Positions 1 through 64,000 of a DNA stretch of 64,000 bases are shown piece after piece. Each line of letters begins with the position of its first letter. The stretch's first letter is position 1. The position numbers and the translations under genes are program-made. Below the pieces are notes generated by a model that worked only from the letters and a program-made list of their open reading frames with translations, was not told where the DNA came from and made no database searches. The stretch comes from a virus: positions 1-64,000 of IMG/VR virus record IMGVR_UViG_3300029309_000013; one strand, given 5' to 3'.

Positions 1-53
1 CGCCGAGCTTGACTCGGAGGAAACGTAATAGTTGTTTTTTTTCTTTTTTTTTC

Positions 54-81
54 TTGACAAATCCCAATAGGGTGATACATT
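54..81 (+). promoter_or_regulatory. Early sigma70 promoter P1
   Basis: TTGACA 54-59, 16 bp spacer, TGa-TACATT 76-81. Confidence 0.8.
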
Positions 82-119
82 ACTAACACATTCAACAACA
101 ACATTGTCTTGGAGGACAA

Positions 120-434
120 ATGGCTAGAGTATCAAACGCACAAGTAATCAAAGCATTTCTTGCTGGCCGTGAAGCGCACAGCTTGAGCCTGACTTCTACT
201 TTCTACCCCCAGATGGGTACACTAGCTCCGCGAGGTTTCCTGCGGTCTTACAACCAACTAATCGCTCGTTATGATGAGGGCTGTGGCTTCTTGGTTTTCG
301 ATTTTACCTCATCTGGTGAGTATATTTCACAAACAACCTCAAAGCACGTTGGGATGGTAAAAAGACAACTTCCAGCAAAGTGTGTCATGCACCCCACCCA
401 AGCTAGACTTGGCGGTCTACTCGGAGATCAATAA
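120..434 (+). CDS. Hypothetical early phage protein (104 aa)
   Basis: GGAGG RBS after P1; stop TAA merges with the A-tract of the next repeat. Confidence 0.85.
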   Translation: MARVSNAQVIKAFLAGREAHSLSLTSTFYPQMGTLAPRGFLRSYNQLIARYDEGCGFLVFDFTSSGEYISQTTSKHVGMVKRQLPAKCVMHPTQARLGGLLGDQ

Positions 435-452
435 AAAAGTTTATCTTTTTAC

Positions 453-481
453 TTGACAACCTAAAACAAACATATTACATT
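453..481 (+). promoter_or_regulatory. Early sigma70 promoter P2
   Basis: TTGACA 453-458, 17 bp, TACATT 476-481. Confidence 0.9.
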
Positions 482-527
482 ATCATTGTAACCATTCAAC
501 AACAACAACAACAAACTGGAGGTCACT

Positions 528-686
528 ATGACCATCAATAGCTTCATTCAACATTCAAATCGTTTCCGTGGTTCATTCGAGGTCGTTATCGAAAAGAAAG
601 ACAAGTCAGGTAATGTGTCGCGTGAGGTCGTGCCCTGTCACAATCTTGCATCCGCCCGAACTACCCTGCGCCAGCGCACCAAGTAG
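528..686 (+). CDS. Small early protein (52 aa, MTINSFIQHSNRFRGSFEVV...), not in ORF track
   Basis: GGAGG RBS after (CAA)n leader of P2; open frame to TAG. Confidence 0.8.
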   Translation: MTINSFIQHSNRFRGSFEVVIEKKDKSGNVSREVVPCHNLASARTTLRQRTK

Positions 687-695
687 AGGTGATTT

Positions 696-1022
696 ATGAG
701 CGTAAAGCAGATAGCTAAAAAGCTCGATGAGATTGAGGACTACGGACTGTTTATGTTTATGTGGCAGTCCATCTCGGAGCTGCGCGACCCTAGCCTGATA
801 AAGGCTTGTCGCCCAGCCGTCCTAGCTAGAATAAACTCAATGAGCGACACCCGAACAAGCCAGATATACCGAGACATTGATACTGTCGGTGGCCTGTTTG
901 CCGATATAGTCGAGCGCAGACTAGAGATTGGCTTTGATGAGATCTTCCAGACCGAGCAGGAAGTATCAACTCCCAACTTGACCGTGATTGACGGTGGTCT
1001 AGCAAAATCTAAAGAAAAATAA
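696..1022 (+). CDS. Hypothetical early protein (108 aa)
   Basis: GAGGTG RBS; ends in the next promoter repeat. Confidence 0.8.
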   Translation: MSVKQIAKKLDEIEDYGLFMFMWQSISELRDPSLIKACRPAVLARINSMSDTRTSQIYRDIDTVGGLFADIVERRLEIGFDEIFQTEQEVSTPNLTVIDGGLAKSKEK

Positions 1023-1032
1023 GACTTTTTTC

Positions 1033-1060
1033 TTGACAAGCCCTGCTACCGTGATACGCT
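1033..1060 (+). promoter_or_regulatory. Early sigma70 promoter P3 (variant)
   Basis: TTGACA 1033-1038, 16 bp, TGa-TACGCT. Confidence 0.65.
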
Positions 1061-1087
1061 GTATATGTAATCAATAACGGAGATAAT

Positions 1088-1300
1088 ATGCAAGTCGGAG
1101 ACTTAGTAATGCTACCCTCATCACAGGGGTACATTGCCGAGCACCCACATTTGAAACTCATCGGTATCGTGACCAAGAAATGGGGTAGACTAGTGAACTA
1201 TCCCGATGGTGTCCGCGACCAAGAGTATGTGTGTGTGAGCTGGGCCAACGGTAATCAATGTGACTACAGGCCCGACTGGCTGGAGGTGCTATGCAAGTAG
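1088..1300 (+). CDS. Small SH3/KOW-like beta-barrel protein (MQVGDLV family, paralog 1)
   Basis: MxVGDLV...GIV...VxW...LEVL pattern; GGAG RBS. Confidence 0.75.
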   Translation: MQVGDLVMLPSSQGYIAEHPHLKLIGIVTKKWGRLVNYPDGVRDQEYVCVSWANGNQCDYRPDWLEVLCK

Positions 1301-1479
1301 GAGATTTAGTAAAGTACAGGGCTGGTCGCCCCGAAATGATCGGTGTCGTAATGAAACTATGGACTGAAACGCTCGGCCAGAACTGGGCACAAAAGAAGTA
1401 TCAAATGTGCAAAATCTACTGGAATGACCATTCAATGGGGTTTGTGCGACAAAAGAATGTGGAGGTGATTGATGGATAA
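1291..1479 (+). CDS. Small SH3/KOW-like protein (paralog 2)
   Basis: MQVGDLV...IGVV...IYW...VEVI; GGAGG RBS. Confidence 0.75.
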   Translation: MQVGDLVKYRAGRPEMIGVVMKLWTETLGQNWAQKKYQMCKIYWNDHSMGFVRQKNVEVIDG

Positions 1480-1708
1480 CATCGAGATTGGCGACTTAGT
1501 AAAACTTGGCCACATGGCATACGACTACAGCCCTAAACTTATCGGCATTGTGATGGACTATCGCGACCCCACCGAGGATGACGGAAGCGATTGCTCTCTC
1601 ATCGGTATCCGACAGTATCTCATTCAATGGTGCAACGGAGAGCAATGGGAGGAGGAAGCCGAATATATCGAGGTCATTGAAAAAAAAGAAAAAAACTTTG
1701 CCTTTTGA
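1472..1708 (+). CDS. Small SH3/KOW-like protein (paralog 3)
   Basis: IEIGDLV...IGIV...IQW...IEVI; GGAGG RBS. Confidence 0.75.
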   Translation: MDNIEIGDLVKLGHMAYDYSPKLIGIVMDYRDPTEDDGSDCSLIGIRQYLIQWCNGEQWEEEAEYIEVIEKKEKNFAF

Positions 1709-1709
1709 C

Positions 1710-1738
1710 TTGACAGTCTACTACCCCCGCGTTACATT
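1710..1738 (+). promoter_or_regulatory. Early sigma70 promoter P4
   Basis: TTGACA 1710-1715, 17 bp, TACATT 1733-1738. Confidence 0.9.
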
Positions 1739-1776
1739 ACTAACATAATCAACAACAACATTGTCTTGGAGGACAA

Positions 1777-2010
1777 ATGAACGCAGTAGTTTTATCAATA
1801 ATCACAGGCGCAGAAAATGATGTAACAGTATGGTCAAGCGAAGAGGAAGCCAAGGCATCAGCCGTTGAGTACCTCGCCCATTATGCGGATGGCTCCGAGT
1901 GTGATACCGCCGACTGGGGTTATGACGATTATGTCGAGTTTGCCGAGCTGTTCTACCACATTCAAACTCAAATCTCATTCCATCTACTTCCAACCAAGGG
2001 GAGCGAATGA
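1777..2010 (+). CDS. Small acidic early protein (77 aa)
   Basis: GGAGG RBS; leader nearly identical to that of P1. Confidence 0.8.
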   Translation: MNAVVLSIITGAENDVTVWSSEEEAKASAVEYLAHYADGSECDTADWGYDDYVEFAELFYHIQTQISFHLLPTKGSE

Positions 2011-2279
2011 TAGACAAAGACCGATTAGGTCGCCTCTTTGAGTTCATAACCCAAGAGTTTGTTTGCGGCCTAAACCGTCAGCACCTTGGTAAAAAGATAA
2101 TCTGCTACAGGCACTGGAGGCCCGATGAGCAAATATATTCACCGTACAGGCACTGGTCCAAAATCCATTGATTGGTGGACCGTCCTAGCTTCGACACTGA
2201 GATAATCGAGGTCATTCAAAAAAAGAAAAAAAGTTTATCTTTTTCCTTGACAGCTTCCTACTACCTTGTTACATTATGA
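2007..2279 (+). pseudogene. Probable SH3-like paralog interrupted by in-frame TGA (2169-2171)
   Basis: GGGGAG RBS, ATG overlapping the upstream stop; reads ...SKIH*LVDRPSFDTEIIEVIQKK, with the stop at the conserved Trp position; 3' DNA matches the end of ORF 1472-1708. Confidence 0.5.
2247..2275 (+). promoter_or_regulatory. Early sigma70 promoter P5
   Basis: TTGACA 2247-2252, 17 bp, TGtTACATT. Confidence 0.9.
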
Positions 2280-2305
2280 ACATAACCAACAACAACGGAG
2301 CCACA

Positions 2306-2470
2306 ATGAACCTTTTTGAATATATCGACAGTTGGGAGAAAGCCTTTGCCTTTTGGTTCTTCATAGTATGCTTAGCTTTCCTCGGTATTGTCCTAGGTAT
2401 GGGTCTTGAAAAACTGGGCGCATACGTCTTTCAAGACCTCCTTTATCCACTACTAACAACCACCCGATAA
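2306..2470 (+). CDS. Small membrane protein (54 aa)
   Basis: GGAG RBS; hydrophobic AFAFWFFIVCLAFLGIVLGMGL. Confidence 0.75.
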   Translation: MNLFEYIDSWEKAFAFWFFIVCLAFLGIVLGMGLEKLGAYVFQDLLYPLLTTTR

Positions 2471-2483
2471 TCTGGAGGTAGCT

Positions 2484-2750
2484 ATGCTCCACTATGATGG
2501 AATGACCCTGCACAATGTGACCCTGACCTTTACCGATGGTGAGGTGCTGGAGACACAGCTTTTCCTGAAAGATGACCAATCTCACGCGGAGCAGATGGAC
2601 TGGCTCTACGGTAGGTTTCTTGTCTCTTACGAGACAACCAAGGCAACCGAGAAGTGGGTAACCCATAAGAAGCTCTCTCAGGATGCTAAGAGAAGCCAAG
2701 ACCCGACTTGGGTATTGATGGCGACTACCCGACACTCTTTCAGTTTCTAA
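2484..2750 (+). CDS. Hypothetical early protein (88 aa)
   Basis: GGAGG RBS; stop merges with the next repeat. Confidence 0.8.
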   Translation: MLHYDGMTLHNVTLTFTDGEVLETQLFLKDDQSHAEQMDWLYGRFLVSYETTKATEKWVTHKKLSQDAKRSQDPTWVLMATTRHSFSF

Positions 2751-2770
2751 AAAAAAGTTTACCTTTTTTC

Positions 2771-2799
2771 TTGACAGCTAAAATATACCCTGTTACATT
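2771..2799 (+). promoter_or_regulatory. Early sigma70 promoter P6
   Basis: TTGACA 2771-2776, 17 bp, TGtTACATT. Confidence 0.9.
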
Positions 2800-2830
2800 A
2801 CTAGTGTAACCAACAACAAAGGAGAGACAG

Positions 2831-3037
2831 ATGACTGTACTGATTGAAAATCTTTTCACCTACCGAGAGCGATTGACCAATGGTGCTCAATCATTTCTAG
2901 CAATCCAATCCAACGAGCCGTGGGCCGATGGTGTCCAAGACCTAGTCAATATTATCTGTGATACTTGGAAAGTTGAAGAGCAGGATCTCGTCGTCGCAAT
3001 CCACGATGTGAAACATAACGCACCTGTCTGGGGCTGA
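2831..3037 (+). CDS. Hypothetical early protein (68 aa)
   Basis: AGGAG RBS; bounded by repeats. Confidence 0.8.
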   Translation: MTVLIENLFTYRERLTNGAQSFLAIQSNEPWADGVQDLVNIICDTWKVEEQDLVVAIHDVKHNAPVWG

Positions 3038-3056
3038 AAAAAGTTTATCTTTTTCC

Positions 3057-3085
3057 TTGACAGCTGATACAGACCTTGTTACATT
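3057..3085 (+). promoter_or_regulatory. Early sigma70 promoter P7
   Basis: TTGACA 3057-3062, 17 bp, TGtTACATT. Confidence 0.9.
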
Positions 3086-3115
3086 ATTAGAGAACAACAC
3101 AACAACGGAGAAACA

Positions 3116-3337
3116 ATGAACTCATTCTATAGCGTGCTTGTGGCCCTATGCCGAGCTAACCCTGACTTCGCCATTCAACTTCAACGCGATGCTAACTGGC
3201 TGTCCGACACCATCACAGTAGATGCTTTCGACATTCAGGACAACATTGATGCGATTGACCTTTTCGCGGAGCGGAGAGAATACGCACCCCTCTTCAAGAA
3301 GTTAGCAAAGGCCCAGCTTGCCGAGAGGGAACAATAA
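3116..3337 (+). CDS. Hypothetical early protein (73 aa)
   Basis: GGAG RBS; bounded by repeats. Confidence 0.8.
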   Translation: MNSFYSVLVALCRANPDFAIQLQRDANWLSDTITVDAFDIQDNIDAIDLFAERREYAPLFKKLAKAQLAEREQ

Positions 3338-3359
3338 TAAAAAAAGTTTATCCTTTTCC

Positions 3360-3388
3360 TTGACAGCCTAAAATCATCGTGTTACATT
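3360..3388 (+). promoter_or_regulatory. Early sigma70 promoter P8
   Basis: TTGACA 3360-3365, 17 bp, TGtTACATT. Confidence 0.9.
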
Positions 3389-3417
3389 ACTAGTGTAACC
3401 AACACAACGGAGACACA

Positions 3418-3588
3418 ATGCACAAAATCCAATGCTTAGAAAGCGGTGAGACAATGAACTGGTCGCTTGATATGATACTAGAGGAAATCAATAGGGACCG
3501 CTCAGAACAATGGACACCGTATGATGAAACGGACTGGCTGGACGGTTGGAGCAACTGGGTCGAAGGAGAGTTTTACAGCCTTATCTAA
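3418..3588 (+). CDS. Small acidic Trp-rich early protein (56 aa, MHKIQCLESGETMNWSLDMILEEINRDRS...), not in ORF track
   Basis: GGAG RBS; fills the space between P8 and P9 exactly. Confidence 0.85.
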   Translation: MHKIQCLESGETMNWSLDMILEEINRDRSEQWTPYDETDWLDGWSNWVEGEFYSLI

Positions 3589-3606
3589 AAAAGTTTATCT
3601 TTTTCC

Positions 3607-3635
3607 TTGACAGCTAAAACAAACCTTGTTACATT
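3607..3635 (+). promoter_or_regulatory. Early sigma70 promoter P9
   Basis: TTGACA 3607-3612, 17 bp, TGtTACATT. Confidence 0.9.
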
Positions 3636-3853
3636 ACTAACATAATCGAGACAACCCCTAACACCGAGGCCAAATGAAAATCCCCAGCTAAGGGCGAATG
3701 CGATGCCGAGTGAGAGCCAGCCCATTTCAAAATCTCACTATGAAAACACAACCGAGACAGTCACAGTGTAGTGACATCTCACTATCTCACAAACACCATC
3801 GGGGAAGTGGTGCTAGACTTCCCCACCTTTCATCCTCTCATCTGGAGCTTTCA

Positions 3854-4081
3854 ATGAAATACCAAGTCGGAGACACAATCGAATATATCATAGGTGATGG
3901 AAACACTAGACGCGTTTATGTCCAAAGTAGAGAAGCGGACATCAAAAATGGTCACCGTGGCTTCACTGGAGTGTTAGTAGACTTTGGTCAGTTTGATGCT
4001 GAACCAGAAAGCTACCTAGAGGTGTGGGGATACGACTACCAAATCGTTGCGGTGTTCAACAACCGCTATCGCCTGACCTGA
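3854..4081 (+). CDS. Small SH3/KOW-like protein (MKYQVGDTI..., 75 aa)
   Basis: GGAG RBS upstream of ATG 3854; more plausible start than 3698. Confidence 0.7.
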   Translation: MKYQVGDTIEYIIGDGNTRRVYVQSREADIKNGHRGFTGVLVDFGQFDAEPESYLEVWGYDYQIVAVFNNRYRLT

Positions 4082-4136
4082 TGTCACATCTCCGAGACCT
4101 AAAAAAAAAGTTTATGAACAAAGAGAGGAGGGTAGG

Positions 4137-4337
4137 ATGAAAACGATTACGATAGGACAAAAGGTAGTAAGCACAATAGCAGACTGTATAGAGACAGGAG
4201 AGATAATAGCTGGCTTCCTAGTAGATGCTAACATTCAGGACGGAATAGCTACAGTGATGCTATCTCAGTTAGATGATAACGGTGATGCTCAGCACGTACA
4301 GGTTCCCCTTGATACCCTTATCTATATAGATTATTGA
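4137..4337 (+). CDS. Small SH3-like protein (66 aa, ITIGQKV...)
   Basis: GGAGG RBS after the truncated repeat. Confidence 0.7.
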   Translation: MKTITIGQKVVSTIADCIETGEIIAGFLVDANIQDGIATVMLSQLDDNGDAQHVQVPLDTLIYIDY

Positions 4338-4344
4338 ATACTAC

Positions 4345-4785
4345 TACCCTAGCAGGAGGGCGTACCCCTATGCGATATGTGATAAAGCGCGTATGCAAGC
4401 GCGTGATATGTGGATGCGGACACCGCTTCACAGATAGCATTAGAAAGATTATTTTTTCAGGTTGAATGTGTCATAGCTCAGAACCCCTTTCTGGTTTGCC
4501 TGTGTTGGGTTGACTAGTCTATAGTGCAGCTCTAGTGCATCTGATTGCCTGACTGTTGGTGACTGGGTGTCAGTTATTGGGAGGTATCCCAACCCCTCAC
4601 AGGAAAACATTCAAGGACATTTTTTGACCGATTTACATTTTATTTGTACTCCTTTGTCGACGGCTCCTATGTCGACGTGATTATCGTGTGGTTCCGAGCG
4701 TGGTATCGGAATGGCTTGGGGGGTGTTAGCATTTGGTTATTGGCTAGCGCGCAACCCCCAAGTCTAAAGGAGCTAAACCACCTAG
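4345..4785 (+). ncRNA. Candidate structured non-coding RNA or structured DNA element
   Basis: No credible ORF; many nested inverted repeats with G-U pairs that fit the + strand. Confidence 0.4.
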
Positions 4786-4875
4786 AGCAAACGGCATACC
4801 CTGTTTAGGATAAGGTAGGATCTAAGGGGACTTTGGAGGACAGCAAAAAAAAGCAAAAAAAGTTTGCAAAAAAGC

Positions 4876-4904
4876 TTGACAGTCATTTTGGAACCTGTTA
4901 CATT
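4876..4904 (+). promoter_or_regulatory. Early sigma70 promoter P10
   Basis: TTGACA 4876-4881, 17 bp, TGtTACATT. Confidence 0.9.
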
Positions 4905-4934
4905 ATTAGCATAACCAACAAACAGGAGCTTCAG

Positions 4935-5150
4935 ATGCAGACTTTCTACTTCAGCTATCCACACTATCGTCTTGTTTCTAGCTATGGTCAGCCTAAGCGT
5001 TACGCGGACAAGGCAGAAATCGTCTGGGATTCAGTCCGCGCTCCGGACGTGGAAGCAGCCCGACAACTCATTTGGGAAATCCGAATGATTGACCCGCGCG
5101 AAGTCATCACAGCAGATGAGTGGCGACGAAAAGAAAAAAGATTTTTCTAA
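4935..5150 (+). CDS. Hypothetical early protein (71 aa, MQTFYFSYPHY...)
   Basis: AGGAG RBS; true start lies downstream of P10. Confidence 0.8.
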   Translation: MQTFYFSYPHYRLVSSYGQPKRYADKAEIVWDSVRAPDVEAARQLIWEIRMIDPREVITADEWRRKEKRFF

Positions 5151-5168
5151 AAAAGTTTGCCTTTTCAC

Positions 5169-5197
5169 TTGACAGCCATTTCATTCAACGTTACATT
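5169..5197 (+). promoter_or_regulatory. Early sigma70 promoter P11
   Basis: TTGACA 5169-5174, 17 bp, TACATT. Confidence 0.9.
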
Positions 5198-5225
5198 ACA
5201 GTGTAACCCTAACAACGGAGAGACA

Positions 5226-5318
5226 ATGCTTTTCCTTCTCGCTCTTTTCCTTCTCGTGTTCCTTCCCCTTTATGCCATTGCTGATGGTGCTAACAAAGCC
5301 ATCCAGAAAGGACGGTGA
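5226..5318 (+). CDS. 30-aa membrane microprotein (MLFLLALFLLVFLPLYAIADGANKAIQKGR)
   Basis: GGAG RBS after P11; one hydrophobic helix. Confidence 0.7.
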   Translation: MLFLLALFLLVFLPLYAIADGANKAIQKGR

Positions 5319-5321
5319 CGA

Positions 5322-5414
5322 ATGGCGATTATCGATTGTTTCATCATGGTCTTTGCCTGCCTTGGCTTCTACTATGCTATTGATAGCTTGCTATTGACCA
5401 TCGAGAAAAAATGA
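5322..5414 (+). CDS. 30-aa membrane microprotein (MAIIDCFIMVFACLGFYYAIDSLLLTIEKK)
   Basis: Follows the previous ORF by 3 nt; stop merges with the next repeat. Confidence 0.6.
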   Translation: MAIIDCFIMVFACLGFYYAIDSLLLTIEKK

Positions 5415-5433
5415 AAAAAGTTTGCCTTTTTGC

Positions 5434-5462
5434 TTGACGACCTAAAAAGAACCTGTTACATT
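5434..5462 (+). promoter_or_regulatory. Early sigma70 promoter P12
   Basis: TTGACG 5434-5439, 17 bp, TGtTACATT. Confidence 0.85.
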
Positions 5463-5508
5463 ATTAGTGTAGACAAAAACAATAACCTCTAACTCCTCGG
5501 AGTAATCT

Positions 5509-6132
5509 ATGACTATCTCTACCACTTCATTCATTCAAGCCGAACTCGAAGCACGTTTCGCAGGACACACTGAGCAAGGCCAGTATGCTCTCGAATGCGC
5601 AGACGTTGAAGAGCTTCGTAACTATCCTGCTGTTGATACCGCGTTGGCTGCCACCCATAAAACACTCGGTGCTGGTTACGTTATCTTCGAGGGCTTCCTC
5701 AACGGTTCGCACGTTGTTGTCTTTCAAGCTGAGACAGTAGACCGCGACCGACCTGGGCGGGATGGTAGGTTCATCTCTAAGTACACTGCAGCCGGTTATG
5801 TTTCTGATACCCTGAAGCAAGTGTGCGAGCACATCGGAGACACCGACGTTGTTGAGCGTGCTATCGATAGCTACGTGTACGTCGATGGTTTCAACTGGTA
5901 CGCCGCTAACCCTGATGCCCTCGTGGTCGACCGCCCTACCGCTACCTCAGCCCCGGTGTCCAACGTGACCCCTGTGCTAGAGCGTAAGCGACAGCGAGCA
6001 GTGGAGCGCGCCAAGGCTGCCGTCACCACTAACACGTTTGCCGAAGATGTCGAGGACAGTTTTTGTCCGGAGTGGATGGCCGGTGAGCTTGCCGAAGCGT
6101 GGAGCGACTACGAAACATTCGGTGACTTCTAA
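5509..6132 (+). CDS. Hypothetical early protein (207 aa)
   Basis: GGAG RBS; GC-rich codons, Arg mostly CGN. Confidence 0.85.
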   Translation: MTISTTSFIQAELEARFAGHTEQGQYALECADVEELRNYPAVDTALAATHKTLGAGYVIFEGFLNGSHVVVFQAETVDRDRPGRDGRFISKYTAAGYVSDTLKQVCEHIGDTDVVERAIDSYVYVDGFNWYAANPDALVVDRPTATSAPVSNVTPVLERKRQRAVERAKAAVTTNTFAEDVEDSFCPEWMAGELAEAWSDYETFGDF

Positions 6133-6134
6133 GA

Positions 6135-6358
6135 ACCCGAGCGGCTCGACATTGTAGCGACAGCCGAAACAAAACAAAACGAAACAGCAGCGTGGGGGGT
6201 CCTCCCCCTGCCCCCCGTCGGGGCGGTCAGATATTGTCCGAAATAAGTACTTGACAAGGGCGGCGCGCGCAATAAGCGAAGCGGGGTACATTCAATACGG
6301 CTACAAAATTTCCGAGATTTTTGGTTTTTAACTCATTTGAGTTAAGAGCCTTTTTTTG
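6135..6358. other. Palindrome/hairpin cluster at the compositional boundary (possible terminal-repeat end, pac site or injection-stop signal)
   Basis: CGAG-cgg-CTCG, G6-tcct-C5, GCCCC-ccgtc-GGGGC, AAAATTTCCGAGATTTT, TTAACTCA-tt-TGAGTTAA. Confidence 0.45.
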
Positions 6359-6425
6359 TGTTATAATTTACTATTTAATGCAGCAATGCCCTAAAAATTG
6401 CGGGAAAAAATTTTGGAGATTTAAC

Positions 6426-7430
6426 ATGAACATAACGAAAGAAAACCTTGTATCGATTATTAAAGAAGAGCTAGATAACGTACTGTCGGAACAAGAACCC
6501 ACGATTGATGAAAAGTGGGAGACTTACAGAGCAACAAGAACCCGTGAATGGGAAAATGCTATTGTTAAATCATTATTTGGAGATAATGAGCCAAGCAAAA
6601 GAGTATATGGCTATCCAGAAAGTCAAGACTTTCGCCAAGGCACTAAAAAAATTAGTGGTATGTTTTTTAATAAATTTGCGAGAGAGCGTTTTGCTAAAGA
6701 ACATGCAGATATTTGGAAGCCAGGATCAAATGATGTAGGATCATATGATGAAGTAAGGAAATTTGTTGTTGATTTAGGGAACGCTTTCTTTACACAAGCT
6801 CAAGTCAACACCCAGGACGGAGCACAACTTACACTTGACCAAGCATCACCGTCGGTAAGAGCAAGCGTTTTGCAATCAAGAGATAATGCCTTAAAGCGAA
6901 GCATAGAAATGATTGATCCACCAAGCAGCGGCACACAAAGCACTAGTGACTCAGGCGATAGAAAGAAAGCCGAGAATGATTACATGAGAGTGTTTAAGTT
7001 TTGGAACGGGGAAGATGAAACCATCAGCAAAATTGGCGGCAATGCTCCGCAGCCGATCACAGCTATCATTAAAGGAGCTTTTGACGTAGAAGACGAGGAT
7101 GCAAAACAAATTGGCTTTACGATATTGAACACTTTGGTTGCGAAAACAAAACCGACATTTAAGGACGGCAGCAGATATTCAGGCGAAAGATTTGGACAAA
7201 GCGATTTCATGAGAATGTTGGCCGACTTTGTGACCGGCGACGTTACTATCGGAAAAGCCGAAGAGCTTGAATGGAAAGAAGGTGAGTTTGAGAAGTACGT
7301 ATTGGGTGTGCTAAATAATATTGCCGACAGAAATCCGGAGCTACAAAAGCGCCGCAAGCAACAACAGGAACCGGAAGCAGAACGACCAAGTTTAAGACAA
7401 AGGTTCAGTAGGTTCTTAGGTAGATCATGA
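6426..7430 (+). CDS. Putative virion internal (head-packaged) protein
   Basis: GGAG RBS; N-terminal MNITKENLVSIIKEEL..LSE motif shared with other ORFs here. Confidence 0.6.
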   Translation: MNITKENLVSIIKEELDNVLSEQEPTIDEKWETYRATRTREWENAIVKSLFGDNEPSKRVYGYPESQDFRQGTKKISGMFFNKFARERFAKEHADIWKPGSNDVGSYDEVRKFVVDLGNAFFTQAQVNTQDGAQLTLDQASPSVRASVLQSRDNALKRSIEMIDPPSSGTQSTSDSGDRKKAENDYMRVFKFWNGEDETISKIGGNAPQPITAIIKGAFDVEDEDAKQIGFTILNTLVAKTKPTFKDGSRYSGERFGQSDFMRMLADFVTGDVTIGKAEELEWKEGEFEKYVLGVLNNIADRNPELQKRRKQQQEPEAERPSLRQRFSRFLGRS

Positions 7431-7504
7431 TTGTTGTACAAGAAGTATATTGTGATGTATGCGGTTGCACTCCGTGCGATTGCCTATGGGGCACCGATGA
7501 GTGA
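7427..7504 (+). CDS. 25-aa Cys-rich microprotein (MIVVQEVYCDVCGCTPCDCLWGTDE)
   Basis: ATGA overlap with the upstream stop, AGGT RBS, 5 Cys. Confidence 0.55.
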   Translation: MIVVQEVYCDVCGCTPCDCLWGTDE

Positions 7505-7544
7505 GCGTTATCACAAAACTCGAGTTTTTTGACAATTGTGCAAC

Positions 7545-7574
7545 AGCCCTCCTATTTATTCAGGAGGGTTTTTT
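7545..7574 (+). terminator. Intrinsic terminator / RBS-sequestering hairpin containing the late motif
   Basis: AGCCCTCCT-atttattc-AGGAGGGTT followed by a T-tract. Confidence 0.65.
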
Positions 7575-9137
7575 ATGTTGTGGTTATTTCTAGCTTTTAT
7601 TTCTTGTACGGATTATGGGGTCACTGCTGTTAAGTTAAGAGAACAAGATGTTCTTGCTTATCCCGATCATATAAATTTCGGGCACCTCATTGCTGGTGAC
7701 GAAAGTGACTCGGATAGCTTCGCCGTTATTAATACTGGTGATGAAGTGCTTACCGTGTATAGTGTGGATTTGATTTCAGGAAATAATCGTTTTGGCTTAA
7801 CTGGGCCTGAAGAAGATCGTTATATCATTGAGCCAGGAGAACACATCAGTTTCGATGTCGATTATACTCCTCAGACATTTGAGTCAAACGGTGCTTATGT
7901 TGAGATCACCTCTGATGACCCTGACGAACCAAAGGTTCGGGTCCATCTTGAGGGATATGGAGATGCTCCCGTTATTTCTGTTACACCAGAGGTAACCGAC
8001 TATGGAGATATATCTATCGGCTGTGATAACGAAGAAAGAATAACGATTCGCAACGAAGGCAATATGGATCTTGTTGTTAATGACGTTACCCAACTTGTTA
8101 CTCAACCTGTAGAGATCGTTATGGAGTTTGGTTCTCTTCCGCCTCCGCCTTGGACAATTCCTCCTAATCAAGAGTTAGATTTTCTTGTTTCTTATGTTCC
8201 TTTGGATATTGGTAGTGATCGGTCCGAGATTGAGATTGATTCTAACGATCCAACCAACGGACTTGTGCTTGTTACTCAAGAGGGACACGGCGATATTGAA
8301 CAATGGCACGTTGAAAACTGGGAGCAAGAGGATGTTCCTATCTTGGATATCTTGTGGGTTATCGATGATTCTGGTTCGATGTATCCATTTCAAAATGCTA
8401 TTGGTGTAAATGTCTCTGCTTTCTTTACAAATTTTTTAGCGTCTGCGCCTGACTATCACATGGCTGTTATTACTACGACTAGTCCTCACTTTGTTAACCA
8501 TACTTGGATTGATCAATATACGGTCTATCCTGCCCTTGAGCTTTCGCAAATGGTTACCGTGGGTATTATGGGCGCCGGTATGGAAAAGGGCCTTGAAATG
8601 GCCGCCTTGAGCCTCGCAAGCACTACGGCTGCTGGTCCCGGAGGATTATTTTTTAGGGACGAAGCTGCGCTGGTAGTAATTTGGGTCTCGGATGAGCCTG
8701 ATTGGTCCTCTAACACCTGGAGTTATTACGCCAACTTCTTTTCTAACTTGAAAGATCCCGGTATGTTTTATCCAATTGGTATTATTGGTGATGTTCCTGG
8801 TGGATGTGTATACAACTCTCCTCACGGTATTAGAAATGCACAAGCTGGTGCTGGATATTATGAACTTATAAATTATTTTTACGGTGATGTTTATTCAATA
8901 TGCGCTCAAGATTGGGGTAACCAAATGCAACGAGTGGCGAATAGTGTTGTTAATCGTATTTCATTCCGTCTAGCAAACGCTGATGTTATGGAATCATCCA
9001 TTGAAGTTAGAGTAAACGGACAAATTGTGACCGATTGGACTTTTGACGTTAATGCAAACGCCGTTAAGTTTGATCAAGGCGCTGTCCCAGATGCTGGTAA
9101 CACTATTGAAATCTCATATGCTACTTGGGGTTGCTAA
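7575..9137 (+). CDS. Lipoprotein with two Ig-like (choice-of-anchor D/ASH-type) repeats and a vWA-like domain
   Basis: Hydrophobic signal plus FISC lipobox-like Cys; two xFGx...NxG...SxDPxxP repeats; MIDAS-like DILWVIDDSGSM; VSDEPD. Confidence 0.8.
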   Translation: MLWLFLAFISCTDYGVTAVKLREQDVLAYPDHINFGHLIAGDESDSDSFAVINTGDEVLTVYSVDLISGNNRFGLTGPEEDRYIIEPGEHISFDVDYTPQTFESNGAYVEITSDDPDEPKVRVHLEGYGDAPVISVTPEVTDYGDISIGCDNEERITIRNEGNMDLVVNDVTQLVTQPVEIVMEFGSLPPPPWTIPPNQELDFLVSYVPLDIGSDRSEIEIDSNDPTNGLVLVTQEGHGDIEQWHVENWEQEDVPILDILWVIDDSGSMYPFQNAIGVNVSAFFTNFLASAPDYHMAVITTTSPHFVNHTWIDQYTVYPALELSQMVTVGIMGAGMEKGLEMAALSLASTTAAGPGGLFFRDEAALVVIWVSDEPDWSSNTWSYYANFFSNLKDPGMFYPIGIIGDVPGGCVYNSPHGIRNAQAGAGYYELINYFYGDVYSICAQDWGNQMQRVANSVVNRISFRLANADVMESSIEVRVNGQIVTDWTFDVNANAVKFDQGAVPDAGNTIEISYATWGC

Positions 9138-9174
9138 TATTGTTCGCAACTATTTAGCTTGAGGAACTTTTACC

Positions 9175-9522
9175 ATGATTACTTTTGTAGCACCTAAATT
9201 TTTGGCCGCGATTTCTATTTTTATTAACATTGGAGACATTACTCTTTGGCCTTTTGTTATTACACGCGAACCAATGGATCAGATTACAAAAAATCACAAA
9301 CGAATTCAGTTAAAGCAACAGGAAGAACTTTTAATTTTTGGATTTTACGCTCTGTATATATATTATTGGTTCAAAGGAATGAAAAAATACAAAGGATCCA
9401 AGAGACAAAGGATGCTAGCCTATCGAAACATTCCTTTTGTTAGAGAGGCTTATCAACACCAAATGAGTGATATCTACACTATGAGAAGAAAATCCTACGC
9501 TTGGTGGGAATATAGAAAATGA
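9175..9522 (+). CDS. Conserved small membrane protein, degenerate zincin-like
   Basis: ITLWPF...NHKRIQ..QQxE...AYRNIPFVREAY resembles the ITLxPF..HExIH..FEREAY family. Confidence 0.6.
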   Translation: MITFVAPKFLAAISIFINIGDITLWPFVITREPMDQITKNHKRIQLKQQEELLIFGFYALYIYYWFKGMKKYKGSKRQRMLAYRNIPFVREAYQHQMSDIYTMRRKSYAWWEYRK

Positions 9523-11855
9523 GCAACTATAATGATAACTGGAAACAGTTTTTAAATGAAATGTATTCAACCTCTGCAACTAAGCAGGATGGTATGGGTC
9601 TTCCAACAGTATCAGCCGAGGAAGAATTTGAAGGATACAAAGAAAGAGCGCAACACTCATCTGATAATAGGCCTGCGTTACAGAATGTTAGCGAAGAAGA
9701 TGCTATAGAAGAAAAGAAAAAGAAGCGAGATTGCTTTAAAAACAAAACATTCAGTGGAAAAGTACGTTGCACCATCAGGAAAAAAAATATTTCTAAGAAA
9801 CGGGCCTCTGCTTATGTTGCCTCTGTCCTCAGAGATATGGGTGAACTGGATGAAGCTGACTCTTATCACTGGAATGAACCTAGCTGGCATTACGATGGTG
9901 GATATGGAGACCCAGAGGGTCCTGACTCTAAGTGGTATCTTGGCGAAGAAGAACTGGAAGAAAAGAAAAATCGTAAAGGAGCAAGTTCATCATATTGCAA
10001 AAAAACTCCTTGTAAAGATATGGGCTTTACTCAAAAAGCCAGTTGTAAGTCTCAAGGCATAAAAGACTGCTATAGAGGGAAGAAAAATGAATCTAAAGAG
10101 AAAAAGTCTAAAATAGACTTAATGCTACCCAGAGGTAAGAAAGTTGTTCTAAAAGCAGAAGATAAAGATTATGATCGTGGTTTAGTTGTTAAACTACTTG
10201 ATGATGGCGGTTATGATGTTTATTACTGGTATGAAAATCCAGATGATATATATCCAGCAGAAATAAAAATTGATGATAAGTTAATCACTAAAGATGGCAA
10301 GGTTGTTCACATAGGTTATCATCCGGAGTTAAAAAATGAGAGAAAAGATCCTAAAGTCGGTACTGGAAAGAAACCTAAAGGCTCTGGAAGGCGACTGTAT
10401 ACGGATGAGGACCCTAGCGACACTGTTTCTGTTGAATTCTCTAGTGTTGCTGCGATTAAAAGAACGCTAGCTAAGTCTAGTTTTAAGTCTAAGTCTCACA
10501 AAAGACAATCTCAGATAATAAATCTTATACATCAAAGAGCCAGAGCTGCTTACAAGAACGCTAAAGACCCTAAAGTTAAGGCAAGACTCAAGAAAGCTTT
10601 TAAATATGCTGAGCGGAGGAAAGAAGCTTCTAAGAAAAAAACAAAAGCAAGACAAAAAAAGAAAAATGAGAGCCTCCGACGCATCATTCAGGAAGAACTT
10701 AACGTTGTAAGGTTAGAAAAACTGATTAATGTCTCTGATATGGAGTACTTATCTGCTGGTAGATTTGGAAGCGTGTTTACGGCAACACACCCAGAGTATG
10801 GTAACATAGCTCTAAAGGTTCTTAGTTTAGATTCTGGTAAGTCTGATAGTGATTTTGCTGGTGCAGATCCTGTTAAAGTAAGACAAGAGATCAGTAATTA
10901 CGAAAATGTTGGTATTGCTGTCGATTCAAATGATCAAGTTGCTAAACATTTTCCAAAAATTTATGATGTTGGTATGAAAAGAGATGGTGATGATGTAATT
11001 GGTTATGTTATTATGGAACTTATTAAGCCAAGCCCTTATTCACAGGAAATAATTAATACATTATTCTCTGGTGTGGAAAGAATAGCAAGAATTGAGAATG
11101 AAGACTGGTGGACACCTGACCCAATAGGACCTGAGGGTGAATTATATGGTAAAGAATTGTCCATAGACAGAAAAACAGAAAATATTTTTCTTTATGACCA
11201 AGAATCTGTTAAAGGTATGATAAAAGAACTATGGGATCAAATCAAAACAGAACTTGATTGGAGCAACATGGACGAAGATCAGTTAAGTTCCTTGATTCAA
11301 GCTGGATCTGAAGACATAACAAAGATTACCGAAACAATACATGGTTTGTTTCGCAATTACTTTACAAATATTGAAGCAATTTCTGATTCTGCTATTGAAT
11401 CAAGGTATAATCAAGCAAGAAATATGGTATTGAGCGCATCTTCTACGGCAAGTTCTAAGTTAAACAACCTACAATCAATAATTGACTCTGATTATGGTAG
11501 TCGTCCTGTTGCGAAACTTGGCGTCATGGCTGTTACGGCAGCAATACTTGAGTTCTTAAAGAGATTTCCACTAAAAGATAGTTTTGATTATTTCTTGCCG
11601 GGCTGGTTACAAGATGCAATTACCTATCCTAAAATGTTTGAAGTTATTCCTGCGCATTATTATTCAAGTAGCCTTAAGGATGTCCGAAAAGATATACCTG
11701 AAGCTGCTGTATCGCTAGAAAAATCCTTCAAAGCACTAAAAGATGAGGTTGGTCTTGTACCGAGAGACCTTCACTCTTTAAATGTTATGGTTAAAGACGA
11801 TACAGGTGGTATAGTTATAGTTGATGTTGGTAGTTTTCAAGAAGTTAAAGGTTAA
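9519..11855 (+). CDS. Mosaic protein: Lys/Cys-rich modules, GTGKKPKGSGRRLYTDE module and C-terminal protein-kinase-like domain
   Basis: LSAGRFGSVF (Gly loop), IALKV, VIMELI, RDLHSLNVM (catalytic loop), DVG. Confidence 0.75.
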   Translation: MSNYNDNWKQFLNEMYSTSATKQDGMGLPTVSAEEEFEGYKERAQHSSDNRPALQNVSEEDAIEEKKKKRDCFKNKTFSGKVRCTIRKKNISKKRASAYVASVLRDMGELDEADSYHWNEPSWHYDGGYGDPEGPDSKWYLGEEELEEKKNRKGASSSYCKKTPCKDMGFTQKASCKSQGIKDCYRGKKNESKEKKSKIDLMLPRGKKVVLKAEDKDYDRGLVVKLLDDGGYDVYYWYENPDDIYPAEIKIDDKLITKDGKVVHIGYHPELKNERKDPKVGTGKKPKGSGRRLYTDEDPSDTVSVEFSSVAAIKRTLAKSSFKSKSHKRQSQIINLIHQRARAAYKNAKDPKVKARLKKAFKYAERRKEASKKKTKARQKKKNESLRRIIQEELNVVRLEKLINVSDMEYLSAGRFGSVFTATHPEYGNIALKVLSLDSGKSDSDFAGADPVKVRQEISNYENVGIAVDSNDQVAKHFPKIYDVGMKRDGDDVIGYVIMELIKPSPYSQEIINTLFSGVERIARIENEDWWTPDPIGPEGELYGKELSIDRKTENIFLYDQESVKGMIKELWDQIKTELDWSNMDEDQLSSLIQAGSEDITKITETIHGLFRNYFTNIEAISDSAIESRYNQARNMVLSASSTASSKLNNLQSIIDSDYGSRPVAKLGVMAVTAAILEFLKRFPLKDSFDYFLPGWLQDAITYPKMFEVIPAHYYSSSLKDVRKDIPEAAVSLEKSFKALKDEVGLVPRDLHSLNVMVKDDTGGIVIVDVGSFQEVKG

Positions 11856-11860
11856 ATGAC

Positions 11861-11889
11861 TTGACGTTATAACTTAATTGTGTTATATT
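11861..11889 (+). promoter_or_regulatory. sigma70-type promoter
   Basis: TTGACG-17bp-TGtTATATT. Confidence 0.7.
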
Positions 11890-11909
11890 AATATAAAGGT
11901 GATAAATTT

Positions 11910-13148
11910 ATGAAAGATCTGTTAAACAAAATTAGCTTACTTAGAGAAAATAAGAACGGTAAAGTGATTACTTTTGATTTTGATAACACAATTGTCTTCT
12001 CTCATGTAAATCATGACGACGAAGGTGGGCTAGCATATGCCCAGGGTGGCTTAAATCACTACATAATCGACCTAATTAAGAGTGTTAAGGCAAAGGGCTA
12101 CACTGTTTTTATCGTTACTGCACGGCAATCCTCGCTTGAACAAGGCGATTCATCTGTTCAAAGCTTCGTTGATAAGTTAAAACTACCAGTGGATGGTGTT
12201 TTCTTCACTAATGGTGAGCCAAAAGCAAGAAAACTGTATGAATTAGGGTCTACTATACACTACGATGATGACCCAAAGGAGCATGAAGCGGTGGTTGCGT
12301 TCCGACAACTACACCCAGACTTCAATATGTCGATAAAATACCCAGATGAGAACCTAAAAGATACTGATGAGGTCGCTAAAGGTATGATTATAACCCTAGA
12401 TGGAAGATATATTATACTAAAAAGGGCTGATACTGGTGAGTGGGATGCTCCCGGTGGTCACTCAAGGCAAGGTGAGACCCCGAATTATGCTTTTTTTAGA
12501 GAAGTAAGGGAGGAAACTGGTCTAAGTCTAGTCAGAGCAGAGTATCTAGAGACTAGATCTGTTGCATTTAACGGTAAAGATGAAGAGATACACTACTTTA
12601 TTGGTCATATCAACAATGATTTTGACGATTTACACAAAATAATCCAACTAGATCAAGAAAATGTTGAGTATTTTGTTGGAGATATAGTAGAAATCATTGA
12701 TAAATGTAAAGAAGGCTGTACAAGGATTGTTAAAGACCTTATTGATATGGTTGATGACGATCAAATAGTCAGAGAAGTAAAGAGTTTTCAAAGCAAAATG
12801 AAGAGTGGTCACCAAAAAGGAAAGAAAAAACTCATTGGGCTTGGCGGAAGCAAGACAACGGGTGCTGATGGGCTTAAAAGAGTCAAAGATTTTACCAGAT
12901 CTAAGTCTCCCCCTGCTGGATTTGGTGTTTTAGAGGAAGAAGATGAACAAAAACGAAAGATTAAAGTTAAAATTCTATCACGAGTTGAGGAAAAAAGAAA
13001 AAAGAAGAAGAAAAAGAAGAAAAAATCTTCAAAACCAAGAAGACAAGCTTACTACGGCGGCTTTTTCCCCTACGGAGGCACTTCAACACAAGATTCAAGC
13101 TCTGGAAGTGGCGATGCAGGAGGAGATGGAGGCGGTGGCGGTGAGTAA
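11910..13148 (+). CDS. HAD-family phosphatase / Nudix hydrolase fusion with basic and Gly-rich tail
   Basis: FDFDNT, IVTAR, HYDDD; Nudix box GGx5ETx6REVREETG. Confidence 0.85.
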   Translation: MKDLLNKISLLRENKNGKVITFDFDNTIVFSHVNHDDEGGLAYAQGGLNHYIIDLIKSVKAKGYTVFIVTARQSSLEQGDSSVQSFVDKLKLPVDGVFFTNGEPKARKLYELGSTIHYDDDPKEHEAVVAFRQLHPDFNMSIKYPDENLKDTDEVAKGMIITLDGRYIILKRADTGEWDAPGGHSRQGETPNYAFFREVREETGLSLVRAEYLETRSVAFNGKDEEIHYFIGHINNDFDDLHKIIQLDQENVEYFVGDIVEIIDKCKEGCTRIVKDLIDMVDDDQIVREVKSFQSKMKSGHQKGKKKLIGLGGSKTTGADGLKRVKDFTRSKSPPAGFGVLEEEDEQKRKIKVKILSRVEEKRKKKKKKKKKSSKPRRQAYYGGFFPYGGTSTQDSSSGSGDAGGDGGGGGE

Positions 13149-13470
13149 AAAGTCTCCTACTAGCAAAAAACTCTTAGAAACAGCCTATAAGAACCCTATG
13201 ATCATGGCTGAGAGACTCCAGTTACTAATAAGGAGTGAAAAAGGAGAACTTTTAGAGCCAGTAATGTTTAAAGGTGAGGGTTATGGCTCATATTACTCAC
13301 AATCAGACAAAAAATTCCTAAAAGTGGCCAGAAAATCAGCTCATTACTTAATTCCTTGGCGTGACCCAAAGGATGAGGATGCTAGATTCGTATATACACA
13401 CCATATTGCACACGTTGGGGTCATTTTAAGAGTAAATAAGGATGATTTTTACAAAATTGGCTTCAATTGA
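13141..13470 (+). CDS. Hypothetical protein (~109 aa, GTG start)
   Basis: GTG overlapping the upstream stop, GGAGG upstream. Confidence 0.6.
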   Translation: MSKKSPTSKKLLETAYKNPMIMAERLQLLIRSEKGELLEPVMFKGEGYGSYYSQSDKKFLKVARKSAHYLIPWRDPKDEDARFVYTHHIAHVGVILRVNKDDFYKIGFN

Positions 13471-13477
13471 GGGAAAA

Positions 13478-13606
13478 ATGGAAGAAAAATTTGTTTATTT
13501 TTTTAAAATCTCTGTATTATTCCTGATTACAATGCTATTTTATGCTTTTTTTGGTGCTGAATTTACTTCTTTGTGTCTTTTGTTCTATCTTGCCTTTGGA
13601 AAATGA
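13478..13606 (+). CDS. 42-aa membrane microprotein (MEEKFVYFFKISVLFLITMLFYAFFGAEF...)
   Basis: GAGGG RBS; hydrophobic. Confidence 0.55.
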   Translation: MEEKFVYFFKISVLFLITMLFYAFFGAEFTSLCLLFYLAFGK

Positions 13607-13738
13607 TAAATATAACACAAATTATCTTAAATTTTAACTAAATTATACAAAATATTAGCCATATATTACTTGAAAACATCAATATTGTTACAAAATAACT
13701 CATTTTAAGCTAATTATTATAGCATAAATGACTTAAAA

Positions 13739-14005
13739 ATGAAACAATTTAGACCAACAAAAGGCCTTGGGTGGTCCATAGCAGCAGGTTATGATGTAGG
13801 AGAATTGGTTACTTGGTGCGATTTTGTAGCCACCAAGGCCGGTGGATGGGGCAAAGAATACAAAAATGGCGTCATAACAGACATAATATCATACAATGCA
13901 GGCACTAGAAACGTATTTGTAGCTGTTGTTATACCATTTGGTCAATCAGAAGCTATTGAGGTTAGTGTCTTTAGGTTGCGTAAATTAAAAACGAAGACTA
14001 ATTAG
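13739..14005 (+). CDS. Small SH3-like hypothetical protein
   Basis: YDVGELV...GVI pattern; CTAATTA upstream. Confidence 0.6.
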   Translation: MKQFRPTKGLGWSIAAGYDVGELVTWCDFVATKAGGWGKEYKNGVITDIISYNAGTRNVFVAVVIPFGQSEAIEVSVFRLRKLKTKTN

Positions 14006-14008
14006 TGT

Positions 14009-15577
14009 ATGCATTGCAAAATAGTTAACAATGCCGGGATTGACCTCGGTGACCTTGAGCAACATGTGCAAGATATGTACGCTCATTTTGATAATCGTGT
14101 AGGCTTCAAAAAGCCTCCTGTTATGGTCTTTGATTCAGACCCAGGCAATGAGACCAACACTCTTGGAAAGACAGCGTACTACGATCCTCAGACGTTTGAG
14201 GTACATGTTTATGTGGACGGTCGTCATCCAAAGGATATGTTGCGTTCAATCGCACATGAACTAATTCACCATCAACAGAATCTTGAAGGTAGACTTGATG
14301 TCGGTGGTTATCAAGGAGACGGCTACTATTTAAAGAACAAAGCTATGCGCTCGCTTGAGCAAGAAGCTATGCTTAATGGTAACAGATTCTTAAGAGAATA
14401 TGAAGATCAACTTAAATTAAATAAGGAGGGGCTTAACATGTCCACTAAAGATTGGAAAAATAAAGAACTTTTTGAAAACCTTGCTCAGCGCTGGGGATTT
14501 GGACATAGGGTCATCTCAGAAGCTCACTGTTTTGGTGAAGATGTACAAGAGGCACACTGTAACGAAAGTCAGCTTGAACAGGATCTGGCTGCTCTTGATC
14601 TTGAAGGGGGCAAAGATTACGCGGAAATGAGCAACCCCGAGTTAACTAAACACTTTAAAAGTAAAGTTCACTATAAAATTAAAGCCGGTGCTGCTGAGGT
14701 TATTGCAGGCAGGGATGATCATCCACTCCAAGGTGAAGCTATTGAGTACTTGAAAAAACAAGAAATAGAAGAAGAAAAGACCCCTAAGTATGACGATAAC
14801 CCAGGGCTTGAAGGGGGTCAGAAAACAAAGCTTCCGGACGCACTTCAAAAAGCTATTTTAAACAAAAAAGGTGCTCTTGAAGAAGAAGAAAGAATGCCTT
14901 CTGGTGCTGAGGCAGAAGCTGCTGCTAAGGTAGCAAAAATGAAAGGCGAAAAACCAAAAGGTAAAAAAGTTGAAGAAGCCACCGAGACCTATAGTGCAGA
15001 TCTCGATTTCATGAAGAAATACCTAAGATTGAAAGGTTATAAGAATTTGGAGAGTAGGAAAGAAGAAAAAATAAAACAACTATACACCCAATCTCTTTTC
15101 TCCAGGGGACTTACTAAACCAAGTCTTGATGACTTGGAAAAGATGGGCATAGAGCGAGTTGATGAAATTCTTGGAGTCGCAGCAATGGCTGGTGGAGCCG
15201 CTGCTCTTGTTGCTCTGGTTAGTAAAATTGTGGGAATGAATCAGGATCAAACTAAAAAATTTGAGGCTTTCTTGGAAGCCAATCCTACGGTTCAGAAAAA
15301 TCTTGATTACTATAAAGGTCAAATTGAAATTGCCGTGACCCGTAGAGAGAGGGCAGAAGCCCAAAAGGCTTTTGCTAAATACAGCCGAGCAATTACATTA
15401 TCAGATAAATTTCGAGACTTTGAACCCAAAAAAGTTGATGAGACCTCAGCCATGGCTGGTGCTGGTGGTGGTGTTCAGGGTTACGCAGGTGAACTCAAGG
15501 AGTCTCTTGAAAACCTAATCAACGAAGCGCTTACTAGCAATAAGAAAATTAGACAACTACTGAAAGGAAGAAAATAA
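14009..15577 (+). CDS. Zincin metallopeptidase domain plus modular tail; putative head-packaged protein
   Basis: AYYDP...RSIAHELIHH...EQEA; many [ILV]xE junctions. Confidence 0.7.
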   Translation: MHCKIVNNAGIDLGDLEQHVQDMYAHFDNRVGFKKPPVMVFDSDPGNETNTLGKTAYYDPQTFEVHVYVDGRHPKDMLRSIAHELIHHQQNLEGRLDVGGYQGDGYYLKNKAMRSLEQEAMLNGNRFLREYEDQLKLNKEGLNMSTKDWKNKELFENLAQRWGFGHRVISEAHCFGEDVQEAHCNESQLEQDLAALDLEGGKDYAEMSNPELTKHFKSKVHYKIKAGAAEVIAGRDDHPLQGEAIEYLKKQEIEEEKTPKYDDNPGLEGGQKTKLPDALQKAILNKKGALEEEERMPSGAEAEAAAKVAKMKGEKPKGKKVEEATETYSADLDFMKKYLRLKGYKNLESRKEEKIKQLYTQSLFSRGLTKPSLDDLEKMGIERVDEILGVAAMAGGAAALVALVSKIVGMNQDQTKKFEAFLEANPTVQKNLDYYKGQIEIAVTRRERAEAQKAFAKYSRAITLSDKFRDFEPKKVDETSAMAGAGGGVQGYAGELKESLENLINEALTSNKKIRQLLKGRK

Positions 15578-16419
15578 TGTCTATAATACAAATTACAGAT
15601 ATTGATAAATTTTATGATCTTACAAAGGGTAAAAGAATTATGAGAGAAGAAGTAATAGCCGAACAACTAATAAGAAAATTTATTAGAAAAAATTTACCTT
15701 CTGTTATGGAAAGAGTAAATAAGCAAAAGAACAAACAATTACAAGAAGAACAAGAACTAAGAGCAATTATTCGACAAATGTTGATTGAGCGTGATATTGC
15801 TGATAACTATCCTCATAGATCCACTGGTATTAATACCCTCGAAGATGTTCTCAAAAAAATGATTACTACCCTTCGTGGAGATTACAAAAGACTTACAACC
15901 GACAAGTCACAGCGGGAGTCTTATCGAGCGCACTTGCTCAATGCAATTACAATGTCTCTACAGCCTGCCGAAGCAAATGATATGTCCGACGGTGGAGACT
16001 CTGCTTTGTTATCTGCACCAACTGAGCCTAGTGAAGAAACTCCAACACCAAGAGAGCCCGCTTTCACAATGGATGACCTGGATGAAGATCTCGGAGTTGA
16101 TATTGTTGATGATAAAGAAAAAATGATTGATGTTGAAGGCGATGATAAGCCAGATGAATTTGAAGAATTTAGAGCAGAGACTGGTGATGAAAGTTTAGAC
16201 CGTACCGGTGCTCGTGCTGCTTTTGATACCCATAAGAAAGTTGGCCAATACATTCTTGATGGTTTTGAAAAACTTGATAACCCAACTGATGCTGAGGATT
16301 TCAAGGATTATTTGGTTACCAATGTTAAGCTTTACATGGATAAATTCGAAAGTGAATTGGCTCAAGATTTAGATGAACCAACAACTTTAGAATATGAAAA
16401 AATTACAGGACATAAATAA
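15577..16419 (+). CDS. Acidic hypothetical protein, putative head/core component
   Basis: EQxLRxxIR motifs; acidic linker. Confidence 0.55.
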   Translation: MSIIQITDIDKFYDLTKGKRIMREEVIAEQLIRKFIRKNLPSVMERVNKQKNKQLQEEQELRAIIRQMLIERDIADNYPHRSTGINTLEDVLKKMITTLRGDYKRLTTDKSQRESYRAHLLNAITMSLQPAEANDMSDGGDSALLSAPTEPSEETPTPREPAFTMDDLDEDLGVDIVDDKEKMIDVEGDDKPDEFEEFRAETGDESLDRTGARAAFDTHKKVGQYILDGFEKLDNPTDAEDFKDYLVTNVKLYMDKFESELAQDLDEPTTLEYEKITGHK

Positions 16420-16439
16420 TCTAACTAACTGGTGTTATC

Positions 16440-16772
16440 TTGTCAAGTAAACAATATAAAAATTATTCTTTAATAAACAAACTAAGAAAAGAGAGGCGTA
16501 TAAATGAAGACTTCATAAACGTTCTCTCTTCTTTAACTTTAGAAGAACTGATTGGTTTAAAGCTAGAACAAACATCAAGATTATTGGGTGGTAAATTATT
16601 TAATTTTCCAATTTGGAAAGCTATGCCTGAAATCTGTAGAGCTGCATTATTTAAATTTGCTTTATCTGTCTCAGAGACTAAAAAAGAAGCCTCTAGAGTA
16701 TTAGGAATTGATAGAGCAGAGTTTTATAAAATGATTAAGAAACATGGTACTGAAACTTACTTTGATAATTAA
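16440..16772 (+). CDS. Fis-like HTH DNA-binding protein
   Basis: C-terminal KKEASRVLGIDRAEFYKMIKKHG matches the Fis/NtrC HTH pattern. Confidence 0.7.
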   Translation: MSSKQYKNYSLINKLRKERRINEDFINVLSSLTLEELIGLKLEQTSRLLGGKLFNFPIWKAMPEICRAALFKFALSVSETKKEASRVLGIDRAEFYKMIKKHGTETYFDN

Positions 16773-16846
16773 GATTCTATAATCTATTTATTATAAATAA
16801 TATTATATTATTATTATATTATATATTATATAAGGGGTTCTTTACA

Positions 16847-17566
16847 ATGGATTTAGAAGAAAAGAAACGTAGAAAAAAAAGAAAAGTAAAAGCTAAAAAA
16901 ACAAAAAGAGATGCCTGCTACCATAAGGTCAAAAGACGTTATAAGGTCTGGCCTTCAGCATACGCTTCAGGTGCTCTTGTTAAATGCAGAAAAGTTGGCG
17001 CAGCTAATTGGGGCAATAAATCCAAAAAGAACGAGTCACTGACTGAGGAAAAAGAAATGACTGTATCAGCAGTCAAAGCAATCTTTAAGGAAAAAGGTGG
17101 TGCTCTTGCGATGCAAGATCTTAAGGATGCCTTCCCAGACGCTTCAGAAAAAGAGATTGAAGAAATGTTAGCCAGTATGAAAGATGTTGGTGAGCATAAA
17201 CATGGCGATCTTGTTCGTGCTGATGGTGATGAAATTGAGATAAACGAAGAGCAGCTAGCAGCTATTATCGCAGAAGAAATTGAGGCAGTCCTCAATGAAA
17301 AAAAAAAGAGAAAGTTAACTAAGAAGCCAAGTTCGGAGAAAAATTTACGTGATTGGTTTGGAAGAAAAGGCGCTAAAGGTTCTAAAGGCGGTTGGGTCGA
17401 CTGTAATGCACCAGATGGTAAAGGTGGTTATAAAGCGTGTGGAAGGTCTTCAGGTGAAAAGCGAAAGAAGTATCCAGCTTGTAGACCAACTCCATCTGCT
17501 TGTAAGTCTAAAGGTAAAGGTAAAAAATGGGGCAAGAAGGCCGGTAAAGGCAAAAAGGGTAAATAG
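16847..17566 (+). CDS. Basic Cys-containing modular phage protein
   Basis: DACYHKVK..WPSAYASGALVKCRK and LRDWF..GGWVDC..YPACRP modules typical of large marine myophages. Confidence 0.7.
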   Translation: MDLEEKKRRKKRKVKAKKTKRDACYHKVKRRYKVWPSAYASGALVKCRKVGAANWGNKSKKNESLTEEKEMTVSAVKAIFKEKGGALAMQDLKDAFPDASEKEIEEMLASMKDVGEHKHGDLVRADGDEIEINEEQLAAIIAEEIEAVLNEKKKRKLTKKPSSEKNLRDWFGRKGAKGSKGGWVDCNAPDGKGGYKACGRSSGEKRKKYPACRPTPSACKSKGKGKKWGKKAGKGKKGK

Positions 17567-17568
17567 AT

Positions 17569-17973
17569 ATGAATGAAATATTGATTTATGAAGGCGATGA
17601 TGTTATACTAGAATTGTTCGAAGGAGCAACACTTGAAGAAGGCGATTTAGTATGTGAAGCTTGTTTATTTGAGATGCTCCAAGAGGCCTCTTGTGGCTGC
17701 CCAAACTTAATGGGTGAAGCAGTCTATCAGGGAAAAACCGTGCAACTTAACAAACCAACTCGTGGTGATGTTAAGAAATTTAAAGTCTATGTTAACTCCG
17801 GTAAAAAAGACAAAGAGGGTAGAGTTATTGCTAAAAAAGTAAACTTTGGTGATAAAAACATGAAGATTAAAAAGTCAAACCCAAAGCGAAGAAAGTCATT
17901 TAGAGCAAGGCACAAGTGCCACACTGCTAAAGACAAAACAACACCTAGGTACTGGTCTTGTAAGAAATGGTAG
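17569..17973 (+). CDS. Basic conserved phage protein
   Basis: KKFKVYV..KVNFGD..RRKSFRARHKC..RYWSCKKW module. Confidence 0.7.
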   Translation: MNEILIYEGDDVILELFEGATLEEGDLVCEACLFEMLQEASCGCPNLMGEAVYQGKTVQLNKPTRGDVKKFKVYVNSGKKDKEGRVIAKKVNFGDKNMKIKKSNPKRRKSFRARHKCHTAKDKTTPRYWSCKKW

Positions 17974-17983
17974 AGGATTTATT

Positions 17984-18727
17984 GTGAAGTTGTTAATGGA
18001 AAATTGGAGAAGTTATTTAAACGAGGCTTACGCTGGAACTGGCTTTGGAGGTACTTTAAACCCCCCAAGGTTCATGCTAAATCCTGGTGAAGCCCAAAAA
18101 GTTGTTAAAGAAGGGATTCAGCTTGAGGGTTGGGATAGATACGGTCAATTAGTAGCAGAGGCTTATTTGGCGGCACCGAAGAGTAGTGCCGATGGGTTGA
18201 AATCCTTTGAAGCTCTAAAGAAACACATCTACGTTAACTTCAAGAGAATTGTCGGTGGTAATGTGGACGTTGTTTTTGTTGACCATGATCCATACGAGTC
18301 AGCCGAACAAATGCTTGATGATGTTAGGAAGACGGGTGTGATGAAAATTTCATCTTTGTTCAATCAACCTGAGTACTTTGGACCTGAGTTGAATCTCCAA
18401 TTCAGAGCAGTTCATGACTATTATGCTCATATGAAAGCATCGTCACAAGCAGCTGACGCCCTCACTGGTTTTACCTACGAAGGAGAGATTAGAGCTTTCA
18501 ATAACCACGCAGCACTACTTGGTAAGACAGCAAAAGCCCTCCCAGCAGTTTTTACAGAGGTTGTTGGACAAGCATCTGTGTATTTTTATACCGGCAATTT
18601 CCCTGACCAGAAATTAGTCACCCTTCCAGGGTTTGATCCTACTAAACTAGGTCAAGTTTCGGGGTATACGATAATTGATAAGAATTTAGTTAAGGCCGGT
18701 GAAACACCAGAAGAGGAAGAAGTATAA
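17984..18727 (+). CDS. Putative head-packaged protein with FRAVHDxxxH metal-binding domain
   Basis: N-terminal MKLLMENWRSYLNE; FRAVHDYYAH...GE..A...H...FTEVVGQ. Confidence 0.6.
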   Translation: MKLLMENWRSYLNEAYAGTGFGGTLNPPRFMLNPGEAQKVVKEGIQLEGWDRYGQLVAEAYLAAPKSSADGLKSFEALKKHIYVNFKRIVGGNVDVVFVDHDPYESAEQMLDDVRKTGVMKISSLFNQPEYFGPELNLQFRAVHDYYAHMKASSQAADALTGFTYEGEIRAFNNHAALLGKTAKALPAVFTEVVGQASVYFYTGNFPDQKLVTLPGFDPTKLGQVSGYTIIDKNLVKAGETPEEEEV

Positions 18728-18960
18728 TGCATATCGGTGATTTGGTTATATTGTCTAAAAGTATAAGTCAAAGATCGGGCATTAAATATATATTTGAATA
18801 TATTCTTCAAAATAATTTGATCGGTATTATAACAGATAAGAGACCTCTGTATTATTCTAAGTACGAGGGTCAAGTATATGAATTGACTATAAGATGGTCA
18901 GATGGGTCAATGAGTGATATGAGTGAAAAGTACCTGGAGAGATTGAATGGGTCACCATGA
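18727..18960 (+). CDS. Small SH3/KOW-like protein (MHIGDLV)
   Basis: Same pattern as the early paralogs. Confidence 0.65.
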   Translation: MHIGDLVILSKSISQRSGIKYIFEYILQNNLIGIITDKRPLYYSKYEGQVYELTIRWSDGSMSDMSEKYLERLNGSP

Positions 18961-19117
18961 GCAAAAGCTTTGGCTTATCTTAGATGAGGCAGAGAAAAAA
19001 TTATCAAGAGCAAAACACATGGTCAACAAGTACGATGAATACTATGTTGAAGTAATTAACGCACTTGAGAAAGTAAAGATAGCAAAGGAAAAGCTAGAGA
19101 AAGAACTTGACATATAA
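18947..19117 (+). CDS. Small coiled-coil protein (56 aa, MGHHEQKLW...), not in ORF track
   Basis: GGAG RBS; fills the gap between neighbours. Confidence 0.6.
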   Translation: MGHHEQKLWLILDEAEKKLSRAKHMVNKYDEYYVEVINALEKVKIAKEKLEKELDI

Positions 19118-19135
19118 ATTAAATCATGTTACATT
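19107..19135 (+). promoter_or_regulatory. sigma70-type promoter
   Basis: TTGACA-17bp-TGtTACATT. Confidence 0.75.
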
Positions 19136-19155
19136 TAATGTAAATGAGGCATAAC

Positions 19156-19959
19156 ATGAATTTAAACAAAAAAAGAATTTTTCTATTTGATATGGACGGT
19201 ACGTTGATAAAGGACGACCAGCCATTTCCATGGACACTAGAAAGTGCCCTAAAAGACCTGATGCAGTATGGTGAACTTGGTATTGTAAGCGGGACAGATC
19301 TGGACACAATTCAGAACAAACTGGATAAGTTTCTTAATTATTCCTCCACGCGCTATCATCTTCACGTTTTACCGTGCAATGGTACCAAATGGTTTGCACC
19401 ACCAGAGTTCAGCCAAAAGAGTCTGCACAGGAGATACAGTATTTCTATGGAGCAATTCATGGGAAAAAATGATTTCCAAAAACTTATGAAGATTTTAGTG
19501 GACCATCAATCAATCGCAACTGATGATGAAAACATTTCCTTAAAAGGGTCTTTTATTCTAAATCGAGGATCAATTGTTAATTGGTGCCCAATTGGACATT
19601 CAGCTTCCTCTGAGGATCGTAACATGTTTGAGGATTATGATAATAAAATTAAATTCAGAGAATCACTGCTGGCCAACTTAAGGAAATCAATTGCGCTAAC
19701 TCAGTTTTCAAAAAAATTAGATGTTAAGTTAGCGGGAAGAACATCGTTTGATATCTTCCCAACAAACTGGAATAAAACCTTTGCGATGTCTCATTTTCCT
19801 GATTTTGAGATTTGGTTTGTAGGAGACAGTTGTCGTGCAAATGGTAACGATAAGGAAATATATGAAGCATGTTCAGATAGGGCCTATGAAACAACAGGCC
19901 CTCACGCTACTGCTGATATAATTTATGATATTATAGATCGCATAGATCCAGAAGAATGA
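19156..19959 (+). CDS. Eukaryotic-type (HAD-IIB) phosphomannomutase-like protein
   Basis: FDMDGTL, RGSIVNWCPIG, TSFDIFPxxWNK, FVGD...GND. Confidence 0.8.
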   Translation: MNLNKKRIFLFDMDGTLIKDDQPFPWTLESALKDLMQYGELGIVSGTDLDTIQNKLDKFLNYSSTRYHLHVLPCNGTKWFAPPEFSQKSLHRRYSISMEQFMGKNDFQKLMKILVDHQSIATDDENISLKGSFILNRGSIVNWCPIGHSASSEDRNMFEDYDNKIKFRESLLANLRKSIALTQFSKKLDVKLAGRTSFDIFPTNWNKTFAMSHFPDFEIWFVGDSCRANGNDKEIYEACSDRAYETTGPHATADIIYDIIDRIDPEE

Positions 19960-19965
19960 GTATTA

Positions 19966-20039
19966 GCACCCGTAGCTCAACTGGATAGAGCATCTGCCTT
20001 CTAAGCAGAGGGTTACAGGTTCGAGTCCTGTCGGGTGTA
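19966..20039 (+). tRNA. tRNA-Arg(UCU)
   Basis: Acceptor GCACCCG/CGGGTGT, D-arm GCTC/GAGC, anticodon arm TCTGC-CT-TCT-AA-GCAGA, T-loop GTTCGAGTC; CCA not encoded. Confidence 0.95.
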
Positions 20040-20056
20040 CTTTTTTAGGAGTTAAA

Positions 20057-20479
20057 ATGTCGAATGATTTTATTTTAAAAGGTATAAAAGATATCCTAAA
20101 TCATGGTATAAATCTTGACCTGAATTCTATCGAAGAAGAGGAAGAGTACCTACAAGTCTTTATGGATTGGTATGTAACAAACACAAGTTATTATTGTTGT
20201 CAGATGGAAACAAACTCTTGTATGATAGAAACAAAACAAGGAGCACCCTTAGCGGAAATTTACATAGAAGACTCAATAATGAGAATTGCCCCACATGATG
20301 ATGATCTGTTTGGTATAATCACAGAAATACTCAGGTTTGTTGCAAAAGAACATCAAAAATTTATTGATAATTTTAGAGGCCTTGAGAAAAGATCTACAAT
20401 AACCTCACCCTCAGAAATTAACAAGAAGACACTAGATAGTGAAGAAGAAATATCTACCGAAGAGGATGAATGGTTATGA
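20057..20479 (+). CDS. Acidic hypothetical protein
   Basis: AGGAG RBS. Confidence 0.7.
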   Translation: MSNDFILKGIKDILNHGINLDLNSIEEEEEYLQVFMDWYVTNTSYYCCQMETNSCMIETKQGAPLAEIYIEDSIMRIAPHDDDLFGIITEILRFVAKEHQKFIDNFRGLEKRSTITSPSEINKKTLDSEEEISTEEDEWL

Positions 20480-20799
20480 AAATATTTTATTTAAAAAGAG
20501 AAGAAGATGAGAGCGGAATCTCTGGAACAGGAAGAGTCGCTCAGGGATTTGTTTTCGACAACGGTAAAGTGGCTGTTACTTGGCTATCTGAACACCCTTC
20601 CGTTACCGTATACGATAGTATTGGTGAAGTACATGCAATTCATGGTCATGGTGGAAAAACAGTTGTAGAAATGGAACCAGATTACAAAAAGGCTTTTGGT
20701 GAAGTTAAATCTTTTTTGGACAATTTTGATCTAAAAGAAATTGCTGGTGCTAAGTTAACCCCGGAAGGAGCGGCGTCAAAACTAATGAGTAGAAACTAG
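20476..20799 (+). CDS. Conserved hypothetical protein (DxSGxSGTGxVAxG...HGHGG)
   Basis: Recognisable conserved motif; ATGA overlap. Confidence 0.7.
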   Translation: MKIFYLKREEDESGISGTGRVAQGFVFDNGKVAVTWLSEHPSVTVYDSIGEVHAIHGHGGKTVVEMEPDYKKAFGEVKSFLDNFDLKEIAGAKLTPEGAASKLMSRN

Positions 20800-20820
20800 T
20801 TACATTGAGAGGTAAACATT

Positions 20821-21315
20821 TTGAGCCAGCTGACTCTAAAATTAGACGCCGCTTGGCAACCCATAGAAGTTATATCTTCTGACCGGGGCTTCACAATGGT
20901 TCATTCAGGAAGGGCAAAGGCTATTGAGTTATACAACGATGGTCCTTGCCCTTTTTATTTTTACCCCTCAGTTATAGTTTTAAACAAATATATCAGGACA
21001 AAAAGAATTATTATGAGTCCTACAAGAAAAAATATTTACTGGAGAGACAAATATATATGTCAATATTGTGGTGATAGGTTTCCTTATTCTGGCTTGACCC
21101 TAGATCACATAGTACCAAAAGCATCAGGTGGTCAAGGTGGTTGGCTTAACTTAGTAACAGCCTGTGTTAAGTGTAATCAGAAGAAGGGTTGTAAGTCTGT
21201 CTCTGAAGCTGATATGGAGCTGATAAAAGAACCTACCAAGCCTCACATTAATATTTTAAACTTTTACCACCTCAACAAAGTTCCAAAACAATGGGAAAAT
21301 TACATTTCATATTAA
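20821..21315 (+). CDS. HNH endonuclease (McrA-like)
   Basis: RD..CQYCG, TLDHIVPK..GG, WxNLVTACxxCNxxKG. Confidence 0.9.
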   Translation: MSQLTLKLDAAWQPIEVISSDRGFTMVHSGRAKAIELYNDGPCPFYFYPSVIVLNKYIRTKRIIMSPTRKNIYWRDKYICQYCGDRFPYSGLTLDHIVPKASGGQGGWLNLVTACVKCNQKKGCKSVSEADMELIKEPTKPHINILNFYHLNKVPKQWENYISY

Positions 21316-21324
21316 GGAGAAAAA

Positions 21325-21570
21325 ATGAAACTTGAAGATCCAATACTAGAACAACTGGTCCAGCGCGCCGAAGAGGATGAGACCGGACAACTAATGATGA
21401 TGATGCAAGAACTTATCCATGTATCATCAAAGGCAGCAGAGCTTGGTTTTGAACTACAAGAACTAGCCAGTGTATGCACAATGGGCCACTTTCTGGGTAA
21501 AAACCCTGAGTATATACAAGCCTTGGCTTATTTGATGGAGAGGGGCGTAGATACAGACACAGAGCATTAA
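21325..21570 (+). CDS. Hypothetical protein (81 aa)
   Basis: AAGGAG RBS. Confidence 0.7.
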   Translation: MKLEDPILEQLVQRAEEDETGQLMMMMQELIHVSSKAAELGFELQELASVCTMGHFLGKNPEYIQALAYLMERGVDTDTEH

Positions 21571-21579
21571 TCAGTATAT

Positions 21580-21605
21580 AAGGCAGGGGTAATTCCCTGC
21601 CTTTT
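21580..21605 (+). terminator. Intrinsic terminator
   Basis: AGGCAGGGG-taa-TTCCCTGCCT followed by TTT. Confidence 0.8.
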
Positions 21606-21648
21606 GTCTATTTAAATGTGTAGATAAAATATTCATTGAGGGCTAAAG

Positions 21649-21936
21649 ATGGAAATCACAAAAGACAAGCTATTGCAAATTATCAAAGAAGAGATTCAAA
21701 AAGTAACAGAACAAGAGGGTCTTGGGGGTGACCTAGAGGCTGAACCTTCAAATTCTCAAGAGATGGCTGAAAAATTTAAGAAACTTTCTCAAATATTCCC
21801 ACAACTAGTAGATATTGAAGATCGAGAACGTGATCTTCTTAATACAATTATTTTTGGATCAATTGATTTAGCTGCGAAAGGGGCGCAGTACAACAACCTA
21901 GCGGTTGTTAAAGCTGAGCTGGAGAAGTATTTATAA
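21649..21936 (+). CDS. Putative head-packaged small protein
   Basis: MEITKDKLLQIIKEEI..VTE N-terminal motif; late motif upstream. Confidence 0.6.
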   Translation: MEITKDKLLQIIKEEIQKVTEQEGLGGDLEAEPSNSQEMAEKFKKLSQIFPQLVDIEDRERDLLNTIIFGSIDLAAKGAQYNNLAVVKAELEKYL

Positions 21937-23939
21937 TGAAAAAACAAGATATAGCAAAACTATTGGTTAACCACCCAGCAATCAAGTTACTTAGAGAATC
22001 TGATGAAGATGGTCATTTACTTGGTATCATGGCGGAAGAAATTAAAGATCTAGAAGAGGCAATTTCAACAATTACCAGAAATAAGGGTGCTCAAGTAAAA
22101 AAAGAACTGGACGGCGCTATTGAGAAAAATGAAGTTGATAAATGGCTTGATAAGTATTTCCCAGGGGGTGAGTTTTCTTTTGCCGGGCTTGGTACCGGAA
22201 GGGGTACTGATAAGCAATCGATAGAACGGTACTTAGCCAACAAGCCAGAAGAGCTAGAATATTTGAAAAAAAGAATCATTGGCTATGTTAAGCAAGCTCT
22301 GGAAACTAAAGGTGTAGGGTTCGAAGGAGAAAAGGAAGAGTACTTTGGAAGTGAGTGGTTAGCAACACCTGCACAACTTCCCCCTACAAAGGATTCATCT
22401 TCAACCAACATAACCCCAGAAATTAGGCAACAATTTGAAAACAGATTGAAAGATATCGTTGAAGCTCCAGCAGTTGAGCCTTTTTTATCTTTTTTCACTC
22501 TTTTGGTCAGACAACAGGTAAGAGAGGAAGTAACACTACCGCAAGCGTTACAAGGAGCCAATCTTCTTGGGGGAGAAAACACTTCAAAGGTCAGAGAAGC
22601 ATTGCTTCAAATGGAAAAATCCGACAGAATTACCATCCTTCAGGCATTTAAACAACTAGATTCTACAAAGCAAACATATTTGGTTGATATGATAAAAGAT
22701 GTATTACCAGAAGTACCAGCTAAAGTTGAACCAGAGATTGTAGATGATGAGGAAGAAGAGACTGCACAACAAGATCCAGAAACTGAAGAAGGGACTGTAC
22801 AACAAGAACCAGAAACTGAAGAAGGGACTGTACAACAAGAACCGGAAACTGAAGAAGTTGTTATATCCAAAGAAGATCTTGATCATCATAAGGAAAAGTT
22901 TATTAAATTTTTCTCTTCTGAGAGACGTGTTGGATTTATGCAACAAATGTTTCTAGATGAACAGTCCAAACTTCTGGTTTCTCTATTGAGTGCCTTAAGG
23001 GGTCTGCTTGGCGATAGCTCTAGGGCTAAAGCAATTGGTGTCTCTGAATTGGATGAATCTCAACATGACTCTTTGGATGTCCCAATGGGAGAAAGACGAG
23101 CCATTGTTAAGGATATGAAAAACATTAAAATCACAATGGAAGATCTGGTGTTTATTCTTAAGCGCTACAGGGAGCAAATGAATAAAGTGTCTGCCTACGA
23201 AAAATTTGATGGTACTAAACTCAAAAAAAGAGTAAAGAATGATCTAGAAGATACACAGATAGCAATTGCAAAGCTTTATAGAAATATAGTCAAAGTTATA
23301 CTCTCCGGAGAGGATATCATTAAAGAGCAAGATGAGGGTCCGTCTGCTGAAGAAAAAGCAAAAAACGTTAGAAGAGTGTATGGTGAGCTTCTAACAACTT
23401 ATAATGATTCTCTAGAGCCAATTATTAGAGGTGAGGTTGACTTTGATGGAGCAACAGTAAAAAACACAGCGCAGAGCATGCTAGATTTAATTCTAAGTTC
23501 AGGCATTGTTGATTATTTTCCAAGTGAAAACATAAGATTCTCACCAAAAGTTGATGCTAGAACAACTTTAAAAGACGCAATGAATCATCTGGCTGATAGT
23601 CTAAAAGAATTAGCCACTTTTATTTCTCGTGTATTTGCAAGAGTCAACACAAATGATATAACAGAAGCACAAGCCAGAACATTTCTTAAAAAATTAAGAG
23701 ACATCTCGATTGTATTAGAGAGAGATTTTGGGGCTGAGTCTGTTATTAATGCATTACCAGAGATCGAAGAGGAAAACCCAGAGAACTCATTGGGCACCCC
23801 CCCTCAAAATAGAGATGATAGAACCATGATGGACAGGATTGATGATTTTGTTTTAAACCCACTTCTGTCCCAACCAGCCAACATATACGAGAAAATAATT
23901 CCAATTGTGGAAAAAATTATAAAGGACCAACATGGCTAA
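21936..23939 (+). CDS. Large helical hypothetical protein (putative virion internal)
   Basis: 667 aa; [ILV]xE junctions; internal tandem repeat. Confidence 0.6.
   Translation: MKKQDIAKLLVNHPAIKLLRESDEDGHLLGIMAEEIKDLEEAISTITRNKGAQVKKELDGAIEKNEVDKWLDKYFPGGEFSFAGLGTGRGTDKQSIERYLANKPEELEYLKKRIIGYVKQALETKGVGFEGEKEEYFGSEWLATPAQLPPTKDSSSTNITPEIRQQFENRLKDIVEAPAVEPFLSFFTLLVRQQVREEVTLPQALQGANLLGGENTSKVREALLQMEKSDRITILQAFKQLDSTKQTYLVDMIKDVLPEVPAKVEPEIVDDEEEETAQQDPETEEGTVQQEPETEEGTVQQEPETEEVVISKEDLDHHKEKFIKFFSSERRVGFMQQMFLDEQSKLLVSLLSALRGLLGDSSRAKAIGVSELDESQHDSLDVPMGERRAIVKDMKNIKITMEDLVFILKRYREQMNKVSAYEKFDGTKLKKRVKNDLEDTQIAIAKLYRNIVKVILSGEDIIKEQDEGPSAEEKAKNVRRVYGELLTTYNDSLEPIIRGEVDFDGATVKNTAQSMLDLILSSGIVDYFPSENIRFSPKVDARTTLKDAMNHLADSLKELATFISRVFARVNTNDITEAQARTFLKKLRDISIVLERDFGAESVINALPEIEEENPENSLGTPPQNRDDRTMMDRIDDFVLNPLLSQPANIYEKIIPIVEKIIKDQHG
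22752..22857 (+). repeat. 33-bp in-frame tandem repeat, ~3.2 copies (EEGTVQQEPET)
   Basis: Read directly from the sequence. Confidence 0.9.
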
Positions 23940-25275
23940 GAAGAACATCGTCATTGATACATCTGTCTTTTTGACCGATTCTCAGTGTATTTATAAATTT
24001 GAAAATAATGATATTTTTGTACCACTTAAAGTTTTAGAAGAAATTGATAAGCATAAAAAACGACAGGACTCTGCTGGTTTTCATGCTAGAAATGCTATTA
24101 AAACATTTGACCTCTTACGTCTACGAGGATCGCTTGTAAAGGGCGTTAGACTTGAGAAGGGCAAAGGTATGGTTAAAGTGATTAGGGCGTCTGAAATCGC
24201 ACTAGAGAAGCTCCCACGGGATCTTACACACAACATTGCTGATCATCTTATTCTTGCAACAGCTTTAACAGTCCAGGAGCAACATGAAAAAAGAAAAACA
24301 ATTGTTGTCTCTAATGATGTAAATATGCGAGTAATAGCAGATTCTATTGGTTTATTAACTGATGATTACTCCATTGACCAAGTTGTTGACGATGCAAATA
24401 AGATATATGATGGTTTCTGTTCCGTTTTGGTTGATGATGAATTAATAGATCAGTTTTATCAGGGAGAGGATATTATGTTAGACCCTGAACTGTTAAGCGA
24501 TCAAAAAATAAATATATACCCAAATCAATATGTAATGTTGGTATCCTCTTCGTGCGAAAAAAAGACTGCACTTGCGAGATATTTGAATAACATACAGCCC
24601 CTACTACCAATATATGATAGGAAGAATGAGCTTAGTTTTAGGGTGCTTCCTAGAAACAAGGAGCAATCATTTGCCTTTGATTTACTATTCGACCCAGAAG
24701 TACCTCTTGTGTCTCTCATAGGTCGTGCTGGTTCCGGAAAGACCCTAATGGCCATTGCAGCTGGGATGGAGCAGGTATTGGGTCATGGTGAAAGAGTTTA
24801 TGACCGCCTGATAGTATCAAGACCAGTTCAGCCTATGGGTAAAGATATTGGATTCTTGCCTGGTACGATGGAAGAGAAGATGTTACCATGGTTGAAGCCG
24901 ATTGAAGATAACATAAGATACACAATAGGTGATCACGGTGTAAAACTAGAAGAGTATATGGAAATAGGAAAGCTGGAGATCGAGGCGCTAACATATATTC
25001 GAGGTCGATCAATCTCCAACGCTTTTGTTGTAATTGACGAAGCTCAGAATTTAACTGCACACGAGGTCAAAACAATTATTACCCGCATTGGTGAGAATAC
25101 AAAAATTATCTTAACTGGGGATATAGAACAGATAGATAACGTTTATACTAACGAGACAAGTAATGGTCTCGCTTATGCAATAGAAAAATTTAAACATTCA
25201 GACTTATCTGGTCATGTTACGTTTCGCAAGGGTGAACGTAGTAAATTGGCTACTGCTGCTGCAAAAATACTCTAA
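23932..25275 (+). CDS. phoH: PIN-domain PhoH-family ATPase
   Basis: PIN: VIDTS..EEID..DHLI..SNDVNMR; PhoH: GRAGSGKT, GFLPG, YIRGRS, IDEAQN, TRIG, GDIEQID. Confidence 0.92.
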   Translation: MAKKNIVIDTSVFLTDSQCIYKFENNDIFVPLKVLEEIDKHKKRQDSAGFHARNAIKTFDLLRLRGSLVKGVRLEKGKGMVKVIRASEIALEKLPRDLTHNIADHLILATALTVQEQHEKRKTIVVSNDVNMRVIADSIGLLTDDYSIDQVVDDANKIYDGFCSVLVDDELIDQFYQGEDIMLDPELLSDQKINIYPNQYVMLVSSSCEKKTALARYLNNIQPLLPIYDRKNELSFRVLPRNKEQSFAFDLLFDPEVPLVSLIGRAGSGKTLMAIAAGMEQVLGHGERVYDRLIVSRPVQPMGKDIGFLPGTMEEKMLPWLKPIEDNIRYTIGDHGVKLEEYMEIGKLEIEALTYIRGRSISNAFVVIDEAQNLTAHEVKTIITRIGENTKIILTGDIEQIDNVYTNETSNGLAYAIEKFKHSDLSGHVTFRKGERSKLATAAAKIL

Positions 25276-25279
25276 TCGC

Positions 25280-25308
25280 TTGACGGTCTACTAATTTTAT
25301 GTTAAGAT
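25280..25308 (+). promoter_or_regulatory. sigma70-type promoter
   Basis: TTGACG-17bp-TGtTAAGAT. Confidence 0.65.
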
Positions 25309-25331
25309 AATAGTAATTACGGAGAAATAAA

Positions 25332-26000
25332 ATGTGGATTACTGAGTCTGCTAAAAAAGGTAGGAGAATGAAAGACATGTATTCTATCAGTGGCGTTGAT
25401 GTTTTTATAAAAGATAAATTACCTGAGCATATTGATGCGGAGTTTGTTTTCAAATACATCTCATCTCGCGTACCAGCGAAGATGATTGACGGCGTTGATA
25501 TTATCTACATTGGAAAGTTTCCGTATATGGACGAGAAAGGGTTCAATGCCTACTATGAAGATGGCGCAATTTATGTTACGAACGAACAGGACGATGATCG
25601 TGATATGATTGAAGACATTGTTCATGAGATTGCTCACGCATGTGAAGAAATGTATCATGAGCGAATTTATGGTGATGGTAGAATTTTTTCTGAATTCAAA
25701 AAGCGTAGACAAGTTCTGGGTCAGTTATTAAATGAACTATATGATGACGTGCCCCATGACTTTGAAACAAAAATGGAGTATGATGAAGACATAGACAAAT
25801 TTCTTTATGAAACCATCGGGTATGATATTCTAAATCAAATCTGTATCGGCATATTCATTTCAGCCTATGCAGCAACTTCTATAAACGAATATTTTGCTAG
25901 AGGTTTTGAAGAATTTTTCTTGGGTAATGGAGATGAGGTTAAATCCATGCACCCTAAACTTTATGATGCAATACAAAGGCTCACAAATATGGAGGACTAA
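25332..26000 (+). CDS. Zinc metallopeptidase-like protein
   Basis: VHEIAH...YAATSINEYFA. Confidence 0.75.
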   Translation: MWITESAKKGRRMKDMYSISGVDVFIKDKLPEHIDAEFVFKYISSRVPAKMIDGVDIIYIGKFPYMDEKGFNAYYEDGAIYVTNEQDDDRDMIEDIVHEIAHACEEMYHERIYGDGRIFSEFKKRRQVLGQLLNELYDDVPHDFETKMEYDEDIDKFLYETIGYDILNQICIGIFISAYAATSINEYFARGFEEFFLGNGDEVKSMHPKLYDAIQRLTNMED

Positions 26001-26785
26001 TGAGCAAAAAGAAACACATCTCTTATTCAGAACTTAAAAATTGGGCAGAATGCCCATGGAAACATAATTTAGTATACATTCAGGGAATTAAAGGATTCAC
26101 GGGTAATTTATATACAGCGTTTGGTACAGCTATCCACGCAGTCTGTGAAAATATAGCAAAAGGGTTATTAACAGAAGACACAGATCGAGAAGACTTTTTT
26201 GATGAGACATTTGATCAAGAACTTGATAAACTTGATCTTGATGAGGAAGTTCAAGAAGTTGCCCTTAAAGAGTTTAGAAGAAACGCTAGGCTTATCATGC
26301 CTCTTGTTTTTCCCCAATTAGAAGAGCACTTTCCTGGCTATGAAGTTTACTCTACAGAAGAAATGCTATATCAACAGATAGATGAACTTGATTACGATTG
26401 GAATCTCAAAGGCTTTATTGATCTCGTGATAAAAACACCGGACGATAAGTATCACATTATTGATTGGAAAACCTGTTCATGGGGTTGGAACTTAGAGAAG
26501 AAACAAAGCACATTGGTAACTTACCAGCTTACACTATACAAAAAGTTCTTCTGTGAAAAGCACAACATAGACCCCAAGATGGTTGAGACATACTTTGGCC
26601 TTCTAAAGAGAACAGCTAAAAAAGATAACGTTGAAATATATCGAGTAACATCTGGCCCTCGTAAAACCAGAAGTGCAACTAAACTCTTGACTGATGGTTG
26701 TAAATCAATTAAAGCTGGTCTTAAAATTAAAAATAGAAAGAACTGTAAGTACTGTGAGTTTTATCACACAGAACATTGTCCATAA
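26000..26785 (+). CDS. PD-(D/E)XK (RecB/Cas4-like) exonuclease
   Basis: SYS..CP, FGTAIH, GFIDL, IIDWKT, QLxxY, CxxC..C. Confidence 0.88.
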   Translation: MSKKKHISYSELKNWAECPWKHNLVYIQGIKGFTGNLYTAFGTAIHAVCENIAKGLLTEDTDREDFFDETFDQELDKLDLDEEVQEVALKEFRRNARLIMPLVFPQLEEHFPGYEVYSTEEMLYQQIDELDYDWNLKGFIDLVIKTPDDKYHIIDWKTCSWGWNLEKKQSTLVTYQLTLYKKFFCEKHNIDPKMVETYFGLLKRTAKKDNVEIYRVTSGPRKTRSATKLLTDGCKSIKAGLKIKNRKNCKYCEFYHTEHCP

Positions 26786-26812
26786 AAAATTTAACTAATT
26801 TAGTTAAAATAC

Positions 26813-26841
26813 TTGACGCCTTATCTAAACCGTGTTATAAT
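26813..26841 (+). promoter_or_regulatory. sigma70-type promoter of the glycosylation operon
   Basis: TTGACG-17bp-TGtTATAAT. Confidence 0.8.
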
Positions 26842-26870
26842 GATAGCATAAATTAGATAAGGTGTTTTTT

Positions 26871-28136
26871 ATGTCGAATAAGTTAAAAGTATTAACATTA
26901 AGTGACCATCCACTTTCCCCAAGTGGTGTTGGTACACAAACTAGGTATATTTGCGAGGCTTTATTAAAGTCTGGTAAATTTCAAATTATTTCTCTTGGTG
27001 GAGCGATAAAGCATCATAATTATGATCAAGTCTTTGTAGAGCCATATGATAAAGACTGGAAAGTAATCCCAGTTGACGGGTATGGTAATGCTGATATGAT
27101 TCGTTCCATTATTAGAAACGAGCGTCCTGATTTCGTATGGATGATGACCGACCCTCGTTTCTGGGAATGGTTGTGGGCGATTGAGAATGAGATCCGCCCC
27201 TTGTGTCCATTAGTATATTACCATGTTTGGGATAATTATCCATATCCTGAATTTAATAGGAAATACTATGAGTCAAATGACTATGTTGCGTGCATCTCTC
27301 GGCTAACTGCCGATTGTGTTCGCTCAGTGGCCCCAACTGTTCCCTCTTCTTATTTACCACACGCAGTAAACCAAGATGTCTTCAGGCCACTAACAAAGGC
27401 CCAGAGGTTTCAATTAAGAAAACAAAATCTTCACCCTGAAGATCAGGACAAATTTATTGTATTCTGGAACAACAGGAACGCTAGAAGAAAACAGTCCGGA
27501 ACTTTGATTTGGTGGTTTAAGGAATGGTTAGATAAAAATAACTTGCATGATAAAGCTCAATTGATTATGCATACGCACCCTAATGATCAACACGGCCAGG
27601 ATTTAAATAATATTGTAAGCCATTTGGGTTTAAATAATAGACAAGTCTTGTTCTCTACGGCTAAAGTTCCTTTGGAAAACATGGCGACTTTCTATAATCT
27701 AGCTGATGTTACAGTAAACATTTCTGATGCTGAGGGTTTTGGCCTTGCGACACTGGAGTCTCTGGCTTGTGGTACTCCAATTATTGCTACCTTAACTGGC
27801 GGACTACAAGAGCAAGTTCTGCATAAAGGGAAGTATTATGGAGTTGGGTTAAAACCTGTCTCAAAGGCTATTATTGGATCACAACAGGTCCCTTATATCT
27901 ATGAAGATAGGGTTTCCAAGAGTGATTTTCATAATGCTTTGACTAAGATGTATAGAATGGGTACAGACCGACGGCTAGAGCTTGGTATGAAAGGGCATGC
28001 GCACGTTACTAATAATTATAATTTTGAAAACTTTCAAAAGAAATGGGTTGACTTGATGCTTGATATTCATGAAAAAGAAGGCTCTTGGGAAACTAGAAAG
28101 GGCTATAGTAACATTACTTTTAAGGAGATTGTATGA
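26871..28136 (+). CDS. GT-B (GT4-like) glycosyltransferase
   Basis: RNARRK, EGFGLATLESLACGTPII. Confidence 0.88.
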   Translation: MSNKLKVLTLSDHPLSPSGVGTQTRYICEALLKSGKFQIISLGGAIKHHNYDQVFVEPYDKDWKVIPVDGYGNADMIRSIIRNERPDFVWMMTDPRFWEWLWAIENEIRPLCPLVYYHVWDNYPYPEFNRKYYESNDYVACISRLTADCVRSVAPTVPSSYLPHAVNQDVFRPLTKAQRFQLRKQNLHPEDQDKFIVFWNNRNARRKQSGTLIWWFKEWLDKNNLHDKAQLIMHTHPNDQHGQDLNNIVSHLGLNNRQVLFSTAKVPLENMATFYNLADVTVNISDAEGFGLATLESLACGTPIIATLTGGLQEQVLHKGKYYGVGLKPVSKAIIGSQQVPYIYEDRVSKSDFHNALTKMYRMGTDRRLELGMKGHAHVTNNYNFENFQKKWVDLMLDIHEKEGSWETRKGYSNITFKEIV

Positions 28137-29359
28137 AAAAGAATATTTTTATAAAAGGTCCATTTTTATCTCAAAGCGGATATGGTGAGCAAGCTAGGTT
28201 TGCCCTTAGAGCATTACGATCAAGAGAGGATATTTTCAACATTTATCTTCACCCAATTAACTGGGGCCAAACTGGCTGGGTATGGGAGGATACAGAATTC
28301 AGAAGATGGATTGATAAGAGAATTCTGCAAACTCAAATAGCGGCCCAAAATGGTACATTTAGACCAGATATCACACTACAGGTAACTATTCCCAATGAAT
28401 TCACTAAAATGTCTTCCCTTGATATTGGATTTACAGCAGGAATTGAAACAACAAAAGTATCTCCGCAATGGCTTCAAAAAGGTAACCAAATGGATAAAAT
28501 TCTAGTTGTATCAAATCATGCAAAAGTAACTTTTGAATCAACATCCGTTATATTACAAGACCAACTTAACAATCAGATACCTATTTCTCTAAAAACCCCA
28601 ATAGAGGTAGTATCTCAATGTACCCCAAAAGCCGCTGCTCAAGAGATTGATGAATTTGATTTACCGTATGATGATAACTTTTTAGTAATCTCACAGATGG
28701 GTCCACGTAAGAACTTTGAAAACACACTTAAATGGTTTGTTGAGGAATTTAAAAATGAGGAAGTTGGTCTACTAGTCAAGACTGGATTTAAATCAAACTG
28801 TAGGATGGACAGAGAACATACAGAGAATTTTCTTAAGTCTTTCTTGAGAGGTTATGAAGATAGAAAATGCAAGGTGCATCTTCTTCATGGAGACCTCTCA
28901 GATGGACAGATGAACTGGCTCTACAATCACCCTAAAATTACCGCATTAGTTAATATTGCCCACGGTGAAGGGTATGGTCTACCTTTATTTGAAGCGGCCC
29001 GAGAAGGACTTCCTGTGGCCACTATCGGTTGGTCTGGCCAGCTTGATTTTTTACATCATGATGGAAAAGATTACTTTGAAAAGGTTGAATTTACACTCGG
29101 ACCAGTACAACAAGAGGCGGTCTGGGATGGTGTTGTGCAAGCTGACTCTATGTGGGCTTATGCTAATGAAGACTCTTATAAAAAGACCTTGCGGTCATTG
29201 ATTATAAATAATGAAAGTGCAAGAACTAGAGCTTCTGAACTTAAGCAGATTATTGAAAATAATTTCTCTGATGAAAGACTGTACGAATTATTTGTTAGCA
29301 AGATCATTCAGGAAGATAATTTTGAGACTGTAGATGTTGGACTAATGTTTGAGGAGTAA
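28133..29359 (+). CDS. GT-B (GT4-like) glycosyltransferase
   Basis: SGYG, RKN, GEGYGLPLFEAA. Confidence 0.85.
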   Translation: MKKNIFIKGPFLSQSGYGEQARFALRALRSREDIFNIYLHPINWGQTGWVWEDTEFRRWIDKRILQTQIAAQNGTFRPDITLQVTIPNEFTKMSSLDIGFTAGIETTKVSPQWLQKGNQMDKILVVSNHAKVTFESTSVILQDQLNNQIPISLKTPIEVVSQCTPKAAAQEIDEFDLPYDDNFLVISQMGPRKNFENTLKWFVEEFKNEEVGLLVKTGFKSNCRMDREHTENFLKSFLRGYEDRKCKVHLLHGDLSDGQMNWLYNHPKITALVNIAHGEGYGLPLFEAAREGLPVATIGWSGQLDFLHHDGKDYFEKVEFTLGPVQQEAVWDGVVQADSMWAYANEDSYKKTLRSLIINNESARTRASELKQIIENNFSDERLYELFVSKIIQEDNFETVDVGLMFEE

Positions 29360-29365
29360 TAAAAG

Positions 29366-30985
29366 ATGAAAAAAGATTTAGTTAGTATTGTGATCCCAAC
29401 TTACAATGATGCTCAATATCTAAGGCAAGCTGTTGATGATATTTTGAACCAAACATACGAGGATTTTGAACTTATTATAGTCAATGACGGATCAACAGAT
29501 AATACAGTAGAAATACTCGAAGAATACTCTACCATAGACTCTAGGGTCAAAGTGTTTCACAAAGAAAACGGAGGCACTGGCTCGGCTTTGAATTTAGGAT
29601 TTAGCAAGGCCACCGGTGAGTTTGGTACCTGGGTTTCTTCTGATGATAATAAAGAGACAAATTTTATTGAAGAGTTGGTTTCATTTTTGAAAAAAAACCG
29701 GGATGTTGAGTTTGTTTGCTCTGCTTTTTACAGTAATTATCTGAAATCTATTTTTAAGCCATACAAGAAAGAGAACGACAGATTTGTTTTCTGTAATGGC
29801 TTAAATCATAATTCTTTTCTATCTGGTGAATCAATAATTGTTGATGACTGGGCCGACATTAATTATGAGGCATGCTTTCAAGGTGTATGTTTTATGTTTA
29901 CTATGAGATTAAAGAACGCTTGTGGTGATTACATCGAAATCCCCGGAGAAGACTATTACATGACTATGCTTATGGGTCTTAATTCAAGAATTGGATATGT
30001 TGATAAAATGCTCGGTACTCACAATAATCCTGTTGACTCTTTATCAATGATGGATCGGAACTGTGTGGCTGAAGCGAACGTAAAAACCAGGAGTCTTTAT
30101 TTGAACTCTAAAAGATGGAAGATGAATAAAATACCAAAGATCGCCAGTTTTTATTGGGGATCTGATAAAATGTCTTTCATGAGGTATCTCACGATTTTTT
30201 CGTTCAAAAAACAAAACCCAGACTGGTCAATACACTTGTATGTTCCAAAAAGTGTTTCTGATAGTATTTCATGGCTAGATAAAGGAGCAGATAATCACCA
30301 TAAGTGTGATCAAGTTTCCTATGAAGGTCAAGACTATTACGAAAAACTATTAAATGATGTTCCGGTAAAAGTTATTAAAGTTGATTTTTCAAATTCTTTC
30401 TTAACGAAAGAGGCCCCAGAGCCTCATAAATCAGATCTGTTAACATGGCAGGTTTTAGCTACTAGAGGCGGCTTATGGTGCGATATGGACATCATATTTC
30501 GTAAGTCAATGGTTACTATGTTTCGTAAGTATGATAGTAGTGCTGATACTGTTTTATGTTACGATAATCGCCTAAAATGTCCAGATGGAACGCCCTCAAA
30601 GCCAATTGGCTTTATGTTATCTGCCCCCAAGAATAGATTTTTCAATAAAGCTCTTGTGGAAAGCAAAAAGAATTATGATGACCGCTCTTATCAAAGTATA
30701 GGCACAGTCACGCTTATGAGGATTGGTCGTACTATAAGAGAATGCGAGAGACTTTATAATCTTAACAAGTTTGAAAACATAGACCCAGAGGATATTTATT
30801 ATTTTCATCATCAAATGATGGATGATATTTACAATAAATCACTAGAAATACCAGAAAAATTAATTGCTATTCACTGGTATGGGGGCCACCCCTTAAGTCA
30901 AAAATTCAATAACAACATAAATCATGAAAATTATTTAGAATTCGATAATACAATTTCTAAAATTATAAAAGAGGTGATGTCTTGA
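29366..30985 (+). CDS. GT2 glycosyltransferase fused to a DxD (GT32-like) glycosyltransferase
   Basis: SIVIPTYN..VNDGSTD..N.G; second domain FYW..SD..GGLWCDMD. Confidence 0.85.
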   Translation: MKKDLVSIVIPTYNDAQYLRQAVDDILNQTYEDFELIIVNDGSTDNTVEILEEYSTIDSRVKVFHKENGGTGSALNLGFSKATGEFGTWVSSDDNKETNFIEELVSFLKKNRDVEFVCSAFYSNYLKSIFKPYKKENDRFVFCNGLNHNSFLSGESIIVDDWADINYEACFQGVCFMFTMRLKNACGDYIEIPGEDYYMTMLMGLNSRIGYVDKMLGTHNNPVDSLSMMDRNCVAEANVKTRSLYLNSKRWKMNKIPKIASFYWGSDKMSFMRYLTIFSFKKQNPDWSIHLYVPKSVSDSISWLDKGADNHHKCDQVSYEGQDYYEKLLNDVPVKVIKVDFSNSFLTKEAPEPHKSDLLTWQVLATRGGLWCDMDIIFRKSMVTMFRKYDSSADTVLCYDNRLKCPDGTPSKPIGFMLSAPKNRFFNKALVESKKNYDDRSYQSIGTVTLMRIGRTIRECERLYNLNKFENIDPEDIYYFHHQMMDDIYNKSLEIPEKLIAIHWYGGHPLSQKFNNNINHENYLEFDNTISKIIKEVMS

Positions 30986-32043
30986 AAACAATTGTAACAA
31001 TAACTGGTATACGACCTGATTTTATTCGTATGTCTGAGATTTTTAAAAAACTAGATAATGCAACATGGTGCAATCATATTTTGATACACACAGGACAGCA
31101 TTATGATAAACTGATGTCTGATGTCTTTTTTGATGATTTGGAAATAAGACAACCAGACTATAATTTGTTGATTGGCGGACCAGGAAAAAAACACTATCAT
31201 CAACAGGCAGAGTTGGGTATAAAAATAATTGAACTGTTCCAAAACCATAACATCAGCCCTGATGTCGTACTGTTTCTTGGTGATAGTAATTCTGTGTTAG
31301 CTTCTGTTCCCTTGAGGAAAGAGGGTTATAAAGTAGGTCACATAGAAGCAGGTATGAGAAGTTATGACGAAAGAATGCTTGAAGAGCTTAACAGAAAAGT
31401 GTGTGATCATATGAGTAATTTTCTATTTGTATATCATGAAAACTACAGGCAAAAAGCTTTAAAAGAAGGTATAAAAGATAATAGAATCTTTGTTGTTGGT
31501 AATACAATTGTTGAGCCGTTACTTAAGATAGCCAATGGGTCAAATAATAACAAAAAGCACATTCTACTTGATATACACCGACCAGAAAACTTTAAATACC
31601 CTGAAAGGATGAGTAAAATAATAAAATTTGCTAATCAAGCTTATGATAGCACCGGGATGCCTGTAAAGATGCTTAAATTCGGGAGAACAATAAAGGCCCT
31701 AGAAGAGTATAAAATTAGCACCGGAGCAGTTGAAGTTGTTGATTTGATGGGCTACAAAGACTTCGTGAAGTTTATGAAAGACTCATTGTTTATTATAAGC
31801 GATAGTGGAACAGCCCAAGAGGAACCAGCATTGCTAGGAGTGCCCGTAATCGTACCCAGAGATTTTACAGAAAGACCAGAATCACTCGATAACAATAACA
31901 GTATCATGTTGTCCCCACTGAGTGAAGAAAATTACAGCAGAGCTATTTCTTGGGCCTTGAGAGACAAACATATGGAGACTGCTTGGCTAGGCGATGGAAA
32001 AACTAGTGATAAAATAATCAATATTTTAAAGGATAAATTATAA
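30982..32043 (+). CDS. wecB: UDP-N-acetylglucosamine 2-epimerase
   Basis: GIRPD, HTGQHYD, GD, HIEAGMRS, EELNR, HRPEN, SDSGTAQEE, TERPE. Confidence 0.92.
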   Translation: MKTIVTITGIRPDFIRMSEIFKKLDNATWCNHILIHTGQHYDKLMSDVFFDDLEIRQPDYNLLIGGPGKKHYHQQAELGIKIIELFQNHNISPDVVLFLGDSNSVLASVPLRKEGYKVGHIEAGMRSYDERMLEELNRKVCDHMSNFLFVYHENYRQKALKEGIKDNRIFVVGNTIVEPLLKIANGSNNNKKHILLDIHRPENFKYPERMSKIIKFANQAYDSTGMPVKMLKFGRTIKALEEYKISTGAVEVVDLMGYKDFVKFMKDSLFIISDSGTAQEEPALLGVPVIVPRDFTERPESLDNNNSIMLSPLSEENYSRAISWALRDKHMETAWLGDGKTSDKIINILKDKL

Positions 32044-32609
32044 TGGCTAATTGGTTAACAAGAACAGTAAATGGATTTTTGAATCCAAACGATTCAGTTT
32101 TGGATTTATGTTGCGGAATTGGAAATGTATCAGATGGTTTTTTATATTCTGAAATAACTGGGATTGATGCATGCGAAGAATATTTGGAAGTCTATAGGGC
32201 AAAGTTGCCCAATAGTGAAACATTGTTGTTTGATTTGTCCAAATTGGCTGATAGTGAACTAGATATTTTTTCTGAAAAAAGATTTGATAATGTTCTCTGT
32301 ATTGATGGAGTAGAGCATTTAGAGAAACAAGAGGCTATTAAATTAATAGAAAGAATGGAGAAAATGGCTAGAAAAAAAGTTATTATTTTCACACCAGAAA
32401 ATGCCTCTAACCCAAACGCACCAACCTTGAATCACCCTAAAAACACCTGGGGTATTACTGCTGGTGATAGCTGGCAAATCCACAGAAGTGGTTTTTCTAG
32501 AGATTTTTTTAGACAAAGAGGGTATAACGTGATACAATGTAATATGGCTAAAAATGTTTATGATGGATCAAATTATTATGAAATGCTTTATGTTTTGGAG
32601 AAAAAATGA
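32043..32609 (+). CDS. Class I SAM-dependent methyltransferase
   Basis: VLDLCCGIG, GID, FD..L..DGVEHL, TP. Confidence 0.85.
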   Translation: MANWLTRTVNGFLNPNDSVLDLCCGIGNVSDGFLYSEITGIDACEEYLEVYRAKLPNSETLLFDLSKLADSELDIFSEKRFDNVLCIDGVEHLEKQEAIKLIERMEKMARKKVIIFTPENASNPNAPTLNHPKNTWGITAGDSWQIHRSGFSRDFFRQRGYNVIQCNMAKNVYDGSNYYEMLYVLEKK

Positions 32610-33550
32610 ATGATAATATTTTAATTGTTGGCGGTTGTGGTTATATTGGAGGATTTCTAACAGATTATTTGAAATCGTTTAACTATAACATAACTGTATA
32701 TGACAATCTTTTGTTTGAAAGTAGGTTTCTTAAAGATTGTAACTTTATATTTGGAGACATTAGAGACACTGATAAGTTGTCCTCTATTGTTAATGACTAC
32801 GATACAGTCATTTGGTTAGCTGGATTAGTTGGTGATGGAGCCTGTGCTGTAAATCCTGAACTAACTAAAACCTTGAATGTTGACACAGTAAAATGGCTCG
32901 TAGATAATTTTAATGGAAAAATTATTTTTCCATCTACCTGTTCTGTGTATGGGATCAATAATGATTTGATTTCTGAAGAGGCAACCCCTAACCCTCTATC
33001 ATTATATGCAGCAACTAAACTAGAGGCAGAGCAATATGTTTTATCAAAAAGACAAGACGCTTTGGTATTTAGGCTGGGTACTCTCTTCGGCCTGGGAGAT
33101 AGACACTCAAGAATGAGGCTGGATCTTGTTGCTAACATATTGTCTATGAAGGCCGCAAATGGACTCCCTTTGACCGTTTTTGGCGGAGAGCAGTGGAGAC
33201 CACTTCTGCATGTTCGGGATGTCTCTACGGCCATTCTGCACGGCTTAAAGAACAACATCTCTGGTCTTTATAACTTATCCTATGGAAACTATACCATATC
33301 TCAATTAGCTGATGAGATTAAGCTTGTAGTTCCTGATTGCGAGGTTGAATACACCGACATGAAATTTGAAGATTTGAGAAACTACAAAGTAAAAAATGAA
33401 AAATACATCAACACTGGCTGGACGCCACACTACACAATTAAAGATGGAATAGACCAGATCAGCTCGTTAATTAAGGAAAATAGAGTAAAAGATTTGAATG
33501 ATTTGGTTTATTCTAATGCTGCATACATGAGGAGAATAAATGATTTCTAA
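32606..33550 (+). CDS. NAD-dependent epimerase/dehydratase
   Basis: GGCGYIG, STCSVYG, YAATK, RPLLHVRD. Confidence 0.9.
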   Translation: MNDNILIVGGCGYIGGFLTDYLKSFNYNITVYDNLLFESRFLKDCNFIFGDIRDTDKLSSIVNDYDTVIWLAGLVGDGACAVNPELTKTLNVDTVKWLVDNFNGKIIFPSTCSVYGINNDLISEEATPNPLSLYAATKLEAEQYVLSKRQDALVFRLGTLFGLGDRHSRMRLDLVANILSMKAANGLPLTVFGGEQWRPLLHVRDVSTAILHGLKNNISGLYNLSYGNYTISQLADEIKLVVPDCEVEYTDMKFEDLRNYKVKNEKYINTGWTPHYTIKDGIDQISSLIKENRVKDLNDLVYSNAAYMRRINDF

Positions 33551-33953
33551 GATATCTGGTGGACTATTTGCTGATGATAGAGGTTTTTTGAGATTTGTGA
33601 ATGATTTTAATTTCTCAAATATAAAGAGATTCTATCAAGTGGAAAATCATTCAAGAGGATACATTCGTGCATGGCACGGTCATAACAAAGAATCAAAGTA
33701 TGTTTACGTCGCAAAAGGTTCTGCTTTAGTTGGAGCTGTTAATTTGGAGAACGAAGAGGTTCATAAATTTACTCTTTCTTCGCAATCCCCAGCAGTTTTA
33801 CACATTCCAGCCGGCTTTGCAAATGGTTTCAAAACACTAGAGGAGGATACGATAGTTATGTTCTTTTCAACTTCTACTTTAAGTGAGAGCCATGGGGATG
33901 ATATTAGGTTCCCTTGGGACAAATGGAACATTTGGGAGGAAAATTACAGATGA
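33540..33953 (+). CDS. rmlC: RmlC-like cupin sugar 3,5-epimerase/isomerase
   Basis: DDRG, RAWHGH, IPAGFANGF. Confidence 0.75.
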   Translation: MISKISGGLFADDRGFLRFVNDFNFSNIKRFYQVENHSRGYIRAWHGHNKESKYVYVAKGSALVGAVNLENEEVHKFTLSSQSPAVLHIPAGFANGFKTLEEDTIVMFFSTSTLSESHGDDIRFPWDKWNIWEENYR

Positions 33954-34240
33954 CCTTTTCAGAATATTACGAACACTACCTGACTTTACATACAAATAAG
34001 TGGTGTCGCCGGCTTCATGTATTAGGGCAATTGTTCACAATTGCGTTTGTTGTCCTTGTAATTAACTATTCGCTCTATCCACTATTAATCTTAGGACCTT
34101 TCATTGTATATCCTTTTGCGTGGAGTGGGCATTTTTACTTTGAAAAGAACAAGCCAGCAGCTTTCTCGCGTCCTATTTGGGCAAAAGCTTGCGACTGGAT
34201 AATGCTAAAAGATATTTTAATTGGGAGAATCAAATGGTAA
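33950..34240 (+). CDS. Mpo1/DUF962-like membrane protein
   Basis: YLxxH...RRLHVLG...AWSGHFYFEKNKPA. Confidence 0.8.
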   Translation: MTFSEYYEHYLTLHTNKWCRRLHVLGQLFTIAFVVLVINYSLYPLLILGPFIVYPFAWSGHFYFEKNKPAAFSRPIWAKACDWIMLKDILIGRIKW

Positions 34241-35055
34241 AGGTAACTATTTTAGGCAGCACCGGCATGCTAGGTAATTCTGTTACAAGACAGCTTATTT
34301 CGAATGAAAACTTTAACGTAACAACATCATTTAGAAAGGAACAATTCAGACAAAACGAAAATTCTTTCTATTTTGATGCTCTTACAAGTAGACTTCAGGA
34401 TTTACCAGACAGCGACTATATTATAAATTGCATTGGTATTATTAAACCATATATGAACGACAATCCTCTTAATGCAATTAAGATTAATTCATTGTTTCCA
34501 AGAAATCTTGCAAATTGGTGCAAAACTAATAACACTAAGCTAATTCACATCACTACTGATTGTGTATTTTCTGGTCAAACTGGTCGTTATGATGAGAGTA
34601 GTTTGCATGATTGTATAGATGAATATGGTAAATCAAAATCCCTGGGAGAGCCAACAGATTGCATGACGATTCGAACTAGTATTATTGGGGAAGAGATCCA
34701 TAGCAACAGTAGCCTTGTTGAGTGGGTTAAGTCCCAAAAAGGAAAAACAATTAAAGGCTTTACAAATCATTTCTGGAACGGAGTAACAACATCTCAATAT
34801 GGAAAAATTTGTTCACAAATTATAACAAAAAATCTATACCAAGAAGGCCTATTTCATGTACACTCAGATGATCTTAGTAAGTATGAATTGGTCTCTATAA
34901 TCAATGATGTATATGATTTAGGTATTACAATTGAACCATATAGCACATCAAATTCGTGCGATAGGACCTTAAGGACCAATAAGGAACTAAATAGCGTTCT
35001 AAGTATCCCAACTCTAAAAGAGCAAATTATATCAATGAAAAACTTGACGATATAA
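34234..35055 (+). CDS. rmlD: dTDP-4-dehydrorhamnose reductase-like SDR
   Basis: GSTGMLG, INCIG, HITTDCVFSG, YGKSK..GE, RTSIIG. Confidence 0.85.
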   Translation: MVKVTILGSTGMLGNSVTRQLISNENFNVTTSFRKEQFRQNENSFYFDALTSRLQDLPDSDYIINCIGIIKPYMNDNPLNAIKINSLFPRNLANWCKTNNTKLIHITTDCVFSGQTGRYDESSLHDCIDEYGKSKSLGEPTDCMTIRTSIIGEEIHSNSSLVEWVKSQKGKTIKGFTNHFWNGVTTSQYGKICSQIITKNLYQEGLFHVHSDDLSKYELVSIINDVYDLGITIEPYSTSNSCDRTLRTNKELNSVLSIPTLKEQIISMKNLTI

Positions 35056-35072
35056 CTTAAATGAGTTATAAT
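35044..35072 (+). promoter_or_regulatory. sigma70-type promoter (drives the late-sigma operon)
   Basis: TTGACG-17bp-TATAAT. Confidence 0.8.
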
Positions 35073-35102
35073 ATAGTAAATATTTCATATAAGGAGATAA
35101 AA

Positions 35103-35303
35103 ATGAAAGACCACAAATTATCAAACCAAGCAGTTGGGGCCATTATGATGGCCTTGCAAAAATCCCTTCTGGAGCAGTCCGATATTACACCGGTTCTCCG
35201 AGGTTTCAAGGTACAGGTGGACGATGCAGGGGAACTTGTAATTGTAAACCCACCAGTTGTTCAAGCCAAAGCTAATGTTAATATTTTAACCGGTGATGAG
35301 TAA
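35103..35303 (+). CDS. Small conserved hypothetical protein
   Basis: AAGGAG RBS; LSNQAVGAIMMALQK..NPP. Confidence 0.7.
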   Translation: MKDHKLSNQAVGAIMMALQKSLLEQSDITPVLRGFKVQVDDAGELVIVNPPVVQAKANVNILTGDE

Positions 35304-35566
35304 TGCCCAAGTATGTTTACAAATGTAAATCATGCGATCAACATTTCGAGGTCTATCATGGTATGAGCGAAGAACAAGAAACTTGTATCTTCTGCCCTAC
35401 CAAAGACCTCGTTAGGGTGCCTCAAATGCCCCATATTAGCCGCGAAATTAAGTCGGAAGGTAGTAAGGCCGGCGATAAAGTAAAGGCCGCTATAGAGGAA
35501 AATAGAGCCATTCTAGAAGAGGCTAAAAAAGACGCTAGAAGCACTCTCTATGGAGAAGAAAAATGA
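35303..35566 (+). CDS. FmdB-type zinc-ribbon protein
   Basis: MPKYVYKCKSC..FE....M....CxxC. Confidence 0.85.
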   Translation: MPKYVYKCKSCDQHFEVYHGMSEEQETCIFCPTKDLVRVPQMPHISREIKSEGSKAGDKVKAAIEENRAILEEAKKDARSTLYGEEK

Positions 35567-35949
35567 CTTTATCAATTTGGTTATCGATAGCACTCGCATT
35601 TTCTGTGGGTGTAAATTTACTTTTGCTCTTATTCTCAGTCCAAAAGTCTAGACAGGTTGTCGCTTTTTCTGAAAACATCACTGAACTTATTGATCTTGTT
35701 GGTAACTATAGAGATCATTTAAAGGTTGTTTATGAACTTGAAGCCTTTTATGGAGACCCAACTTTAGAGTCCCTACTACAACACACAATAGAGATATCAA
35801 AAATATTAGAGGAAGACTTTTCAGAGTTTGAAGATTATATAGCTGAATATATTTTAGAAGAGGAGCAGCAAAATGGCGAGACGCAGACGGAAGAACCCAT
35901 CCGAGAAAAGGATGTACTTTACGCAGGAGCACGAGAACGCAATAATTGA
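35563..35949 (+). CDS. Membrane-anchored hypothetical protein
   Basis: N-terminal TM helix; YELExFYGDxTL. Confidence 0.7.
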   Translation: MTLSIWLSIALAFSVGVNLLLLLFSVQKSRQVVAFSENITELIDLVGNYRDHLKVVYELEAFYGDPTLESLLQHTIEISKILEEDFSEFEDYIAEYILEEEQQNGETQTEEPIREKDVLYAGARERNN

Positions 35950-36571
35950 GTATTGTAAAACTGATGATAGAAAAGTAAAAGAGCAGCTTTACATCAAATG
36001 GATTCAACCGGCTTTCAACGAAATGGTTGATAAAATTGTGTTTGCATACAAGTTTACTAGTCTACCAAACATCGACGATTTAAGAATGGAGTGTAAGGTC
36101 TGGCTCACAACAATTCTGGACAAGTACGATCCTGGAAAAGGCTCCAAGGCATTCTCATACTTCTCAGTAATAACTAAGAATTGGTTTATTCACAAGGTAA
36201 AAAAGAACACAAAAAGACTTCAGAGAGAAGTTCCATATGAAGAAGCAGAGCTTGAATTAGAAACAACTTTCGTAGATCCCGGTCAAACATACTTTGTCGA
36301 GACAATCAAAGCAGAGTTTTGGGATAATTTATGGGTTGAGATTGATACTTGGGATTCTGATTTTGAAAAAGATCAAGAGCGTAAAGTTTATGAAGCTGTT
36401 AAGGTTATTCTAGAGTCTGCCGATCAAATCGATATTCTTAACAAGAAAGCGATATACCTTTATCTAAGAGAACTTACAGGCTTGAACACAAAACAGGTCG
36501 TAACTCAACTTAACAAAATGCGTTCAAGATATCATATGTTTAAAAAGGACTGGGATGAAGGTAAAATCTGA
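35873..36571 (+). CDS. Phage late-transcription sigma factor (T4 gp55-like)
   Basis: YFT..HE.AI..Y, DDL..E, KYDP.KGSKAFSYFSVITKN (sigma region 2). Confidence 0.75.
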   Translation: MARRRRKNPSEKRMYFTQEHENAIIEYCKTDDRKVKEQLYIKWIQPAFNEMVDKIVFAYKFTSLPNIDDLRMECKVWLTTILDKYDPGKGSKAFSYFSVITKNWFIHKVKKNTKRLQREVPYEEAELELETTFVDPGQTYFVETIKAEFWDNLWVEIDTWDSDFEKDQERKVYEAVKVILESADQIDILNKKAIYLYLRELTGLNTKQVVTQLNKMRSRYHMFKKDWDEGKI

Positions 36572-36591
36572 CTAAAATTCTAGTTATCTGT

Positions 36592-36891
36592 ATGAGTAAT
36601 AGCAAAAAACACATTAAACAAGCGATTGATAATATAGAAGAAGATCGTAAAATCACACGGGAGTTGCTTGATGATGCCATCAAGTGGCTCGCTGTTGACG
36701 AAGCGAGACATAAAGAAATTGGCGTTGTTTTAGCCAAATATGTAGAAACCCTGCAGAGGTCTAACGAGCAGTTAGTAAAACTGTGTTCTCTCATGTCTAA
36801 GAATGAGGATACAGATGAACTAACAGACAAAGACTTCGCAGGGATTTTTGATGCCATACAAAATTCTGAAAAAACGGAGAGTGATAAGTGA
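36592..36891 (+). CDS. Coiled-coil hypothetical protein
   Basis: KYVETLQRSNEQLVK; CTAGTTA just upstream. Confidence 0.7.
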   Translation: MSNSKKHIKQAIDNIEEDRKITRELLDDAIKWLAVDEARHKEIGVVLAKYVETLQRSNEQLVKLCSLMSKNEDTDELTDKDFAGIFDAIQNSEKTESDK

Positions 36892-38072
36892 GCGGTCCTT
36901 TTGATCAGAGTAGCATCGCGGATGATAAAGCATTAAATCTACAGTTGAAAGAATTAACGGTAGACTTAATTTATGATAACTATTACAGTAAATTCAAGAA
37001 TAAATCTGTTTTTAAGGCAGTGATATTGTCTGGTTATGTTACTGGTAATGCAACTGTTGATGACCCTGGTGATGCTGATCCTGCGACTTTTCCTAAGAAA
37101 TATAAACTAAGACCAATAGAGATACATGATCTGTTTTTACCAGATCCTTTAGAAGTAAAAGAAAATTCAGAGAACAGCTTCTTGCAGTTTAAACGTCTAG
37201 TGAAGCTACATCCATTCGGTTTCCCGGAAATGGATATAGAAAATAACGCCAAAGCACAATATGTTTATGGTGATATAGTAACGTTTAGATTTGAAGAGGG
37301 TCCGTCAAGTAGGGGTTTCCTTAGATCAATAAGGATAATTCAAAAGGTTGACCATGTAACTGGACTCTTGCCTTTTCAAAAAACCCTAGGGTCAATTACG
37401 TATGAACCAGGCGCCAAGGATGCGTTAGATAATGGTGGTGCCACAACAGCTGCTGAAGCCAAGAGAGAAAAAGATGCTACACCATCGGAGACAAGCAGCA
37501 CTGGTCATAGAGTTTCGTGGTCAGCAAAGCCGGGAGTTGTACTCACCACTGCCGCACAAAGAAATTTTTTAGATAATTTAACCAAGAGGTTATCAAAAAC
37601 CTCTTGGTCTAAAACATTAATAGTAAACAGTGGAACCAGATCTCCCAGTGCACAAATGAGAGCGATCATCAAGCAGTATGATAAAAGAGCATCCTGGTTC
37701 GACGATAAATATAAGAAATGGACGCCATACCGATCTGAAATTAAAAAAATATTGCAAAATAAAAGTATAGATAGAATAAAGACTGGAGCAGATGTTATTA
37801 GAAAAGCTATAAGTGCAGGTAGATATATGTCCCTCCACAATATTGGTCTTGCGGTTGATATTCAAACTATAAATTTTACTTACAATGAAGTAGTGGCTCT
37901 TCTAAAGGTAATAAGAGACATGCAGCAACCAACATATGTACGTTGGGAAAATATTGAAGGTAAGCGCAACACTCAATCAATGGAGAAGCGCAGATCAGGT
38001 ACCGTTAAATCCATTGCCTACGAGCACCTCCATATAGGACTTTCAAATATTGTCGATAAGGAAGATGAATAA
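36888..38072 (+). CDS. Baseplate-hub-associated protein with C-terminal M15/Hedgehog-like zinc peptidase
   Basis: NSGTRS..Q, SLHNIGLAVDI, EHLHI; lies before the spike and gp25 genes. Confidence 0.7.
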   Translation: MSGPFDQSSIADDKALNLQLKELTVDLIYDNYYSKFKNKSVFKAVILSGYVTGNATVDDPGDADPATFPKKYKLRPIEIHDLFLPDPLEVKENSENSFLQFKRLVKLHPFGFPEMDIENNAKAQYVYGDIVTFRFEEGPSSRGFLRSIRIIQKVDHVTGLLPFQKTLGSITYEPGAKDALDNGGATTAAEAKREKDATPSETSSTGHRVSWSAKPGVVLTTAAQRNFLDNLTKRLSKTSWSKTLIVNSGTRSPSAQMRAIIKQYDKRASWFDDKYKKWTPYRSEIKKILQNKSIDRIKTGADVIRKAISAGRYMSLHNIGLAVDIQTINFTYNEVVALLKVIRDMQQPTYVRWENIEGKRNTQSMEKRRSGTVKSIAYEHLHIGLSNIVDKEDE

Positions 38073-39100
38073 TGTTTCCAGATAAAAATAGCATCAGTGA
38101 AGCCGGAAAAACAGTAGACGGCTATTACATAGACTCTCAGGAGCTTGTCCCTGTGGGGGCCACCCCTGAGATAGAAAAACAAATCCAACAACGAATTGAT
38201 GATGGTCTTGTGATGAGTGGTCAATATTTGACCAAAGATGTTGATGATATACCTGTGTTTGGGCCACTTGGAGATTGTGAAATAGTATTCGCTAGGAAGG
38301 TTAGCAAGAAAGGACATCAAGGTTCAAGAATTGTGTTAACAAGGGATAACTATGGACATCGCGGCACTGGCTTTGGTGGTATGGGAGCAACACGCTGTGA
38401 GGCAATTGATATTGTTGCTGGATCTTTGACCGGTGAAGAGAATAAAAAAAACTCAACAATCCAAGCTCGAGCTAGCTTTATTAATGATGCTGCTAGAATA
38501 TATCTCACTGAGAGAGGCGATATTCAAAGGTACTTTGGACTACCAGTTGAAAACAGATCCAATTGTTCGGTATCTTCTCTTAATAAATCTGGTATAGGCA
38601 TTAAGGCTGATCATACCGCTATTATTGGTAGAGAGAAGATAACAATTTATGCTGGCTTTGCTGTTAATGCTGACGGTAAAGAGAATCTGACCAGCTTTTC
38701 CGAGTCACCACGTCCAAGAATTGAATTATCTACTGGTGCATCAAAAGGAACACAACCAGCAGTCCTTGGTAACAATCTGGAGGATGCGATAATAGTAGCA
38801 AGATCTGAAAGAGAAGGTTTATTAAAAAAGATACAAGAAATAGAAACAAGTCTTGTTAAACTGTACATCGCTTTAGGGGCACATACCCACCCAGTAGTTG
38901 CTCTTGGTGGCGGTGTAGCATTACCGTCACCTGACTTGATTGGTAATGTTGTGCAAAAATTCCCAGAGTATGGTAAGAAAACAGTCACCAACACAATTGA
39001 TCTGATTAATCAACAGATTGAAGCACTAAACTCAAACGGCTTGACTATAGCAAAGGGCGGAAAAGCACTAACCAGTGATTCTGTATTTATTGGAGATTAA
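38072..39100 (+). CDS. Putative baseplate central spike (gp5-C/gpV-like)
   Basis: IDIVAG, DAARIY, IKAD..I.GRE, PAVLG..L, HTHP tip motif. Confidence 0.65.
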   Translation: MFPDKNSISEAGKTVDGYYIDSQELVPVGATPEIEKQIQQRIDDGLVMSGQYLTKDVDDIPVFGPLGDCEIVFARKVSKKGHQGSRIVLTRDNYGHRGTGFGGMGATRCEAIDIVAGSLTGEENKKNSTIQARASFINDAARIYLTERGDIQRYFGLPVENRSNCSVSSLNKSGIGIKADHTAIIGREKITIYAGFAVNADGKENLTSFSESPRPRIELSTGASKGTQPAVLGNNLEDAIIVARSEREGLLKKIQEIETSLVKLYIALGAHTHPVVALGGGVALPSPDLIGNVVQKFPEYGKKTVTNTIDLINQQIEALNSNGLTIAKGGKALTSDSVFIGD

Positions 39101-39102
39101 AG

Positions 39103-42100
39103 ATGGCGAGTGAAATAAGACAAAAGCAGACTGATGTATGTGCGGATATCCCAAAGGATACTCCATTAAAAAAGATATGCCCAACATGTAAGCCCAATCC
39201 AAACTTTATCGAACCAAATTGGGTCACTTCTACCAAACCTTTTCTTAACGAAAAGAATTGTGAATACGAAATCACTGTTGATACAAATGAAGCAGGAGAT
39301 ATCTTTACAGCCGAAGCACTGGCCTCAGAGTTTGATCTTGATACATATCTAAGAACATTTGTGATACCTGGTATAAGATTAATGCTTAGGTACTACGGTA
39401 AATTAGAGCTTAACCAATTATTGTATGCATCAATCCCAGGATTAACAATAGCAGGTCTAACAGCAGAAGAGCTACTTCGAGCATACCCAACATATGAATC
39501 GGCTTTCGAGCAATTAATATCTGAAAATGAACCATCCGCAGCAGACCTTGCAGCAGCTGTGATACAGATTCCTACCAAAGAAACAATAACAGACTATTCC
39601 GGAGACACCTACGACATATTCAGGCTAGATCCAACCATTGTAAATAATCCCGCAATAACCAATCCATTTGCTCTTGAAATTTATGCATACCCAAAAGACT
39701 TTGATATTGATCCGATAACAGGCTTGGGAAAAGTTCGTGTAGCGATCCCTGCATTTATTTTTGATAAGGTACCAGAAGCTCCTGGCGTTGCAGAATTGCA
39801 AGTAGAAGCTAGCGAGACGGAAGATTATGTTGAGATAAAAGCAGAAGAGGCGTTTGCTATTTTTACTAGATTCTCAACTGCAATGACGATCTACGGATCA
39901 TACCAGTCCTATTGGTATAGTCAAAACCCAGAATCTGAGATTCAATTTAAAGAATCAGGCGACCCATACTATGCGATTGATTATGCTACTTTGGGCATCA
40001 ACTTCTTTAATGATCTAGCAAATCTCGCATTCGCAAATATGCCACACACAGAATTGTACAAAGTTAAGATAGAGTTTGATAATTCTGACCCTGATAACAT
40101 GTATAAGATCACTAACGTAAAGGGTCGTCTACGAGGCTGTAAATACCAGAACTTTACGAAGGGTGGAATTGAAAATTTTAAACAAAAGTACTCAACAAGC
40201 AAGAAGACCCCACTAATGGGTTATGTGGCTAAAATTAATCTCATAGATATTGATTTAACAGCAAGACAGTCTTATCCTTGGCTTGATTTCATTATGAAGT
40301 ATACATTTCCGGTAATACATATCAATTATGGTGCCTTGTCTCAAGAGAGTCTACAAAAGAACGGCCTTGGTTGTGTTGTTGATGGCCTAATTACTAGCGG
40401 TGAGAGTATTCGAGATTACATTTTAAACCAAACATTGTCTCTAAGCGAAATACTTCAGTACGAATTTAATACAAAAAATTGTGCTGCCCTAAAAGATCCC
40501 ACAAACCAGCCTGAGTTTAAGTTTTCTCAAGAATTTACCAAGCCTTTTAGTGATGCTAAAAAGGCAAGCACAGAGGCTAAACAATCGGTTGCACAAGAGT
40601 ACGCGATAAAGATTGAAGAGAAAGAGAAACAGTTGCCTATTGCATATCAGCATGCCAATGAATTGACTCATGCGTACCTAGAGGCACTACAAGAATATAA
40701 TGCTGCAGCCTCTAGTCCTGATTATAATGAACAGCTTCGTTTATACGCTCCTCTCAAAGAATTAGAAGAGCAAATAAATGCAGCAATCCAAGCAGAGGCA
40801 GTAATCAAAAAAGATATTCAGAAACTAAAAAAAGAAGCGAAGAAAAAAGCAGCCAGTGCTGGAAGATCAGCTGCATTTAATGCCTTTAGAAACGCCGGCC
40901 CCTTCAACGACAGGAATCTTGAAAACTCAAGAATCTCTGCTGTGGAACAATTTACATCTCAGAGCAGCTTACTCGAGAGTATAGTGGATCTAGAAACTTT
41001 TGGTAAGACCGGTAAATTAAACTTTGGTAATTTTGATGGACAATCAAAAGAGGCAAAGGGTGACTCTATTAAGAGAATGTCTCTTTGCAATATTAGGTCT
41101 TTATCTAACAAAGCTGTTAGGTGTCTTTTGTCTGGTGTAACTTACGAAGATGCACTGAGAAAGCTAATAAAAACTGTCCTAGAATCTTACGATATTGATT
41201 TGATAGGCATATTCATTGAGGGTTTACCATACGAAGAGCAACAAAAACTTAGAGAACAATATGAAAGAGATTTCGGAAACCTACCACTACCATGGGAATC
41301 AGGCTATGATCCTGGTGCTCTATCGTCTACAAACCCATACATAAAACATAAGTCTCGCGACCCAGAAAATGTTTTTCAGGTAAGAACTGCAATCGAGAAA
41401 ACAAAACTCGACACACAAAAAATATCAGACCTTGAACAAACAATAGAACAGATAGGGTCACAAATAAAGAAATTTGAAAAAGACTTGTTAACAATTGAGA
41501 AAAGTATTCAAGATACGACACAAGAGTTCGCAGCCTTTGAGAGAGGAATGCTCGCTGCCGCCAAAGCGGATCTTGTTCCAGGACCATTCGGCTCAGCTTA
41601 TGAAGCACATCTAGCCATAGAGGAAAAGCAAACAATTTTTGATGCTAAAATAAAATCATTTCAAGATATGTTAGTGCAAATCAATGAAGAAATAGATCCG
41701 CTAGTTCAAAACAAATTTAACTTAGAAAGACAACTGGATGGTCTTAGGTCTGGCTTAGAGCTTGATCCTGAGCTTCAAACTAGAATTGATCAATACAATA
41801 ACCTATCAGATGAAGAAAAAAAAGAGACCAATAAGCAAGTGGCCGACGAATTAGCTCGTAATATAGGAGCAGGTTTATTCCTTGCTGATCCAAACGATCC
41901 TCACACACCGGGTACTTACGGTAAAGCCCTTGGTAATATGCAAAAAGCTATCACCCAAGCATACATTAACTATGCTTTGGACTTAATCGATTATGATGTT
42001 TTAATGAAAAGACTAGAGAGATTACCTGGCCCTCCGGTTATACAAAGAATATTAAAATCAGTTAGTTGTACATATCAGGGATTATTTTACCCACCGATAG

Positions 42101-45100
42101 ATAGTTTTCTATCAACTCTAACCTACGACCCTTGTGGTGATAATAAAGGCGGCTTATTGCTACCAGTTGTACCTAAGATTCCAAACTTTTTTGATACATC
42201 CTTTTTGAATGTTGTTAAGAAAAAATTTGTTACTAAAATTGATGATGTGATAACCCAAGTACTAAGCAGTATGCTGTTGAAACTGTTGCAAGTTATTGAT
42301 GAGGCTTTATGTAAAAGCATCAATGCGGTAGGTCAATTTGTTGCCTCTGGACAACCAGACCCTGGTGTTGGCCTAGCTGAGGCCTTTAATGATGCTTTCT
42401 GCCCGAACGGGACAGAAGAAGAAAGAAGCAACACAATAAACTCAGTCTTTGGTGCTTCCGGTATGTCGAATGAAATTAAAGACAATGATTTCAACAATGC
42501 ATTCAAAACAATGAGCAGTGTGGTTTCTGGGAAAGAAGCAGCTGCCCTATTTTCTAAAAACGGATCAGAACTGGACATAAATGTTCTTAATAGGATTGCT
42601 AGTGTAATTAACGCTTTTCATCCTGAGTTTAGTGAAGTGCTTGGTGATGCTGATGGTGTTAGAGACATTTTTACAAGAACACAGAAGTTTGTTCCCTTAA
42701 ATGTTAGGAAAGAATTGCGAGACTTCGCAGATAGAACAGATGATAGACCAATATATAACAACATTTGTTTAACAAAAGACGAGTACGAAAAATGGAACAC
42801 TGATAGAATAAATCTATTAACCGACAAAGGGTTAGACGAAAGTTTGGCTAAAGACATCATTGATAAAGCTAATGATAGGGCACTAAATGATCTCGAGGAT
42901 GTATCGGCAATCATCCAACAGGGACCTGATGGCCTGATGCAGGATGCATTAAATGATTTGCTTGGTTTTGCAGAGGACCCAAGCTGCTCAGTAAATAAAT
43001 CCGCCATAACATTTGAAGACGAGCAACAAGCAGCATTAAAGGGTCAGTTGATAAATGATTACTTTAAAAATCTAGAGAGAGATTTCTTAAAAGATATTAT
43101 TGGTGATTTCAGTTCCATCATGCAAAATGTCCTTCGGGATAAAAACGATCAATCTCTTGCATTTCACGAATTTTATGCTAATTTTCCATTGTTTTTTCCA
43201 AATTATGTTAACAACAGAGAACACTGGGACATAAGAAAAGAGACCGCTCCATTTTTTATAGAGCCATTTATGGATGAAGATAACATCAACGGAGTGTTCC
43301 CAGACACAGTTGGTATTCATATGAAAAAACAGATCGATCAGAAAAGAAGTTTTAGGACAGATCATGTGAATAGCGGAAACTTTAAGTTAAAATTTCAAGA
43401 TAGAAAAAATGGAGAATCAGATGATGATTATTCGTATGCTTTTGATATGAAATTCTCATACGACTTTGATAATCCGTTCCAATACAGCCTAAGTGTTATC
43501 CAGAAATATAAAGACACAATATATAGCGAATCACAGGAGGTTGCCCTGGATAAGACAGTCACCCTTGATACGAGCGGATATTTAGGGGCTTATGAGAGAT
43601 TGGATACTAACCAACAAAGTCAAGTTGTGTTTAATCAAGCAAGAATGTTTAAAAATTTAATTTCACAAAATGTCTCAAACCTTTCTTTTGACGATCAATT
43701 ACTAAACAGTGTATTTGATTATCACACAACTGCAATGTTAAATTATGTTAAAAAAGCAACCGGAGAAACCGCAGATGGTTCAATACCACCGGGATATAGT
43801 TTTGGATATGATGCTAATCAATTATTGACCGCGCTAGACTTAACATATGTGGATCCCGAAGCTGACCCTAACGATACCTCTACGTGGAAATACACCTATG
43901 ACGAAGAAGATGCGGTGCTCGGGAAGAGTGCAACAGAAAACCCCAGAGTTCACTTTTTGACCCCATCTGTGTATGGTGGCTCATACAAACGACCTCAGAT
44001 TTATATTGAACCAGCTGTTTATAATGGCTGGATGTCTTTGATGCAAACTTTTGTACCAGAGGTTGAGCCATGCGAGGATAGAGACACTAACTTCTTAGAG
44101 ATAGCAACAATAAGGCAGAGAGTTAAGTTTCTCGAAGAAAATATACCAATGGATGAAAGATTATCTATGCCTCCAGAATGCCGAGACGAGAGACCGTATG
44201 ATAAACTTGCATCCCCAACAACACATGCTCTAATTGAAGGCACTGTTATAGCAACAGTGAGAGTTTATGTTACAGAATTTATTCTAAGAACAATGCCCAT
44301 ATTCTCAAGTGTTGAGTACAATTCTAAAAATGTTGATGATACCATGTTTGATACTATGGTTGATGAAATTGAAAAAGCATTAAAAGATGAGACAGCTTGG
44401 TTTACAACAATCCAGGGGTTTGTTTATTGGCTATTGTTTTTAGAACAATCAGCCCAAGTCGCTCAACGTCAATTAAAGGATGGTCTTATAGAGTCAACAC
44501 AAGCCCTTGAGGATGCGTTTACTGAGATTGGTGAGGTAGAAGCTAGGTACTCGGCAGAAGAGCCTATAGCGGTCCTTAACGGAGCTGCAATCGCTGCTTA
44601 TGGTGAGGATTTTCAAAAGACATCTTTGTCTGTGCCCTATAAAATATTATTGGGAATACTTGAGGCCGGAGGTACAATAGGTCTTAGTTTAAATCTTATT
44701 AGATATGCATCTAAGCTATACAACTTATATGAATCTCAAGCTGCAGCTAAAATAGCGCTAAGAAGTATTATCAAAAAAGAATTTGAGACCTTGGTTGAAA
44801 AAGTAAACTTTAACATGAGACCAAGACCACACGTTCACGATATCAATAAATATTTACTGGGTAGGAATGGATATGTCCGCAACTCAACAATCCGTGCCGG
44901 CGAACAGGTCATTGAGGCACCAACTGTTGAAAATGCCTCTATCCCTGCATATGGAACAATACAAAATGTTGCCGAGAGCAATGATGTTAATCCGTTGGAT
45001 GGTATTGAACTAGCAATGTCGATTCACGACCTGGACCTCCCTGGAGGCAATTTAGTTGATTTTTTAGCAGACAATTTTTCACTTGACTTAAGCATTGATA

Positions 45101-46128
45101 GTTTATCAGATTTAGCTAATTTGGGCAATTATGAAATACCGAGCGTAGAAGATATACAGAATAGTTTAGTGTCTATATATTCTCCTCTACAAAACGGCTT
45201 CTTTTTCTTGGAGAAGTATATTCGTGTGCTGGGCAAAGACGAACAAGTCTATACAGTACCCCAGTTTCAAGATCTAATAAGAAACTCTGGGTTTGATCCT
45301 GCTTCTCATTTAAACGAACATTTTGGTAACGCTGAAATAGTTAACGATGAACTTATAGGAACAATTGGAGTAAAGTATGGTGTTAGGCTGTCTTATGTTG
45401 CCCCAAAAGACGTATCATATTCTGTGAGTGATAGTTTTTCTAGTCAAGAAAGGTCTTATAGATTCCCATCCGCAAAGGTATTCATAAAAATACCAGATAA
45501 TGTTGTAAATCTTATACCTTCTCCAATTAAAGAATTAATCGAGCCTTATACTAGTTTTGAGGTTGAAAATGTATTCCGTAATATTGTACCGCTAGTAAGT
45601 TTTGAACAAGACCTGCCGGATTACAAAATTGACGAAATAGACCTAGAGAGTCAAGACCTAGGACAGGATGTAAAATGTTACGTTGATAAGTTGGTGGAGC
45701 AAGAAGATTTTAAGTTATTGTTCGACTATATATTTCCCAACAAAACATTTGTATCAATGTTGGGCATATATTCTTTTTATGGGTTCTTTCAATCAATTGG
45801 CGAGGACGATTCAGAAAGAGATAGAGGGTCGATCAGCGATCCCGACTCATGGCAGGACAAAGTATTTAACGATACAAGATCAAGACTTAGAAAGATGTTT
45901 GCTAGTGCCTATAGATCTGATGATGATACATATGATGATGAAGAGGGTGCCTCCTCTTCTAGAGATAAAGATAGAAGATTTCTTAAAAATATCTTACCTC
46001 TAGCATATTTAAACTTAGATTCTAGCATTAATTGGTTTATGAGAAGAAGAATTATTGAGGAGAAGCCTTTTGATTCTGATGGTAAGCCGTGTAAAAATGT
46101 CTTCCAGAAGCTATTTGAGGATAATTAA
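39103..46128 (+). CDS. Very large structural protein (2341 aa) with coiled-coil segments
   Basis: Position in the baseplate module; no catalytic motif seen. Confidence 0.6.
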   Translation: MASEIRQKQTDVCADIPKDTPLKKICPTCKPNPNFIEPNWVTSTKPFLNEKNCEYEITVDTNEAGDIFTAEALASEFDLDTYLRTFVIPGIRLMLRYYGKLELNQLLYASIPGLTIAGLTAEELLRAYPTYESAFEQLISENEPSAADLAAAVIQIPTKETITDYSGDTYDIFRLDPTIVNNPAITNPFALEIYAYPKDFDIDPITGLGKVRVAIPAFIFDKVPEAPGVAELQVEASETEDYVEIKAEEAFAIFTRFSTAMTIYGSYQSYWYSQNPESEIQFKESGDPYYAIDYATLGINFFNDLANLAFANMPHTELYKVKIEFDNSDPDNMYKITNVKGRLRGCKYQNFTKGGIENFKQKYSTSKKTPLMGYVAKINLIDIDLTARQSYPWLDFIMKYTFPVIHINYGALSQESLQKNGLGCVVDGLITSGESIRDYILNQTLSLSEILQYEFNTKNCAALKDPTNQPEFKFSQEFTKPFSDAKKASTEAKQSVAQEYAIKIEEKEKQLPIAYQHANELTHAYLEALQEYNAAASSPDYNEQLRLYAPLKELEEQINAAIQAEAVIKKDIQKLKKEAKKKAASAGRSAAFNAFRNAGPFNDRNLENSRISAVEQFTSQSSLLESIVDLETFGKTGKLNFGNFDGQSKEAKGDSIKRMSLCNIRSLSNKAVRCLLSGVTYEDALRKLIKTVLESYDIDLIGIFIEGLPYEEQQKLREQYERDFGNLPLPWESGYDPGALSSTNPYIKHKSRDPENVFQVRTAIEKTKLDTQKISDLEQTIEQIGSQIKKFEKDLLTIEKSIQDTTQEFAAFERGMLAAAKADLVPGPFGSAYEAHLAIEEKQTIFDAKIKSFQDMLVQINEEIDPLVQNKFNLERQLDGLRSGLELDPELQTRIDQYNNLSDEEKKETNKQVADELARNIGAGLFLADPNDPHTPGTYGKALGNMQKAITQAYINYALDLIDYDVLMKRLERLPGPPVIQRILKSVSCTYQGLFYPPIDSFLSTLTYDPCGDNKGGLLLPVVPKIPNFFDTSFLNVVKKKFVTKIDDVITQVLSSMLLKLLQVIDEALCKSINAVGQFVASGQPDPGVGLAEAFNDAFCPNGTEEERSNTINSVFGASGMSNEIKDNDFNNAFKTMSSVVSGKEAAALFSKNGSELDINVLNRIASVINAFHPEFSEVLGDADGVRDIFTRTQKFVPLNVRKELRDFADRTDDRPIYNNICLTKDEYEKWNTDRINLLTDKGLDESLAKDIIDKANDRALNDLEDVSAIIQQGPDGLMQDALNDLLGFAEDPSCSVNKSAITFEDEQQAALKGQLINDYFKNLERDFLKDIIGDFSSIMQNVLRDKNDQSLAFHEFYANFPLFFPNYVNNREHWDIRKETAPFFIEPFMDEDNINGVFPDTVGIHMKKQIDQKRSFRTDHVNSGNFKLKFQDRKNGESDDDYSYAFDMKFSYDFDNPFQYSLSVIQKYKDTIYSESQEVALDKTVTLDTSGYLGAYERLDTNQQSQVVFNQARMFKNLISQNVSNLSFDDQLLNSVFDYHTTAMLNYVKKATGETADGSIPPGYSFGYDANQLLTALDLTYVDPEADPNDTSTWKYTYDEEDAVLGKSATENPRVHFLTPSVYGGSYKRPQIYIEPAVYNGWMSLMQTFVPEVEPCEDRDTNFLEIATIRQRVKFLEENIPMDERLSMPPECRDERPYDKLASPTTHALIEGTVIATVRVYVTEFILRTMPIFSSVEYNSKNVDDTMFDTMVDEIEKALKDETAWFTTIQGFVYWLLFLEQSAQVAQRQLKDGLIESTQALEDAFTEIGEVEARYSAEEPIAVLNGAAIAAYGEDFQKTSLSVPYKILLGILEAGGTIGLSLNLIRYASKLYNLYESQAAAKIALRSIIKKEFETLVEKVNFNMRPRPHVHDINKYLLGRNGYVRNSTIRAGEQVIEAPTVENASIPAYGTIQNVAESNDVNPLDGIELAMSIHDLDLPGGNLVDFLADNFSLDLSIDSLSDLANLGNYEIPSVEDIQNSLVSIYSPLQNGFFFLEKYIRVLGKDEQVYTVPQFQDLIRNSGFDPASHLNEHFGNAEIVNDELIGTIGVKYGVRLSYVAPKDVSYSVSDSFSSQERSYRFPSAKVFIKIPDNVVNLIPSPIKELIEPYTSFEVENVFRNIVPLVSFEQDLPDYKIDEIDLESQDLGQDVKCYVDKLVEQEDFKLLFDYIFPNKTFVSMLGIYSFYGFFQSIGEDDSERDRGSISDPDSWQDKVFNDTRSRLRKMFASAYRSDDDTYDDEEGASSSRDKDRRFLKNILPLAYLNLDSSINWFMRRRIIEEKPFDSDGKPCKNVFQKLFEDN

Positions 46129-46129
46129 T

Positions 46130-46504
46130 ATGGCCTTATCACTATCACTACCGCTACTAGTAAATCGTATTGATGGATTCTCCACCTTCAGTGAATCAGA
46201 TCTTATTGACGCTATTAAGCAAAACATGAAAATGCTATTGCTAACAAATCCTGGGGAACTGCTTTTCAACGCTGAAGCTGGCTGTGGATTAGATAGATTT
46301 TTATTTGAACTTGAAAGCCAAGAGCTAGCAAACACAGTCAAGAGTACAATATTACAGCAGTTTTCAATTTACTTACCATATGTCGTAATAACAAGTCTAG
46401 ATGTAACTTTAGATCCTGAATCAAATAGTATGCGAATTAGTTATGTTTTTGATGTTGATAGGTTGATAACTCAAGAAACCTTTGCAATTGAGGTCTTTGC
46501 ATAA
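46130..46504 (+). CDS. gp25: Baseplate wedge protein, gp25/GPW-like
   Basis: IKQNMKMLLLTNPGE...GCGL..FLFE...YLPYV. Confidence 0.88.
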   Translation: MALSLSLPLLVNRIDGFSTFSESDLIDAIKQNMKMLLLTNPGELLFNAEAGCGLDRFLFELESQELANTVKSTILQQFSIYLPYVVITSLDVTLDPESNSMRISYVFDVDRLITQETFAIEVFA

Positions 46505-46546
46505 GAAACGCCTCAAAGAACTATTTAAATTTACGAGGGACTATGG

Positions 46547-48346
46547 ATGCCTAAAGGTAAAAACATTAATATAAATTACACTAGTAGAGATTTTGACTCT
46601 ATTAAGAGAGATCTGGAAGAGTACGCTAAAAGACATTACCCAGACACCTACAAGGATTTTAGCGCCTTATCCGTAAACTCATTAATCCTTGACTCTGTAG
46701 CTTATGTTGGTGATATCTTGTCTTACTATGTAGACTACCAGGCCAATGAGTCTTTTTTGGACACCTCCATTGAGAGAGCTAACATAAGAAAAATATCCAG
46801 GTCTCTTGGTTATAAATTTTCTGGTAAACCAAATGCCTATGGTCAAGTTGCCTTATTTTGCTTAATACCTGCTGATGAAGATGGGATTGCACCAAACGCT
46901 AGTTATTATCCCATAATTAAAAGAGGAACTTCTTTTACAAATGCAAATGGCGCTACATACACACTAACTGAAGATGTTAGGTTTGATAGTGATACAACTG
47001 AGGTTGTTGCTGCTAGATTTGATTCCACATCCGGTCAAACAACATTTTTTGCAGCCAAGAACTATGGCCAAGTGGTGTCTGGGGTTTTTCAACAATCAAC
47101 CGCTGATTTAACAAACTCAACGTTTAGAAAATTTAGAAAAATTAAAGTTGGTGACGTTAACACCTCAGAGGTTGTTTCTATAAAAGATTCTGATGGGAAT
47201 GAATATTTTGAAGTTGACAACCTTTCACAAGAAGTTGTGTTTAAAGAGGTCACAAATAAATCAGCAGCCTCTGATGGTGTTAGGTCAATTATGAAACCGT
47301 TTATAGCCACTAGGAGATTTATTGTTGAACAAGACGACACAGGGACCTATGTCCAGTTTGGATTTGGTGATGAATCAAACGAGCCAGAGGGCCTTGCAGA
47401 TCCATCTAAACTAGCTATTAAAATGCATGGAAAAAGAGAGATATCATCCTTAACGTTTGACCCAACTCAATTGCTAGGAACCTCAAAGCTTGGTTTTTCT
47501 CCACAAAATACAGTCTTAACAATTGTTACAAAAGTTAACGACTCAGCAAATATCAATTCTGCTGTTGATTCTCTAAGAACAATAAAGTTTAGGAATATAG
47601 ATTTTGATAACATACAGGCACTATCAGCCCCCTTGGTCAGACAAGTTCTTAATTCAATTGAGGTCACAAATGAAGAGCCGATTATAGGCGGCGACTCTAC
47701 TATGACCAATGAAGAAATTAAGCAAAATGCAAAAACCTATTATGCATCTCAAAGCAGGGCTGTGACCAAGCAGGATTATGAATCACTGGTGTATAGTATG
47801 CCTGCAAAATTTGGTAAAATAAAAAGAGTCAATGTTGTTAATGACCCATCATCAACAAATAGAAGAATAGCAATGTACCTAATATCGGTCGATAAAAATG
47901 GAAGATTAACAACAGCAAACAGTAGAATTAAATTAAATGTTAAGAACTGGTTATCAAGCTATCAATCACTTAATGATAGAGTTGATATTTTTGACGCTAA
48001 GATAGTAAACTTTGGTATTGATTTTAAAATAACTGTAGATGAGAGATATAGTCAATATGATATTGTTGGTCGCTGTGTTGAAAAGTTAAAACAAGAGTAT
48101 TCTAACCAGCTTTACATTGGCGAACCTGTATCTATCACAAACTTATACTCTGTCCTTGGAAAAGTCGAGGGTGTCGCAGACGTTAAAAACGTTAATGTTA
48201 TACCGAAAAAAGGCACTAATTATTCAGCGACTAGATTTAATTTTGATGAAATGAAAAGCACTGATGGTACTTTTATTAAGACACCAAAAAATGTTATAAT
48301 GGAGTTAAAATTTCCAAATGCAGATATTAGAGGAAGGATTGCATAA
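46547..48346 (+). CDS. gp6: Baseplate wedge protein, gp6/J-like
   Basis: YTSRDFDSIK, AYVGDILSYY.D.QANESFL, FG.G, Q.RAVT..DY. Confidence 0.88.
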   Translation: MPKGKNININYTSRDFDSIKRDLEEYAKRHYPDTYKDFSALSVNSLILDSVAYVGDILSYYVDYQANESFLDTSIERANIRKISRSLGYKFSGKPNAYGQVALFCLIPADEDGIAPNASYYPIIKRGTSFTNANGATYTLTEDVRFDSDTTEVVAARFDSTSGQTTFFAAKNYGQVVSGVFQQSTADLTNSTFRKFRKIKVGDVNTSEVVSIKDSDGNEYFEVDNLSQEVVFKEVTNKSAASDGVRSIMKPFIATRRFIVEQDDTGTYVQFGFGDESNEPEGLADPSKLAIKMHGKREISSLTFDPTQLLGTSKLGFSPQNTVLTIVTKVNDSANINSAVDSLRTIKFRNIDFDNIQALSAPLVRQVLNSIEVTNEEPIIGGDSTMTNEEIKQNAKTYYASQSRAVTKQDYESLVYSMPAKFGKIKRVNVVNDPSSTNRRIAMYLISVDKNGRLTTANSRIKLNVKNWLSSYQSLNDRVDIFDAKIVNFGIDFKITVDERYSQYDIVGRCVEKLKQEYSNQLYIGEPVSITNLYSVLGKVEGVADVKNVNVIPKKGTNYSATRFNFDEMKSTDGTFIKTPKNVIMELKFPNADIRGRIA

Positions 48347-49773
48347 TGATTAAAAGATATTTTGCAGATGCTGATAATACTATCTCTAATGCCTTTGATG
48401 AGTCACTAAGCACTAGGGCCACTGGATCAAACATGGGCCAGTCCGACATACTTGAAGTTTTCTCAATATATGCGCAAGTTTCTAACTCTTCAGGCTTATC
48501 CTCTGAATTATCAAGAGTTATAATACAGTTCCCAATGTCTACAGTATCATCGGATAGAAATGCCGGAACGGTGCCTTCTAATGCGTCATATTTTTTAAAA
48601 CTATACAATGCCGAGCATCCATTTACATTACCTAGACAATATAATCTTGAAGTATTAGCAGTTTCTGCTTCATGGCAGGAAGGCCTTGGCTTGGACATGG
48701 ATAATTACACTGACTTAACATATGATGTTGTAGGCTCGAACTGGATAAAAAGGTCTGGTTCAACCTCCTGGAGTAGCCAAGGGGCAGACACACATGCCTC
48801 TCCAATATTTAATCAAAATTTTGACGAAGGAACAGAGGACCTAGAAGTAGATGTAACATCTTTGGTAAATCAGTGGCATGCAGGAACTAAAGAAAATTAT
48901 GGCTTTATGGTGAGACTATCCTCTTCTCTAGAATCTCAAGCTAAATCTTATTATACAAAAAAGTTTTTCTCTCGAAGCTCTGAATTTTTCTTTAAAAGAC
49001 CTGTTCTAGAGGCACGTTGGGATAGTTCAATAAGAGACGATAGGGCAAATTTTTACGCTTCATCATCTCTCTCCCCCGCTGAAGATAATCTTAACACTCT
49101 TTTTCTCTATAATTATTCTAGGGGCAGATTGGCTAACATACCTGCAATTGGAACTGGGGAGATTTTTGTTAATCTACACGAAACACTGGGCGGAGATCCT
49201 AGTACTCTAGCCGTAAACACACCAGCAACTGGTGGATATGTTTCAACAGGTATATACTCCTGCTCAGTAGGAGTGGATACTACTGCGACCAACATACGAG
49301 ATGTTTGGTTTTCTGGTAGTACTCAGTTTTTCACAGGCTCTATAGTGGTAAAAAGGCAGGAGGTCGAGCAGTATGTTACTGATTCTGACTATGTTTTATC
49401 AATGCCTGGTCTTAAAAAAGAATATCAATATGAACAAACTCATAAACTTAGACTTTACGCAAGAGAAAAAAAATGGTCACCTAGTATTTTTACAACAGCC
49501 ACAACAATTCCTGCTAGTTTAATTTTTGAAAGTGCTTCTTATGAAATTTTTAGAGCTATTGATGGAGAGACAGTTGTGCCTTACGGTACCGGGTCCTCTC
49601 AACATACCAGATTATCTTATGACGTTTCAGGTAACTATTTTTATCTTGATACTTCTGTTCTTGAACCTAATTATACATACGGAATACGTTATTCTATATA
49701 TAATTCGAATGCTGCTAGCTATGAAGAGCAGCCATATACTTTCAAGATAAGAGTAGTTAAAAATGAGTATTAA
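48346..49773 (+). CDS. Baseplate/tail structural protein (DNRLRE-like N-terminal domain)
   Basis: AD.TI, SR..IQF, W.EG.G, DVT..V..W, NYG, F.SR..P.LE..WD. Confidence 0.6.
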   Translation: MIKRYFADADNTISNAFDESLSTRATGSNMGQSDILEVFSIYAQVSNSSGLSSELSRVIIQFPMSTVSSDRNAGTVPSNASYFLKLYNAEHPFTLPRQYNLEVLAVSASWQEGLGLDMDNYTDLTYDVVGSNWIKRSGSTSWSSQGADTHASPIFNQNFDEGTEDLEVDVTSLVNQWHAGTKENYGFMVRLSSSLESQAKSYYTKKFFSRSSEFFFKRPVLEARWDSSIRDDRANFYASSSLSPAEDNLNTLFLYNYSRGRLANIPAIGTGEIFVNLHETLGGDPSTLAVNTPATGGYVSTGIYSCSVGVDTTATNIRDVWFSGSTQFFTGSIVVKRQEVEQYVTDSDYVLSMPGLKKEYQYEQTHKLRLYAREKKWSPSIFTTATTIPASLIFESASYEIFRAIDGETVVPYGTGSSQHTRLSYDVSGNYFYLDTSVLEPNYTYGIRYSIYNSNAASYEEQPYTFKIRVVKNEY

Positions 49774-52700
49774 GGATTTATTTGGGCGCAAAGTAAAAAG
49801 TTATGATGAGCTAAGCCAGGACGTAGAGTCCCCAGAGTTCATTGATAAAGAAGTTGAGGAGAGAGGGACATTTATTCCTCCTATTGACTTCTCTACGGCC
49901 TCAAATTTTGTTTCCTACGGATCTGCTGAGCTTTACTACAAAAATTCGCTAGAGAGAATTTATGGAGAATATCCATACGATGGATCTCAAAAAGAAAAGG
50001 TTGAGTTTCAATTATCTTCATCTTATTTGGATAGGTATCTTTTTGATAACAAATACCCTAAGAGTACTGGGTTTGGAGTGTTTGGTCAATCTGGTCAAGC
50101 AACTGGAACTTCAACTGGCTATGGTACGTCATACTCCAGCAGAGAGTACGTATATATTCCTGGTGGGGTTAGGGTAGGGAAAGACTTTTCTGAGACTGCT
50201 AGGTTATCGACAGCCTTTGAGCAAAATGCAGTTTATGATGCAGATAATAAAAGACAAAAAGTTTTTCCAGTTGATCTTTCTGTAGGTACAACAGTTGAAT
50301 TTTGGCTTAGAAAACAGACAACCCCTTCGACTGGTACAAAAGAGGTCATTTTAGATCTGTGGAATGGTGTTGCCTCTGGATCCTCAGATTATGCTAGGAT
50401 GACCATAGAGATAGATCTCAGCTCTACATCTGGTGCGGCTTTTAACGCAACTATAGCACAAGGACAACAGGCTGTTAATGCAGTGGGGTTTAAAAGGCAA
50501 GATATCAGCACCCCCTCAGTAAATCCAGCGTCGCTAACTTCCTGGAATCACTACGCAGTATCTTTTATTCAAACATCTATTGATAAGATCAAAACTAGAT
50601 TTTATGTTAATGGTGATTTGAATTTAGAACAAGATCTTACCTTGGCTTTTGGCGGCGCCAATATTAACTTCTCTGGGCTTGTAAATGCTTTTATTGGTGC
50701 TTTACAGACCAACCATACAGCAGAGACACAATCTCAGGGAGATGGTAAACTAATAGCTGATATAGACGATTTTAGATTTTGGAAAACAAGACGAACCTCT
50801 AGGCAAATTAAGATTAATTGGAATCGTCAAATAGGCGGCGGTGCAAACACTGATGACAATACGGTTGACTTGGGACTTTACTATAAATTTAATGAGGGTA
50901 TCACCACAGACGCGACAACAGACTCCACAGTTTTGGATTACTCTGGTAGAATAGCCAATGGATCGTGGACAGGGTACCAATCGTCTTCAAGAAATACGGA
51001 TTCCGCCTTTGTACTTTCAGGGTATGGCTCTGAGCCTGGTGATCCAATTATATATGCAACACACCCAAGTGTTTCTGCTTTGATCACCGAGATGCAAATT
51101 TCAGGCTCAGAGCATGATGCTGAATATGGTAATAGACTGTATCATACACTACCAAGGTGGGTCATTGAACAAGATCAACAGAACGAAAAGAATCTAGAAA
51201 AAATATATCAGATTATAGCAACATATTTTGATCAACTGCATACACAAATAACGGCATTATCAACACTTAAAGATAAGACATATTATCAGGATAACGTTAA
51301 GGCGCCCCCTTTTGGTAGAAGATTGTTGGAAGAAAAAGGATTTGTAACATCAGATATACTTGTAGACAGTGATATATTAGAGTTGTTTAGCAACAAGGCT
51401 CTAGACTCCCAAACATTTACACAAAACATAGACGAGATTAAAAATAGAATATATATAAACATCTATAACAACCTCGAGGCTATTTTAAAGTCTAAAGGCA
51501 CAGAGAGGTCAATTAGAAACTTTATTAGATGTTTTGGTGTTGATGATGAAATTATCAAACTTAATGTATACACAGACGAAGGTATGCATTATTTTTCTGA
51601 TAAAGTAAGAGAGAATTCATCACGAATAAGATATATTGATTTTAACGAGGAACAATATTCATCAGCGACAATTTTTCAAACCTCTTCCCTAAACAATCCA
51701 AACACGTTTATAAGTGGATCACTGGTCAGTAAGCTTGAGCAATATAGCGCATTTACTTTTGAAGCTGACTTAATAGTCCCTTTTAAAATACCAGAAGGTC
51801 AAACTGGCTTTTATCATACCCCATTTTTATCTTCATCAGTATTTGGTTTTCACGAAGCCAGGCCAGCAGATCCTTCTGATTATACATGGGAGACAAACGA
51901 AAAAGCAAATTTACAAGTTTATCTGGTAAGAAATACAAAAGACTCACCAGACGCAAGATTTGTAATTGAGAACCAGGATGGCTCAATACTTTTAGAATCT
52001 GACTATGTTAAGGGTATATACGATAATCAGCACTGGAATCTTTCTTTAAGAATCAAGCCGGACACATATCCATATGCTAATGTGGCCACAAACACAACAC
52101 CCTCAGCCAGTATTGAGTTTTATGCAGTTAATCATAATTTTGGCGAACTGGAGAATGAAATATTATTAACTGCCTCCGTATCATACGCTTCAGGATCAGC
52201 ATATCTTTCAAACCCAAAGAGGGTGTATGCTGGTGCTCATTTACAGAATTTTACAGGATCGGTGATTGAAAATACTGACGTAGAGATTGGAGCAGTACGA
52301 GCCTGGTTATCTTACGCAGATAATGATGTTATTAAACAACACAACTTGGACCCAATGAATTATGGTTTATCAAAATCAGAACAGTCCGACAATATTTTTA
52401 CCATTGATAATAAGCAAATACCATCCAGTGAGCTTTCTATTTTACATTGGCAGTTTGATACAGTCACTGGATCAGATGGGTCCGGCAATTTTATTGTAGA
52501 GGATTTCTCAAGTGGATCAACTGATACTATATATGGTTGGCCAGACAACATCATAAGACGAGAACATCGGGCAAAAGGTTTTGGATTTGGCGCTAATAAA
52601 ACAAGTTTTGCAAGACATGAAAACGTATTTTCTATGAAAAAACAGTTACCTGAATTGTCTTATAATTTTGATGCGATCACAATTAAAGGTGATGAAGAAA

Positions 52701-55700
52701 TAAATTTCATAAAAGATGAAGACGTTAGTGATAGTTTCTTTATTTTAGAAAAGAGTATATATGCAATTGTGTCCGAGGAGATGTTAAAAACATTTTCTAC
52801 TATTCAAGAGTTTTCAAACTTATTTGGACACAGTGTCGACAGATATAGGATGAACTATAAATCCCTTGATCACGCAAGATCTATTTTCTTTGAAAGAGTT
52901 GAGCAAGACATAGATTTCGAAACGTTCATAAATTACTATAGATGGATAGATTCATCAATCTCTACAATGGTTGAACAATTATACCCAGCCTCTGTGAGAC
53001 ATAGTGAGGGAGTAATAGACGTTGTTGAGTCTCATATTTTAGAGAGAAATAAGTATCAAAATAAGTTTGGTTTACTGGAAAGACTCTCAAGTACTGAGGG
53101 TTCTGTTAGGGGTGTAAATGAGCTTAATTATAATTGGGCTGTTGGACATGCCCCAGATTATAAAAACTTCATAAATCAAAACGAATTTAGCTTAAGAATA
53201 GCACAAGCTAGCTCTGATATATCTCGTTTTAAAATAACATCAACAGAGCAGCACTTCGATAGGTTTGTTACATCAATGTGGGTTAAGTTGGAATCAAACC
53301 CTGCCGGTAATGCAGAAATCAAATATATGGTTCTTGCCGACAGTAACCCAAATAAAGAATTTGTTCTTGAAACTTCCGGTAGTCATTTCCGAGCGAGATC
53401 AAAAACAGCAGATCAGACAAAACTACACACCACGAATAATAGTTTCACACTGACCAACTGGAATCATGTTGCTTTCTATTTCGAAGGAACATCATGGTCA
53501 ACAGCAGCAGTTAATATATATGTTAATGGTGTTGCACAAACAACTACTGTAACAACCCCCGCTACTGGTACTGATAACGTACTAGCCACAGTCCAACAGA
53601 TGTTTATACGACAAAATCAGACATCTGCTGTTAAGCTCGATGAGCTAAATATCATAACAGGCTCACTAACTACAGACCAATTCTCTGAGCTTTACAATGG
53701 CGGAAAATACTTTAATGTAGCCGAGGATTTTTCTAATAGGTTGGATTTAATAGCTAGCTATAGACTTGGTGACGCCCCAGGTGACGACACCGCTACAGTG
53801 CTAAAAGACGTTAGAAACAATAATGATTTTGTACCAAGCACAGTTGGGTCTCTTGCGGCTGCATCTTTTGTTGGTGATGTTTTTGATGCTGGTGCGATTG
53901 CTAGTGATAGTGAGACAGTAGAAAATACTCATTGCTTGTGGCAGAGAGAAAGAAAAGAGAGAACAGACATAACGGCTAGAGAGACAATCAGGCAAGTATT
54001 TGTAACAGACATCAGTTCCTCAATTCCTAATTTAGCACAGCCAGATAAGACAATTTATCAAGGTTCAACTTACGCCACCAGAAGATTAAGTAAACCATAT
54101 AGAGTTGGTATTGAACTTAAAAATACAATTCATGGCGGTATTAATTACGCTCCTAAAAAAGATAGAGATTTTATAGCAACTGTTGTAAACCCACAGGGCG
54201 GTGTATTCCCATCTGGAACTCCAAGAAATGTATTTGTAGTAGGTACGGGTCAAGGTGCTGGTATTAACGAGCAGCAAAAATGTGATGATCCAAAGCCGCC
54301 CAATAATAAAGAATATTATGATTTTATAGCACAAGCTGGTAAATATTCTGACGACTCTAATGGTCAGCCATTATCAGAGCTAGACGGCTTTGTCTACAAA
54401 CTAGAGGGTAAAAAATACTATCCACTAAACTTAAAGAGGGCGACCGTTGAAACAGGATATAACCAACAGATTAATCGTCTATTTAAGTCTGACGCTGTGA
54501 TCGTAAATTTACACTCGGACACAACTGATTTTACAAATGAAATACCAATGCAGGGGCCTTTTACAAACACCCACGTTGGAGGCCACCAATCTCGTCACGT
54601 CCCACTCAATAGGCACGACACAACATTAGTTACTGAAGGCGGCGGAGCTACTTTAAACAATTTGGATGATCAATACTCCAGACCAGAAAGATGGAGACTA
54701 AAGCTTGGAGAGCACCCCGTTGAAGACAATCGTGATGGTGCTATGGGCTTTGTTAGTCCGTCATACGGAGGTGATCTTGCTGGAGGTGGTTACATAGATA
54801 CATCTCGTGAATGGGCAATATACTATCGCGATGGTAGGATCAAAAGGGCAGTAAATGTTCAGAACATCCAAGATAGAGTTAGCGATAATGTTTTGGGTAA
54901 CTACAATAAGCTTTATCAGGTATTTTCAACCTTTGGTAATAAAAACAAAAGAACATTCGTAAAAGCCGGAGGATTATCGTTACCAGCCAATCTTTTAAGT
55001 TTGCCGCAAACAACACAGCCTCTTACCAGATTTGATAGACAAAGCACCTTTGCAACACCAGAGAATAACCTAACTAGTTCTGAAGCGATTATTACAACTA
55101 GATTTTCCGCACCAGGATCTAGAGACACTGGTACTCGTGGCTTTCTTGATATAGCTAGTGGAGAAAAATCAGTATATAATTCAATTAACTTTAGAAACCT
55201 TGCTGTGCGTGGATCCGGCTCTGAACCTGCTGAGGAAATGAGAGTTGTTGATCAGCTAAATGAGGGTAGAGGTCTGCAAACACTACTATCTTTGCATTCT
55301 GGAAGATTTGGCCATGACCCAACTTTTGGATCAGTTGTAAGTTCAACCTATGTTACCAAGCCATCATTCCATAAACAACACAGGAACGATTTATATAGAA
55401 GAACTACTGCTGATATTCAATCCGTTGGTTTATTGAGAGTCTCAAGCTCTAACGATATATATCTTGAGACCGATAACCTTGGTGGATTTGATACGCAAAC
55501 ATCTACCATCTCTATGTGGCTTAAGTTTGATGGAACACCAGATTCTGGAAACTTTACGATGTTTGAAACAAATAAAATACTTATTAGATTTGTAAGCGCG
55601 ACATCAATACAGCTCACCCTTTTTGACGATGTAAGTTCTTCAAAGTTTTCTTTACATACATTTACCATAAGTCACGATATAACCAAGTGGAATCATTATA

Positions 55701-56359
55701 ATTTTAATATCAATACATTCTCATCAGGTAATTTTGTTCTATATGTAAATGCAGACACCGCATACACTTCTTCAGTTTCATCACTAAACTCACCAAGCTT
55801 AATGCCCGAATTAAGAACTGTTAGGTTTTTAACCGGATCTGCTGTAACTGGTGGTGTTAATATAATGAATTTGTCCCTTTTCTCTCAAATGGTTAGTGAT
55901 CCAACAAACAGAACGACCCTATATAACCACACAAACGGAAGTGAAATTTCTAGCATCCCCGGACTTACTCATTTTTGGTCTTTAGGTGAAAATGAAGGTG
56001 TTACTGTTGGAGAGAATATAACCAATGGATTTAAATTTTCAGAAACCTTCACTGCAGCGACCAAACAAGTCACAGCCATAGTAACAGGTAGTGATTTACA
56101 GGGTACCGATGGCTTCTATACTGGGGAGGGAACTGGATTTGCAGATGACACATTACGTAACAACGCCCTAATTACTTCACCACTGCCTGCTTCTGATTTC
56201 CAATACAGTTGGGTTATGAGTACAATTAGTGGTTCAAACTGGAGAGATAATCAAAAAGTGTTTGGCTATGCCCCAAGAGATGGTCTATTAAGTTCATCAG
56301 CAGGGATTACAGAGGCGATCACATTCCCATCATCATCAGCATTATTCGGAGAGGATTAA
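49763..56359 (+). CDS. Large baseplate/receptor-binding protein with LamG/concanavalin-like domains
   Basis: TVEFW..WNHYAV..YVNG..DDFRFW; further SMW..WNH..YVN repeats; KSKGT.RS baseplate-like motif. Confidence 0.7.
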   Translation: MSIKDLFGRKVKSYDELSQDVESPEFIDKEVEERGTFIPPIDFSTASNFVSYGSAELYYKNSLERIYGEYPYDGSQKEKVEFQLSSSYLDRYLFDNKYPKSTGFGVFGQSGQATGTSTGYGTSYSSREYVYIPGGVRVGKDFSETARLSTAFEQNAVYDADNKRQKVFPVDLSVGTTVEFWLRKQTTPSTGTKEVILDLWNGVASGSSDYARMTIEIDLSSTSGAAFNATIAQGQQAVNAVGFKRQDISTPSVNPASLTSWNHYAVSFIQTSIDKIKTRFYVNGDLNLEQDLTLAFGGANINFSGLVNAFIGALQTNHTAETQSQGDGKLIADIDDFRFWKTRRTSRQIKINWNRQIGGGANTDDNTVDLGLYYKFNEGITTDATTDSTVLDYSGRIANGSWTGYQSSSRNTDSAFVLSGYGSEPGDPIIYATHPSVSALITEMQISGSEHDAEYGNRLYHTLPRWVIEQDQQNEKNLEKIYQIIATYFDQLHTQITALSTLKDKTYYQDNVKAPPFGRRLLEEKGFVTSDILVDSDILELFSNKALDSQTFTQNIDEIKNRIYINIYNNLEAILKSKGTERSIRNFIRCFGVDDEIIKLNVYTDEGMHYFSDKVRENSSRIRYIDFNEEQYSSATIFQTSSLNNPNTFISGSLVSKLEQYSAFTFEADLIVPFKIPEGQTGFYHTPFLSSSVFGFHEARPADPSDYTWETNEKANLQVYLVRNTKDSPDARFVIENQDGSILLESDYVKGIYDNQHWNLSLRIKPDTYPYANVATNTTPSASIEFYAVNHNFGELENEILLTASVSYASGSAYLSNPKRVYAGAHLQNFTGSVIENTDVEIGAVRAWLSYADNDVIKQHNLDPMNYGLSKSEQSDNIFTIDNKQIPSSELSILHWQFDTVTGSDGSGNFIVEDFSSGSTDTIYGWPDNIIRREHRAKGFGFGANKTSFARHENVFSMKKQLPELSYNFDAITIKGDEEINFIKDEDVSDSFFILEKSIYAIVSEEMLKTFSTIQEFSNLFGHSVDRYRMNYKSLDHARSIFFERVEQDIDFETFINYYRWIDSSISTMVEQLYPASVRHSEGVIDVVESHILERNKYQNKFGLLERLSSTEGSVRGVNELNYNWAVGHAPDYKNFINQNEFSLRIAQASSDISRFKITSTEQHFDRFVTSMWVKLESNPAGNAEIKYMVLADSNPNKEFVLETSGSHFRARSKTADQTKLHTTNNSFTLTNWNHVAFYFEGTSWSTAAVNIYVNGVAQTTTVTTPATGTDNVLATVQQMFIRQNQTSAVKLDELNIITGSLTTDQFSELYNGGKYFNVAEDFSNRLDLIASYRLGDAPGDDTATVLKDVRNNNDFVPSTVGSLAAASFVGDVFDAGAIASDSETVENTHCLWQRERKERTDITARETIRQVFVTDISSSIPNLAQPDKTIYQGSTYATRRLSKPYRVGIELKNTIHGGINYAPKKDRDFIATVVNPQGGVFPSGTPRNVFVVGTGQGAGINEQQKCDDPKPPNNKEYYDFIAQAGKYSDDSNGQPLSELDGFVYKLEGKKYYPLNLKRATVETGYNQQINRLFKSDAVIVNLHSDTTDFTNEIPMQGPFTNTHVGGHQSRHVPLNRHDTTLVTEGGGATLNNLDDQYSRPERWRLKLGEHPVEDNRDGAMGFVSPSYGGDLAGGGYIDTSREWAIYYRDGRIKRAVNVQNIQDRVSDNVLGNYNKLYQVFSTFGNKNKRTFVKAGGLSLPANLLSLPQTTQPLTRFDRQSTFATPENNLTSSEAIITTRFSAPGSRDTGTRGFLDIASGEKSVYNSINFRNLAVRGSGSEPAEEMRVVDQLNEGRGLQTLLSLHSGRFGHDPTFGSVVSSTYVTKPSFHKQHRNDLYRRTTADIQSVGLLRVSSSNDIYLETDNLGGFDTQTSTISMWLKFDGTPDSGNFTMFETNKILIRFVSATSIQLTLFDDVSSSKFSLHTFTISHDITKWNHYNFNINTFSSGNFVLYVNADTAYTSSVSSLNSPSLMPELRTVRFLTGSAVTGGVNIMNLSLFSQMVSDPTNRTTLYNHTNGSEISSIPGLTHFWSLGENEGVTVGENITNGFKFSETFTAATKQVTAIVTGSDLQGTDGFYTGEGTGFADDTLRNNALITSPLPASDFQYSWVMSTISGSNWRDNQKVFGYAPRDGLLSSSAGITEAITFPSSSALFGED

Positions 56360-59300
56360 ATGGCCAAATATTATCAAGACTTTGTTGGACTGAATACATT
56401 TGTGTATATTCCCAATGGATATTATTTACCTGGAACATCAATAAGTGCAGCCAATATATCTAACAGACCAGAAAGTAAGACTGCTGGTGGTCTATTTTAT
56501 ATGCAACAGAATACTATTGGTGGATATTCACTAGAGGGCGGAGAAGTTATTTTTCCATTAGTCGAGGACAGCAATGCAGGTGAGTTTATTAAGAATTTTT
56601 TATTCCCCTTTGATTTACCAAATACCGCATCTTTTTACAACGCGATGCATGTTTATCACAATGGACCTTATGGATACCCAGTCTGGAGACAAGTTAGGGC
56701 CTCTCATAACCCACTATCTAGAAAGCAAAGGAAAGAGAATATTTTCACCTTTGTTTCTGAACCAGGCGAGAAATTTCAAACACAAATAAACGGAAAGTTT
56801 TTTGATCGAACAAATAGATTTGGATCTATTAATGTCTTCAAAGAACCAGTTGTTCAAAGCACAGAATATCCATTAGAGTTATACGCCGGTATTGATACTT
56901 TCTCCCATGCTCTTAACGAACAGGTCAATAGGAACATTGTTCTGAGAACCACTTTTGGTAACGAAATCGTTTTCTTTGCTAACGATGAAATTAATCGTCA
57001 TTACGGCACTGAACTGATAACCGATGCGAACTATGAAGATCTCAAGGGGCTGTATTTAGATGGCGGTCTTGAAGATGCAGGTTCTCCACTTAATAGTTTT
57101 AAGTTGTTAAGATACAAGCAATCTGTGTGGCCAAAAGCAGAGCATTCTTTCATGCACTCAACAAGATCAAGAACTTTCTATGTTAACACATTCTGGAGAG
57201 ACTTGAGATTAGACAGAACAGAGACTGGGGTTAGTAACAAGCAAGGAGCAACGGTCCCATTCCAATCAATGTGGCCACTCGATGCTGCAGCGGATTTTGA
57301 AACTAGAAGTCAACCAAACGCAGCAACCGGTGCAAACCGAGGGTTTTTCTATTATATTGGTGGTCGATCTGGCTCTTTAGATCAAGGAGGGTTTAACACT
57401 GGGGACGATACAGAGACAAATTCCGGCACTCCTAACGCTTCTCTTGGCGGCAGTGGTATATTGCAAAACTCATACGCTCAAGTCTGTCGTGGGTCTTACC
57501 CTTCAAACACGGCTGCGTTTAATAGCTTTGGTGGTCAACCGTCAGAAGCTCTAACTGGATCATGTTACTATTCCAGAAGACATACGCTAAATTCTATAGA
57601 ATCTGTGGTTTCTCCTTCTGGTATGTATATTGAAGAAACGGGCAGCTTAAGCGAAGTAGCAAAAGCTAATCTATTTGAGGGTGTGGCCGCATGGGATGCT
57701 GGTAGGCAATCCGGCAAGAATCCATTTTATGACTCTTATGAAAGCTATGGATCAGACATTAAATTGAAAGGGCAGGGCTATTCAATCATCCCAGAATTCA
57801 GAATTAGTTCTCACGTTGAGACCTATGAGACCAAAGGTGTTACTGAGGAATTAAAGGAAATTTTTGAATTATCTGGTGCCCTAGAACAAAACACAACAAC
57901 TAGCGGATCTTCAACGTTTTACAAAGTTTTATCAAATAGTGATTTTATGCAACACTTTGAATTAATCAAGAAGGACCACAAAGATTTTGCAAACCCTATA
58001 GCAATATCATTGAAATGTAAAGCAATTAAGAAGTTTTTACCTTATGAGGGCTTTTACCCAGCAGAAAGAACCGTTAATTTAGCAGAGCAATTTAACAACT
58101 CTTATGGGTCTAATATTTTTACTTACATTAATGGAGTACAACAAGAATCAAGTGATAATTTTGCAAAACAAGCTATCATTGAGCCATTATTTGCACCCGG
58201 TATTTTGTTTAATACGATTAAATCTGGCGTTGCCTGTGATTATCCTTTAATTTTTGCTAATGGCGGAATGGGAGTCGAAGAAAGAAATTCAGACGGCGAC
58301 ACTTCTGGGGATAGAATAAATTTTCTGATCCAGTCATCTTCGTATAACTCGGCAGCGACAGATTTGTTTAGTACATTTATTAGAATACCCTTTGAGGCGA
58401 TTGTTGAACCAGAGAGGTTTTTATCCACCAGGGAGCTTCAATTGATGGGGTCACACCCTTTTGAGCTAGCGGGACAAGACTTAACAGCTCAATGGTCAGG
58501 GGATGGAGATTCATTATATACAAAAATGGCCAATAACTTTCTTGCAGAGACTATTGATTTCTTTATGAAGGACAAAAGAATTACAACATTAGCATCTTTA
58601 CCTTCTGAAAACCCAGCCTTTGGAAACGCAGAGTCTGGCTCTTTCTATGCTATGAGAATCAAAATGAAAAGATCAAGGAATAAGCCTAATGACTTTTTGC
58701 CTGGATTTGGATCAGACAAGGTTATCCCTCCTCAAGATTTATACCCAAGGTTTGGTGTTAAAGAAAATTTCACTATGTACTCTAGACCATCTGCTTTTGG
58801 GCCACCAATTGATGGCGGTGGAGATACGACTGGTAGTTACGGAAATTCAGCCCAGTTTACAATCAGTGGTTCTGATAGTCTATGGGGCTATAATTTTCCT
58901 TATACACCACCATACTATTACGGAGAAGGGTGGTGTGACTTAATCTTTGAAGCAACAGAAACTAGAAAATATACCATTGATGAGATCTTATCAGCAGTAA
59001 AGGAGTTCCCTTATTATACTAGGTTCTGGTGGAATGGTACCATGGACGCTCTCAGGGATGTAAATGGATATGCTGGAAGCGGTCAGTTAACCTCAGACAT
59101 AGGTATTCGTACTGGAGCATACGCAGGGTACATTAATTCACCTTGGCATACTCTAATAACATCTAGTATACATATTGGTTCAACTTTAACATGCTCTGAT
59201 GGCTCTAATTACACTCAAGGCAACTGGGGGGATGCAATCCCGTCATCATCGTTTGGTAGCTACCCGGATAGAGTTACTTATCCTGAAACTGCTGGTAGTA

Positions 59301-60622
59301 AATACCTTGCATCTCACCCATACTACCTAAACTATAATGCAATGCAGATTAATTCTAGTGTTAATTTATTTGGTAAGGGTGTTGCTCGTATAACCAGAAC
59401 CACAGATTCCGGAGAAGAACAGATCGTTAGTATCGATACAGAAGCAACAAGTGAAAGAAAATCAAGATGGATCATTCAGCCAAAATTTGAAACACCAATG
59501 TTAAACTTTAACAGTTATACAAATTTAACTACTGACGAGAACCTAACTTGTCCAACATACGCCTCAGAGTCAGTACCCAGAGGTATGTGGCATCAATACG
59601 GACTAGTTGAAGAAGACCCACAGAAAGGCGTTTTTCTAGAGATAGGTGATATCCCCCCTACTTGGTGGAAGGGCGCACTAGGTGTGAATCAAGGACTTCA
59701 GAATGCTAAGATAAAATCATTGGCTGATCTTTGTGGCTTCTCAAAAGATCCAGTAAAACTAGGCCAAGTTGGACAATCTAGGGAAATATCAGAGGCTGTT
59801 GTGGCCGTACCATTTGTCGAGAGAGAAGGCACGAGACAATTTTTCTCACTTTCCAGGAGAGATATTGAAAGAGCAAAGACGGTGTTGAATTTAGAAGTTG
59901 AGCCTGGTGTTTTTGTAGCTTTAGGAGATAAGGGAGTAAACGTTTCAGAAGGCATACTGGACATGGTTAGAAATATGCAAAAATACGTATTTCCTCCGTC
60001 AATGGATTTTGTGAAGACGACTGAAATGGATCCGTTTGCAATGTATGTATTTGAATTCAAGCATGAACTAGATAAACAGGATTTAGCCGACATGTGGCAG
60101 AACCTCCCCCCAAAAATTGGTAGATCTTTTGAGGAGGCTGAGGTAACAATAGCTCATCCATTGTTAGCAAAAGAATTGCTCGGCGGAGGATCCGTTCTTT
60201 CCGAAGGCATACTACAGAAAAATGCAAAAGGAAATGATGTACCAACAGATATTCAGTGGATGATTTTTAAGGTAAAAAGAAAGGCAAAAACAAATTATTT
60301 TGATAAAGTTGTTACAAAAAAGGGTGAAACCACAGATAGTTCTAGTATAATTTTGGAAAATGCAACAGGGGAACTTGGAGAACCAGAAGGTTTCACGTAC
60401 AACTGGCCATACGATTTCTTTTCGCTTGTAGAACTAGTTAAACTAGATGCAGAGGTGATGTTTTCTAATGTTGATCCAACTACTGAAGACAGTGATCCAA
60501 GGCTGATAAAAAAGACAAGAGAACAAGATAGAGCATTAAGAGCAGGTCTACCTAGAAGCACAAAAGCAAGAAATAGTTTTGCTGGGCTAGGCGACAAAAA
60601 GGATGACGGTTCCAGGAGATAG
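56360..60622 (+). CDS. Large structural protein (1420 aa)
   Basis: Tail module context; C-terminal YNWPYDFFSLVEL motif. Confidence 0.6.
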   Translation: MAKYYQDFVGLNTFVYIPNGYYLPGTSISAANISNRPESKTAGGLFYMQQNTIGGYSLEGGEVIFPLVEDSNAGEFIKNFLFPFDLPNTASFYNAMHVYHNGPYGYPVWRQVRASHNPLSRKQRKENIFTFVSEPGEKFQTQINGKFFDRTNRFGSINVFKEPVVQSTEYPLELYAGIDTFSHALNEQVNRNIVLRTTFGNEIVFFANDEINRHYGTELITDANYEDLKGLYLDGGLEDAGSPLNSFKLLRYKQSVWPKAEHSFMHSTRSRTFYVNTFWRDLRLDRTETGVSNKQGATVPFQSMWPLDAAADFETRSQPNAATGANRGFFYYIGGRSGSLDQGGFNTGDDTETNSGTPNASLGGSGILQNSYAQVCRGSYPSNTAAFNSFGGQPSEALTGSCYYSRRHTLNSIESVVSPSGMYIEETGSLSEVAKANLFEGVAAWDAGRQSGKNPFYDSYESYGSDIKLKGQGYSIIPEFRISSHVETYETKGVTEELKEIFELSGALEQNTTTSGSSTFYKVLSNSDFMQHFELIKKDHKDFANPIAISLKCKAIKKFLPYEGFYPAERTVNLAEQFNNSYGSNIFTYINGVQQESSDNFAKQAIIEPLFAPGILFNTIKSGVACDYPLIFANGGMGVEERNSDGDTSGDRINFLIQSSSYNSAATDLFSTFIRIPFEAIVEPERFLSTRELQLMGSHPFELAGQDLTAQWSGDGDSLYTKMANNFLAETIDFFMKDKRITTLASLPSENPAFGNAESGSFYAMRIKMKRSRNKPNDFLPGFGSDKVIPPQDLYPRFGVKENFTMYSRPSAFGPPIDGGGDTTGSYGNSAQFTISGSDSLWGYNFPYTPPYYYGEGWCDLIFEATETRKYTIDEILSAVKEFPYYTRFWWNGTMDALRDVNGYAGSGQLTSDIGIRTGAYAGYINSPWHTLITSSIHIGSTLTCSDGSNYTQGNWGDAIPSSSFGSYPDRVTYPETAGSKYLASHPYYLNYNAMQINSSVNLFGKGVARITRTTDSGEEQIVSIDTEATSERKSRWIIQPKFETPMLNFNSYTNLTTDENLTCPTYASESVPRGMWHQYGLVEEDPQKGVFLEIGDIPPTWWKGALGVNQGLQNAKIKSLADLCGFSKDPVKLGQVGQSREISEAVVAVPFVEREGTRQFFSLSRRDIERAKTVLNLEVEPGVFVALGDKGVNVSEGILDMVRNMQKYVFPPSMDFVKTTEMDPFAMYVFEFKHELDKQDLADMWQNLPPKIGRSFEEAEVTIAHPLLAKELLGGGSVLSEGILQKNAKGNDVPTDIQWMIFKVKRKAKTNYFDKVVTKKGETTDSSSIILENATGELGEPEGFTYNWPYDFFSLVELVKLDAEVMFSNVDPTTEDSDPRLIKKTREQDRALRAGLPRSTKARNSFAGLGDKKDDGSRR

Positions 60623-60628
60623 TAAAAA

Positions 60629-61582
60629 ATGACATTCTTTAATAAGAAAGAAGATGTAATCAAGATTGAGCTAACTCCCTACGGCAGACATCTTCTCTCG
60701 AAAGGAAAGTTAAAGCCTGCCTATTATGCCTTTTTTGATGATGATATATTGTACGACATAGCTGCCACTAACGGAACTGAAGAGCAAAACGAGATAGTTC
60801 CAAGAATCCTAGAGCAAACACCAAGAATTAGGCCACAAACTTGCTTAGAGTCACCAGAAATAAGCATATTTGAGAGCGACATGCTTTCTAGTGATTTAAA
60901 TAGTAGACCAAAAACTAGAGAAAAAGTCAACTTCTTAACAGACCCACTAGGCTCATCTGATAACACTAAAGATACAGCTCCAGGCTTTAGATCAGTGTTT
61001 ATCCAGGGAGAGATAGACTCTGTTCAGGCCGCCCTATCTAGTTCATATGGAGATAAGCAAATACCTCAAATTAATGCAACCATAGAATATAAGATGCAAA
61101 TTAGAAACGAGAAAAGTGATCCCCTCGTTAGGGGCAGAAGAGTGTCCCCGAGGACCCCAGCATCTCTAATATATTCAGACGGAACTTATGTTGATATTGA
61201 CGAAGAACAGATCATAACTTTTCTAAAAGAAGTTGATGGCTTTGAAGCCAAAGATGGATTTGAGGTTGAGGTATATTTATTTGACGATACTAACGAAGAG
61301 AACTTGATACCGCTAAAATTTACTCCAAAGTTTGACTCAATAATTAATGGTATTTTAGTCGAACCCGAAGAGCAGGAGGTTGATATAACTCCCCAATATG
61401 TCGAGCATTATGTTAACTTTACAACAGACTCAGCGATTCCAGACCGACAAATTTGCAAAGGAATATCTAAGCTTAAGGCAGAAAACATACATATTGATAT
61501 TCAAGTGGAATGCGAAGAGATAGAAACTACAGAGTTTGATATTTATGGAACTAGAGTTACTGATGTGGAGGTTTGTGAATAA
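60629..61582 (+). CDS. Putative baseplate wedge/structural protein
   Basis: LTPYGR.LLSKG...YYAFFDDDILYD motif. Confidence 0.6.
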   Translation: MTFFNKKEDVIKIELTPYGRHLLSKGKLKPAYYAFFDDDILYDIAATNGTEEQNEIVPRILEQTPRIRPQTCLESPEISIFESDMLSSDLNSRPKTREKVNFLTDPLGSSDNTKDTAPGFRSVFIQGEIDSVQAALSSSYGDKQIPQINATIEYKMQIRNEKSDPLVRGRRVSPRTPASLIYSDGTYVDIDEEQIITFLKEVDGFEAKDGFEVEVYLFDDTNEENLIPLKFTPKFDSIINGILVEPEEQEVDITPQYVEHYVNFTTDSAIPDRQICKGISKLKAENIHIDIQVECEEIETTEFDIYGTRVTDVEVCE

Positions 61583-64000
61583 TGAAGGCTTCTGTAGGAT
61601 TAGAGAATTTACCAAACGTATATATTTCAAAAATTACACTAGAAGATCATTCAACCAATGGTTTTCTTTTAAACGTTGAGTTAGAAATACAAGACGCTCA
61701 GAAAGACTCTGGTTTTTATTGGTCTGATGATAAAGTGTTACTTAGTTTTTTGAAAGTCAATCTTGTCGCTACAAGGAACCCTAGGGTATCAAATTTACTT
61801 AAGGACGGCACAATTGTTCCCATCCCCAGCGATATTTCCAGGCTAAATAATCCCGACACTAACATGAACACCTTTGGATTATCAGAATTTAAACATATGG
61901 ACAGTGGTTCATCAAAAATATTTCGTAAAAAATTCACCTATAATATAGAAAATGGAGTTCAAGACTTGCATCTTTATGCTGTATGTTTTTTTGATACAAT
62001 GCAGGCAAGTTCAGATTTAAACATTCGGTTAGAAAATATATACTCTAGATATAATGGAGCTGTATGTTCGGAGATAGTTTTTGTCCAAGGAGAGATTAAA
62101 AGCAGCACAACTTTGTTTTTGAGACCAGATAACACAGTCTGGGCAGGCCCTGTTCATGAGCACGAGGGCACTTACATGGAGGGTTCATTCCATAGCAGTG
62201 AACCTCACAATAAACTACGTAGAATAACCGTTCAGAATTACAAGATAACAGATAATAGAAAAAAGAATTATGGATCTAGGCAAGGTATAAACAGGAAATT
62301 TACTCCAATCATCGGAGATCTAATGTTTTCTTTTAACAACAACACTGATTTATCAGGAATGTTTGTCTTTAACATAAAGCAGATGGCCCTAACTAGAACA
62401 AAATACGGCAGACAGCTCTATAATCTTAGCAACAGGCTGTTTGTGGATTATCTTTCCACAATTAAAATCAGATCATTAACGATTAAGAGGCAACAGGTAA
62501 AGTCAGCAGTATATAGGAATACTGCTGGTTCACCAAAATTTGGATCATCTAGATTGCTTAATACTGTTGTTGTTGCCGACAGTAGAGACATAAAATCATA
62601 TCAATTACAAGAAGATGAGAAAATCAAAGAAATATTCCTTTTCCCAGATAAATCATTAAGGGCTTTTCAATTCATAGATGATGAAAAATCCTCCAAATCA
62701 AAAGGTGAATATCAATATAAGGTAGAAATTAGAATCCTAGATCAATCTCACGTCTTTTTAGAAAATAAGATAAATGATCTTAAATTATTGTTCAATGACT
62801 TGAAAGATTTGAGGTCAATTATAGGTAGAAATTCAAATTACGACTTTAAGTTGAGTAAAATAAAAGATTCAAACCTCCTTGATTCAAAAATAGTTAGCAT
62901 TGTTAATGGTTACTACAACCACCTACAGTATTTTGAGAATTTTACCAATTCAGAAAAAGAGTTTTTGATCAAAGAGAAGTTGAAAAACTTTACTTTCAAC
63001 AATTATAACCTTCTAGTTCACGATAGATTCATAACAGAGTTTCAAAAACTAATGACCTTATTCTCTAAAAGATACAAGACATCTGATAAGGAAAATTACG
63101 CTGGTGCAGTTACTGATAGAAAATCATTTGTTCCTGGCTCTATTGAGCTATCAAGAGTGTTTAGTGATATTATTAGCTTCAGAGATATGTTTAGATCTTA
63201 TGATTATTTAGGGATCAAGAATAATATTGGTTTTCCAATCATTACCACCGCAGAAATGAATGATAGAGCGACTAAGGAAGTGCAGAGATTCTTTAGCGGT
63301 AACTTTGTTAACGGTAATGATGATTTCTCTCAAATGGATGTGGATACAAAACAAGCTTTCGGGGATATTAACGCTTCTAGAATGAGCTTTTTTAGCCCCT
63401 TATCTTTGATGGTGAATAGTGAGGAAATAAATCTCGATAATCTAATGAATATTGATCATGATAAATTAACCACAAGATTCATGGAAGGGAAAGATATTTT
63501 CATATCTTATGTCCAGCCGAAACACAATTATGGTAAAAAACAAACCAAAGGTTTCAACCAGTCTAAGAAAAGAACCAGACAAACATTCAGTAAGAATTAC
63601 AGCTTCTCAAGAGATTCTGGCCCTCAATCAGCTGCCGATCCTAATAAAAATGATGATGCCCTATCTTTGTTAAAATCAGAGAATTTCCTTGGATTAAATT
63701 CTGAATTTGTTAACGCTGAAGAGGGCTATAAAGAATCAGTGATAGAAGAGAGTGACCGACAAACTAACGCACAATTTGATTCATATTATAATTTTACCAG
63801 AGATACTTTTAAATCTAATTTTGACTTGCAAAGCGCTGAAAATAGCTTTAGTAATTATTTGGGTAGCAAGCATGCTAGTAAAGAGAACACAAAAGGTGCT
63901 CCAAATCAATACAAAGCGCTTGTGGGATCTAGGTCAAGTAACACTAAAAATGATATCCTAGAGTCAGACACAGACCCTTTGAGATCTGTAAATACAAAAG
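61582..64000 (+). CDS. Large structural protein, truncated at window end (MKASVGLENLPNVYI...)
   Basis: ATG overlaps the upstream TAA, GGAGG RBS; frame appears open to 64000 (spot-checked); WAGPVHEH..YMEG..H motif. Confidence 0.75.
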   Translation, partial: MKASVGLENLPNVYISKITLEDHSTNGFLLNVELEIQDAQKDSGFYWSDDKVLLSFLKVNLVATRNPRVSNLLKDGTIVPIPSDISRLNNPDTNMNTFGLSEFKHMDSGSSKIFRKKFTYNIENGVQDLHLYAVCFFDTMQASSDLNIRLENIYSRYNGAVCSEIVFVQGEIKSSTTLFLRPDNTVWAGPVHEHEGTYMEGSFHSSEPHNKLRRITVQNYKITDNRKKNYGSRQGINRKFTPIIGDLMFSFNNNTDLSGMFVFNIKQMALTRTKYGRQLYNLSNRLFVDYLSTIKIRSLTIKRQQVKSAVYRNTAGSPKFGSSRLLNTVVVADSRDIKSYQLQEDEKIKEIFLFPDKSLRAFQFIDDEKSSKSKGEYQYKVEIRILDQSHVFLENKINDLKLLFNDLKDLRSIIGRNSNYDFKLSKIKDSNLLDSKIVSIVNGYYNHLQYFENFTNSEKEFLIKEKLKNFTFNNYNLLVHDRFITEFQKLMTLFSKRYKTSDKENYAGAVTDRKSFVPGSIELSRVFSDIISFRDMFRSYDYLGIKNNIGFPIITTAEMNDRATKEVQRFFSGNFVNGNDDFSQMDVDTKQAFGDINASRMSFFSPLSLMVNSEEINLDNLMNIDHDKLTTRFMEGKDIFISYVQPKHNYGKKQTKGFNQSKKRTRQTFSKNYSFSRDSGPQSAADPNKNDDALSLLKSENFLGLNSEFVNAEEGYKESVIEESDRQTNAQFDSYYNFTRDTFKSNFDLQSAENSFSNYLGSKHASKENTKGAPNQYKALVGSRSSNTKNDILESDTDPLRSVNTK

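Follow-up and report, generated by a model that had tools for sequence, protein, structure and literature searches.

The window analysed here comprises the first 64,000 nucleotides of a 79-kb viral contig (G000), and its left end consists of small genes packed behind strong promoters (Table 1). The promoters are composed of an A-tract upstream element, AAAAAAGTTT, followed by TTGACA, a 17-nt spacer and (TG)TTACATT, and behind each of them lie a CAACAACAAC-type leader and then a GGAG(G) ribosome-binding site. Co-oriented promoters of this strong host type number at least 11 in this zone and about 27 in the corresponding zone of a related phage, G007. Promoters with the same TACATT -10 box were also found outside the zone of G000. 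Regarding the ORFs, none of the nine tested from the G000 zone had a Pfam match, and those tested from the zones of G000 and of another relative, G001, returned nothing from Pfam or PHROG beyond a MoxR ATPase, a DUF2201/VWA protein and a zinc finger. No homologues of T5 A1, A2 and dmp, of Ocr and ArdA, or of known anti-restriction proteins were found among the zone ORFs tested. The first well-conserved gene downstream of the zone encodes a predicted 533-aa lipoprotein, which served as the anchor for locating related contigs.

Table 1. Features of the zone and of its right-hand flank, in contig coordinates
Feature	Coordinates	Strand	Remarks
Right-hand part of the palindrome-purged early zone	1..6306	+	Truncated by the contig start
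Promoter array, at least 11 near-identical strong sigma-70-type promoters	29..5470	+	Common to the G001 and G007 zones; -35 boxes start at 54, 453, 1710, 2247, 2771, 3057, 3360, 3607, 4876, 5169, 5434
About 21 small early ORFs, 30-207 aa	120..6132	all +	
Five very acidic ORFs (pI 4.1-4.5, net charge -8 to -17)	1469-1708, 1777-2010, 3418-3588, 4137-4337, 5509-6132	+	
CGAAAC(A) direct repeats	6165..6190	+	In the conserved non-coding boundary region
GGGGGGTCCTCCCCC hairpin (G6-N4-C6)	6194..6208	+	Candidate early terminator or entry-stop
Conserved element: TAAGTACTTGACAA, about 30 nt, then GGTACATT	6244..6292	+	Candidate factor-dependent (non-early) promoter
First nine AATT/TTAA sites; normal word usage begins	6307..6463	+	Includes conserved palindrome TTAACTCATTTGAGTTAA (6328-6345)
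Predicted lipoprotein, 533 aa	7536..9137	+	Ig-like/DUF1573 (precomputed Pfam hits), conserved N-terminal Cys

Word counts in positions 1-6306 gave zero AATT and zero TTAA, with the first AATT at 6307 and the first TTAA at 6328, in a window that has a total of 532 AATT and 486 TTAA. This recount agrees exactly with an earlier note on the same DNA, which had reported the absence of both words and the sharp edge from reading the letters; its statement that the 14 other palindromic tetramers are all present in the zone was also borne out. Base composition predicts 33 copies of each word in 1-6306, a dinucleotide model 35.5 AATT and 31.9 TTAA, and a maximal-order Markov model 23.4 and 18.2. Synonymous codons were also shuffled, with each protein kept and intergenic DNA left as it is. 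Under the zone's own codon usage the expectation is 15.0 +/- 3.1 AATT and 11.0 +/- 2.7 TTAA, with minima of 4 and 2 over 2000 shuffles, and under late-gene codon usage it is 31.5 and 22.8. The note had proposed Markov and codon-shuffled nulls as a check, and against both the purge goes beyond codon and oligonucleotide bias. From 6307 to 79313 the observed/expected ratios are 1.02 for AATT and 1.00 for TTAA, and the second-longest stretch of the contig lacking both words has 646 bp. The G+C content of the zone is 46%, versus 37% in the remainder.

The purge is stronger than the earlier note described, and five further words are depleted 3- to 9-fold, only within the G000 zone: CATG (3 versus 28 expected in 1-6306), GATC (5 versus 26), CCGG (5 versus 16), GANTC (2 versus 18) and CCNGG (2 versus 14). 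Across six zones, all 24 tetramer classes with an observed/expected ratio below 0.35 are palindromic, and none of the 120 non-palindromic classes falls below that value. A depletion confined to palindromes is the mark that dimeric type II enzymes leave when they act on DNA. Other palindromes are avoided beyond the zone. AGCT is missing from all 64 kb of G001, whose zone shares this total avoidance, and TGNCA occurs 46 times in G000 versus 199 expected genome-wide; cyanophage Mel-JY01 avoids CTAG and GATC throughout its genome. Words avoided genome-wide as well show that restriction pressure is real and that some enzymes act outside the zone-limited arrangement. The clade is not alone in this pattern: among 48 unrelated viral loci, 8 also had purges limited to a piece of the sequence. 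The earlier note had taken the G that splits the A- and T-tracts of the promoters as a further sign of avoidance. AAAAAAGTTT is also present in G007, where the zone tolerates AATT, so its G is not explained by AATT avoidance alone.

Analysis of the relatives shows how much of the feature is contained in the contig. In G001 the zone without AATT and TTAA is an interior segment of the contig, 18,889 bp long with two sharp edges (AATT 0 versus 67 expected, TTAA 0 versus 61). Since the G000 zone starts at the contig end, it is cut off there, and 1-6306 is about one third, the distal part, of the full feature. The same depletion, which the earlier note had suggested looking for in related phages, was found in G001, G011 and G012. 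More distant relatives have the zone at the same place with other palindromes purged. In G007 these are AGCT (1 versus 47), ACGT (1 versus 36), CGCG (0 versus 17), GCGC (1 versus 17) and GANTC (0 versus 34), and some of them reappear 2-4 kb ahead of the boundary hairpin; the edge is therefore not equally sharp in every phage. In G010, CTAG is absent from the zone, and the stretches free of GGNCC and of CCNGG extend over 20-21 kb. This genome, of 191 kb and complete according to CheckV, has a tail baseplate gene and exactly one zone, with none of eight 20-kb pieces outside it purged. ORFs of at least 150 aa lie on one strand in 115 of 116 cases in G010 and in all cases in G000, G001 and G007. 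Even the nearest isolates are no more than about 30-47% identical to the clade when single genes are compared.

The left edge of the zone is the start of the first zone gene, and the zone ends 14 nt past the TAAGTACTTGACAA/GGTACATT element, about 100 nt past the hairpin. In G000, G001, G007 and G010 alike, each genome has a single copy of the hairpin, close to where the zone ends on the right. The TAAGTACTTGACAA/GGTACATT element is common to four phages with differing purge sets, and it differs from the early promoters. A search for the single-subunit phage RNA polymerase family PF00940 gave no match, and the control search likewise matched nowhere. Within the zone, the MoxR ATPase and DUF2201/VWA genes have 63-67% identity among these phages, as do the flanking polymerase and GroEL genes. 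This indicates that the zone is inherited vertically and that the purge evolves in place. The small zone ORFs of G000 are 73-94% identical to those of G001 at the amino-acid level and shuffled in order, versus about 55% identity downstream of the zone, which shows that cassettes have been exchanged.

We consider that the zone is probably an early block, purged because it is exposed to host type II restriction enzymes that are still active. The set of purged words varies among related phages while the zone is fixed in place, which narrows the reader to type II restriction-like enzymes, and the architecture of the zone fits leading or early DNA. AATT, TTAA, CGCG, AGCT, GATC and GANTC are methylated motifs among marine prokaryotes (PMC8919816). 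The 17-21-kb zone of this clade of uncultured marine phages would serve in host takeover and would be transcribed by unmodified host RNA polymerase from its dense sigma-70-type promoters. Selection would then strip it of the short palindromes cut by the hosts' type II enzymes, in the G000/G001 lineage fully of AATT and TTAA and partly of GANTC, CATG, GATC, CCNGG and CCGG, most likely because this DNA must work before those enzymes are disarmed. The rest of the genome most likely keeps the words because it is unexposed while the enzymes are active. It may enter later, by staged or transcription-coupled entry of the T5 or T7 kind; alternatively, the many small zone genes may yield products that protect it before exposure. 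The core of what the earlier note proposed, an early or leading segment that meets a reader of AATT and TTAA from which the remaining DNA is protected, is supported, with palindromes alone affected and the words varying by lineage; of the readers that it also named, the silencer is rejected, and a phage nuclease or terminase is unlikely.

A more detailed scheme is put forward tentatively. In what would be a widespread clade, uptake may proceed in two stages, in which a leading segment of 17-21 kb, bounded by the unique G6-N4-C6 hairpin as entry stop or terminator, would come first. Among its dozens of small proteins there would be broadly acting inhibitors of type II restriction enzymes, and the words that each phage has purged would then directly mirror the restriction repertoire of its host. 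Staged entry or a terminal repeat, both named in the earlier note, may apply to this zone. To our knowledge, a class of broad type II restriction inhibitors has not yet been identified even for T5, and we know of no established mechanism by which T5 second-step DNA is protected from restriction.

One alternative, which we regard as unlikely, differs in the identity of the reader. An early nuclease (or several) of the phage itself could destroy host DNA by cutting AATT and TTAA at a time when no more than the zone has entered, the zone being spared for want of sites. This model needs staged entry too and therefore competes with host restriction only on who the reader is. Complete loss of both words in four contigs (G000, G001, G011 and G012) would agree with it, and how T5 first-step DNA escapes A1-dependent degradation of host DNA is an open question (PMC10644984). 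However, the purged words differ among homologous zones, which varying hosts fit better, and outside the zone they occur as often as expected. The available genome fragments, which are incomplete, contain no detected EcoRI-like nuclease, and the sole annotated "endonuclease" is the repair enzyme UvdE. On the same evidence, the terminase is also an unlikely reader.

A second alternative is also improbable. The genome would enter in a single step, with the rest shielded by something that the zone could not bear, for instance a site-specific DNA modification or co-injected DNA-coating proteins, which would impede host RNA polymerase; the zone would then depend on its lack of sites for safety. G010 has a large terminase most similar to the T4 gp17 type, which hints at headful packaging. 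T4 packages by the headful and has random ends, and with such ends, if present here, a purged leading segment would bring no advantage. The contigs of G001, G007, G010, G011 and G012 run through the zone boundaries, and assemblies span both of them, as fits a collapsed long terminal repeat and equally a circularly permuted genome. Three glycosyltransferase genes at 26862-30985, one matching "GT4 in conflict systems", would agree with such a reading. Against shielding, the two commonest DNA methyltransferase families were not found in the fragments of G000, G001 and G007, promoters with the TACATT -10 box, which the host enzyme may use unaided, also occur outside the zone, and we know of no phage modification that leaves out one tenth of a genome.

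The composition could, in a third reading, simply be inherited, the zone being a module recently acquired from a donor phage that avoids the words genome-wide. The higher G+C content and the shuffled, highly identical early ORFs point in this direction, yet we hold it very unlikely. In all three of G001, G007 and G010 the zone occupies one syntenic position. Its MoxR and VWA genes are as diverged as the flanking core genes, and in G001 it has the total AGCT avoidance of its own genome. One promoter type is used inside and outside, and conservation of the non-coding right boundary extends to phages with differing purge sets. Furthermore, unless selection acts, a count of 0 versus 128 expected over 18.9 kb cannot last.

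The least probable reading, selection on early RNA by an endoribonuclease or toxin at AAUU and UUAA or silencing by H-NS/Lsr2-type proteins, would explain why the zone limits roughly match an early transcription unit (from the first gene to about 100 nt past the hairpin) and why the zone is richer in G+C, but a palindrome-only depletion is not predicted at the RNA level, no strand-asymmetric depletion of non-palindromic words was found, and a silencer reading AT minor grooves, as the earlier note had suggested, is ruled out by non-palindromic A/T-only tetramers at 0.7-1.5 of expectation, 55 A/T-only runs of at least 6 nt in 6.3 kb and the purging of G+C-containing words (CGCG, GCGC, GGNCC, CCNGG) in relatives.

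If host restriction is the cause, sequence by itself suffices to propose the first-exposed segment of an uncultured phage, and probably also its genome ends, with no need for termini data. The purged words would indicate the restriction specificities of the host population and, together with methylome data, may help to link marine phages to their hosts. The rest of the genome tolerates about 1,300 AATT/TTAA sites, so the phage must be highly effective at neutralising or evading 4-bp cutters, and candidate anti-restriction proteins can be sought in a focused pool, the small zone ORFs.

Among known systems, the closest likeness is to T5 and BF23 (Tequintavirus). In T5-like phages restriction is effective only when a site lies in the first-step-transfer DNA (PMC10644984). 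As in T5, restriction sites are missing from the zone and present elsewhere; the zone is about 8-11% of the genome, is dense in small takeover genes behind strong host promoters (in G001 and G007 as well) and borders on a long non-coding region rich in repeats and hairpins. The T5 first-step block lacks more hexamer palindromes than the rest of T5 does, with 37 of 64 absent versus 19-27 in equal-sized windows. In contrast, T5 has no tetramer purge (AATT 82 versus 102 expected), and the removal of two to six 4-5-bp words from the zone is far stronger. The clade also differs in its one-directional genes, its T4-like terminase and the lack of detected A1, A2 and dmp homologues; its members are uncultured, marine and about 190 kb in size, and for them a terminal repeat and two-step transfer such as those of T5 are putative. 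The T7-like Murciavirus, restricted by the type I system Mme2I only when a site lies in the first-injected region (PMC12455610), also has a one-directional genome, host-polymerase promoters at the leading end, a terminator that closes the early region and an expectation of anti-defence genes there. In our clade genes likewise point away from the presumed leading end. Such T7-like genomes, however, are about 40 kb long, of which the early region takes up a few kb, and individual type I sites matter in them, unlike the 17-21 kb purged of type II tetramers here. Genome-wide avoidance in phages (PMC6286503) resembles the zone in that short palindromes are lost by silent changes, with a set that varies by lineage, and it is seen for AGCT in G001, for TGNCA in G000 and for CTAG and GATC in Mel-JY01. 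The zone-limited purge covers about a tenth of the genome with sharp edges, atop a different genome-wide avoidance. The leading regions of conjugative plasmids are also first-entering, rich in anti-defence genes and higher in G+C, but 4-8-bp palindromes are not consistently depleted in them (PMC13478746), whereas depletion is complete for some words in the zone. The zone-limited purge is a variant of a known principle, and it suggests that restriction selecting hardest on first-injected DNA, as shown at the bench in T5-like and T7-like phages, has acted on large marine phages as well, with much greater effect.

Neither AATT nor TTAA occurs in positions 1-6306, the palindrome-purged early segment (zone) that abuts the start of the contig. 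By direct count both words are at 0, with the first AATT at 6307, the first TTAA at 6328 and nine sites inside the next 157 bp, so the absence and the sharp end described in the earlier note were borne out. With a maximal-order Markov model built on the zone's own sequence, 23.4 AATT and 18.2 TTAA are expected. Shuffling of synonymous codons among about 21 ORFs, which left the encoded proteins, the codon usage of the zone and the DNA between genes unchanged, gave expectations of 15.0 and 11.0, with minima of 4 and 2 over 2,000 shuffles. Beyond the zone the observed/expected ratios are 1.02 (AATT) and 1.00 (TTAA); the window has 532 AATT and 486 TTAA in total, and elsewhere in the 79 kb no stretch longer than 646 bp lacks both words. 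The depletion extends past the two words first noticed: CATG, GATC, CCGG, GANTC and CCNGG are also depleted, and only within the zone (see table). A different word, TGNCA, stands at less than a quarter of its expected number in 6307-79313, outside the zone (46 against 199), with all four variants affected; no characterised enzyme with this site is known to us. The zone has 22 copies, 13 of them TGACA, and no fewer than 11 of those 13 fall within TTGACA -35 boxes.

The window covers the first 64,000 bases of a linear viral contig of 79,313 bp (CheckV completeness 44%), which is found in sequencing runs from marine, seawater or estuary metagenomes. No GenBank phage matched positions 1-6400 by megablast, and the contig has no near relative among these phages. 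The gene downstream of the zone encodes a predicted lipoprotein of 533 aa with a conserved N-terminal Cys and Ig-like/DUF1573 domains (precomputed Pfam hits). As a lone query against viral contigs it retrieved no relatives, which were found only with an alignment of its homologues as the query; these number in the hundreds, come from marine metagenomes including Tara, and are 50-95% identical. A scan for the promoter pattern across viral contigs returned single matches only, for the most part expected by chance. Among the 38 viral contigs with this neighbour gene, one has the feature: G001, an uncultured relative of 64 kb that is 55% identical in the gene. Its zone free of AATT and TTAA measures 18,889 bp, is internal to the contig and has both ends sharp to about 20 bp for both words; the zone of the window is therefore taken to be cut off by the contig end. 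AGCT is absent from all 64,021 bp of G001 (about 181 expected), a genome-wide purge superimposed on the zone-limited purge of AATT and TTAA.

Features of the zones and their surroundings (word counts as observed/expected; rc, coordinates on the reverse complement; L144, a locus piece of a contig)
Feature	Genome	Position	Strand	Counts or remark
Depleted words	Window	1-6306		CATG 3/28; GATC 5/26; CCGG 5/16; GANTC 2/18; CCNGG 2/14
Depleted words	G001	Zone		AATT 0/67; TTAA 0/61; CATG 26/93; GATC 44/93; TATA 19/61; GANTC 4/44; CCNGG 20/41
Depleted words	G007	Zone		AGCT 1/47; ACGT 1/36; CGCG 0/17; GCGC 1/17; GANTC 0/34; CCNGG 1/19
Hairpin and downstream element	Window	6194-6292
Hairpin and downstream element	G001rc	49052
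Hairpin and downstream element	G007rc	50828
Hairpin and downstream element	G010	26020
Start of first zone gene	G001rc	30259-30297
Start of first zone gene	G012	near 19599
-10 box outside the zone	Contig	19107; 72239; 72968		AATT or TTAA in spacers
Predicted lipoprotein gene	Window	7536-9137	+	533 aa
Stretch without credible ORF	Window	4345-4830		about 480 nt
Three glycosyltransferase genes	Window	26862-30985
MoxR-type AAA+ ATPase	G001	L144:2827-3888	-
DUF2201 metallopeptidase/VWA protein	G001	L144:1485-2702	-
Small early ORFs	Window	120-4081
Small early ORFs	G001rc	37617-47289

A second relative, G007 (57 kb), was located by distant homology to the first early ORF. Its zone of about 17-19 kb occupies the same syntenic place and contains about 27 promoters of the type found in the window; other words are purged there, with AATT and TTAA reduced only slightly. 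The DUF2201/VWA gene, which is conserved among the zones, served to retrieve further relatives. At least one palindromic tetramer is purged in 29 of 47 such loci of at least 10 kb, and in 23 of these 29 the purged word is found elsewhere on the same piece. G010, of 191,495 bp and rated 100% complete, has exactly one zone (about 5.6-27 kb), which is without CTAG, GGNCC and CCNGG; the second-longest gaps of these words elsewhere are 4-7.5 kb, and no purge was found outside the zone. The depletion recurs in related phages, as the AATT/TTAA type in G001, G011 and G012 and with other words in G007 and G010. In the G001 zone the DUF2201/VWA gene adjoins that of a MoxR-type ATPase, a pair that G007 and G010 retain and of which N4-like phages have a distant version.

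No zone was found in G004, a 289-kb contig whose neighbour gene is 55% identical, nor in Flavobacterium phage immuto or Microcystis phage Mel-JY01. These two, whose terminases are the nearest among cultured phages, also have no zone VWA gene. Mel-JY01 (PP395634.1) has no CTAG and no GATC over 190 kb, a genome-wide purge that contrasts with the zone-limited type. The same crude test, which scores a palindromic tetramer missing over at least 4 kb and present elsewhere on the same piece, found such a purge in 8 of 48 unrelated viral loci (pieces of at least 10 kb). The phenomenon is therefore not confined to this clade, and purges limited to one segment could be widespread in uncultured phages.

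The zone, a dense early module, contains no fewer than 11 near-identical promoters, each composed of an upstream element AAAAAAGTTT, TTGACA, a 17-nt spacer and (TG)TTACATT, and each followed by one or a few small plus-strand ORFs whose ribosome-binding sites, GGAG(G), are strong. Nine of the zone ORFs were compared with Pfam, and no family matched. Five ORFs are very acidic, and a search of the protein atlas with the acidic ORF of 207 aa gave nothing usable. No Rfam family was found in positions 1-7000, which include a stretch without a credible ORF amid the dense array. On the left, the zone starts about 25 nt upstream of its first gene, directly past a conserved trypsin-like protease gene. 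In G001 and G012 this first gene starts 4-5 nt past a TAGATA -10-like box, without a ribosome-binding site, and may be expressed from a leaderless transcript. Near the right end, four phages with different purge sets have exactly one GGGGGG-N4-CCCCCC hairpin per genome, followed by a conserved element of TAAGTACTT and TACATT, about 30 nt apart, which as a whole is unlike the early promoters. Farther downstream, the window has a run of three glycosyltransferase genes, and one of them matches the Pfam family 'GT4 in conflict systems'. Between the window and G001 the small early ORFs are 73-94% identical and shuffled in order; for downstream genes the identity is about 55%. Phages seem to exchange early cassettes, and the repeated promoters may be where they recombine.

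The earlier note had raised the possibility that 1-6306 is a chimeric assembly. This is unlikely and was rejected, because the unusual -10 box TGTTACATT (TACATT) occurs on both sides, placing the zone and the remainder in one phage, because the junction is conserved in G001, and because independent contigs have the same layout.

The tetramer classes with observed/expected below 0.35 across the six zones are all palindromes (24 of 24, against 0 of 120 non-palindromic classes). Palindrome-only depletion fits dimeric proteins that read DNA as a double strand, which points to type II restriction enzymes; host enzymes of this type fit as readers of the purged words, in line with the host nuclease suggested in the earlier note. 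Of the other readings, a recent foreign origin of the zone fits less well, since its MoxR and DUF2201/VWA genes are 63-67% identical among G001, G007 and G010, as are the flanking polymerase and GroEL genes; the zone therefore appears to be inherited vertically, with its word list changing in place. One conserved phage nuclease, an alternative in the earlier note, also fits less well with a word list that changes within an inherited zone, and no EcoRI-like nuclease (PF02963) was found in the fragments searched. The DNA methyltransferases PF01555 and PF02086 were not found in these fragments either, and the sole PHROG 'endonuclease' match is the repair enzyme UvdE. The proposed A/T-reading silencers are argued against by non-palindromic A/T-only tetramers at 0.7-1.5 of expectation, by A/T-only runs that are common in the zone, and by the purge of G+C-containing words in relatives. 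Selection on early RNA is argued against by the restriction of strong depletion to palindromes. Vertical inheritance with a changing word list agrees better with host restriction repertoires that vary than with a recently acquired zone or a single conserved nuclease of the phage.

A purge of one tenth of the genome is useful only if that tenth alone meets the enzymes, and the known route to such exposure is ordered entry with early anti-restriction. The zone would enter first and meet active restriction enzymes, and the remainder would be exposed later, after early anti-restriction. In G010, 115 of 116 ORFs of at least 150 aa share one strand; such uniform orientation over about 191 kb is not usual in a baseplate-bearing tailed phage. 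One-directional transcription, the position of the left edge, and the hairpin and element at the right edge are consistent with ordered entry. Points that may count against it are that assemblies read through both zone edges, that the G010 terminase is T4 gp17-like, and that some purged words reappear in G007 2-4 kb before the hairpin. A search for T7-type RNA polymerase (PF00940) in the fragments gave no match, but the control search was equally silent. The staged entry put forward earlier is plausible and, on these genomic grounds, unproven. In T5-like phages restriction works only by way of sites in first-step-transfer DNA (PMC10644984), and in Murciavirus the site has to lie in the first-injected region (PMC12455610). 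Unlike the zones described here, the T5 first-step-transfer DNA has no tetramer purge; 37 of 64 hexamer palindromes are absent from it, against 19-27 in equal-sized windows. Selection by restriction on the first-exposed phage DNA is already known, and what is new here is a variant of that principle.
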